64,000 nt of DNA, taken from Chrysomallon squamiferum (lineage: Eukaryota; Animalia; Mollusca). Numbering within the stretch: the first letter of the stretch is position 1; the number at the start of each line of letters is the position of its first letter. This document shows, piece after piece, positions 1 to 64,000 of this stretch. The stretch is from NCBI GenBank assembly GCA_012295275.1, contig CM022670.1:39246001-39310000 (forward strand). Direction: 5' to 3'. The notes beneath the pieces are model-generated. The model was not told where the DNA came from. It ran no database searches and worked only from the letters and a program-made list of their open reading frames with translations. The translations under genes and the position numbers were made by a program.

Positions 1-562
1 AGTGACTCACTTTTTGAGTATTCCAACTGGTCAGCAGTTTTCCTTTGAAATAACACGACTTACTGGTGTTACTTCCTAATTGTTAAAATTTACAAATGAA
101 AGAAAACAACTATCTTTTCACATTTTTCATAAGCTGACAAAGGTAGACACAATAAACACTTTGAGTCTAATTTAAAACTATGGGCTTTAACAGAGATTTC
201 TGCACTAAAACTAAAGCCCATGATACATTTGTTATTACATACCAAGATACCTCATAAACAGTTTTATTACAAAAAGAAACATTTCAACATCAAAATTATA
301 CAGTTATACATTAAATAAAAGACAAAAACAGTTAAATATTCAAGAAAGTAAAATGTGTGATTCTGCATGAAAAAACCTGACAAAGTGATAACATTCATGA
401 ATGTAATGTAGTGTTTGTTTTACAAGTCATTTTTAACTTACAAAAGAGAATTTAATTATCTGTAATTTTTTCTAATTATACTTTTGTGGTAATGTGAGAA
501 AAACAGCTTCAAAACTTTGTCTGGAATTTCACACAGTATCAGTTTTTTCTAAACACTGCATT

Positions 563-3487
563 TTAAACAAAATTATTTGATACCTCAAGTTTGACATCTT
601 CGTGTGTGCAGCACAGGTCTTTTTCTAACTTATCTAGTGCTGACTCATCATCATCAGGACATGTTTCATCAAAAAGTTTATTGGCAAAAACCTTTTTATT
701 CTGTTTGTTAAAATCGGCGGGAAGGTCACATCGCAGAAGATAACATCTGTGAAGAGACATCTTGTACATTGTATGACCCAAAAGCATCAACGAGTCAGTG
801 ATCAGTGCTGACACAGTCTGAACATCAGCAGAATCTGAGTTGACTAATAACATGCACTCTATAAGAGGCGTCATTCCTACTGCCATACACTTGTTAACAT
901 ATTGCAGTTGGGTTTCACACTTGCGCATCTGTTCTGTTACAGATTTCTGCTTTAAGGTATTTATTTTTGGAAACAAAAGGTTCTTATAGAAAGAATTTGT
1001 CAGATATTTGGCCTGGATGCTTACAACTTCACCCCATTTGCTACAAGCCAGATTGATCATATTGGCAATATAGATATCTGCAGGAGGCCCCATCTCTTTT
1101 CCTTCTGGAAAGACATCTTCAAATGTACTTCTATTTCTGTGATCCACTTTATTTAACCCACCCAGATCAAACATATTTTTGGAAATGATACTATTTGTCA
1201 TAAGTGACTTTCGGCATTTGATCATTTCATGAAATGCCAGGCCAAGCAATTCCAGTGCATCTGCAGCATACACTGATGCTCTTTTTGCATTGAATGAATT
1301 TGTGAAAAAAAGGTTGGCCAAATTAACAACTGGCACCATCCCTATTGCTAAAAACTGCTGAGCATTTCGCAGCAGATTGTCCTCATTCCTAGAAAGCTCA
1401 GACAACATCAGTAAAGTATCAGACTCTAACTCAGGAGCCTTTAGCTGAAAACAGTTAACTGGTATCTTATATTTTCTACTGATGCCAGCCATATTAATAT
1501 TTCCAGTACATGCCTTATTAACAATATCAAGAATGTTATCTAACTTTGCAGCATTAGATTCTCTACATAAATCAATGTCTTTGGAAGGACTTAGACTATT
1601 TTTCTTTGATGTCTTTCTTACATCACCGATGGACTTGTTATGATAATTTTCATGATCTTTAGTATTTCGTGTTTGGTCAAATTTAGAAATTTTGAATGAT
1701 CCTGGAGATCCTGATATTTCAGATCTATAGCTTCTTTTTCTAGAGTCATCTTTTTCATTTCTATTTAATTTTATTTCTGACCTTCTTTCAAAGTTCACAT
1801 CTTTACTTATGTTTAGCCTTTTATCATGATCTGAATGGTGGACATCATAAGGAGATAAATCACTTCTTTCTCTTCTCTTGCCACTATCTTTTTTATAATC
1901 TGTATCACTTCTTTCTCTCCTCTTGCCACTATCTTTTTTATAATCTCTGCTTCTGTGTCTTGATAATCTTTCATTTGGAGATCTATGTCTCTGATATCTT
2001 TTAGCAGTATGATCTCTTTCTGTGGAACCGCAAATCTTTTTTTCTGAAACTCTGTCTTGATCAACATTGTGGGAAAAATTCGAACTTTCCTGTTTTACAG
2101 TAGCAGAATTTCTGTTAAGTTCTTTTTCAGATCTACTTTTGTTAATGTCAAACATCCCCTGTCTTACCAAAAAAGAAGCTGATGTGTCAATTTTATTTAC
2201 TGCTATTTCTGAATGACAGTCTGTGGGAAAACCCCTTTCTGTACCATCATTTATGGCTTCTGAAATTTCATTCTTTGACATAAACTCTGGATTTCTGTCT
2301 TCATATCCACCTGGTCTGAAATTAAAGTGTCTCTGTGATGGGTATCTTTCTAAAATATTATGATCAGAAGAAAAGCATTTTTCCTCACTTTCATTAAATT
2401 TATCCATATATGATTTTAAAACATCTCTATCAAGTTTATCATTGTTAGCCTTTGCCCTATCACTCTCCAATACCAAATTTTCCAATATTATTTTCAATCT
2501 CTCCTTGACATCAAAATTGAATTGGGAGTTTTCATCATGTTGTCTTTTATTTATTCTTTCCGGAATATCTGAATACGTTCTTCTATCTGCATTATTACCT
2601 TGTTTTATGTAAGAATCTGTTTCCATTCTGTCAGATGTATTCCTTTCAGTGTAAACACTATCACTGGGTAAATTTCCTGTGGTATGGTCGTCTGGGATTA
2701 GATAGAGAGTATCTTTTTGATCTAATGAATGTAATGAAGGAAAATAATTTTGTTGTCTGAAATCTTCATTACCAAAAATATCTCTAGTATTTGTTTTTAA
2801 ATTAGACAAATTTTTCTCTAAATCTGATTGTGCTGCCTGTCCTGACTTACTTGCAGATTCTGCAGAATTATCTTCAGGAGGGCTCATTACTTTGTTTTTT
2901 AAAATGCCTTTCAGCTTAAAAGGCTTTTGAGGTTTTTTTTCATCTGAAAGTAATTGGCTATCAGTATGGAACTGGGAATTCTCTTCACAAAATTGGTGGT
3001 CTTCCTGTCTTCTGTAAAATTGATTATCCTGATATGTAGAAAATATATCATTCTGATGCTGAGATGATACATCAACTACATTACCAAAAGACCTTTCACC
3101 TTGGTACCTGGATAGTTCATGATTTAATATATTTTCTTGATATTCAGGTATGTGATTCTGATCTCTTGATAAAATAGTGTGCTCAAATCTGGTGTTCCTG
3201 GATATCCTGCCTTCAAGATTTCTAGATGGTAATTGATATGTAGGTTTCTGATGTGAATAATCAGAAGACATTGTGGCTACTTCAGATGTATCATAACCAT
3301 GTCTAGTCTGGTACATGTATGGAAAAAGAGACTGGCCGGGAATTGTGAAAAATTCCTGATTTCTTGGACATTTTCCTCTCTCATCAGAGTGCTGCCAGTG
3401 CCGGCTACTGGATTCAGACAAATGTTCACCATATTTGAAATCTGCTGATTCATCACATGCTTGCTGCATTGATTGAGACATATTCAT
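563..3487 (-). CDS. Intronless 974-aa protein: disordered/RS-RD-rich N-terminal ~640 aa plus two tandem C-terminal domains resembling DIRS1-retrotransposon Gag/ORF1 (LAP2alpha-like); candidate domesticated gene
   Basis: 2.9-kb uninterrupted ORF in very AT-rich DNA; in-frame TAA 15 nt upstream of the ATG; AATAAA on - strand at 263-268. Two homologous blocks: IVNKAC..KYKIPVNC..L.AP..AIGMVPVV..DALELLG.A..EM...R and GPP...IANMINLAC..KY....L.FP..AVGMTPLI..DSLMLLGH..YKMSLHR. Coding status is well supported; the family call is recalled motif similarity. Confidence 0.85.
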   Translation of the reverse strand: MNMSQSMQQACDESADFKYGEHLSESSSRHWQHSDERGKCPRNQEFFTIPGQSLFPYMYQTRHGYDTSEVATMSSDYSHQKPTYQLPSRNLEGRISRNTRFEHTILSRDQNHIPEYQENILNHELSRYQGERSFGNVVDVSSQHQNDIFSTYQDNQFYRRQEDHQFCEENSQFHTDSQLLSDEKKPQKPFKLKGILKNKVMSPPEDNSAESASKSGQAAQSDLEKNLSNLKTNTRDIFGNEDFRQQNYFPSLHSLDQKDTLYLIPDDHTTGNLPSDSVYTERNTSDRMETDSYIKQGNNADRRTYSDIPERINKRQHDENSQFNFDVKERLKIILENLVLESDRAKANNDKLDRDVLKSYMDKFNESEEKCFSSDHNILERYPSQRHFNFRPGGYEDRNPEFMSKNEISEAINDGTERGFPTDCHSEIAVNKIDTSASFLVRQGMFDINKSRSEKELNRNSATVKQESSNFSHNVDQDRVSEKKICGSTERDHTAKRYQRHRSPNERLSRHRSRDYKKDSGKRRERSDTDYKKDSGKRRERSDLSPYDVHHSDHDKRLNISKDVNFERRSEIKLNRNEKDDSRKRSYRSEISGSPGSFKISKFDQTRNTKDHENYHNKSIGDVRKTSKKNSLSPSKDIDLCRESNAAKLDNILDIVNKACTGNINMAGISRKYKIPVNCFQLKAPELESDTLLMLSELSRNEDNLLRNAQQFLAIGMVPVVNLANLFFTNSFNAKRASVYAADALELLGLAFHEMIKCRKSLMTNSIISKNMFDLGGLNKVDHRNRSTFEDVFPEGKEMGPPADIYIANMINLACSKWGEVVSIQAKYLTNSFYKNLLFPKINTLKQKSVTEQMRKCETQLQYVNKCMAVGMTPLIECMLLVNSDSADVQTVSALITDSLMLLGHTMYKMSLHRCYLLRCDLPADFNKQNKKVFANKLFDETCPDDDESALDKLEKDLCCTHEDVKLEVSNNFV
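1859..1946 (-). repeat. 45-nt in-frame tandem duplication encoding DYKKDSGKRRERSD twice
   Basis: atcacttctttctc(t/c).ctcttgccactatcttttttataatct occurs at ~1859-1901 and ~1904-1946, inside the RS/RD-rich part of the ORF. Confidence 0.9.
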
Positions 3488-4614
3488 CTGATAATCATTG
3501 GATTAGTCCACAGACATCAAAATCCAGTTAACAGAAGTATGACATTTTTTTTTTTTTTTTTTTTTTTTTCTAAATGAAGTATCTGGAACTTTAGATCAAA
3601 TCTGAAATGTAAGAAACAGTTTCTGTTTAGAATAGAAGTACAATCAAAAATAAAGAAATTTCATCTTTTGGCTTTCACACTTTATATTGGTAATTTGAAG
3701 CATATTTGGCTTCAAGATAAATCTGTAACATAAAGCAGAAAGTTATATAAATTTGGCAATTGAAATTTTATACTTCTATCTTTCAATACATATTCAGGAA
3801 AACCAAAACCAAGCTGTAGTAATAAAAACAAAAAGACCAGATTCTTGTTACATTTTATGAAACTGTTTATTCATTTAAGTGAGAATCCACCAAAGTAATA
3901 CAGATATGCAATATATTCAAACTGCCTATTATTACTGATGTGAAAATATAAAAACAATAAATGTACAAAATCTTTCTTTCTAAAGCACTAAACCTTTTAA
4001 TCAGATATTAGAGCATTAGGAGAACAAAGCTTAGGCACTATTAAGCAGTTTATTTAAATGCTCCCTAACAGGAAAGATATACAAGAAATATACTAAACAG
4101 AAACAATTCCTCTTAAGATGAAGATGAATTCCACTATGAATCTGCCAGAAAAACTAGTACAGGTTTTAACAGCCAGTCAAATGTCTTCATTGTCAGACTT
4201 GATAACATCTGCCATCTGCAATCAGATGTTGAACACCTCCTATCAGTTATTATCAGAAACATTTTTTTTTTTTTTTTTTTTTTTAAAACAGATTTCGACT
4301 TAGTTGAAAAGTCCAGGCATAAACTGCAGCAAATGATTTCAAATTCTTTTAATATGAACAATTCTTATGCTTGTAATACAAGATATAGTTCACAGTCAAT
4401 CATTTACTGTGCATACCTTAAATGAAATGAAGACAATGTGGCACAAAAGTTTTATCAAAGCACCTTAAATAATAGATTCAATAAATAAATTTCTTCTTTT
4501 GCTGTATTCTTCCACATTTCTAATTTTCTTAAATGGAGATGACAAACTGTGACCAGAAGTTGTTTCAGGATCAGGTCTAAGATTCAAACCATCAAGAATG
4601 CAAAGATATATACA

Positions 4615-4658
<44 letters not shown>

Positions 4659-7600
4659 CACACACACATCGAGTTATATGTATGTAATTTCTCAGTTAAT
4701 AACTTTTCTTTTTTATAACAAATGTTCTTTTATAATGACACTCAGTTTTTAGGAACACAAACATGCTGATATTCTGCTCTGTCCCTGAAAAATAAATTCC
4801 AAAACATCACACCTACCTCAGAACCTTTTGGCAAATGATGTGTTTTGGTCAAATTTCTTCTTCTTTTTTTTAAAGAATTTGGAATGGGATTTAAAAGTAG
4901 GGTAAGTTCTATACTGTATTTTGAACTACTATTCACATATATATATAAAAACCAAATATATAATCACTGGACTGGACTGGACAGATGTCTGGTTTGAGTA
5001 TTTTAATTTATGGCTTCAAATCAGTGAATAACAGTAATTTTAAAATAATAATAATAATAATGAAAGAAAATACATTTATGACACTGAATATAAATTTCGA
5101 AATAAAAGGATAATCTAAATTAGTAAGTTGCTGCTGCATTTATACCCAATCATTAAGTCTTGGCCATTCAAAATGAATTACGAGTTTAAAAACTTTAATA
5201 TCTTAATTCTATGTTTACTTTTAATATGTACATTCATAATATAAATCATAAATTAATTATCAGGCTGATAAATTACAGTCATTTACAAATACGTTATTTT
5301 TGTTGGTTAGCTTGGGTGGTTTCACTTTCAGGTGTGTCATTCTTTGGACTAAATAAATGCAGTCATTAAATACAAAATGTATGGGATTGTTTGCATAAGG
5401 AAATTACATAGTTTTGTTACATACCAACAAAATGTATTGTCTTTCAAAATCCTAAATTTGAAAGCTCTCAGTATTAATACTGACACATGCACCATTATTG
5501 AATGCGATGTTGAACGTCTGCTCCAAATAAGAAATAACCGGAAGAAGCCGCAAATGCGGCTAAATGAAATGCAAATTTTTACGACGTCCAATAGCAGCCA
5601 CCTTAGAGAAGAACGTAGTTCAGTATTTATACTTAATTAAGAAACATTGCTCACTCATTTAATTTACACAAAACTGATTGATAAAATTTTATAATTATTA
5701 TTATTGTTGTTGCTGTTATTAATATTATTTTATTTATTTCATGCGTTACGTTATTATTAATTCGTTTTAAAGTACTCAAGCACATAATACCGATTAACTT
5801 CTTTTTGCACACTTTATATGCACATCCATGTAGATGTAAAGAAAATGTACAGGCCTTTGATAAAACAACTGTGGGTTTACTGTTTAGAATGAGAAACGCC
5901 CAATATTGTGTCTGAGAGAGAAAGAACAAGTTAATCTTTTGTATACCATTAAATTAATATAATGCATATCTATATGACAAGCAAATTAAAATTTAAAAAT
6001 ACATAATTAAACCAAATATTCTCACCGAAGTTCAGCCATAAATATAGTTCACTAAATTTGGAATAAGATTATATTTTGTTACAAATAAAATTGGAAACAC
6101 ACACGCACACACACTCTAATTAAAATTGAGGATAATTTTTATATCCTTATTAGGTCACATAAATTGCGTTTACGTCCATGTGTGCATATCAGAGAAAACT
6201 AGTTTTATTTTAAAAAAAAAAACAACAAAAAAGTGATTTACTTTTAGAAGTAAGAAGCTGAAATCTGACTCTTGGAGAATGCATAACAGCAGCATTTGTA
6301 CAGAAATTTACTGATTTTTTAAACATTTTTTAAAATGTTCAGTGTACTGTAGTTACTGTTGTATTTACATTGGTGTCCTATTCATTGAGAGAACCACGTC
6401 AACATCAAAATAACTATTCTTATCAGTTCATGATCTTACAATCAGATTGTAATGACCATTTAAAAAAATAATAGTAATATTATTTTATGCTTAATTTGTA
6501 TAATGGTTTTTTGTTTTGAGTTCTTTTTGGTTGGGTAGTATTTATTTTGATTTCTTTTGTCTTGTAATTAGTTTAAAATGTTAAAACAATGATAATGTTA
6601 TCATCTTTGTAACTGTTAATTTTGACTCTGCATCTTTCCTCTGATCAAATAAGAATAAATCCTTCATTCATTTTTTAAAACTTTAATCTAAGTAGAACTA
6701 GGTTATTTTATCTCAGTTGTACTAAATATGACTGTGATTCAGCGTGAACATAATTATGTTTTCTGAAAAAAGTTACATATTATGATGAAACGAGAAATCC
6801 AGGTTTCATTTGAAGCTTGCATTCTTTTCTCTTTGCAGAATTACTTATATACAACCAGTGCAATGTATAAATTCATTTGTTGTTATGTTATTAATTTTTT
6901 TTTTTTAACCATACAAAATTATAATATAGGAGAAACTACTTTCCATACAACTGCTATTAGTGATGGAGATGCAAGCTCTAGTAGATCTAAGGATCAGTTG
7001 TGTAGTAATACAACTACCTTTTTTCTTGTCATACAAACTGTTTCAACAAAGGCTGTTATTTTCACTTTGTTGTTTACAGGAAGTTGCATATAAAAATATT
7101 ATTTACTATAAATTTGAAAGTCTCCTTTTACAAGGTTTTCTCTTGTTATTGGTATATTTTTAATTATGTGTCTAATGCCATTAATCAGCAGATTAAAAAT
7201 GTTTTTCTTCTTCCAATATTGACTCTATTTCCATCTTGGTTCTTTTTCTGCCATCTTTAAAATGTAAAACCCTTAATTCCAGTTGACAGAAGTAATTTAA
7301 ATACACTGATGTCTGGTACATTTATTTTGTTCTTTTAACACTTTAAAGATGTTTGGTTTAGGCTGTCTTTATTATTATTGGTTTTTGAGGATTGTTACCT
7401 CTCATGTACAAATATAACATTTGTTATAAATTATTTAAAAATCCATCCCTTTCATGATCTGTGTATCAAGTTCAGATTATTTTATTTATTTGTTATATAA
7501 ATTAATCTTACCTATAACATAATTATTCTCTTTAAAATCAATTAACTTATTTTACAAAATTATATTTTGTTGAGTGTATTTCTTTATGTTAAATACAAAA

Positions 7601-8427
7601 AACAAATCCTCATCCAGCATCTCATCAAAAGATGAGAAATATGCTTTAAAATTTGTTTTAGTGCAAATGTAGTGGCTTTGAATTACCATACTAATATTTT
7701 GACATTTGATAGCAGGTGATAAAATATTAATGTAACCTTTCTTTTCTTAACAAGACCTCATCTAACCAAGCAAGGATGTGAATTATTGATGACAAAATTC
7801 CTATTTTGTTTCAAAATAAAATATATGCAATACTAAATTAAATTTTAAAGAATTTTCTTTCCAGTTAGCTCAAACCATATTTATTCAAATTTAAGTTGTA
7901 CTTTTTTATATGGGTTATTTTACCAAAATTATATTATCACTGATGAGTATATTTATTTATATAATATGTATATTTAATACAATGAAAAAGATTTGTAAAT
8001 AAATATATTGTTTTGTCAAAAATTCCTTTATGAGAGATATTGCATTTTTTGTTAAATTAAAATGGAAATCAATTTTGAAAGCAATACTTTTGATGTACAT
8101 GTAGTAACATGGTAGATACACAGAACAGAAACTAAATCATGAAAATGTTGGTTTTTTATTGCCCCACACCCATGCTCTAAACACTGAATTTAAGATAAAA
8201 GAACCTCATACATTCTGAAGAGATAAATATTAAGCTAATGTTGCCAGAATGCTGTTAAATTAATAGAGGTAAATTTCTTTCCAGTTTTATTCCATCATGC
8301 ATATTAAATTGTGGCTTAACAGTTAAAAACAGAAAAAAATATTTGTAAGTTCAATTTTTATTTTTTATATATATATATATATATTTTCTTTCATTCAGTC
8401 ATAGGTATATATTTTTCATCCAGCATT

Positions 8428-8453
8428 TCAGTCATCAGATTTGGCTTTCTTTG
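8428..8453 (-). CDS. CHERP: CHERP exon 18 (terminal, AKKAKSDD*)
   Basis: tttacag acceptor; phase fits exon 17; TGA at 8428-8430. Confidence 0.7.
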
Positions 8454-8717
8454 CTGTAAATAAAAATAGAAAGTTAAATAAAAATCATTCATTAGAAATA
8501 CCTTCAGATAAAAAAAAAGTCATATAAATTTATATTAACATGTTTTTGGTTAATGGCGAGTCGTGTATATTTTACATGAAATATTATGGAATTTTAAAAA
8601 TAAAATAAAGAAATGTATCTGTGATAGGTAACAAAAGAAAAGCTTTAAAAGAAAACTTTATTACAATCACAAATATTCATTAAATAATAAAAAAAATTTA
8701 TAAAAAAATTACTTTTG

Positions 8718-8769
<52 letters not shown>

Positions 8770-10051
8770 AATAGAAATAATATTAATTAAGGAATAAATG
8801 AATTAAATTATGTGACAAAACTCCATATTTTATTTAATTAAGAAATTTCTTTTTATTTCTAGCCAGATTGTCTCTCCCTGACTCAGACCTAATGTTTTAT
8901 TACCTTCTCTTGATTCATCTCTAGCTTTCATTCTCTGAATAAATCCTTGGCTCTTGCTTTTACGGAACTGCTCAAAAGGATCTTTTAGATTTATACCAAT
9001 TCCTTTGAAGGCGTCCTGTCTGTCTCTCACTTCTCCTGCCTTTATTGGATTTTCAATTCCTTGTTCTTTCACACCAAGACCTTTACCTCCCCAACCTGAA
9101 ATGAAGTAACATTAATTAAATAACACAGAGCACATTTTAACATCATTAATGATTGCTAGGTGGTGTTTACATTATAGTGATATGACAACTAATCTGATTT
9201 CATCATTATTTGGCCTACATATTGATACAAGGATGGGATATTACAAAAGATTTTTAATTTTTTTTTTTACCACAGACTGGGAAATGAAAACAATGGGGTA
9301 CTGATAACAAGTGATAAACATTAGCTGATAGGACAAATCACAAAAACAAAAGAAATGTTAAAAATATATTGATAAACTAACACAGTCAGTATGCAGTCTG
9401 GAAAATAACCTAAATTTAATACAGTTATGATTTGATATCAGGTATGTTATGATGTAACCAACAGCATTTCTGGCAGGTATTTCACAACAAATACAAAAGA
9501 TACATCACAGTTTTGAACTACCCTGTATGAAAGACAAATTTAATAAAAGAAACAAACCCATTTTCTTCAAAAGCATATGGCCTTTATTATCTTCACCAAG
9601 TTTGGATTCATCCTGATTTACTGCAGGGACTGTAGGGGGCATGCTGAAAAAAACCAGTTTTAAGTCTTTTTCATATTAATGAATCACACACATCATAAAA
9701 TACAGTTACATTTTATTTTATTAAAACAGAACTCAAGTATTTAATCAGAAGTTTTGTTTATATTTTATTAATATGATACAGTTCAGTTTTGTGAGAGTAT
9801 GTTTGAGATTTACATTTACAACACACAGTATACTGAACACACAGAGAGCTTATCAATAATGCCTTATACATGTTTAAACTGCAAAAAAGACAAATCTCTC
9901 TCTCTTGCTCTCAAACACAAACTACACAGCATAGTGATACATACATGTGGTTCCAGACACTGATAAAAAACAGAATTTTTTTATCTACAGATATATATAT
10001 TATACAACACATGGCTGAAAGACATAAACAACACAGAAGCATGCGAGCATG

Positions 10052-10085
<34 letters not shown>

Positions 10086-13000
10086 CACACACACAATCAC
10101 ACATACATACAAACATATATAAATAAATATAAAAACAGACATTTGTAAACCCAGATATCCATACAAGCAGAGAAAGACACACTGAGACTGGTGTGATTTA
10201 ATACGTACAAAGATGGTGGTGTTGGACTTCTGGATTTTGCTCGCAATGTGTTTGGCACTGGAGGAGATGGAGACCTGCTTCTGCGAAGATAAGGTAGGGG
10301 TGATTTTGATTTTGATCGTGATCGTGATCTAGAAAAGTATTTTTAAAATAGTTACTCTATTTTAAAAACTTATTTAGTGTATTAAAATTAAAAATTAAAA
10401 TTTAAGGAGTCTAATTTCTGACTTTTACTGCTTTTTTATTAATATAATTTTTTTTTTTAAATTAAAAAGATTTTTCGTAATGATTTTTTTCATATTTAAT
10501 TTTTTTTTACATATATTAAATAAATTAGAAATGACTGAAATTCAAATTCAAGATAATTACCTTGACCGACTTTTTCTGTCCCCGCTAGCATACCTCCTTC
10601 TTCGAGGTGGTGATCTTGACTTAGATCTTGATCGGTTTCGAACTGGAGACCTTGGTTCCAGTTTCAATGGTTGCTCCGAATTTGAAGGGTTTTGTAATCG
10701 TTCCTCTTCAACTTGTTTTTCTTTAAGTCTCTTTGCACCTTGTTTGGCTTTGAAGAACTCATACAGGCCCAGTTTTTCCCACCCATCACTGAAAAATAAA
10801 CAATACGTTAACATCCTTCTCAAAATATAATTTCTGTCTTCTCTAACAACTTGGTCAGTCCTGAAATAAATATTTTAAAACATTTTTGAAATTTATTTTT
10901 TGGTGAAAACTTATCTGTGAAAACCTAACAATAAATCTATTATTTATATATACTTTCTCAGTTTTCCTTGTTTAAAAATAGACAAATTTTTTACTGTGGA
11001 AAAATTATATTTCAAGAAGAAAAACGGCAAAATTTAAATCTGTTTTTAATCATTTCCCTGGACAGATCTTATTTAAATGTTAATTATGAATCAGTGTGTT
11101 TTTAAAATTCCCTTCACCAAGGTGCTGCTGACTGAAAAAAGCCAGGTTAATGAGAAATATCAAAAGACAATACTGCCTGTCTCTTGGCCTGTCATGTGAA
11201 GGAGGTCCGTAGAATGCTTCCACCGCAGCCAGGAGTCTCTCACTTGGTGGCATGGGTGGGGGTAGTCGGATGTCGTTTGGATCCAGTGGCTGGTATTCAG
11301 TGTCTTCCAACTGTCGGAAATTAAAAACAATTTGTTTTTCCGAGGGATAATACTTTAACTAAACTTTGAACGAAATGCAGAGAAACACATGCACACACAT
11401 GTACACATTATTCCAGTACTAAAATTAATCAAGTTAAAATATGTAATTTGTGAAGTCTAATTTTAACTTTAAAAGTGTTAACATATTCTGTAAAACATGA
11501 AATTATCGTGACCATATTCACTTAATATATTTATTTCAATTTTTTTTTTTCGTATAGTTTGAACCAAACAGAAATTATTATATTAATATATTTTATTAAC
11601 TACAAAAAAGAATAAAAATAAGAATGAAGGTCATTTTTCTGATCATGCATCAATAATGGCTGCAGTATTTGCAAACTTAGAACTGTACGATCCATCATTT
11701 GAGAATACAACCCATCAAAAATTTAACCTGCTTTCCATGATAAAAAATAACTTCTACAATGCTTAAAGACTGCTTTCAAAATATATGCATGTGAGATTAC
11801 CTTAGAGCAGCATCTACTTCTCAACCATTATAAATTATACAGGCCTTTAACTGTTAAACAGACCAGTGTCATTAGAAGATTATAATCTCAAAAAAAGGCC
11901 ACTCAGCTGAACTAAGACCACATTCATTTCATGATTTACAGTACATGACACAAATATAAGATAAAAATAAAACAAAACGATATCAAAGAAGACCTACTTT
12001 AACAAGCGGAGCCATGAGGCCTGCTGGTAAGTCGTAATACGGAACTGACGGTGTCAAATCAATTTCAGTTGGCAAACACGGGAATGGCGCTGGTGGAATT
12101 GGTCCAGGAGGACCATGAGGTCCTGGAGGGGGAGGCCCAGGGGGTCCAAGTGGGGCTGGTGGGGGTCCTGCAGGAAATCCTGGGGGAGGTCTGCTGAAGT
12201 CTGGCAGGGGTAATGGTGGCACTCCAGGAGGAAGTCCTGGTGGGGGTCCTCTGAAATCAGGAGGCATAACTGGGGGACCTCGTGCTAAACCGTGTCCATA
12301 CTCAAACTGCTGTGGAGGTGGTGGTCGACCAAATCCTGGGGGTGGGGTGTGAAATGGTGGCATTGGAGGTGGTTGTGTGAAGTTTCCAGCAGGTCCCAGT
12401 GGAGGCTGGGTCCCAGGTGGAAGACCAGGAGGTGGACCCTAGATTAATTAAAACAGAACATTTACATTAATACACATAAACATCAGTTAAATAATGTTAC
12501 ATTAATACACATAAACATCTGTTAAATAATGTTACATTAATACACATAACCATCAGTTAAATAACGTTACATTGATACATATAAACATCTGTTAAATAAT
12601 GTTACGTTAATACACATAACCATCAGTTAAATAATGTTACATTAATACATATAAACATCTGTTAAATAATGTTACGTTAATACACATAAACATCAGTTAA
12701 ATAATGTTACATTAATACACATAAATATCAGTTATATAATGTTACATTAATACACATAAATATCAGTTATATAATGTTACATTAATACACATAAACATCA
12801 GTTATATAATGTTACATTAATACACATAAACATCAGTTATATAATGTTACATTAATACACATACACATCAGTTATATAATGTTACATTAATACACATAAA
12901 CATCAGTTAAATAATGTTACATTAATACACATAAACATCAGTTAAATAATGTTACATTAATACATATAAACATCAGTTAAATGTTACATTAATACACATA

Positions 13001-15927
13001 AACATCAGTTATATAATGTTACATTAATACACATAAACATCAGTTAAATAAGGTTACATTAATACAATATCAATAAAGTAACTATAACAATAATAAATTT
13101 AAGATCTATTAAATAAGTGTTTCATTAATACCCAGGTTAGGTAACAGTAATAAATTTTAAAAAGTGTTTCATTAACACACTTAAACCCAGATTAGTTTCT
13201 TATATTTAAATTCATTTTAGAAATTGACAGACAGAACTTATTCGTAACTTCTATTCTATTAAAGATGATGCATTCTTTAAATCCACCACAAAAAACGTGA
13301 ATATTCGAACATAATTTTGTACTTTATTTATTTTTATTTTGTTTTAATTACTTTTTTTTTAACAATTATTTAAAAGAATAAAGCAAATATAATGTTATAT
13401 ATTGGTATTTTTTATTTTATGTTACCAAGCTATTTACCTGTGGTATTATACTGTTGATGCTCTGAGGAGGACCAGTGCCCGGTATCTGTATAGGAATCTG
13501 TGGCTGTTGACCTTCACCTTCCTTGGACGGTGCAGTTACGTCTGAACTTGGATGAGCACTTTCTGACTGTGTGGATGCCGGTGTTTCTGGTGTGGAAGTT
13601 TTCTCAGCAGGTTCCCCTCCCCCACTGCCACTGTTCCCAGTTTCACTAAGCTGGACTGGAGGAGCCTGCAGTGAAACAGGAATATTCACTGCAGTTATAG
13701 CTGCCACGTTAGGAGGGGGTGCTAAAAAAAAAAAAAAAAAAGAGAAATCTGATTGAAAAACTTCATCAACAAAATTTGAATGCCTTTATGGAAAGAAAGT
13801 TTATATAAATAAAATGAATTAGGATATAGTATTTTTTATTAACCACTGAACTACCTCCGTTATAATAATTTTATTAAGTGATTTAAAGTATGTGGAGCAA
13901 TACAGCTTATTTTTATGTAATTTTTATTAAAGTACTTCATGATGATGTTGATATTATTTGATTTTAATTGTGTTCATTAATAATGGATGTTTTAACCTTT
14001 TGTTACCAACCAAGTTGTTATATATCTTTAAGGCACTGGGATAATATTTGATACTAATTATATAAGCTAATAATGGTCACAGTTGATATTTTGTTATCAT
14101 CCAAGTTAATTTACTTCTTGATAATGATTACTTTTATTTGATATTAATTATAGACATTAATAATTGACAAAATTAACATTTTATTACCAGCAAGTTACAT
14201 GACGATATTATTTAATACTAATTATATATAATACCACTTATTACCAGTTCAGTTACTTTTGCTTGAAGACATTTCAGTATTACATCATATTACTTACACA
14301 TTAATAATAAACACAATTTGAATATTTTATTATTAACAGAGTTATTGACTGGAAAATGACGAGATATTTTTATTACATGCTGTTAATAATCAACACAGTT
14401 AACAGATGCGTGAACGTGCATGTCAGAAAATGAAAGAAATATATATGTTTGTTTGGTTTAGAAATTAATCTACCTCCCACTGGAACAATGGCACCAGTAG
14501 CAGGTGGTGGTAGTGCTCTTTGTTTAGCCATCAGTATCTGCAGCTGAGACTGCATCTGGGCTATGGGGTTGTTGAGGTGAGCGCAGAAGTCCTGATGTTG
14601 TTTTTCCAAACTGGCGTACTGGCTTTGAATTTGTTTGGTTATTGCTGTGACAATGCTGCCATATTCTGTAATGAGACTAGCCTATAGGGGGAGGTAAAAA
14701 AAAAAAAAAAAAAAAATTAAACATTTTGATAAATCTCATCAAATGAAACATAATTATTGTGAAATAAATATTCAGTTCAGACTGATGATTATTATGTTAA
14801 GTGAAAGAAAATGGTCGTGACTGGAATTTGAAATATGTAGGTAAATTGGTGTTTTAAAATGTTTATGTTATGTAAATTTCTCTGGTAACAACTAGTATTT
14901 GAATTATATATGTATAGTAATATGTAACCTAAGTATTTAAAATAACTCTGAATTCAGTCATGTATTTAGTGTAGTTATAATTCATATCCCTTTCATAAAC
15001 ACTGACATTGTCACAAATGATTAAATCATTAAGCTTTATTATCACTGTTGTTTTTAATTTTTCAAAATTATAACGATGTCAGTACCAAAAATAAAATATG
15101 AGCAAAACATTAGCAGAAAATGACTTTATACTATGAAGTCTCAGCAATGAGCAATATGCATGACTACTTTGTTTGTTTTTTTTAATTTTTTTTTATTGAA
15201 AAATTAAAATGTATTCTTAATTCAATAAAAGCAGGTTGATCTTATAAGATATTCAAAAATGTTCATCTTCAGCAAACTCTCAATGTTAACCAATTAAACC
15301 AGTTAACCAAAAGCGTTTATTCTACTAAAAATTAAACGAAAACATAATGAAATGTATAAAGATTAAAATGATTAAGAATAAAATTTGTGCTTTTTTATTT
15401 ATAATGTCCCTTTGCTCTGTTTTAACGAGTTTTATGTTTTGCTCAGAAGGTTTCATCCAAACGGTTTACAACCACTTAAACTGTATTTTAATTATTCACA
15501 GAGTACAAGATGATCCAGTGACAAGATGCAATAATCATTCATTCTACAAGTGTGCATGCATTTGCTGTACTGGATGTACATCATGGAGTCATGTTCCATC
15601 TCATTTGGAGAAACATTACAGCAAACACAAATGAATAATACTCACTTGATATGTAGCCATTGAAGCAGCAGGATCTTTTAGTTGCTAGAAGTAAACCAAA
15701 ATAATTTTTATTGTTAGTTAAAGAAAATCCAAAATGCAGATTCCAAAGTATCTAGTAACTTTTAAACAGTTTTATCAGAACAAAAGATTCTGACAGTTTA
15801 TTGTTTGAGCTTCTGTCTAACAAAGCTGCATTTGGTAACATTTTAAAGCTGAAATGTTTTTTTAATACAAACACATCTGATTTGAGTAACTTAAAAGTAT
15901 AGATATTTTAAAAATACAACTCCTTAG

Positions 15928-15991
<64 letters not shown>

Positions 15992-18900
15992 ATAAAATCA
16001 TAATTACATTCACTAATATTAAAAAGTGTCATGTAACTTGCTTTTTAAAAAATCTATTAAACAGTAGTGAATTTTTAATTCATTCATAAACACTAACACT
16101 TTATGACCTCACCTAAGTATTCAATAAAACTTTGTACTTAATAGAAAGGGATAAAAAAAAAAAAAAAAAATGTCCCAGAAACCATTAATAATTTTTAAAA
16201 TGAGAGTAAGTAATCGTAATAACAAATAATAATAATAATAATAATAATAAAAGCACAAATCCCACAAAAGCCCACCAAAAAAAAACAACCCAAACAAAAC
16301 CAAAAAAATGCCCTCAACAACTATAAATTAAATAACAAAACATAACTAAAAATAAATAAATAATTAATCTATATTATTAATCTTTATTGTTTACAATTTC
16401 CTTATGTTACACATCAAACAATATTGGCTAATGTTTTTAAAATGCAAATTTTTTGTGAGAATTTAATTTTAATATCCAGCAATTATTAAACAATGATTAT
16501 TAAACATTCAGGATTTGCAAAAAAATGACATATGTTACCAAAGAAACCAGTTTTAAAGAGAAAAATATGTTAATTGAAACTGTAACTAAAACAAATATTA
16601 AAATAAATTTTGAGCCTGAATTTTAAATCTGAAAACTTCATTGATGAAACAGAACAATAATTGAATTTAATTAATTTGTTTATTTTATATATTATAATAA
16701 AAAATGTTAATTACTAAATCAAAATTAAACAGTAAAATTAAATCAAACAACTAATATCTTTTATTCCCTTGGGAAATGCCAAGAAGAAAATAAAACAATA
16801 ATAATAATAACAAATAATAAATAATCAATGCTGAAAGGTTAAATTTCTTGCAAACAAACAGGTCAAAACAAATATTCATATGAAACAGTCTCACCTGCAG
16901 TTTCTACAATCAGTAAAAACACAAAAATTAAATAAGAGAAGCAAAAAAAAAACATTAAAAAATGTATAAAATAAAAATAAAGTTAAATGAACACTTAACA
17001 ATATAAATTTTTTATTTGAAAACTAAAAAAAAACCCACTGAAACTAATAGTATTTTTTAAAATAACTAAAACTGATCAATTAAAATTAGAAATGACGTCT
17101 ATCTTGTAATACTTAACAGTTAATAATAAATGCACTTTTTTTTCTTCTTTTTTTTTTTTTCAGACTTTTTTCTATTAAGTTAATACTGAATGAAAATTTT
17201 AACCTTTATGTTCAAGCACATTATATATGCTTATACTTTTGAAATCTATATTGTGGTTTTTTTTGTGGGCATTTTTTTTTTAAAAGGTAAATTAAAATAT
17301 TTATTAAATTCAGAACATATGATAAACAGTAAAGATACTACTTTGTCTTAAATACAAAACTGGTGATTACAAATAACTGTAACTATAGTTTTCACTAAGT
17401 CAAATAAGTGTACGTTTCTATTACCGAAATTTCTAAGATTTAATAAATTAAAAAAAATCATAGACAACTGCAAAATAAATCATTTCTAAAGCCAGCTGTG
17501 TCTTAAGTGATTACCAACATAACAAACATGATGTATTTTAGCTCAATGACCGTGAAAATTTTAAAGAGTAAACCCAGTATTTTATATGTAAATTAAACAC
17601 ACTTACTGAAATAGTTTCAGTATCAAAGTAATTATTCTTCTCCCATAACGTCAGTAGCTGCAAATAAAAAAATATTAATTCTTTCATGAAATTCCAATCT
17701 GATAATAATGCATAATAAAAGGAGCTTTTTTTTTTTTTTTTTTTGTTTGTTTGTTTGTTTTTGGTTCTTGTTTGTTGTTTATTTTTTTTATAAGAAATCA
17801 CATTTTGAGAGTGAGTATACCATTTTAACATTTTCTGTTAGTTTTTTTAGTGGATTTTTTTGAAAAAAAAAAAAAAAACATTACAATAATTAATTTTGAC
17901 AGACAATGAATTAACATGTCCTTTTTAACATTATTATACATATTAGATATCAAAAAATCATGAAACAATTTTAATATTTCATCACTGATATATTTTATGA
18001 AAATAACATAAAAATTAAATTGATAATAAATTAAACTGAGAAACATTCCTGAAATCGGAGTTCACCTTATTCAGTTTTTGTTTAGATTCTTCATCAACAC
18101 CCAAACTGGATTTACAAAACGCTGGCACAACCATCTTATCCAAAGCAGTCTTCAAACCATCAATGCTTTTTCGCTGACTAATTATTTAAAAAGAAAAATA
18201 GGAAGGCATCAAAGAAAATAATTAATTTAAATAGTGAATTGATGCAGTTTAAACAATAAAAAGACTTTTCTGAATTCTAGGAGTTAAAATATTTTTGATT
18301 CAAAAATTGTTGGTCTGGCAAAATGCACAGAGGAAGATAAACACTGAAATGAATTAGGTCAGTTTAAAAACCTTTAATATCACAAAGATAAAATTAAAAA
18401 AGAAAAAGGAAAAACAAAAATCTCACCAATGGTGTAACAGATCATTTGTAAGGTATATTAAATGCAGTCTTGTCTGGAATGGAGCATCCTTGCTACAGAT
18501 TCTAAAATAAAAAATATTTATGAAAAATAATTAATACGATACTTGTACTTTAAAAAAAATAATAATAATAAATAATAATAATAATAATGATAAAAAAAAA
18601 AAGTTTACAAAGTCTGTAATGAAATGAAAGACTATCACTATATTTTTTTCAACCAATTTATTGTATATAACTCATACACTTTGTTTAAGAGACAAACTAA
18701 CGTCTAATTATTTCAGCCAAATACTAGAGCCTAGCTGTGTCAAAGTCATTAAAATACTTTTTTTTATTTTTACTCTTTTAGAATCTGTTCCTTTCATTAA
18801 TAGCTGTAAAATAATATTCTGGTGAATGTGGAGCCATGTTATGGCATTTTAACATTTTTATTTATTTATTCTCAAATTTGAATGTAGTTTTTTCATGGGG

Positions 18901-21900
18901 AATTAATAGGTCTAAAATGATGGTGATGCAGATTTTATGGAACCTTAATGGTGTGTGTAACTGCACTGAAATCTGAGAGGTGTCAGTGTTTTAGGTAATA
19001 AACTGACATGCAATGACTTATTATCAGTAATCTTTAAAATGCCATTGTTGTGTTCAAACTCAACCACAGTGGGTCATGAAAGTACCTATTAAATCATTTA
19101 GCGTGTTTTTTCCCTTAATTTTATGTTTATGTTTCTTAACTAATTTTATTGTATAGAAACAGATTACAAAATCTCAAACCTACAAATTGATTATTTGCAT
19201 GTGTATGTGTATTTATATACAATAACAAACTGCTATAAACTGTTATTTGATAAACTGTGTTAATTTATTTTTTTCTTGTGAAATAACAAGCATGTCTTGA
19301 TAAAAAAATAATAATAAAAAAACACATTACAAAACATCTTTAAATTAAAAAAAAAACAGTGATGTATGCTTTAATATCTATCATAACACAAGAAACTTAC
19401 TGTCATTTGAACATAATTCTACAAGTAATTTTTAAAATATTTATAGGTATATTAATTTCAAAATACATTAAAATTCATTGCATATCACTTACATCAGAGG
19501 CAAAATGATTAATACTGACCCAGCAGTGAGGGTCAAACTGGGATCAATAAACACCAATTTCGGTTTAGGTAATTGGTGCATCATTGTAAGAAACTTAAGA
19601 TTAATAATATAAATCATTTAATTTTGTTTTTAAAAAAAAAAAAAAAAAAAAAAATGTTTTTTAGTTATCTAACTTTATTTACTTTTAAGCAGAGACATTT
19701 GTTATTAATAATATTTTTGAGAGATAAAGATTCCATGATGTGGCTGATGGTCTAAAATTATTAGCTGACACCAGAGTTATAATCATACAGTTCTCAGATA
19801 ACAATTCATAACATATTTCTTTACAGAAACATTAAAATCAGTTTTAAATATTATGTTTGTATTTTAATACTGTATATGACTCTTACCTTTTCAACAAATA
19901 CTGGGTGATGAGGTTGCAGTGATCTGAAGAAACACAGTGTGCTAAAATCCAGTTCTTACCATGCTTTAAAAAAAACAAAAAAAAACAGTGATAATAAATA
20001 CATATTATTATGATTATATCATCTAGTAGTCCCAAGTTATATTATATTTGTGTGTGCATGTGTGTGTGTGTGTGTGTGTGTATGTGGTTTAAGATTAAAA
20101 AAAAAATTAGTTTTTTGTTTTTTTTGTGGAGGACATAGTTGTCTTCCTCTAGAAAATCTCTTCCAAAATCTCAATAAAACCAAATATAAATTGTAAATGA
20201 AAAAAAAAAATAATAATAATAATGAAGAAAAGAAAAGAAAAAAAGAAAAGAAAAAAAGAAAGAAAGAAATACAGTACTTGTTCCAAATGTGAAGGAATAT
20301 TTTTGTATTAACTGTAAATAATTTCTTTTACTGTATATTACTGAATCAAACAATCATTTATAGGAAACTTGAAGACAAATTAATATACATGTATTTTTTT
20401 TTCTTCATTGTTTTTGTTTTCCAATTAAAAATAAAGGGTTTTTTTAGACGGACAGCACAAATTAAAAAATCTATTACAAAATCATCAGCATTCATTTCGG
20501 TTGTGATATTTCACAAAATTATGATCTTTAGCCACTGTAACTGTGAGATTCAGTGTAATACATTAAACATTTGTCGTTTTTCTTGTACATGTTTTTATTA
20601 TTCAAACTAACTGGCAATTTTACACAGATTTTCTATTGACGCCTTTAAAGATTTTATTTTAAGAAAAATTACTTTTAGCTAATCTCTACAACAAAGATTT
20701 GACTATGGGATTATGCACACTCCATACAAACTAATTAATGAGAATGTTTTATTTCAAGGACTGCCACATATTCGTGCCCTGTTGTACCTAAGCTTTCATC
20801 AAATCATCTGTTTTTTTAATATATAATTACTAAGCTTCATATATAGATATTACAACTGGAATGAATGCTGATAATATTTTTTGATTTTCATGTGCATCAT
20901 TTCATAAAAATCATAAAACTACAAATTTTTCTCAAACAGAAAAAAAAATAAAAATAATAAAAAAGATTTACATTAATTTGTCTTTTTTCCCTTTTGTCTA
21001 ACAACTAAGTGAACCAATGATGAACAGTAAACTACATCACTTTTCAAGCTGATATGAAATTATTTCTGTTAAATGTTCATTCAAAAGCTCACCATGATAG
21101 AGTCTTTTGTGCATGAGTCTATTATAGGTTGTACCATTTTATCTAGTTCATCCATTGACACTTCACAGTCTCTGCTCAAAGCAGCCAGTTTGTTGTCCCG
21201 TTCTTTAACAATAGCATCTTCTATCTGAACCTGGAATTGATCATATATATATATATATATAAAAAAATTTTTTCTCTCAATGTTGGTATTAAAAAACTAA
21301 CATGTATAATAAATTGTAGAACATACTATAAAGCAAAATAAAAGGTATTTTATGAATAGGAGAATATTTTCTTCTTATTACATTCTTTAAGTCAGTTAAA
21401 AAAAAAATAATGATAACAATAGAAAAAAAAAAAAAAAACTGCATAAGTGATGCAATGTGACCAGCACAGAAACAAATAAAAAGATTTAAAAAGTTAACAA
21501 ACTTCTGGGGTGCTGGATTTGGGTTGACTTTATTACTAATAGATTACAGACTGCTGAATATATATCTTTAAATTATGCTGTTTGGCCTTTTCTTTGAAAG
21601 ATTAGAATCAGTTTCATTGAATTTCTGTATTACAATATCTTTCTATCTTTGGGGGTTTCTTTGAAATAACAGATCTGTAAGGAAAGATCACGTAGCATCA
21701 TTAATGTACATAAATCCCTAACACCCCCTCCTCCCAGCAGCATGTTGAAAATAACAATAATATTAATGTCCCCTGTCCTCTGTTTTTCAGGCTGTACCTG
21801 CTGTTGCTGGGTGAGGCTCTGGTACTGAGCAGCCAAATTGGAATCACTCTGCTTGATCTGCTCAGCAACAGTGGCTTGCTGCTGGGCTATCTGCTGCTGT

Positions 21901-24433
21901 AGTGCTGTTATCTGCTGTTGGAGTGCAGTGGTCTGTTGCTGCTGCTGCAGAGCAAGGCTCTGCTGTTCTATGATTTTGTTCTGTTGCCATGGCGCTGTCT
22001 GGATGGCCTGCTGAGTAATAACTTGCTGTACAATGGCCTGCTGCTGAGCAAGTTTCTGGTTCTGCTGCTGGATTCCTGAACAAGACAACAACCAAATTTA
22101 AAAACAACGAAGTGAAGTTTCTTAATCAGTAGTTATATATATGACAAACTCATATTCAAAACCATAATGATTTTGAACAAATTTGTCTTGAGGGTAAATG
22201 TACAAATGTACAATAATATCTTTCATGTTTAATAGATATCTTATATATATACAACTGATCTACATTTTGCTGACTGATGGAAAATGGCCATTTATAAAAC
22301 TATAATGCATTCTATTAACTGATACATATAAGCTGACTATAAATTTACTCATTTAAAAAAAAAAAAAATTAAAAATGTTTAAAAATTTTATCTATTACGC
22401 TGTCTTCACATTATAATACAATATCAAATAATGTATGCACTAAATATTTATAACAACAATATTGGAAAAAAGACAAATTTTAAAGCATATTTATTATTTT
22501 TATTAATACTATAATCTTGTGTATCTATCTGTCTATCTATTATATAGTGCTGTGTGCGCACACACACACACACACATTTAGTTCAAAACATCTTGGTGCC
22601 TTTTGATGTAGCATTATGGACTGTTTAGAAGTGAATAACCCATTAAGATGGACTGCAGGACATCTAATTAAGGAGTATGTTCAGTGATGGTCATGTGTGT
22701 ACATGAAAGCAGCATGTCAGCAATATACATCTTTTCACTTGTCAGCACCTATAACTAGAGTCTGAAGATGTGAGAGGCCTTAAACAGGAGAACTGAATTT
22801 AAAATATCTTTTACTAATTTTTTTTTTTTTTTAATAATAATGTTTATAAGACATGATGTGTATCTTATTAATCCACTAATGCTCTTTCACAACACTGCTT
22901 TAGAAATTTTCTTCCAAAAGGTGTACAAAGAGGTAAATTTACAGTGACACAGAATTCCAAATTTACGGTGATTCAGACATATTTATAAATCCTTATGCAT
23001 AAATGTAAGTGGCAGTTATAGTAGCAGTAACCGTACTAGTTGTAGTAGTGGTGGTTATAGCAATAGTAATGGCAGGACTAAGAAGATGATATTGTAATTA
23101 CCTTCAGTGTGACATAGATTAATCAGTATCCTCAGGTGCAATGGAAAAACATCAAATTCCTTTGAACTCAATGCCAACAGAGTCTTGTTATAAATGCACG
23201 CATTTAACCCTTATTATTTTATTTAATATAGTGGCAAAACAGCCAATAATATATCGTATGTCAGTTTTTCCCATCATGTGCATAAACAATGCATATTATA
23301 AAACAACTAACTTTTCATAATGCCTACCCCTTATCTGTATGAAAATGTAATTTTTTTTTTTTTCACTAGCTTGTTCTGATGAAACTTTATACTGGTAATA
23401 ATTGTAATATTCTCCACCAAACAAGAAAGAAAATTTGGGGTTGTCTTTCTGTTTGGTTTTGGTCATCTGTTCAAATTCAGGTCCATTGCGGGCCACAAAG
23501 TTAGCCAGCTTGTCTATGATGTTCACCAGTTCTGCATCTGTAAAAAAGAGTTTAACATGAGGAATATATAACAACTCTGCAACCAAAGGAAGAAAATGTT
23601 AAATATCATTTAACCAACTTAACACAAACTAATATTTAATTTAAGAACATGTAAAGTAGATTTTAACATGAGGAATATATAACAACTCTGCAACCAAAGG
23701 AAGAAAATGTTAAATATCATTTAACCAACTTAACACAAACTAATATTTAATTTAAGAACATGTAAAGTAGATTTTAACATGAGGAATATTTAACAGCTCT
23801 GCAACCAAAGGAAGAAAATGTTAAATATCATTTAACCAACATAACACAAATCTAATATTTAATTTAAGAACACATAAAGTAGATTTTAACATGAGGAATA
23901 TATAATAACTCTGGAATCAAAGGAAGAAAATATTAAATATCATTTAATTAACTTAATACAAACAAGTATTTAACTTACAGAACACAACATTACATACGTG
24001 TTTAATGACCAAACAGAACATGGTAGGAAAGTCACAGTTTTTGGGGTGGTTTTTTTCATTTAGCATCAAGGGGTTTTATATTTGAAGATTAAATTGAAAT
24101 GGCTCAACTTTTATGGTTAGGACAACTGATCCCCAAACCACATTGCCTCAGTTCTAAATCCTAACTATAAAGACATATCCCATCCTTTTATAGTTTAGAT
24201 TTACAAACTGACTTGATTAATGTTAAATATACCCAAAATTATCTTTTCAATTATTATTTTTTAATTTAAATTTTTAAACTTTCAAAATAGCATTGTACAT
24301 GAAAAATGTATTTTTCAAAATTATATACTGTGAAAGCTTTTGATCATGGACCCCCTTCTAAAACAGGATCTGCCCAGTACATTTCATATAATAAAACTTC
24401 TTTGGTTTTTTTTTACTTTTTTAAATATCAGTG

Positions 24434-24493
<60 letters not shown>

Positions 24494-27400
24494 CAAACAA
24501 ACAAACAAAAAGAAATAAAAGAAAAGAAGAAAAAAATAATTAAAAAATAACAATTCATTTGTGTAACTGAAATAAACTAAATTTCTAAACTTCAGAATTA
24601 TGACTCAATCGATCAGTCAATTAGGTGGAATCAGGTGAAATTTCCTTTTTAACGATTTTGCTATCAGATTCATTGTTCTTCTAATACTGTAATGTTTACA
24701 TTCTGTTTCTAATGCATGGGTTTTATTTAGTACATATATGCTGATATGTGTTTGCATACTATATACTTGAGTCATTGTGAAAGGACAGGTGACAAACGAT
24801 ACGATGATCATGGGTGATGTGGTACATTAAAAATGAGCCAATCGCTGAACGGTTGACAGTGTAAGTCGAAATGTGAGTCAGTTCAATATTACTATCCACG
24901 TGGTTAAGTAAGCCACATACTCATCCAGTCATCACAACATCTGTTACCAGCACATTGATATCAGTCACATGCTTACTTCATCTATAAACACCTGGCATTT
25001 TGTACACGAAACCCTGTCAAGTTCAACAACTCTAAATTAAATATCTATTGGTTGGGATGCACTGCCACAAAGCCACTAAACGTGTGCATAAATATATAAT
25101 ATTTATTTATTTATTTATTAAAATTCCATATCCACTATTTTCAGATTTTAATAGTAAACTTTGCAGAATTATGTACTAATTTCCATAAGGATTTATTTTA
25201 TTTTATTAATATTATATATTTTTTTTTTTTTAAATAAAACCTATAATTTAAATCAATAAAAATAAGATATATTTAGGGTTAAGGTTAGCGTAATCAAGTA
25301 AAATAACATTTCTATCAAACAAAATATTTTAAAAAAAAAAAAAAATAAAAAATTACAACCATGTACATTGCCAAAGATTGTTTCTTAAAATAAACAGTAA
25401 AACAAAAACCCCACAAACAATAACAGATCTAACATACACTAATAAATCATGCTGCCATTAACTGTTTCTCAGACAAACACATTTTCTTAGTACATGCACA
25501 TTTGAAAACTAGCTAAAGAAATAAACAAATTTAACATTCTCTTAAGAAATGAATGAAATAGCACTGCGGAACATTTTTTTCGTGTGAGTAAGCTGCTGTA
25601 CCCTTCAACAAGCTGTTCCTCCTTTTATCTAATTCTGAATCACCTGATTCTGTGATTGCTTATGTCATGATCAGATTTATATATAAAATAAAGATAAATA
25701 TTAAATAAACCATTATCATATGCCTGTACAAGGTACGTATTTGTAATTTATTGTCTTTATAAAGTTTATATATTTAATACCAAAAATTTATTATAAAACA
25801 TTTCTGAAGATAAATAGTAAGTACATATCTTCACATTCATTTCTCTGATATCTGGCAGCTATTTTAAATTTCAGTAGTTATAAAAAGTTATAAAAGTTAC
25901 AAAAATAGGATATTCAGCAAATATATTTTTTTTAAATGTATTTGAAGTATTTCTATATTGTATTAATGATCATTTTTAAATTCATAATGTTCTTATTATC
26001 TATTTAATAGCTCAAACAAAACTTTTTATCCTCACGGAAGTATGAATTGAGAAATGACTGTTTAACTTTAGAGAGCGTAACATTTGCTTACAAAAATATA
26101 GTCAAATTTCTACCTTCAAATTTCTAACTCATTACTCAGCCTGTCAGATTATGGCAAAAGGGAGATTAGGATTGTGTCATTCACAGACTTGTTTTACAGA
26201 TGTATTTGTGGGATCAGAATAAATTATGACGGTATTTCAATTCTGCAAAATGATAATTTAATCTGAAAAAATAAAAACAAATAAACAAAAATAAAATAAT
26301 AAAATAATAATAATAAAATAACCCAGACAAATTGATGATCAGTTACTTTAAGAATTTTTTTTTTTATTTTTTTTTTAAAAACCCAACAACTATTAGCAAG
26401 ATTACTATGCCTTTAATCCACACTTGTGTATAAAAAAAATAATTATAAAAAAATTTTTAAAATGTATACTCTAGTGACTATGTTTACTTTTGTTTGTTAT
26501 AATCTTTTCCAACTTTGCTCAATTTATTCATCTATAATATTAATGAATATAAATAAGAAACTGACTAAAAAATAATAGTTTTGTAAAATAAAGTTATGAA
26601 TTACTTTCAAAATTATCTACTTTTTTTTTTACTAATGAAATTATCAAATTATAAGCCTACTCTGCTAAAGTGGGGGGGGGATTTTGCTTTATTATTAAAT
26701 AAAAACTTCTAGAAGCATTAACCAGTAATTTCCATAAATATCCACAAATTAAATCATAATTCATAATTAAATTAAAATTATCAATTTAAGTAAAATAATT
26801 TTTTCTCACACACACACACACACACACAAAAAAAAAAAACAGATTGTACAAGCAATGATTATTTAACCCATTATTGATAATAATACACATACTGACAGTG
26901 GTATAGCATTTTACTTATTTCTGGAAAAAGAGCTTCTGAGAATCCAGTTTTACACTTTTATATTAATATTGTTTAAAATACTGAAAAGCTAATTTCTAGA
27001 AAGTAAATCACTAAATGATTAAATTCTGAAAGCAGTCTTCAAGGAGAACTACTTAAGTTGGCTACTTTGATACTTACTACTGCAACTAGAAGATTCTAGA
27101 TTTTGAAATATTTACACAGTATCGTATGTTAGGATTGTATCATTAACAAATTAATTGTATACTATTATGTATACGACAAAAGACTTAATTAAGTGTGCTA
27201 ATGCAACAGGTAGCCCAGTTGTTGTGAATCATTCTTACTTACCTTGAAGAAGAATATATGCAAGAAATATATGGTATGATGGTTCTAAACCTATCAAAAA
27301 CTCTATTTTCAGATACAATTCATGCAAACTAACACTAGTTTTATGAAATGTTAGATCTGTATAATGAAGGCACAGATGTAATTAACACTAATTAATGCTA

Positions 27401-28204
27401 TTAATTAACTAAGTAAAAAATGAACATTAGCAAAATACTTGAGTATGTAAAGGTCCCTACAATTCAAAAATTTTATTTTTTCATATATTGGTTTAATTTC
27501 TATGGTGTTTTTGAGAATTACATAATTAAGGCATATGGTATATTTGAGTTTGATTAATAAATAATTAAATTAATTAAAATGCATGCATATTAGCGACTTG
27601 CTTAAACAAAACATATTGTACAACTTTAGAATTCACCAAAAGCTTCATTTTGACATATAATACTTATATATACGAGGTATGCATTGTTTATGATGCAAAA
27701 CCACAGAAACGAATCACAGTTTTTCAATCTCAGTTGACTGTCATTATGAAGGAAAAATACACACAAATTTTATTTCGATAAAAATGTATAACTTGTTTTC
27801 GTATCAGTGCTAACACTGTGACTGTAACAGAGATCTAGGTATAATTTTAACAAACACGTTTTGCTCTTTCTGATGATCTATTATATTTTCAAAATTATTA
27901 TTTTCCTAAAACATTATATAGTATATAATATTTTCGGAAAATAATAAAATTGATAATTTTGTCACATACCTAATACTAGTAATACTAATAATAATATAGT
28001 AGTAATACTAATAGTAAAACTAATTATCTAATATATTATAGTTTATACTATAATACTATAATACTATTATACTGACTATAGAGTATAGTTATATATAATA
28101 TAGCTAATTGTATCTTTCAGATAATGCCATCTTCCAAATACAAATTATCCTATTATTCTTTCACATTTATAATAGTTACCTTCCGGTGGTTTTGGAATCT
28201 CCAT
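8428..28204 (-). CDS. CHERP: Calcium homeostasis endoplasmic reticulum protein (CHERP/SCAF6) orthologue, 18 coding exons, ~894 aa: SURP, Q-rich, CID, P-rich, DUF1777-like/RS, G-patch
   Basis: Exons in transcript order: 28180-28204, 23367-23537, 21798-22075, 21093-21230, 19887-19963, 18427-18501, 18066-18177, 17607-17657, 15646-15684, 14474-14681, 13438-13721, 11998-12438, 11177-11310, 10561-10788, 10209-10328, 9558-9643, 8904-9095, 8428-8453. All phases are compatible (2685 nt). Motifs: MEIPKPPEDAELVNIIDKLANFVARNGPEFE (SURP), PYYDLPAGLMAPLVKLED.EY.PLDP, ERLLAAVEAFY, GWE..GLYEFF, NKGHMLLKKMGWGGKGLG..EQGI..PI (G-patch). Confidence 0.96.
8904..9095 (-). CDS. CHERP: CHERP exon 17 (G-patch C-half)
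   Basis: GWGGKGLGVKEQGIENPIKAGEVRDRQD..KGIG..DPFEQFRKSKS; ttcag/gtaat boundaries. Confidence 0.93.
9558..9643 (-). CDS. CHERP: CHERP exon 16 (G-patch N-half)
   Basis: KLGEDNKGHMLLKKMG; ttttcag/gtttgt boundaries. Confidence 0.9.
10209..10328 (-). CDS. CHERP: CHERP exon 15 (RS region)
   Basis: SRSRSKSKSP..RRSRSPSP..SRSPTPPSF; ctag/gtacgt boundaries. Confidence 0.88.
10561..10788 (-). CDS. CHERP: CHERP exon 14
   Basis: DGWEKLGLYEFFKAK...RSRSKSRSPPRRRR; ttcag/gtaatt boundaries. Confidence 0.93.
11177..11310 (-). CDS. CHERP: CHERP exon 13 (GC donor at 11175-11176, or GT donor 3 nt further)
   Basis: LEDTEYQPLDPNDIRLPPPMPPSERLLAAVEAFYGPPSHDRPRD. Confidence 0.92.
11998..12438 (-). CDS. CHERP: CHERP exon 12 (Pro-rich)
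   Basis: GPPPG repeats ending PSVPYYDLPAGLMAPLVK; ctag/gtaggt boundaries. Confidence 0.93.
12462..13066. repeat. Minisatellite, 35-bp unit, ~17 copies, in CHERP intron 11
   Basis: Unit ttacattaatacacataaacatcagttaaataatg repeated with few substitutions. Confidence 0.95.
13438..13721 (-). CDS. CHERP: CHERP exon 11 (low-complexity linker)
   Basis: ttttag/gtaaat boundaries; phases fit neighbours; GC-richer than the flanks. Confidence 0.85.
14474..14681 (-). CDS. CHERP: CHERP exon 10
   Basis: ASLITEYGSIVTAITKQIQSQYASLEKQHQDF; tatag/gtagat boundaries. Confidence 0.9.
15646..15684 (-). CDS. CHERP: CHERP exon 9 (39 nt)
   Basis: QLKDPAASMATYQ; ttctag/gtgagt boundaries. Confidence 0.85.
17607..17657 (-). 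CDS. CHERP: CHERP exon 8 (CID end)
   Basis: LLTLWEKNNYFDTETIS; ttgcag/gtaagt boundaries. Confidence 0.9.
18066..18177 (-). CDS. CHERP: CHERP exon 7 (CID)
   Basis: QRKSIDGLKTALDKMVVPAFC..VDEESKQKLNK. Confidence 0.9.
18427..18501 (-). CDS. CHERP: CHERP exon 6 (CID)
   Basis: PFQTRLHLIYLTNDLLHH, the CID signature LYL.ND. Confidence 0.92.
19887..19963 (-). CDS. CHERP: CHERP exon 5 (CID)
   Basis: HGKNWILAHCVSSDHCNLITQYLLKR. Confidence 0.9.
21093..21230 (-). CDS. CHERP: CHERP exon 4 (CID start)
   Basis: ELDKMVQPIIDSCTKDSIM. Confidence 0.92.
21798..22075 (-). CDS. CHERP: CHERP exon 3 (Gln-rich)
   Basis: Poly-Q region ending EQIKQSDSNLAAQYQSL; ttcag/gtacag boundaries. Confidence 0.9.
23367..23537 (-). 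CDS. CHERP: CHERP exon 2 (SURP/SWAP domain)
   Basis: IIDKLANFVARNGPEFEQMTKTKQKDNPKFSFLFGGEYYNYYQYK. Confidence 0.96.
23551..23985. repeat. Tandem repeat, ~111-bp unit, ~4 copies, in CHERP intron 1
   Basis: tttaacatgaggaatat...gtaaagtagat starts at 23551, 23662, 23773 and 23885; the last copy is more diverged. Confidence 0.93.
28180..28204 (-). CDS. CHERP: CHERP exon 1 coding part (MEIPKPPE)
   Basis: ATG GAG ATT CCA AAA CCA CCG GAA G|gtaact; resembles the vertebrate CHERP N-terminus ME.P.PP.D. Confidence 0.88.
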
Positions 28205-28578
28205 TTGATTTTAAATTACAAGATCAAAATCATGTACATAAAACATTTCTAGGACAGTTCGGGAAATCTACAGTAACTTCCGTTGTGTCGAGTTAAAATG
28301 ATACCCATGTTATAAGTTTCACGGAAGTGAGGTGTTTTCTAGTGTTTGCGTTAAATTCAATTACTATTTTTGTCAGTATATTATCTATTTTATTTATTTC
28401 ATTTATATTAACAAATATTATATATATTAATGTTTTATTGAATCAGTCGTTTTCAGTGCCTCCACTGGGCGAGTTTTCGTTCTAGACAGTGCTACACGAC
28501 CAATAAAAATAAGATTTTATATAATTAAAAGCTATTCAAATCGTGTGTGTGTGTGCGCGTATGTCCGCGCGCGCGATA

Positions 28579-28632
<54 letters not shown>

Positions 28633-28946
28633 TGAATCACGTGACATACATAAACATAAAACTATCCGTGACAGATAATGATAATAATTATCTAAGTACG
28701 ATTACTTATTTATTGTAAATTATTTCAGGTTTTATGGTTGTTGTTTTTTGGGGGTTGGGTCTGTGTGTGTGTGCGTGTTTATTGTTTTGTTTTGTTAGTT
28801 TGTTGTTGTTGGCGTTTTTTTTTTTGTTTTGTTTGTGTTGTTTGGTTTTTTTAAAGTGTTTAACACTATTAATTTATGTAGCCTCATTTCCGATTATTGG
28901 TGTCCCAAGGCCGCGGCGTGAAAATGGTGGAAGAAAACAGAGAACG
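28205..28946. promoter_or_regulatory. Putative bidirectional promoter shared by CHERP (-) and MKNK (+)
   Basis: Divergent start codons ~740 bp apart; local CpG enrichment; ETS-like ACTTCCG (~28277) and CGGAAGTG (~28322); E-box CACGTG at 28638-28643. Confidence 0.7.
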
Positions 28947-28985
28947 ATGGAAAACAACAGGAATTTTCTTATAGAAATGACAAAG
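28947..28985 (+). CDS. MKNK1: MKNK alternative first exon 1a, coding part (MENNRNFLIEMTK)
   Basis: ATG in frame to AAG|gtattt phase-0 donor, compatible with exon 2 (TTA GAA GAA). Confidence 0.55.
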
Positions 28986-30302
28986 GTATTTCAATTAGAG
29001 TTTTAGCATCAAATTTATAATGATTGCTGAAGAGAATGCAATAAAAATTTCGTAGAAATACCCGGCAGTCGCTTTGTTTTTACATTTATTACATCTCTGT
29101 TTAGAAATTTGCACGAATGTAAACATAACAAATACTACTTTCTACATTAAACCCTTTATAAATATAGTTTGTTTACCTTGAGATTAAATAAAACTTTCTT
29201 ACAATTATGAGAAAATTAGTTCTCATTATCATTATAAATAATATTTTAATCTTATTACAAAAATGTAAGGAAAATATTTGAATTTATTAAAATATTTTAA
29301 TTAATGTAAGTATACTAAAAATTCTTGCTCTGTCGGGAGAAATAATCAGTGTAAATCACTGTTAAATACTATTATTTTGCAACAAAGATTCTAGAATATT
29401 CTGGATGAAAAATGAAACTTTTGTTTCCGTATGTTGTTACTGCTTAATCTTTTATTTGATAAGCCTCAGCAAGCCGTAGCCTCTCTGAGTAACAGTTAAT
29501 TTATAGTAATATTAAGGGTGTGCCAAATGTTTTGAACTGAAAACAAATTGGTGTGTAAGAAGTTTTTTATAGAACAATTACTGTTACATAATCTTGCCGA
29601 AACCAAATAATTTAGTTGTTACAATCATTTACTATAGCATTAATGAAAGAGCACTTTATGTATCTGATTCTTAGTTAAATAAACATGCTTGGGCCCCTGT
29701 AATATTATCTTTTATTGACACTTTGGTTAATTAGTGATGTGACAATTTATTAAAAATTATCTGTTAGCAATATTATAGTTTTAATGTATTTTGTGAATGT
29801 TTTTTTCTGGTTATTTATTTATTTAACTGACTTTAAGTATATTGATGTATTCTCAATTTATTATTTGTTTAACATAGCTTTATATATTTTTACATATTTT
29901 ATATCAGAAAACGTTGTTATGAGAAAATGTTTTCTTTATATAAAAAAATAAATTTTAAAAATAGAATTTTTTTTTCATAACATCTATGTTTTAAGAAATA
30001 AATAAACACTCACTACCTTTGCCAGTTTTTATTTCTAAATATTTATTTGTAGTCTTTAAAGTATCTATATTAAATAAAAAAAATAAAAAAAATACCTTTC
30101 TTTACTCTTTTAATAGTTAAGAAATTTGCTTTAATCTTTCACGTCATCGTAAACCGAATAATTAGTTTCCATTTTTAGAAATTAATGTTATTAAAATATT
30201 TATAAAGTTAAAATTTTCTATCGAATTTATTTTAATAAAGATAGTAAATAACATTAATAAATGTATTTAATTTTTCGTAAGGTCCCATTTACTGTTCGAA
30301 AT

Positions 30303-30360
<58 letters not shown>

Positions 30361-30420
30361 TTGTTGTTTAACTATCAGTATCTATAAAAACCGAACGTAA
30401 ACATGTCAAAGTTCAGACTC

Positions 30421-30500
30421 GCACGATTGGTGCTCTGTGGCGTGACTCATCTTCCACGTCGACAGTGGAGCATATAAAAGCCGTCTGCGCTCACGCAAAG
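30421..30500 (+). promoter_or_regulatory. TATA promoter of MKNK exon 1b
   Basis: ATTGG (inverted CCAAT) 30426-30430, AP-1 TGACTCA 30443-30449, CCACGTC 30454-30460, TATAAAA 30473-30479, all in a CpG-rich patch. Confidence 0.75.
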
Positions 30501-30693
30501 TTGTTATTTGGGTTTAAAGCATGGAGTGCTGAGGGTGTTTAAGGGCTGGAAGCCAAAATGATGCTGAAGAGGGAGTCTGAAGTTATCGATCGTTGGAGAG
30601 CAAAATTATAGCTTTATTTTGGATACAAACGGATTTAAAATAGTTCAACCTATCCTTTGTTCACTGTCACAGGATTTTAATTTGTTGGCGAAT

Positions 30694-34233
<3,540 letters not shown>

Positions 34234-34533
34234 ACAGTTTAAAAGTAAACAGGAGAAGATTTTTGTTTTTTGTGTTTCATTTTCGAACATTTTTTTTTCA
34301 ATTTTTTTTTTTATTATTATTAATTATATATAAAGTCTTGTAGAAATTATTGAGTTCGGTCAGACCAATCGCCAAGTCTTTCATCCAGGTGTATTTTGGC
34401 AGTGTGAGTGGAAGAAGAGTGTTGTTGATAAGGTTTCTGAAGTTGAGGTTTGTTTCCAAACCTTTCCGTGATTTGTGATAATTTGTGTACTTGTTGTTCA
34501 TTCCCAGCTTTGAGGTTTCGAAAGTAATTACAA

Positions 34534-34566
<33 letters not shown>

Positions 34567-35787
34567 TTCAAACTCCAATGCTTTTTTCCTTCCATGAAGG
34601 CTTTGTGACATAATTTTGTGTGCCTGATTAATTAATTAGAAAACCAGTCCTTTTTTCTTAGAATGTGTTGACACAAAGCTCCATAATAACTGAAGAAAGC
34701 CCAAAAGCATTTGAGAATGGATCCTCCTTGTTATTATTTTTACTGTTTTAAACTTCAAAAACTGGGAATGGAAAACAATTCATAAACTCGATTCGGTGAA
34801 TGTATCAAAGCAGTGAAAGATGCAGTATTTTAGTCATTGTCATTTTACGCTCATTGTTATACATTCATTTTTCATCATGTTTTTTTATTACGTTTGTATT
34901 TTTGCATATTTTTATGGACATGTTTGTCTGAGGGGGAAGGTTTTTTTCCCCCCCAGTGCACAAAGATGTGCTGCTTAGGAATGAGTTGAATATTTAAGTT
35001 GATGCTCAGGTCTAGACATTGGCTTGCACCACATCAGAGGTGAGTTTGTAGTTTTTGTACATACCTCACTTGATCTCTTATAGTGTGGAAAAAAATACAT
35101 ACTTTAAAAAAGTTGCTAAAATTGAAATTTATTGTGGCCAAACATTGTATGTACATAAACAATGTATGGTGCATGACCAAATGTAGTCTCTTTTTTTTTT
35201 TTTTTTTTTTTTTTCCATCTTTATAATTATTATTACTATTATGATTATTATTAACATTTCTTTGTATTTTGTAAACCATCATTGTCTTGTCATCATTTAA
35301 TTGCCCAGTCGTTAAAGTTGTTGAAATGTATTGTCCATATTGTTATGTTAAAATCTTTGTCCATGCTAATAAAGGGCATTCCATATATTAGATTATATTA
35401 TGCATTTTTTGCATTTAAATGTAAATTTGAAAAAGCAAGTAGAAAACTTTTTTTTTTTTGTGCTTTTCCATGTTAAGCATGAAATATGTTTTCTACTGAT
35501 TTAATTTTTTTTTTCAAATTAAGAATATTTTTTATTTATTATTTTTTTTTTTGTCATAAAGTATATATCAAATGTACAGATAATGACAAATCAATGTGTT
35601 GAATATTATTTTTTTAAAGATTAAAAAAAGAAGTAAAAAAAAAGCCGTAGACAAGAACATGAATCTGTTCATTAGTAGTAACGGCTTGTATTGTTTGCTA
35701 GATTAGAACTGCTGAAGACAAGTGAACATTGGTAATGTCTTCTCACACAAAAAGTAACATCTTTCATTATTGGTGTACAAGCATTAC

Positions 35788-35819
<32 letters not shown>

Positions 35820-35903
35820 TAATAATAAAATAAAATAAAAATGATGATTTGAAAGAAAGCCATGTTTATAGTCAAAATAGTTTGAACATGGCCCTGAAAG
35901 TCT

Positions 35904-35934
<31 letters not shown>

Positions 35935-37273
35935 TATTTTTTCTTGCAGTTTGGAGTGCTGTTTGTTGGCATTGATAGTGTTAACAGACTTGAAAATTTG
36001 AAATATCTGTGATACCTGATAAATGGTTTGTCAGACACTAATGTGAAGAAGAATCGTTTCTTGTGCCTTCTGGCCTCCTCATTCAGTTGAATCTCTTGAA
36101 TTAATTCTGTCATGAATATTGAAAAATGGAAAGCTTAAGTTTTTCTTTTACAGTGGTTAGTGTGCAATCTTGAAATTGTAAACCCAGATAGGATTATTGA
36201 ATATAGGTTAAGTATAAATCATTTTCTTTGTGTTTTAAGAGAACTTACCCTGATATTGTTAATTCATGTATACAAAGGTGCTATTGAAAAACGAGAGAAA
36301 AATACAGCACTCAATTTTTCAAAATTTAAAAAAAATAAAATTATTTTTTGTAAGAATAATTTAAGAATTGAAAAAAAATAAAAAATAAATTTAATATTGA
36401 TTCCGGTTTTTTTTTTTTTTTTTTTTTTAACTTAAGATAACATACCTTTTTTATTTTGAAATTTGGAAAAAGTAACAAAATGTAACAAATGTAAAATATA
36501 CTTACATAAAATATTGTAGTGCTGTATTTACCTCTCGAAAGTAATGGTTGTTACTGCATAATTCATGCTGTTTAACTGTTCACTCTTATTTTAATCTGTT
36601 TAATCAAATTGCGTTTTGAAACTTGAAATAATTTTCTCAATTGAAATGTTAGCTGCCCACCAGATTTGTTTGTATATCTAAATGTGAATAACTTGAACAC
36701 ATTCTAAATTCAAGTTAAAATACAGGATAACTGGGGAGAGCATTGATTATTAATATACTTTCGATTACAGCATTGTAGCCATTCCTATAAACCTTTTTTG
36801 TTCATCATAGTACACAATTATTTGACTTATTTGTGTTACATGAAAGAAGAAAAATGGGAATTTTTTTTTTTTTTTTTTTTCAAAAAAAAATTTTTTTTTT
36901 TTGCAAAAAGAGAAATACCATGTTTAAAAAAAAATAATAATAATAATAGTAATAATAATTAAATATAAATTAACATGCAACTATCAAAACAAGAAATTTT
37001 TTTTATTAAAAAAAGAAGAAAAAAGTGGTTCCATGACCTGTTTTTTTGTTTTTTTTTTTTTTTTTCATTTTTCTTTGTCATCTCTTGGTAATATTGAAAC
37101 ATTTTGTGCTGTCAAGTTGATTATTTAGAATTGCAAATTTTGAATATACAAGAATGTGACAACTCCAGAAACAAAAATGGCCAGGAATCATGTTGGACAA
37201 AACCTGTTAATGTGAAGAAACTATTGTCCTTCATTTGAAGCTTTTAACAATTGTAAAAGGTTTTTTTTGAAAA

Positions 37274-37279
37274 AATAAA
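37274..37279 (+). terminator. Candidate MKNK polyadenylation signal (implies a ~3-kb U-rich 3' UTR)
   Basis: AATAAA followed ~20-40 nt later by a GT-rich tract (ggtttttggttttttgtgt); other AATAAA sites exist upstream. Confidence 0.4.
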
Positions 37280-38869
37280 ATTATATTTTCAGAATGGTTT
37301 TGGTTTTTTGTGTATTAGTTTTTATAGACTGTCATGCAGAGTGTGCAGTTTTATTAAAAAAAAAAAAAAAAAAAAAAACTGTTTTTTTTAGTAAAATTGC
37401 AGATCAATTAAAATAGCATGTTTTTGTTGAATGCAAAATAATTTTAACTGCCTGTTTCTTCCTCTTTTTCCACATGAAGAAGCAAATGAATACATTTTCC
37501 TCTAGGTAGTATGATATACTGGATTTGGGTCATCCTATTATATGTGAATCCAATTAAAGCACTACTGTTGAATCAACACAAATTTGGAATTTGGATTCTT
37601 ATTTAGAGCTTAAATAAGCAGTGACTTGAGGGTCTTTTCATGAAACTTGAGCATGACAATTGGTTTTGGTTAACCATATGCCATCGAATATAATTTTAAT
37701 TTAAACATGTGACAGATATGACTCCATGAATGGAAATGATCTGGATTTTTTTATTATTTTTCTTTCTTTCTTCCTTTCTTTCTTCTTTATTATATACATA
37801 TGCACACAATACATCAAACATATTTTTAAAATAATGAATAAATATATATGAAAATAGATAAGAATTATGTCTGAGATCTACTAACTTAATTATTCATTCA
37901 TTTCAAACGAGTCAAGTAAGATATATAAGTCATTTTGCATTATTTAGAGCCATAATCCCTCGAAATAGTATTTCAGTAAATGGACCGACGTTTTTCAACT
38001 TAAAAGTGTGTCGGTGATGCAGCGTTTTTTTTTTGTATCGTTTATTTGTAAACAACTTTGCTCACGATACAAACATTTGATATAGATAACTGTATTAAAC
38101 CGCCTTACTCTATTGGCAAGGCTAAAAAACAAAACAAAAAAACAAACAAAAAACCAAAAACAAAACACGCATACACAAAAAGCAATTCTCCAAAACAGAC
38201 CTTTGCATTTTAAACAGACCTCTCTCTCCAGACTTTACTAAGTGATTGAAGTACCAAATAAGTAGGAGAGAAAAGGATCGATTCATCTTTATTGCATGTA
38301 TATATTATGTCTGTACAGATGTATGCATTAAGGTGTATGAGTGTGTGCATGCTTCAGAATGGTTTTTAGTTATCTATTTCAACGCAGAGTGCAGAGTTAT
38401 AAACGAACACAAATAAGAAAACTACTTTTTTTTAAATTCTATAAATAAACATCATCATTATTATTATTATTATTATGTTTTCAGATATTTAGGCGCGATA
38501 GCGATCACGCGTTTATTTTGTTGTTTTTTTACATCACATGACTGCTGAAATGATAAATAAGCTAGGTTATCTTCCAAGTGACGTCTGCTGATCGTTAACC
38601 TTGCCCTACTTTCAGAATGTTTATCGTGTAAAAATGGAGCACCTGCATAACATGCGAAGTCACGTTATCACGTGACTAATTTGACGTTCGGTGCAGTTGC
38701 ATAATGCACGCTTTGAACAAAGCTAATAGATAAATACAAAACAAATCAGGAAAATAAAGAGAAATTCTCTTTATAATCTAGAATCAGTTTTTAGAAACGC
38801 AGACCGTGCGTGCGAATGTGGCCTTCATGAGCATTTTTTTTTTTTTTTTTATCGAATATTGTTTGAAGT

Positions 38870-38936
<67 letters not shown>

Positions 38937-39352
38937 GTGTGTGTGGATGCGTTTCAGTGCACAGATTTTCCAAGCATCTAATACGATTATACGACTCTTA
39001 GTTAAAAAATAGAAAGAAAAAAAAGAAGCAATCCTATTAACTGTATGACATTTCCTTGTTATTAAACAGTCATTTATGTCGTCAAGGCCTTTAAAAAAAG
39101 ACTGATGTTTTGTGCAAATTCTAACATATTCAGTAAACGCCCATCGTTTATTTGCAAAGTTAGCAGATTTAAGGATTATTATTATTATTATTATTATTTT
39201 AAAGAAATATATTGTTTGGTTGGAAACCGACATTAAATTATATTCAAGGAAAATACCCCACTGCCATTAAAAAGGTGAATAAAATATAAACCTTACGGTA
39301 AATCTTCTTCATTATTATTTATTTATTTATTATCATATTCATCATTATAAAT

Positions 39353-39386
<34 letters not shown>

Positions 39387-39479
39387 AATTTTTATTTACC
39401 CATGTGTTTATTTTTTTTTGGGGGGGGGACAGATGTTTTGTTTTGGGTTTTAAGTTTGGATATTTTCATTTCATTTCAG

Positions 39480-39510
<31 letters not shown>

Positions 39511-39532
39511 GATATTTTATTTGCTAAGAAAT

Positions 39533-39575
<43 letters not shown>

Positions 39576-39958
39576 TAATAATAATAATACAAAAAAGGAA
39601 AATTTAAAAAAAGAAAAAAATAAAAAATAAAAAAAAAAAGCAGCAAAAAAAAGAAAGAACCGCGAAGAAAAAAAAAAAAATCAGGATGCAACAATTTCGC
39701 TAATAACCACAGCGGAGTCACGAGTTTCGTGGTAATTGACAAAAGTCTATTTCTGTCGCGTCTAGCAATTCGCGGTTGTTTTATCTCTGTGCTCGCACTA
39801 ACAATAGCCGCACGAAGCGTAGCCTTTGCCGCATGACAAATTCTTTTATTTCACCACGACGTGGTTGCTTTCTTTACATCGTTACGTGAATAAACAGCAC
39901 GTGTCGCCAGCTTAATGCAGAAAATTTGTATTGTATACTAGTTTTGTTTGTGACGATG

Positions 39959-39990
<32 letters not shown>

Positions 39991-40791
39991 TGCGCCTGTG
40001 TGTCTACGTGTCTATGTATGTATGTGGTGTGTATGTGCATGTTTGTGTGTGTGTGTGTGTGTATGTATTTATGCACGTATGTTATGTGTGTGTGTGTGTA
40101 AGAATGTCTCTAACTTGACAAAGATGATCGAATTAGCTAACGAAACTGAAAAATTATTTTAAGTAAATCCAAATTAAAAATATCAAAAATGTCAAAAGAA
40201 ATTTTTTTTATGTGTTAATGTATATATATGTATGTGTGTATGTGTATGTGTGTGTGTATATCTATGTATGTGTTACATGTTACTTTTTAGATTTTGCTCC
40301 AGTATATAGGTAGATTTTCATATTCTTCATTTTTCTCCTTTATTTTGAAACGTACGTTGAAAGTTACGTGTTTATAATAACGGTGGCGCTGTTGAAATAC
40401 TGGATAATCGCCTCAAACTCTGGACTGTCACTGTAATGACCGAAGATAATCCAACCGCGTTTTCAGATTATTATTAGCTTGGACTGCTATTTAGGGATTG
40501 TTGACACAATATGCCTCTGACGTCAGAGTTTTTGTATAGAATCGAAACTGAAAGGAAAAAAAATGCTTAACTATTAATATAACTACAAGTCATCATTACG
40601 AATGGAATTGTGTTTCCGTTTTCTGAAAGCTGGTGGGAGAGCGAATTGTGTATGAATGTATGTCGCAAAATGGGCCTTTCTAGAACAGTTCTAAAAAATA
40701 TTACTTATACTTTAGAACTACAGAAAGAAACAATAAAATTAGGGGAAAAAATATAACGTACACTATATTACAGTGGAAATCATTATTAATT

Positions 40792-40838
<47 letters not shown>

Positions 40839-41171
40839 CATGTCTACTGGTGTTCATTAGATGGAACGTTCGTAACCCGAAATGTGTCTGTACAATATCA
40901 TAATAATTACTTGTCAGTTACTTCAAAAAAAAAAAAAAAAAAAAAAAGCACATAATATACATCCTATGTACTTTTGTGCATATTTAAATATAGCTCTCTG
41001 AACCCGGATGTAACGTTTACACACTGTCATATGACACCGCAGTCGTTTATTGGAAACCTCCTTGCGACGTGGTGCAATACAATGAGGTCATGATGTTCAG
41101 CTGCTCACGTCATCCACGTAGACTGTTCCACGTCAGCGTTCAATATTTATTTATTTTTATTGCAACGTGTA

Positions 41172-41191
41172 TTTCTGGAAGTTTCGTGAAT
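41172..41191. promoter_or_regulatory. Perfect 4-unit heat-shock element
   Basis: tTTCtgGAAgtTTCgtGAAt = alternating nTTCn/nGAAn pentamers. Confidence 0.55.
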
Positions 41192-42767
41192 GTTTTGATT
41201 CGTTCACAAACTTGTAAATGTAGATCTTCTTTCGCTGATGAAAAAAAAAGGCGTGTCAGTGAAGGGAGTATATATAATTGAGAACGATGGGTTGCGCGAT
41301 TTGTTAATAGTTATGGTATTTCATTCATTAGTTCATTCCTCAGGCAGTGCCCGCCAAAAACGGTTCCTCAAACGTAAGGCGTTTGCTCTTCCCAGTCACG
41401 TTTGTTCTTCCCAGTCAATGGGAAAGTTAAAAATATATTTTTTTTTTGCTGCTAATAGATATGAATCTCGTGGAATGGCGATCATAGGTGTCACCATAAT
41501 CAGCGAAAAATACTATAAACAGCACCTACAAATAGTTACTATAAATTAACCGCAAGATAAACAATTTATTGAAATTTTTTTTTTTTTTTTTTTTTAGAAA
41601 TTGTAGTAGTAGTGGTAATAATAATATATAACAATAGCTAAAATAACAACAGCAACAATAGTAAATGAATTCAGACATAAATTAAATAAAATAAATAACA
41701 TAAATATAACAGTAGCTTACCTTAAGCTTTATTTATTTATTTGTTTATTTGTTTATTTGTTTATTTGTTTGTTTGTTTGTTTGATTTTTCATTTATCACT
41801 TAGTGTTCATAATTTATATTTGATTTTTTCTGGTTATTGTTTTAGTATTATTATTATATTTCTTTCTTTCTTTCTTTCTTTCTTTTGTTTTGTTTTCTTT
41901 TTGGAGGGGCGGGGAAAGGCGTGACATTGCGAAGCACTTGCTTCCTGATTTACCTCAAGCCCGTCAGTAAATGAACGCAGGTAAACCAATGTTCTTATCA
42001 AACAATCGCTTGTTTACCAGCGAGAACGTTGTACGTGCTAAAGGAAGAAAAATACATTTGTTTACCATAATAAAACGACCTCTATCTGTCATTTACCCCG
42101 CTTGTAGTTTTTACGTTTTGATCGCAACATAATGAACGTCCACGTGACATTGTGCATAGACACATGTGACGTCACAACAACGATAACAAAACAAACTTCT
42201 GTTATTATAACTTAGACTTGAGACTATCCCATTCAACTTCGTGCAGAAAAGCGAAACAAACAAACCGGTTTAAACCGCTCACCGATTGTTGAGACTTCCG
42301 TTTTGCTTTTCCCGATTTCGTCAGGAAACGAGTTCACATGTTTATTTTCTTGTATATTTATTACCAATAAAAAAAAAAAAATTTTAAAAATATAAAAAAA
42401 AAAAAAAAAAAAAAATAAAATAAAATAAAATAAAATAATAATAATAGTAATAATAATAATAGAAAATTTAAAAAATTAATTTGAAAATAGATAAATAAAA
42501 TGATATAATAAAAAAGAGAATAAAATAAAAGAAACAAAACAAAATGAAACAAAACATTTAAAAAACCCAACAAAACAACAAACAACAAACAAAACAAAAA
42601 ACAAAAACAAATTCAAAACAAATCAAACCAAAAAACAACAAACAAAATATTTATGTATTTATGTATTTACACACTCAAATACATACAGTTGACAGCAGTT
42701 TATAAAGTGTCAAATAATACGATACAAATTTATAACCAGTAATCTTGATCATATAAAATGACTCTCA

Positions 42768-42818
<51 letters not shown>

Positions 42819-43323
42819 CGAACTTAAAAGTGCAATATACACAATTTGTCTCTGTTGCTGCGATTTTTTTTATTGTTATTCTACTAATAATCATAAAAAT
42901 AGTAATAGTAGTATTAGTGTCAACTGTAGCACTAATAGCAATAACAGCAATAGTGGTAGTAGTAGTAGCAGTAGTAGTCTTATTGAAGACGGTTAACCTT
43001 TCCTCTTAAAGACGATGAAAGACAAGCTTGACCTTACAAGTTAAACGTCACTGTAAATTTTCCACTACTGCGCATGGAAACCAACCCGAGTTGGAAGCTA
43101 AAAATAGCTTGGTCACCCCAACCTTTGGGGATTTACCACAATAAAAATAGATTCTTACTTCAACTCCGTTAAGTTTGACGCTGACGTGGCATGTTCCGGG
43201 CAAAGTAATCGACGTCATGTGATAGTGATGTTTCACTTTCAATATAGTGTCGCTAGCGAACGGAAACTGAAAGTGTTTGTAAACAAAATACACTTGAATG
43301 TTATAATGACGTTAGTTTGTTGT

Positions 43324-43354
<31 letters not shown>

Positions 43355-44093
43355 ATTAATTAATTTTTTTACTGTTTTTTAATTCATTTATAAAATTTAC
43401 ACAAACACAGTACATGTATATTTATTTATTTATTTATTTTTTATTATTATTTTGTTCTTGTTTCTTTTTTTTTTATGTGTATACATTATTAAATTAAAAC
43501 GTTGCTTTCACTGGTATTAAATTATTTTATATTATTTTTGTTTTTCGTTTTATCTTTTTTAAACAGAGTTCATTTATAATTATTATTATTTATTATTTAT
43601 AATTATTATTATTTTTATATACATGTAAAAATTTTATAAAATCAAAATTAACAATGCAAAACTAAATGATAATTATTTCTTAAATGAATTTCAGTCATAT
43701 CAATCAATTTTCAAAATATGTATGTGTCAATTGATATATGTATATTCAGTGTATGTGTCTTTGTACGCCTGTATATTTTTGTATGAATTAGGATCATCGT
43801 TATGGAAAATTTTTTTAAAGTCTTGATTTTTTGATTATATAAAATATCAAAAGTAAATTCCTCGTTTTTTTCATAATTTTCACGCCCAATTGAATAGTTG
43901 TTACCATCAATCAATCAAAAAGTTGAATGATACACTCAGTCAGTTAACATATTACTGCTAAAAAACAGCAACCATAAAATATTTATTTATTTATTTATTT
44001 ATTTATTAAATATTACTATTTTATTACTATTATTATTAAATGATTATTTGAAAATTAATGATTATAATTATTATTTATTTGTTATTAACCATT

Positions 44094-44124
<31 letters not shown>

Positions 44125-44545
44125 TATTATTATTATTATTTTTTATTATTACTACTATTATTATTATTATTATTATTATTATATTTAGTAGTAGTAGTAG
44201 TAGTAATAATTATTATTATCATCATCATCATCATTATTCCTTTTTCCAAACTGAGGACAGAGAAAAGTTCGATGTTTATTCTGACGGTTAACCGCGGTCA
44301 CGTTTTTTTTGGCAGAAAGCCAGCACGCGCAGCCATTCAGCAGTCATACCCTTCTGACATTTTAGATTCGATACCGGAAAAACTCCCAAATACCAAAGGT
44401 TACCAGTTATGACTGCTGCCACGTGCAAGTAATATATTTCAATGGCATCGACCTAATGTCCTTACCCTTGTCCAACGTGCACGATTTTCGTTTTTCTGTC
44501 TTTCATTTTCATTTATTGCGTATACATGTTGAACTTTAAAATACG

Positions 44546-44590
<45 letters not shown>

Positions 44591-45348
44591 TAAACAATTA
44601 TTATTAATAATATTTTTTTGTTTCTTATTTTTTTCTCCTCACACAACTATAAATTATTTTTTCTTTTCTTCTACGCTTTCGCTGAATTTGCGGATTAAAA
44701 CTCATATATTAGTACTGAAAACACATTTATATAAAAAAAAAAAAAAAAAGTTACATCATGAAGAACAGTGTAAAATTCAATCGTGTCAAAATGTACCATG
44801 AAGTCCGTTGATTTTGTAAACATAGTGACATCGAAATTAGAATCAGCGAAAATTAAATGGAGGCAGTTGCAGGGGGAAAAAACCAACAAACCCCCCCAAA
44901 AAAAAAACCAACAAAACAAAACAAAACAATAGTTTAAAAAGTATTTAAAAAAATCCCAAGGATAATAACAATAAACAAATATAAGGAAAGGATAATAAAA
45001 AAAAAAAAAAAAAAAAAAAAGACTGTGGTTTCCAGTTATCTAATTCTTTTTAAAACGAACTTCTCTGCCATACGTGTAGATCAAGCAAAACTCGAACAAT
45101 GACGTGCAGACTGGTGAGATCAAGCTGCAAAGATCTGCACGTGAAATCCTCTGAGAAGAAGGATGGACTGCGCAATAACCGAGTTCTGTTGAAAACATGC
45201 AGAGTCTGAACCGCAAAGATTCCGTCTCGCGTTGACTGTTATCGTCTGCTTCTGGAACACGGAAGCAGGATTCGGGCTAAGTCTAAAATGCGGCTTTTTT
45301 TGTTGGTTAAAGTTTGTACATTACTGCAGTGTGCCGCATCTGTTGTTC

Positions 45349-45383
<35 letters not shown>

Positions 45384-46041
45384 CTTCATTTTTTCACCAC
45401 TATTTGTTTATCACACCACAAAGTAAAAATGAGACGCCAGAGGTCGTCTTTCACTGGATTCTCAAACATACTAAATTGTTACGGAGCTAAAGAGTAACTT
45501 AAGGGAAACTTCTATTACCACTGCTACTACTACTACTAGTGTTGCTGCTGCTATTGTGACTTTCAGTTACTACTACTACTACTACTGCTGTTACTGCTAG
45601 TGCACTGATACTACATTCACTAAAACTACTATCGTTATTACTAATGATGAAACATAAAATCAGAATTTGTTGTCGATACAGCTCAGTGCTAGGTTCACGT
45701 CTGCGAAACGAAATATTGCTGAAAGAATTCTCCTTGGCGCTCCAACTTTCTGTCCCAAATGTTGTCCTTTCTGTTTGTTATCCTTTTTTTGATAAAAGCT
45801 CACAGACAATAATACTGCAAATGATATTTCTGCCAGTCATAAAATTTGAGTCTTGTCTCATATTGTTTTTTTAAAAACCCACCAATATAACTGACGAAAT
45901 TATGTTAATCAAAAATTAATATTATTTTCAGTTCTCCTTAAATTCATATAGTTGTTCCATTCTTATCGTTTTGAATTTTGTTAAAAGCTTATTCATTCGT
46001 TTATTAATTTTAATATTTTAATTTTAATTTTTAACTTTTTG

Positions 46042-46104
<63 letters not shown>

Positions 46105-46533
46105 CTTACTTACTTACTTACTTACTTACAATATAATCTGAAAACCTTTAGATTTTTACTTTCTTTTTTTATCTGCACCATAAGCGATCGTTCTGCCTCA
46201 TAGGGCCTGGGTGACTATATAGCTTTGTGTTAACTTGTAAAGTCAAAACCACCTCATTCTTTTTCAGTATCTGATGCGATGCGTAGAATCTGCAGATGAG
46301 CGGCTGAGGTGAAGATAATCCATCACTCTGACTGGTCGCCTTAATAACATGTTTTATGTGGCCCAGGGTTTCACACACACAAACGCACCGAGACCATGAA
46401 CTCCGTCCGTGTAAGGTCATGACATTGATTTTCGTCCTGATTGAAATTCGCAGGTAAAAAGAAGCTCAAATAATGTTGATAGTTCGTGAACTTAGCGTAC
46501 GTAATCTAATATCATAAATACGTGAATATAAAA

Positions 46534-46571
<38 letters not shown>

Positions 46572-47054
46572 GTATGCGAAACATATATTTTAAATACCTT
46601 AAAAATATTCGGTGGACTTTTTAGCTTTTTTTAATTTTATTTTCAAGACTGAGTCAGAAAGAGGATAAGAAAGATTGACTATGACAGAGAGAAAGCGAGA
46701 GAAAATGGCTGACAAATATATAATTTCTGGTTACGTTCTAAAAGTTAATATATGTACAGGACTTTACCGGTTTAAATAATTTGATAATCTTTGAATATAG
46801 AAATACCTTTTTAATATAAATGTTTTATGACTTAAAAAAAGAAGAAGAAGAAGAAAAAAAAGGAAAACAATGAAAATAGAAAAGAAAGAAACTAGACCTT
46901 CATTTTTAAAATATCTAAAAATGTTATTCAAAATTTTCACAGTAACAAAATGAACGTAGATTAGCTTGCGTAAACATTACTAACTGTTGTTGTTGTATAG
47001 ATACAAAAATTTTTTTTTTATTTTTTTCAGTCTTTCTTTTACTTCCTTAGTTAG

Positions 47055-47094
<40 letters not shown>

Positions 47095-47867
47095 TTGTGA
47101 AGGAAGTTCATTGCTCTCAGTGATTTTAAATCGAGAAATCGTCTGCAAACGAGTGAGAAAACTACCACACACACTTCAAGGACCAGCAGCAAACTGTTGG
47201 AAATGGATTACTGAGAAGTTTTTCAAATAAAGCCGATTACACAAAGTTCATAAATGTCAGTGAACTTTGGGACTGCCTTGGCTACAGGTAGACCAATAAT
47301 ATTTATTATGTTATAGAAATGACATCTTGTAGTTCGAAAACCGACTGACAATCAGTTTGTATATATATATTTTTTATCGATATATATTAGTATAAACCCA
47401 AACACACACACACACACATATATATATTATATCCTAAAAACACTGTAGATACGATGACCAAAGATAATTATAAATTACCTTACAAATATAATTTTATTTT
47501 CCAAAGTTACTCTTTAGTGTTTGATATAGATCTTAACAGCACCATTTTGAAATCGTTTACATTTAACAAATAAGAAATAAACTGTTGTTATTTAAGAACT
47601 ATTTCGTTTTGATGTACAGTTTCTGTAGGCGAAAACGAAATCAGGAACGATGGGTTGAGAAATGAAACTGTTTAGATATGCATCATAACATTTTATTTTA
47701 TTTATTTTTAAATTTGTTTTTATCCTGTTTAAGTCAAATGCCAGATGCAGACCTCACCAGTTATTCCATATATGTATATATAGAGATATAGATATCGATA
47801 TCGATATCGATATTTATATTTATATTTATATAAGCGACTTCATTTAAAAAATAAAGTTTGCTGCTAA

Positions 47868-47905
47868 TCGAAAAAGAGTAGCAGTGGGTTTTCCTTTCAT
47901 TTTAT
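47868..47905 (+). mobile_element. Possible short fragment of a gastropod SINE-like repeat
   Basis: ttgctgctaatcgaaaagagtagc..gggtttt.ct resembles, from memory only, the body of an abundant gastropod SINE; no head or tail is visible. Confidence 0.3.
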
Positions 47906-48996
47906 TATTAGATTACAAACTAATTACTTGTGTTAGTAAATATGATACTTAACTGATAACTACATGCTTTTAATAATATATTTTGTAAGATTTTTCTTTT
48001 TTTACAAATAAATATATTACCTCAGATTAATGACTAAAAAGCAGAGACAGGCAAAAAGAGATATTGGCACGGAGAAGAATGAAACTCGCTTACTGATAAA
48101 TATCTGGTTATATTCTTTTTTAGATATTGGGCAGATCTATAATGAAACTAAAGAATCTGAAGCTTTCAGGGCCCATAATTCAGATGACGTCCTATATGCG
48201 ACTTCAGTCCAAAAATATTGCTGTAAAATATTAATCCAAATTCTGAGATGTTGTGGTTAAAATTTAAAAAAAAATATGTATGTTGATCTGTGATGTGAAA
48301 TAAGCGCATTTGAAAAAGACAACAGTGGTTATCCAGACATCGCTGATGCTTTCGAAGAGCTGGCTCCCTGAGGATATATCGGCCACTGGTTGAGTGCACA
48401 TATTTAATTGTAGTGTTCAGAGAGACACGGTTAAATGTACATAGGTAGACTTATGAATAAATAGGGCACCTTTTCATGGACTGCCTGAAAAAAAAAAAAA
48501 AAAAAAAAAAAAGGAATAATAATTATATAAAAAAATTCTCAGTTTTCTTCTTTGCGAGTGCGTCTCTTTGAATGATTTTTGCCTGACCAGTCAAATGGCT
48601 GTCTGTCTGTATAATGTACATATAAAGGATAATCAGAATAGGTAATACCTGACGTTAACGAGTATTCTCTATTCTGTAATCATAGTATACAATAAATAAA
48701 TAAATAAATATGCTATATATATATATGCCAGCCAGCTTCTGTCATTATTAAAATCACACGAAGTGTTCATTATCCATTCATTTCTTCACTGTACTCAGTG
48801 CTAAAGTGTATTTTTATGTGGTGCTAGGAATAAATCGTCTAATAAAATTCTTTACACCTCCATGATATTATTAACTTTTATTATTTTAGTGAAATATATG
48901 AACGCCACCATTTGACCTCTTTACAACTTGAGTCTCAAGACCAGTTTCTTTTTATTACTTGCTTTTATTATTTGTTTTTACATGATTAATATTTTC

Positions 48997-51662
48997 GTTA
49001 TTTCCGTCATCTGGACATGCATAGTTGGCGGATAACATAATTATGGTTTGCCGAGTTCTTCGAGAAATTTAAAATAATGAGACATCATTATTTGTCTGTG
49101 TAGCAGTAAGACGATTAAAAACTAACCTACTGGCCCAAATATGAAGTCGGTATTTCGTAACATGATTAACACAAACCGAAATAATGAGTAGCTCTGTTAA
49201 TACATCTGGATTTTGTTCCAGAATTGTAAAGGTAATTCAAATGATCATAACAAATGAACGAATAGTAAGCAGGTAAAAATTAAATAGTGAAATAATAGTT
49301 TTAATTTCTAATTAATTAATTAATTAATTAGAAAACCTGGAAGTTAAACTTAAAGCGAGGTCTAACCGATAATATTTAAAGACAGTGTGATTATGAAAGT
49401 AATAATATAATAATAAAACTGTTTTCCTTGAAATACTCTTAAATACTTTATAAAATGTAACTGCTGTAAAATAAATGATGAAAAATAATAAACCGTTTAT
49501 GCCAGAAAATATTAAAGCAGGTAATGTGAGTGTGTTCGTAGTTAGAAACATTATATAACGTTTAAAACGGAAATGAAAGATATTCTTTAAAACATATTCC
49601 TTCTTGTTATTTATTTTGATCATTTAACGTGAGCTTGAATACTTAAATAAAAGGAAGTGTTTCAAAGTTCTGTGACTGTGTGTTTTAAAAGATTTGTCTT
49701 ACGAAAGTAAACCCGAACAGTTCGTCAATCGAACGAGTCCCTCCCCGTGTTTCCTTAGCAACCGAGGACAGTTGTCGGATTAAAAACAGACATCCTACAA
49801 TGCCTTGGTTATATTTATTTTTAAATACGGAAAGACGATTGGAGTTAACTTTCGTTGAGATGAATGACCTTAAAGGCTTTTTACGTTGTGGGTTAACATT
49901 ATAGCTGTAGTTATTGGTATCTACATATTCGGTTACAAACAGAACATCAAATAAAAAGAAAATAATAATAATAAATAAATAAATAAATAAACCGATAAAT
50001 AAATAAAAATAAGCAAACAAAATGAACAAACTTAAATAAAAAACATAAATAATTAAAAAAAAAAAAAATGATAACCAATGTCTACGATATAATAATTTTT
50101 AAATGTTCTCTTAATAAATGAGCAAATCGAGAAACACATCAAATCATTCTATATTTTATCTACTCAATCTCTAACAATTAAAGCTATCAATCACCCAACA
50201 ACAACAATTACGGTTAATTAACTGGAACACACTGTATGTAATACGAGTGACGATTTGGCTTTGTTTTCACACAGGTCATCGGCCAACAATGACAACCTAA
50301 CCTTCCAGTCATTTGTGACACTTTTAGTACAGCTGTAACATAACACACATCTATGAATGGCCGTGTTTAGAGATTTAGAATTTCTTCAGTACTTGACCCT
50401 GTAGGTCAGGTATTGATAGACGTAGAGATGTTTATTTTCCCCCATATAACGTCATACTCCAGAAATTAATTTGACCTTCCAAAGAATTCTAATATGCGGT
50501 TGATGTGTTAGTTCAGTCACATGCATTGCAAGTAAATATATTACGAACATGGTAGGACAGGTGCTCACATAGGACATGTGTAAAATTAAAACATGCCAGT
50601 ACATTATAAACCATAATGCTGTTTGAATCCGCTTGCTCGGGCACTGAAAAAAAAGAATGTAATATATACTCATTAGAAAATCACATTAAGAAAACAAAAC
50701 ATTTCAATTTAAATAATAATATATATTTCAATAATTTTGTCATTGTTTCAGGGACTGAAAAAAAGAATGTAATATATACTCATTAGAGAATCACATTAAG
50801 AAAACAGAACATTTCAGTTTAAATAATAAAATATATTTCACTTTTCACTGGTAACAACATTTCATGGTTCACAAACGCCATGTTAGATGATGTTTCTTTG
50901 CTGTTTCCTGCGTTCAAATCATTTCACATCATCTGAAAAATACTGCAGGGAGAAGTCGAGACTCGAGGTCAGTTTAATGGACGGTTCTGTCTTAATAACT
51001 GACATTTCAGGCATAAAAAACAAACAAACAAACGACCTCGGTTTAAGGCCCCGATGTGTTTAATGACCAGGACCAATGTTAAGAAATGAAAATCTGCTGA
51101 AATGAACTGCAGCATCAATCGTAGTAACAATTCTGTTGTATAACAAAACCAAATCAAGTACTGTTGTTTTGTTTGGGCTGTTTATTTGTTTTTCATTTGT
51201 ACAAGTGAATGATAAATTAAATAATAATGCTTTGGATATATCTTCTTTGAAACGTGGACGCCACAAAGGCAATAATCCAAAGAGCTTACCCAATTTGTAA
51301 ATAAATGTATCTCCTGTGATTTCAAATGATGCACATAAATATTTGTTTTAAAAATTAAAGTTTTTTCATCATCATCATCATTACATCGCGATCGTTCTAA
51401 AATATAAATATTTGTGTCTTTATGTCAAATTTTTAAACAGAATCGCTGTAATTTGGTTATATGAAATCATGATATCTGTTGTCAAATGCAAAACATCGTA
51501 TAGGACTTTCACCCAATATATATATACTGTTTTTTTTATTTTGTGTTTTTATACATATTTATTTATTGCTATAAATATAGAACAGATGTATTTTTGATTA
51601 TGGGAATAAAAGATGGGTATAAAAACACAAACTAAAAAAAACAACAATTGATAACAGATATG

Positions 51663-51743
<81 letters not shown>

Positions 51744-52765
51744 CGAATAAAAATAAATAAAACCAGTATATTTACTATTTATATTGCAAAGTTTGTGATC
51801 AAATATGTTTCTTTAAAATCACCGATTTTTTTTCTACTTTAAATCTAAAATAACTTCAGGAAAACGTTTTAGAAAAATCTTGGGGTGTAAGCATTCTTCT
51901 GAAATACACTGATTCGTAAATCAAAACCATGAAACATTACAAGTGATATATTCATTAAAGATGAAGAAGTTTTCGCAAACGAAAGAACTATCCCTATCTT
52001 CTAAGAATGAAAGAACATATTATCTTGTAAATATTAAAAACAGAAAGAGAAAACGACATTTGTCTATTTTTACCAGATTAAAAATATTTTTGGAATGATG
52101 TTGTGTTGTTATGGAACTGTACATGTTTATAATATAAGAATTATGCTTACGATACTGTTCGCAGTAAACAAATTGACCTACATTATGAAACAGTACGTCT
52201 GTTTCATTGGTTATATGTCGTTCGTGTGTATTTTCTAATTAAATGGTTATTTTTTAGTCTAATAGATACATAATTGCATGTGATAAACAAAAATTATTAT
52301 TAAAAAATATTTAATCGGCGTAATAATTTGAACTGCAGTGTTTTTGAAGGCAATGAACTCTAAATGTTTGAATATGTTTTTTTTTATTATTATTTTTGTA
52401 ATTATTGTTTTAACAGCAGCTAGAACTGTAGTAAAATACCTGCAGTAGTAGTAGTTGTTGTTGTAGGAACAGTATCAACAGTAATAGTAGTAGCTGTGAC
52501 AGGCGTACTAATGTTGGTGGTAATAGTCGTAGTAGCAGTAATAGCTGCAACAGGAGGAGTAGTAGTAGTTACAGTAATATAAGTAGTAGTAGCAGTAGGA
52601 GCAATAATCGTCATTATGATAGGAGTAATAGCAATAATGACAGTTGTAGTAGATGGTGTTGCTGTAGAGGTGACAGCTGTAACAGAAGTAGTTGTAATAG
52701 TGATACCAGTAGACGCAGAAGTAGTGATGCTGGAATTAGTTGGGGGATAATAGTAATAACAGTAC
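48997..52765 (+). repeat. Left arm of a large inverted duplication
   Basis: Reverse-complement matches: 48997-49896 to 61635-62466, and ~50097-52765 to ~56800-59500 (e.g. gttatttccgtcatctgga vs tccagatgacggaaataac; ctaacaattaaagctatcaatcacccaac vs gttgggtgattgatagctttaatggttag). Confidence 0.95.
50643..50840. repeat. ~110-bp tandem duplication present only in the left arm
   Basis: actgaaaaaaa(a)gaatgtaatatatactcattaga.aatcacattaagaaaaca..acatttca.tttaaataata at ~50643 and ~50754; a single copy in the right arm (~58895-58990). Confidence 0.88.
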
Positions 52766-52784
52766 ATGTAGATAACCGTTACAC

Positions 52785-52788
<4 letters not shown>

Positions 52789-52854
<66 letters not shown>

Positions 52855-52889
52855 ATTTAAAAAGATTCAAAACAACACTAATGCATTAG

Positions 52890-52961
<72 letters not shown>

Positions 52962-53000
52962 CAATTTAAAAAGATTCAAAACAACACTAATGCAATAGAC
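52789..53000. repeat. Direct duplication of (GA)n plus ~40-bp unique tail
   Basis: caatttaaaaagattcaaaacaacactaatgca.tagac follows two successive (GA)n tracts. Confidence 0.88.
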
Positions 53001-53776
53001 AGAAAGCGGTCAGACAAAACCACTGTATCACGGCAACGTTTAGCCAGCGAACATTCTAGAAGAATCTCTCAGCAACACACCTAAAATGAATAAACCAAAA
53101 ACTGCCGATCTGAAATGAAAAACGAAAAATGTTTGATGTTTTCCGAAACGATATAAAAACAACACGTATGTGGTTTTTAGGGGCAAACGAGCTTGACGAT
53201 AAATCTAATATGTCACCCAGGGCCATGGCGTGTTTAACAGGGCCGTGACTGATGGTTTATTCTAATGATCAGGCATGCGCAGAAACGTCGTGTTTTTCTG
53301 ACACAGGTCACTAGGGGAAAGAGGTGCTTTTACTGTGATATAATATCTTATTAAACCGATGGTGAGTGTGTGTGTGTGTGCGTGCGTGCGTGTTTCTACG
53401 TATAGATACCAATATTTGTAAACAGCTGAATGCGGACATATTTAAAGTGGAAAAATGCGACTTTCTTATCGGGAATATTAGAAAATGCCTTCAATTACAA
53501 AAGCTGTTTATTTAAGTATGAATGAATTTAATGACGTTCACATTCAGCTTCTTCTTTTTTCTGCGTGTTAGATCATCATCGTTATCATTGTCATCATAAA
53601 TCGTTTTGAATATTATTCAAATGCGAGCATCGATTGGAATGTTACAACTGAATTTAATGTAAGGAGATACACCCGCAAAATAAGAAATGAAAACTGTAAC
53701 ACAAATTCTAAAAAATTGCGCTCATATGATCTTCAGTATTTCGGAAAATATTTCAAATTCGTTTATTTTTAATATT

Positions 53777-53884
<108 letters not shown>

Positions 53885-54205
53885 CCACACTCAGTTAGTG
53901 ATGTCAGGTTTCTGACGTCAGATCAAGAGGTATTTTCTTACGAAAGCTTGGTGCAGCCCTTAGGATAACGTTGACGTTAATCCCTCCCGAGCCTTATGGC
54001 AGCACCAACATGTTATGTCATTCATAATAACCTCAACAGTTCTTCGAGTGTGGTGTGTACTTGTTTTTCAATGCGGACCGCTACCTGGGCAACACAGCAA
54101 AGTAACAGAATGTCTGATGGCTAAATGTTGCCGCGATACTGCGGTTTAACTGACCGATTTAAATCTAAACGCGTTAGTGTTGTTTTGAATCCGTTTTTAA
54201 AATTG

Positions 54206-54285
<80 letters not shown>

Positions 54286-54622
54286 GTAACGGTTAGCTAC
54301 GTTACATGACAGAAAAATAAAATTCAAAATGTATATATATATATTTTTTTTTTTTTTTTGAAATAGATAAAACAGTCTTGAAACATTTTGACTGGTATAC
54401 TTGGAAAGAAGCGCATCTAACTGTTTGGATAAATAATTTATGGAGACAACCACTAACAACAACAACAACAACAACAATAATAATAATAATAATAATAACA
54501 ATAACAAAATATTACTTATATTACGACTCTTACTAGTGCTAATGGAGATCACTACTAAAACTATTACTGATAATAATTCCATTACATCTGTTACTAATAT
54601 TACTAAACTATCATTTTTGTAC

Positions 54623-54701
<79 letters not shown>

Positions 54702-54870
54702 AGATTAACCGTGAAGATAACAAACTGATAACAGATCAAAACAGATATTCCAAATGCCTTATCTGTATTTTATATAGGCCTATATTTTCCAGGATGGGGA
54801 ATAACAAATAACTCTTTGTTTTTAACCAGTACGTTGTAAGTTGGGTATAAATAAAGTAAATAAATCGACT

Positions 54871-54939
<69 letters not shown>

Positions 54940-55990
54940 AAATTTATTAGTTGCCTAGAGGGGCGTTTATGGTCTTTATCACAAGACGGGCTCGTTTGGA
55001 GCGGTTTGGTTTAACTTATAAATAATTTGGGGCAAAACCTTGAACTAAGTGTGGAACATTAACCAAACGGCAAACTGAAAGAGAAATAGGTCAGCTGATT
55101 TTGAGCAAGGTAAACAGCTTATCTTAATATTCTGTGATGCGAATTCATTTCAACACTGCCCAAGGCATTTCTACAGCTAGCAAGAAATAATATATGACGT
55201 TGACGCAGTTTCTTTCTTCCTTTTTTTTTTTTTTTCTTCTTTTGAGCATGACAAGATGTGAGTTTTGAAATAGAGTGACGTTATATATGCGTGTGTGTGT
55301 GTGTGTGCATGTAATAATTTATTTCAGAATAATATCCGGTTAACCTAAAATAAATAAACAAATAAGAGAAAAAAAAGAAAAAAAAAAAAAAAGATCCCAC
55401 TGGAAAAAGTGTTATTAATGAATGTACGAATATTTAATGACATCTCTGCAAACACACACTAGACGCACACACGCACATATTACTAAGCGTCACCTGAATG
55501 ATAAATGATGTGTTGAAAGAGAAATCATTTTGAGGATCTTTTAGACTGGAGATCGATACCCAAACTGAAAGGTTTGAGGGCTTCAAAGTTTCTCCCTTCG
55601 TGGTAACTTCTTTAACAACTTGCCAGCCAGTAGATTATAAACAAACAACAATGACGATGTCAGTAGTAAAAATAAATAGATACAAAATAAAAATAAAAAT
55701 AATTAAGAAAATGAAGACAACAACAACAAAATTAAAACCTCACAACACAACAACAGCTGCCACTAACAGAAAAATAAAAATAAACATTAAAATATCGACG
55801 TAGATCTTTTTAAAAATAAACAAGTATAACTGTATCATTGTGTGTGGTATTTTATTATTATCAAAGGTTGATGTACATAATATTTATAAGGCAAGCGTTT
55901 GAACTATCAGAGGTATACTTTAAAATTCATATCACATAAACATTTTCCTACATAATAGTTCTTTTTCTTGTTTTGTTTTATTGAACTGTT

Positions 55991-56023
<33 letters not shown>

Positions 56024-56799
56024 TTTGTTAACAAAAACCAAAAACCACAACGATATAAAATTATTATTAAGTTTATTAATGATTTACTAAATGTTTCAAG
56101 CGTCTTTTTCTTTAAAAAAAAAAAAAAAAAAAAAAATCTACCGTACAGTATAACTGATATCTGTCTACTTTTTAAATGTGTACAGTCCCGTCGGCCAGTT
56201 CAACGCCCAAGCAGCGGGTGTCGTAAACAGATCGCTTCAACAACGTCACGCAGAACTGTTTACACAACGTGCTCGCCTCACCGAGTTCCGAAACAAAGCG
56301 AGAAGTACCGAATCAACATACCGAGAGATTACGTTGACCTACGAAATATAATAGAATCCGGGTCAGCTATGCAATGCTAAATATAAACACTCTCAGAAGT
56401 AATTTTCATTCGCGTGTTTACAAGTGGGGGGTAAATAATGCAATACTTTGTGTGATAATTTTAAAAAGGGAAAAGTGGGGAAAATGAGATATACTGGTTC
56501 TAGAAGTGATTTAAAAGTCAGCGGGAGACAAAGAGATGAATCTCCTATTTTTCGAATTATTCCAGGACATTAACACGGAGACGGGAGATACAGAATTGTT
56601 GCTGTTTTGTTTTTGTTTTTGTTTCTTTTCTTCATCTCCCTCCTAAATAAGTCTGGTGTATTCTTGAAAGTTTTATGAACCACATTATCCTTTATACATC
56701 CACGTTATACCAGTAAAACACTTATCTAGTTAAAAGATTCACTGTTACCATAGTAACAATATGATTATTTCCATCCGTTTCTACTGCTGCTTTCCACTA

Positions 56800-57691
56800 G
56801 TACTGTTATTACTACTATCTCCAAACTATTACCACTATCACTACTTCTACTCTGCTGTTATCACTATTACAACTACTTGAGGTACAATGACGATTATAGT
56901 TACTACTACGACTACTACTTCTGTTATTACTGTAACTACTATTATTCCTTCTGCTACTACTACTTACTACTACTACTACGACTACTTACTTTATTACTGT
57001 AACTACTATTACTCCTTGTCTACTACTACTACTACTACTATTATTAATGCGTTTGTCACTACTACTACTATTATTAATGTTCATACTGTTGCTACAACAA
57101 CAACAACAACAACTGTTACTACTATTCTAGCTGCTTTTAAAACAACAATTGTAAAACAAAAAAAAATATATATTTAAACTCAATCAAACATTCAAAGTTC
57201 ATTGCGTTCAAAATCATTGCACTTCAGAATATTACACAGATGAAATATTTTTGAATAATATATTTTGTTTATCACGTACAATTATGTATCTATTAGACCA
57301 AAAAATAATTATTTAATTAGAAAATACACACGAACGACATATAACCAATGAAACAGACGTACTGTTTCATAATGTAGGTTAATTTGTTTACTGCGAACAG
57401 TATCGTAAGCATAATTCTTATACTGTAAACATGTACAGTTCCATAACAACACAACAACATTCCAAAAATATTTTTAATCTGTTAAAAATAGACTAATGTC
57501 TTTTTCTCTTTCTCTTTTTAACATTTACAAGATAATATGTTCTTTCGTTCTCAGCTGATAGGGATAATTCTTCATCTTTAATGAATAAATATATCATTTG
57601 TAATGTTTCACAGTTTTAATTTATGAATAAAAACCGGTGACTTTAAAGAAACACATACTTTGCAATATAAATGCTAAATATACTGTTTTTT

Positions 57692-57766
<75 letters not shown>

Positions 57767-58945
57767 TTTTATTTTGTGTTATTATATAACTTTATTTATT
57801 GCTGTAAATATAGAACAGATGTATTTTTGATGATGGAACAGTAAGATTGGTTAAAAATCCAATTCGATGCTTTGCCTTTGACATCAAATATCATAATTTC
57901 ATAATCGAATTACAAAGATTCTGTAAAAGAATTTGACATAAAAACACAAATATTTATACTTTAGAAATTCCATATTTTAGACCAATCGCGATGTGATGAT
58001 GATGATGATGTTGATGATAACAACAACAAAACTTTAATTTTGAAAACAAATGAATATTTTATCTGCATTGTTTGAAATCACACTCTTCACAGGAGATAAA
58101 TTTATTTATTTATTTATTTATCTTTCAAATTATGGTATACAAAGTATGAAATAATTATGTAGCGCATTTCTTTGACATGGTTAACATTAAATTGCATTTT
58201 AATTCAATAATTTAAATAGTCACTTTTTTTTTTTTTTTAAAGCTGTCTGTTTTGATGACCTACAATATTATTATTGCTATTTTTTTTTTCATAGTTTCTA
58301 CGGTATTCTTTACACAGGTACGTTAGTTCAGTAACCTTTACAACCGTTTTATATTGTCGTTCATACCTTCAGAACTGTTATCTCACAAATCAAGTTGGGC
58401 AAGCTCTTTGGATTATTGCCTTTGTGGCGTCCACGTTTCAAAGAAGATATATCCAAAGCATTATTATTTAATTTATCATCTACTTACACAAATCAAAAAC
58501 AAATAAACAACCCAAACAAAACAACATTATTTGATTTGGTTTTGTTATACAACGGACTTGTTACTACGGTTGATGCTGCAGTTAATTTCAGCAGATTAAC
58601 ATTTCTTAACGTTGGTCCCGGTCATTAAACACATCGGGGCCTTAAACCGAGGTCGTTTTTTTTTTAATTTTTTTTATGCCTAAAATGTCAGTTATTAAGA
58701 CAGAACCGTCCATTAAGCAGACTTCAAGTCTCGACTTCTCCCTGCAGTATTTTTCAGATGATGTGAAATGTTTTGAACGCAGGAAACAGCAAACAAACAT
58801 CATCTAACATGGCGTTTGTGAACCATGAAATGTTGTTACCAGTGAAAAGTGAAAAAAAACAAGATCGCTTTGTGAAACAATTAAACAATTACTGAAATAT
58901 ATTTTATTATTTAAACTGAAATGTTTTGTTTTCTTAATGTGATTT

Positions 58946-58985
<40 letters not shown>

Positions 58986-59615
58986 TTCAGTGCCCGAGCA
59001 AGCCGATTCAAACAGCATTATGGTTTATAATGTACTGGCATGTTTTAATTTTACACAAATCCTATGTGAGCACCTGTCCTACCTTGTTCGTAATATATTT
59101 ACTTGCAATGCATGTGACTGAACTAACACATCACCCGCATATTAGAATTCTTCGAAAGGTCAAATTAATTTCTGGAGTATGACGTTATGTGGGGGAAAAT
59201 ACACATCTCTACGTCTATCAATACCTGACCTACAGGGTCAAGTACTGAAGAAATTCTAAATCTCTAAACACGGCCATTCATAGATGTGTGTTATGTTACA
59301 GCTGTACTAAAAGTGTCACAAATGACTAGAAGGTTAGATTATCATTGTTGGCCGATGACCTGTGTGAAAACAAAGCCAAATCGTCACTCGTATTACATAC
59401 AGTGTGTTCCAGTTAATTAACCGTAATTGTTGTTGTTGGGTGATTGATAGCTTTAATGGTTAGATTTTGACTTCCTCTGTTATCAAGAGAACATTTAAAA
59501 ATATGATGCATCGCGGGAATAAAAAAAAAAAAAAAAAAAAATTATAAAGAAAAAAAAAAGAAAAATAATAATAATTAATGTGTCGGTTTCATTTTTACTT
59601 TTTTTTTTCTTTTTC

Positions 59616-59653
<38 letters not shown>

Positions 59654-60013
59654 TGATGATGATAAAAAGAAGATAAAAAAAAAAAAAAAAAAAAATCCAA
59701 CTCACCATAAAATAATAAATAAGTAAATAAATAAAATTCACTTTATCTGGAGAAACGTTTTGCACTTACTAGTTACTTAACGGTTGCCGAATTTTGACGA
59801 TGGTATACGTAACACTACCGGACACATTAACTCGAGTTTCATCCTTCGTTTTATTATTTGGATGTTTTTTTTGGTCTATCTTGATTATCGGTTACCTAGA
59901 TATTGAATCAAATATGTCTTAATTACAGTTTAATTTATTATAATTAATCCAACATCTGTTCCCATTGTATTGTGTATAACACACGAATTCAGGTATTGTT
60001 TAATAAATGAACG

Positions 60014-60092
<79 letters not shown>

Positions 60093-60640
60093 TGGTGTGC
60101 CGTAACTTCAACTGTATTCTTTTTTTTTTATCTAAACCAATGTTCTTAACATAAAATAAATATTAATAACAATAACAATAAAAACACTTAATAAATAAAT
60201 TAATGTATGAGTTTTTTTGCATAAGAAAAAAATCACTAAAAATATAAACAAACTTAGTGACAAGTGTATGACCTTATTTGATAAAGACATAAAATTTATG
60301 GCACTGAAATATTTAAGAAACACATGAGTTGAAACTGAATTTTGGAAATGTATTTATTTATTGTTGTTGTCGTTGTTCTTCTTTTTCTTTCTCTTAGATT
60401 TATTTTACTATCACATTAGTGATGTTTCTTCCCGTGTTATGAAAATTAATACAGCCGTTTTTTTAATATTAGAGTTTTTATATTGGCCATGGATTTTAAA
60501 TAAAACAGAATGACTGCCTGCACGCTCCAAAACTTTGTTGTTGTTTTCTATTAATACTACTACCACTGCTATTACTACTGCTGCTACTATTATTACTACT
60601 ACAACTACTACTTCTACTACAACAACAACAACAACTACTA

Positions 60641-60676
<36 letters not shown>

Positions 60677-62466
60677 TTATTATTATTATTATTAAAAGAA
60701 TGCTTTTTTATGGAATTTCCAAAATAATTAAGGCTCGGAATAAATACTTAATTTCAATAATAAAAATAACAATATCAACAACAACAGTAGCAATAACAAT
60801 AATGTTTCATGTCTAAAACTTTTTTTTTTTTTTTTTTTTTTCTTTTCTAAAAATAAACATGCAGAAATCAGAGTTAATATGTTAATTATTTAATCAGTCC
60901 ACTTTAATCATGTGACCTCCCGCAGACGAACAACACTGATGGCTTTGTTTTGTTGTCTGGAACGCTGGGTCATCAGCCGTTGGTAAAGAAACCAGGGCAT
61001 CGCGACCTCTACCTACCGAATTCAGAGACTTTACTCGCACCAAGTTCATGTTGCAACTGTATCGGACAGATAATATTATAGCTGTCTGAAGTAGCATGTC
61101 TCTGCAGTTTTTCTAATTTATTACATTATTTATTTATTTATTTATTTATTTATGTATTTAGTTTTGTATTTATTTAGTTAGTGCTACTGCTATTGTTATT
61201 TTTAATGGTTGTTATTTTTTTTTTTATTTTTATTTTTTTTTTTTTAATGGTTGTTAATTTTTTATTATTTAATTTTTAATTTTAATATGTATGTTTCGTA
61301 GGTATTTATTTATTTATATATTTATAACAATAACAACAATAATAATAATAATAATTATTATTATTATATACTTTTAATCTGACGTTGTATTGTTATTCTG
61401 CAAGCTGAATATGTAGATGGCAATAACAACAGCTGTACTGGAGATGGACATCTTGGACTGGTTCCTAAATCAGTAACTACGGAGGCAATAAAAGCGTTTT
61501 GTTTAAACGGGCGATAAAATCGTCAGAACTTGGCCAGCCGACAGCGAACCGCTAATTAATCGCTTCTCCTAGTATTTCATAATTTTGCTAAGTTTTCACT
61601 GGTCGCTAGACAGGTTCGCGTATTTCATTTTATCTTAACCCACAATGTAAAACTCCTTTACGGTCATTCATCTCAACGAAAGTTAACTATAATCGTCTTT
61701 CCGTATTTAAAAATAAATATAACCAAGGCATTGTATGATGTCTGTTTTTAATCCGACAAATGTCCTCAGTTGCTAGGGAAACACGGGGAGGGACTCGTTC
61801 GATTGACGAACTGTTCGGGTTTACTTTCGTAAGACAAATCTTTTAAAACAAACGGTCAGAGAACTTTGAAACACTTCCTTTTATTTAAGTATTCAAGCTC
61901 AGGTTAAATGGTCAAAATAAATAACAAGAAGGAATATGTTTTAAAGAATATCTTTCATTTCCGTTTTAAACGTTATATAATGTTTCTAACTACGAACAAA
62001 CTCATATTATTTGCTTTAATATTTTTTGCGTAAACAGTTTATTTTTTTCATCATTTATTTTACAACAGTTACATTTTATAAATTATTAAGAGTATTTCAA
62101 GGAAATAGTTTTATTATTATATCATTACTTTCTTTAAATATTATCGATAAGATCGCATGTTTAGATTTATCTTCCCTATATAATTCGAATCTGCTTACTA
62201 TTCGTTCATTTGTTATGATCATTTGAATTACCTTTACAATTCTGGAACAAAATCCAGATGTATTAACAGAGCTGCTCATTATTTCGGTTTGTGTTAATCA
62301 TGTTACGAAATACCGACTTCATATTTGGGCCAATAGGTTAGTTTTTAATCGTCTTACTGCTACACAGACAAATAATGATGTCTCATTATTTTAAATTTCT
62401 CGAAGAACTCGGCATACTGTAATTATGTTATCCGCCAACTATGCATATCCAGATGACGGAAATAAC
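56800..62466 (-). repeat. Right arm of the large inverted duplication (with arm-specific segments ~58105-58390 and ~59500-61635)
   Basis: Collinear reverse-complement similarity to 48997-52765, including the (GA)n/(CT)n tract and the degenerate (GTA)n/(TAC)n tract. Confidence 0.95.
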
Positions 62467-63212
62467 CGAGGTTTGTAGACTCGACTCCACCATCACCCCT
62501 ACCTAACTCGCATCCTACAAAACGTACAGTGGCGCTTTTCTAAACAATGAAGTTTTTACAGTCCCATGTCCGCGGATCCTAGGCAATTTAATGTGTAAAA
62601 GAAAATAAACATAATCCGATGATTTAATTTCTAGAATATATATATATATATATATATAGGCATGGACGAAACCAGACTCTTTTTGAAATAAGGCAAACAC
62701 ACTTAAAATATGGCCGTTTGAAGATCCCAGAAGGTCCGACTTGAAATAATAGAGATTTATATATTATATTTCTGAAATAAAATCTTTGTATTAAAGTATA
62801 TATATATAAAATAAAAAAATAAAAATAAAAATCGTTAATTTGCCTCACTTGCCTTAATGTATGTATGTATGTATGTGCATAAATATGTCTGTTTCTATTT
62901 ATTATTACTGACAATTCAGAGAGAAACAGAGAGAAGGTTCGTTCATTTTGGCCTCTTTTCTCACCTGTTTGGAACAGATGTTGATCGAACTTTCTGGAAC
63001 CATTCCACGTGATCTACAAATACGAGGTGAACGAACCGAATCGTATTGCAGAAACGGTTATCGTTCGGCGCGCCGCGAAAGCTTTACGGATATTACCGAT
63101 CTTATTGATCGTCTGTCGTTCGGGCGTTCAACGAACCAGATTTTATGTCGGACAACTAATATCCGTATTTTATCGCATTATAACAATAAATGCTGTTATT
63201 AACCAAATATCA

Positions 63213-63282
<70 letters not shown>

Positions 63283-64000
63283 TGTTAGTCTGATTTATAA
63301 GAATAACAGGTATGCTTGAATATAGGATAGTGTTCAGCTTCTTTTCATAGTGACTTCTGAATTAAGAATACAAGTATCTGTTTACAACTATAAACATGTC
63401 TGTACGTATATATATATATAGCTGTATGCGTGTGTATGTATGTTTTTATGCATGTCCATGTGTGTTTCTGTGTGTATATATATATATATATGCGTGCGTG
63501 TGTACGTGTGTGTGTGTGTGTGGACATTTTGCACAGTTTAAATATGCGACAACTCACTGATTCAAAACGACAGTGTTGTATCAGACAGCGCTGTCTCAGA
63601 AATGAAATATACAGCAAGTTTTCCTGCTACATCATCCAGCCTTTAAACGGGAATCCATATTTTACTATTTACTAACATTTTGAGAATATAATACTCTACA
63701 ACCTTTTTATTATACAACGCCATGGACCCAAGTTCGACTTAAATACATTCAGCGAGTATCAGATATACAGGAAAGAGATAATGTGAACATGGGTGCGTAG
63801 AGGTAGGTTAAATATAAACAAGAATTTTTTTTATCGCGTCAGCGAAATACCTCTTATTACTTGACCGTGAGAAGAAACATGTGTATCCCACTATGAAGAA
63901 TGCATATACATTGTCTTTGGAAAATTTTGGTTTTCACCACTGGAAAAGAGTTCAAGAATTAGTTCTTGGGAATATAGTCATATGTCAGATAACTTACTAA

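Follow-up and report, generated by a model that had tools for sequence, protein, structure and literature searches.

Tandem DIRS1 Gag-derived domains in the giant first coding exon of a probable chimeric host gene of the snail Chrysomallon squamiferum

A giant coding exon next to CHERP

The window analysed here is a stretch of 64 kb of the C. squamiferum genome. Its minus strand carries an unbroken ATG-to-stop frame of 974 codons (563-3487), as claimed in an earlier note on this DNA; the stop-to-stop frame begins at 3502, with an in-frame stop just upstream of the ATG. The note also called the gene intronless, which did not hold: the frame belongs to a giant exon with a phase-0 GT splice donor (582..583, minus strand) after codon 968, where one RNA contig departs. 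The giant first coding exon (584..3601, minus strand) comprises a short 5′ leader, the ATG at 3487 and 968 codons to the donor, its putative 5′ end at 3601 being placed by a pyrimidine-tract CAG acceptor. RNA contigs end at 3536, at a poly-T run skipped in the alignment; hence the 5′ junction lies outside the contig data.

The exon is covered by RNA contigs in both RNA runs (one study); positions 1-308 and 3543-4600 have none. The contig that exits at the donor (run X7, loose end at 582) continues with 84 letters absent from the window, the next exon lying beyond the window's left edge; the splice evidence is this one contig of one run, with 30 of the 84 loose letters displayed. Six of ten residues past the junction are identical to Gigantopelta aegis, in which RefSeq isoforms X1-X3 leave the read-through sequence at the residue that corresponds to the donor. 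The last six codons of the 974-codon frame are read-through into the intron.

Residues 1-640 (1568..3487, minus strand) are of low complexity and, judged by composition, likely disordered. A disordered RS/RD N-terminus had been described before; the composition agrees, with RS/RD dipeptides mainly at residues 440-640 (RS/RD-rich, 43% charged). Pfam searches with the window protein and its repeats (four queries) gave no match, the N-terminus included, PDB sequence searches returned chance matches only and Rfam had no match in positions 1-30000.

The upstream neighbour, adjoining on the same strand, is CHERP (8830..23598, minus strand; Pfam Surp E 6e-20, G-patch E 2e-6), a SURP-CID-G-patch splicing factor with CID exons at 21230-21093, 19963-19887, 18501-18427, 18177-18066 and from 17657 (minus strand). 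CHERP is spliced on its own in an RNA contig (X7, record 28). A fusion of CHERP to the N-terminus was considered and rejected because the RNA shows no joint between CHERP and the exon and the frame is closed by a stop just upstream of the ATG.

Two diverged repeats of DIRS1 origin

Behind the low-complexity region stand two diverged domain copies, much as the note had placed them: repeat 1 at residues 650-767 (1187..1540, minus strand; profile E 2e-27), without the domain's last ∼25 residues, and repeat 2 at residues 800-941 (665..1090, minus strand; profile E 2e-23). The GPP motif assigned to both copies precedes repeat 2 and is absent before repeat 1. The copies are 24% identical over 104 aa (BLASTP E 2e-7); their mutual score of 86, against a shuffle maximum of 53, was reached in none of 2000 shuffles, and no likeness remains at the DNA level. 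The identity and the shuffle test support the old internal duplication that had been proposed.

Both repeats match ORF1 of a full DIRS element (L003): repeat 1 with 31% identity over 110 aa (BLASTP E 2e-14), repeat 2 with 25% over 125 aa (BLASTP E 2e-12). The proposed origin from DIRS1 ORF1/Gag is thereby confirmed, ORF1 of DIRS elements being termed Gag by position only. L003 and a second element, L004, are whole, with ORF1, RVT_1, RNaseH/Dam-like and Phage_integrase and with inverted ends of 206 nt and 143 nt; among the 73 ‘DIRS’ rows the whole-element setting is shown for these two only. The snail gene shares with their ORF1 a homologous domain of ∼150 residues at 25-31% identity with a gap-free core. 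Unlike these elements, it has no pol, methyltransferase, recombinase or inverted ends; its domain is doubled, about half of the conserved positions are changed and an RG-rich tail is lacking. Of 15 positions conserved in the DIRS rows the window repeats keep 8 and 7 (DIRS median 14, minimum 10). The domain is single in 73 of 80 matches, and ORF1 is not doubled in either whole element. A further sequence, L002, judged by eye, has an ORF1 and the beginning of a frame resembling RT.

Mobility genes had been reported missing near the frame, and this proved true of the whole 64 kb: tblastn with five ORFs from two DIRS elements detected no RT, RNaseH, methyltransferase or recombinase (best E 0.9). 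Nor does the region 1-9000 contain terminal repeats, as also claimed, or inverted ends or an internal complementary region, all plain in L003 and L004. Viral contigs held no relative of DIRS ORF1.

Orthologues and CHERP-type CID domains

Orthologues, suggested earlier as a check on domestication, were found and conserve the domain. G. aegis LOC121375913 (XP_041359549-51, ‘uncharacterized’) is the likely orthologue, sharing N-terminal motifs, the doubled domain (59%) and the splice point; its N-terminus is longer than in the snail window protein. Repeat 1 is 55-57% identical to orthologues, gap-free, and repeat 2 59-67%; conservation is highest in the repeats (55-67%), the N-terminus being 28-33% identical to the two orthologues. 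Long stems with short tips in the tree also speak for a host gene.

Exactly at the splice point the G. aegis orthologue runs on into two CHERP-type CID domains (PF04818 in XP_041359549, E 3e-17). They are 27-30% identical to the window's CHERP CID (E 1e-21), and their exons start within one or two codons of the CHERP CID exons and in the same phase; the gene's CID exons likely come from CHERP. By analogy with the orthologue, CID exons very probably follow the giant exon in this species too, in a chimera that, compared with CHERP, has no SURP or G-patch. The earlier note was right about a Gag-doubled host protein and missed the spliced chimera, with exons left of the window and CID domains indicated by the orthologue.

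CHERP binds the CTD at three positions, Asp220, Arg227 and Arg262 (PMC10470302); mapped by spacing, these are D, R and K in the CHERP of the window. At the Asp220 position the two G. aegis CIDs carry E/D and at Arg262 A/E, the assignment of Arg227 by spacing being ambiguous. The phosphate-binding basic residue of CHERP is replaced in both CIDs, which makes Pol II binding doubtful; judged from these residues, they would likely have lost CHERP's way of reading Ser2-phosphorylated Pol II.

Predicted fold and pairing of the repeats

The DIRS-derived host genes named in PMC4495291 and PMC5753468 are the mammalian LAP2alpha and ZNF451 exons, and we found no paper that describes the present gene. For the model of repeat 2 (pLDDT 87), the LAP2alpha dimerization domain (2v0x) ranked first among 162 Foldseek matches with probability 0.93 and TM 0.51 at a weak E of 0.37. 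The VIA alignment to 2v0x (Z 7.3, rmsd 6.3, 143 of 156 residues) was the longest among the 50 VIA matches listed, Z 7.3 falling in the range of common helical hairpins. The whole-domain match to the 2V0X fold is weak and concerns a predicted model. The PF11560 (LAP2alpha) profile matched none of 4 window queries, 78 relatives and 2 whole-element ORF1s; thus this entire branch of invertebrate domains escapes the profile. An Atlas cluster, 25% of whose members carry PF11560, had score 0.91 and rank 9. The LAP2alpha likeness asserted earlier stands, at that weak E and for a single-repeat model, as the top Foldseek match, and fails on the Pfam profile.

The model of both repeats together reached pTM 0.80. 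Its best VIA matches are four-helix bundles that span helices from both repeats, headed by a designed hairpin dimer in its single-chain form (Z 12.2). With Foldseek it had nothing below E 0.001, and 2v0x is not among the matches listed by either program; the 2v0x match arose for a single repeat alone. A lone domain of DIRS type (P0018, residues 200-365; assigned by domain, the whole-element setting being shown only for L003 and L004) was predicted as a homodimer with a score of 0.84 against 0.00 for the best control, the runs agreeing in at least 92% of contacts with pLDDT of at least 82. In the microbial set, 21 of 30 solved pairs and none of 23 single chains attained the mark for a dimer; in the eukaryotic set it was 17 of 29 pairs (7 of 16 from animals) and none of 30 single chains. 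Of the eukaryotic pairs without an older solved relative one in seven passed, and the P0018 result may be a memory of 2V0X. The LAP2alpha C-terminus itself is described as a four-stranded antiparallel coiled-coil dimer (PMC11417337).

A pseudo-dimer formed by one chain is likely, given the homodimer predicted for the lone DIRS Gag and the shared four-helix bundle into which the two repeats are modelled; the pseudo-dimeric protein envisaged in the note is thus supported at the level of prediction by the two-repeat model and the P0018 homodimer, and we consider it probable that the two repeats pair in this way. The prediction of a helical-hairpin dimer like the LAP2alpha C-terminus for DIRS ORF1 also makes the question of its being a Gag testable.

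The snail exon resembles the LAP2alpha (TMPO alpha exon) and ZNF451-L2a exons (PMC4495291; PDB 2V0X) as one large exon with a DIRS1 ORF1 domain fused to host domains, and LAP2alpha as its top structural match with a predicted four-helix dimer core. Unlike them, it has two tandem copies predicted to pair in one chain, derives from a molluscan DIRS lineage below the PF11560 profile and is a first coding exon that splices onward, theirs being an alternative last exon; its partners are RS/RD and CID, theirs LEM or zinc fingers.

Doubled Gag modules in other molluscs

The same doubled Gag module occurs in Haliotis (XP_046584950, XP_067678646 and XP_067679539) and Mytilus (XP_052062253 and XP_076111814), all five proteins being ‘uncharacterized’, with partners that differ from those of the snail gene. 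In Haliotis they are a CCCH finger or repeats, the finger of Haliotis asinina being below the cut-off (E 9e-5); in four Mytilus species the module is placed behind an NCOA5 domain (1v95, E 2e-25). Because similar doubled domains exist in abalone and mussel genes, molluscs likely tamed DIRS1 Gag, as mammals did for LAP2alpha. The independent invertebrate domestication that had been postulated stands as domestication with orthologues, but is wider than one lineage. The range is a lower bound: a homologue search over proteins of 619-2000 aa (top 7989 candidates) returned four proteins and missed its own Haliotis queries, and a search by whole-protein alignment, covering proteins of 2817-5000 aa only, was uninformative, with nothing found. 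These genes add an independent molluscan case of DIRS domestication with a new architecture, in at least three lineages and three host-gene settings; the Mytilus NCOA5 and Haliotis genes belong to species open to bench study.

How many times the doubling arose is less clear. The snail, abalone and mussel genes could each have been seeded on their own, by doublings that happened separately or by a DIRS family whose ORF1 was already doubled, a possibility to which we give appreciable weight, somewhat short of an even chance. Host partners differ by lineage, the free tree puts repeat-1 units in three groups with Mytilus repeat 2 apart, and window repeat 2 scores 51-57 against Mytilus repeat 2, under its mean of 114 against the DIRS rows. 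On the other side, repeat 2 of three neomphaline-type and three Haliotis proteins forms one starred branch (98/95), AU tests do not reject a single clade for repeat 1, whether of the gastropods (p 0.37) or of all proteins (p 0.31), or for repeat 2 of all proteins (p 0.50), and single domains prevail among the matches, neither whole element having a doubled ORF1. The tree omits P0032 and P0076 (both partial), the isoforms P0004-P0006 and P0120 (found later). Only tentatively do we propose that doubling preceded the gastropod-bivalve split and that the giant exon was then shuffled into CID, NCOA5 and CCCH genes, founding an undescribed adaptor family that may couple RNA processing to DIRS recognition.

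Proposed mechanism and role

We are confident that the locus is a domesticated host gene, best read as old and chimeric. On balance we favour reading it as a spliced gene whose giant first coding exon holds two tandem DIRS1-Gag domains, predicted to form a pseudo-dimer, probably followed by CIDs likely derived from CHERP, the product likely being a nuclear RNA-processing scaffold. For a DIRS Gag domain on its own, the prediction is a homodimer held by its two long helices, like LAP2alpha; in the doubled protein each repeat would supply one helical hairpin, and the two hairpins would pack into a common four-helix bundle, the folded unit being complete in one chain. Folding within one chain would have allowed the halves to diverge (24% identity) and rendered the unit portable, and a partial copy of CHERP's CID exons, duplicated locally, may then have been captured behind it. 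This suggests a general route of domestication, in which covalent doubling of an obligate-dimer transposon domain yields a portable one-chain module. The RS/RD region would target the protein to nuclear splicing compartments, and the outer surface of the bundle would bind partner proteins, as the LAP2alpha dimer does.

RNA-related partners recur: CID in vent snails, NCOA5 in Mytilus and the sub-threshold CCCH finger in H. asinina. The evidence leans to an RNA-processing context over the chromatin or anti-DIRS roles; that a nuclear RNA-processing scaffold is the main role we put at even chances. A defence factor, whose Gag-like domains would enter and disrupt the Gag assemblies of DIRS elements or steer their transcripts to the nuclear RNA-processing machinery, would suit the Gag origin of both repeats, the predicted self-association of the DIRS Gag domain, the recurring RNA-related partners and the occurrence of DIRS1 elements in molluscs (PMC3266345). 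It seems unlikely to us: the modelled repeats spend their dimer-forming helices on each other, leaving no such face free, they keep only 8 and 7 of the 15 DIRS-conserved positions, and, far from being the fastest-changing part of the protein, they are its best conserved.

Transcript form and minor observations

A single RNA contig (413-611, depth 2.5) covers the intron start, or read-through tail (413..583, minus strand; TAA at 565-563), and crosses the donor unspliced, with ATTAAA near 456; the contig may be unspliced RNA, library DNA or a short alternative 3′ end. This contig, the ATTAAA and an orthologue in ENA whose read-through frame likewise closes shortly past the donor would fit a stand-alone 974-aa protein as the main product, intronless or a last-exon isoform like LAP2alpha, with the CID form minor. 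We regard this as improbable, as the spliced contig is deeper (6.5 vs 2.5, depth being a poor measure) and all three RefSeq isoforms of G. aegis continue into further exons. A live or recently dead DIRS element with pol and recombinase just past the window edge, for which the window's mere 562 bases downstream of the gene leave room, is already largely refuted and extremely improbable, given RNA that splices to a host-type exon, a host-like N-terminus of 640 aa common to orthologues, no terminal repeat in 1-9000, and DNA contig depths that, although no measure of copy number, are similar for the exon and CHERP (7.5 vs 6.6 in X2; just upstream, 20.7 vs 17.1 in X3).

In the frame 13 differences were seen, eight amino-acid-changing and five silent, a small sample of little information. 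RNA joints with sides of 20-22 letters, with matches of 21-22 letters at 443-464 and 4102-4122, were treated as chance. Upstream of the exon, a CpG-rich patch (5400..5800, no strand assigned) with observed/expected ratios of 1.2-1.9, against 0-0.3 in most flanking bins, is a candidate promoter; an RNA contig spanning 4967-5516 may be the gene's 5′ end or a long 3′ UTR of CHERP.

A doubled DIRS1 Gag domain

A single long frame of 974 codons occupies positions 563-3487 on the minus strand, in DNA of ~30% G+C. As the earlier note had claimed, the C-terminal third of the frame holds two diverged repeats (repeat 1, aa 650-767; repeat 2, aa 800-941; minus strand); they are 24% identical across 104 residues (E 2e-7), and none of 2000 shuffles equalled their score. 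Nothing of their likeness survives at the DNA level, so the internal duplication of the Gag domain is old. Composition agrees with the reported RS/RD-type N-terminal part: aa 1-640 are low-complexity, with RS/RD dipeptides clustered mainly at aa 440-640. A recent 45-bp tandem duplication (1859-1946, 97%) lies inside the RS/RD region and keeps the frame.

Pfam gave no match to the window protein or its repeats; the proposed LAP2alpha entry was among the blanks. A phmmer scan of 1.84 billion representative sequences returned 80 matches. By a profile built from the single-domain ones, 73 of these carry one domain and the other seven carry two, as does the window protein (E 2e-27 and 2e-23). To identify the single-domain proteins, we fetched the DNA round relatives at four loci. 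Two of them, the metagenome-contig loci L003 and L004, each hold an entire DIRS1-like element: beside ORF1 they encode reverse transcriptase, RNaseH and Dam-like parts and a tyrosine recombinase, and their ends are inverted repeats of 206 nt in L003 and 143 nt in L004, the layout that PMC3266345 describes for DIRS1. Both (L003 1-4915, L004 1-4755) are apparently complete and intact, with near-perfect inverted ends. Repeat 1 (31%, E 2e-14) and repeat 2 (25%, E 2e-12) align directly to L003 ORF1, so the DIRS1 ORF1 origin proposed in the earlier note was right; the other DIRS frames had no match anywhere in the 64 kb, as that note had said of its immediate surroundings.

Against two orthologues, repeat 1 aligns without gaps at 55-57% identity and repeat 2 at 59-67%; the N-terminal part is 28-33% identical. 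Among runs, the frame shows 13 differences: 8 replace an amino acid, 5 are silent and none is a stop or an indel. A tree of 89 domain units places the two snail repeats on long stems (1.6 and 1.2 changes per site) with short tips (0.1-0.4), which points to much early change and conservation afterwards. At 15 positions conserved in DIRS rows, the window repeats retain 8 and 7 (DIRS median, 14).

The gene is a real case of independent invertebrate domestication of DIRS1 Gag, new in architecture: orthologues conserve the repeats (55-67%), and the exon is transcribed and spliced. Neither a molluscan DIRS-Gag gene nor the doubled domain is described in the papers listed by a search that covered few subscription journals; supplements of mollusc genome papers might list such genes as transposon-related. 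The accessible part of PMC5753468 names LAP2alpha and ZNF451 alone as human DIRS-derived genes, and what is available of PMC9004415, PMC10901741 and bioRxiv 10.1101/2021.08.05.455354 and 10.64898/2026.09.02.748897 does not contradict novelty. All doubled-domain proteins are named 'uncharacterized' in databases.

Gene structure and CHERP

The nearest named protein is that of Gigantopelta aegis LOC121375913, the likely orthologue (59% identity over the doubled domain; 56% for an ENA protein). These matches point to a related neomphaline vent snail as the host. Beyond the residue equivalent to codon 968, each of the three G. aegis isoforms runs on into a CHERP-type CID domain; X1 carries two CIDs (PF04818, E 3e-17). 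In the window, a GT directly follows codon 968. Contigs from both RNA runs (a single study) cover the exon; RNA depth is zero at 1-308 and 3543-4600, and DNA run X2 spans 1-3846. In RNA run X7, one contig leaves the window sequence at 582 and continues for 84 further letters; a stretch of 30 of these is absent from the window and, translated onward from codon 968 in the same frame, agrees with six of the next ten G. aegis residues. The frame, earlier taken for an intronless gene, is therefore a giant exon of a longer spliced gene. A short form terminating at the TAA is possible, as a contig at 413-611 (depth 2.5) passes the donor unspliced.

CHERP lies next upstream, also on the minus strand (8830-23598; Surp, CID and G-patch, with Surp and G-patch identified by Pfam). 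When the G. aegis CID profile was run against the whole window, the best four matches were the CHERP CID exons, in order; joined, these exons share 27-30% identity with the G. aegis CIDs (E 1e-21), and the first, in phase 0, starts within 1-2 codons of the corresponding place. The simplest inference from these sequences is that a partial tandem copy of CHERP was captured behind the Gag exon. CHERP itself is spliced independently (an RNA contig of X7), and a stop codon lies in frame upstream of the Gag-exon ATG. RNA contigs between the two (4967-5516, 5852-6105) could be the 5' end of the Gag gene or a long CHERP 3' UTR. Tandem arrays lie inside or at the edge of CHERP (12462-13066, 35 bp x 17; 23539-23984, 111 bp x 4).

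Doubled modules in other molluscs

Further doubled proteins were found in Haliotis rubra, H. asinina (two) and Mytilus. One abalone protein has an N-terminal CCCH finger, a match under the cut-off. In these three Haliotis proteins (P0007, P0008 and P0012) the module is C-terminal; one has the CCCH finger and Q-rich repeats, and another bears many ~20-residue repeats in a row. The M. galloprovincialis protein (P0120, XP_076111814) carries the module at aa ~570-920 behind a clear NCOA5 domain (1v95, E 2e-25), and the tail C-terminal of the module is presumably NCOA5-like too. This linkage occurs in four Mytilus species: M. galloprovincialis, M. edulis and M. trossulus (same cluster) and M. californianus. 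P0010, from a cluster of 38, is a separate doubled protein of 462 aa, about the size of the module alone.

The Neomphaliones/Vetigastropoda split dates to the Palaeozoic. The doubling is likely older than this split, because repeat 2 of snails and abalone forms a single starred branch (98/95) in the 89-unit tree and Neomphaliones and Vetigastropoda are sister groups (PMC7142155). AU tests did not reject a single clade, whether of the repeat 1 units of gastropods (p 0.37), of all repeat 1 units (p 0.31) or of all repeat 2 units (p 0.50). In the free tree the Mytilus units are separate from the others, and their scores against window repeat 2 are low; the module may have had one or two origins.

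Predicted structure and possible role

Repeat 2 was modelled with AlphaFold (75 sequences, pLDDT 87); for this model, Foldseek ranked the LAP2alpha dimerization domain (2v0x) first, as the earlier note anticipated, with modest values (probability 0.93, TM 0.51, E 0.37). In VIA, 2v0x ranked 8 (Z 7.3, rmsd 6.3), with the longest alignment, 143 residues, among the 50 matches listed. By scores alone, the modelled resemblance is modest; it agrees with the descent of LAP2alpha from DIRS1 ORF1 reported in PMC4495291. The LAP2alpha domain also occurs in Xenopus DIRS ORF1 (bioRxiv 10.1101/2021.08.05.455354).

A two-repeat model (11 sequences, pTM 0.80) has two long helices per repeat. Its best structural matches are four-helix bundles over residues 57-284, with helices from both repeats; the top one is a designed hairpin dimer in single-chain version (Z 12.2, under the safe level for helical bundles). 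Two copies of the single DIRS-type domain of relative P0018 (200-365) scored 0.84, and the highest of three controls scored 0.00; the long helices form the predicted interface, at least 92% of contacts are common between runs and pLDDT is at least 82. Of the solved pairs, 21 of 30 microbial and 17 of 29 eukaryotic ones attained the mark for this score, and none of 23 single chains did. Only one of the seven eukaryotic pairs lacking an older solved relative passed, so the P0018 score may partly reflect the predictor's memory of 2V0X. According to PMC11417337, the LAP2alpha C-terminus is a dimer with a four-stranded antiparallel coiled coil, is required for chromatin association and binds lamins in vitro. 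Together, the two-repeat model, the P0018 dimer and the LAP2alpha dimer predict a covalent pseudo-dimer, in which each repeat would give long helices to a shared four-helix bundle within a single chain; the pseudo-dimer proposed earlier thus stands as a modelled prediction.

Our best guess for the role, to which we give an even chance, is a nuclear RNA-processing scaffold, since the RS/RD region lies in front and CIDs probably behind, and NCOA5 and a CCCH finger are partners elsewhere. The CHERP CID binds the pSer2 and pThr4 CTD via Asp220, Arg227 and Arg262 (PMC10470302); mapped by spacing, window CHERP has D, R and K there, its phosphate-binding position being Lys instead of Arg. The third position is A and E in the G. 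aegis CIDs (again by spacing), so these likely bind another target or bind weakly. That the protein acts as a defence factor is improbable, as the dimer face is apparently consumed within the chain in the model.

Other features of the window

Two dispersed repeats (51060-51347, minus; 58335-58628, plus) are related to each other in opposite orientation and gave no Pfam match. A MAP kinase-interacting kinase (Mnk) gene lies at ~31400-34250 on the plus strand; one exon matches MNK2 (E 3e-38).
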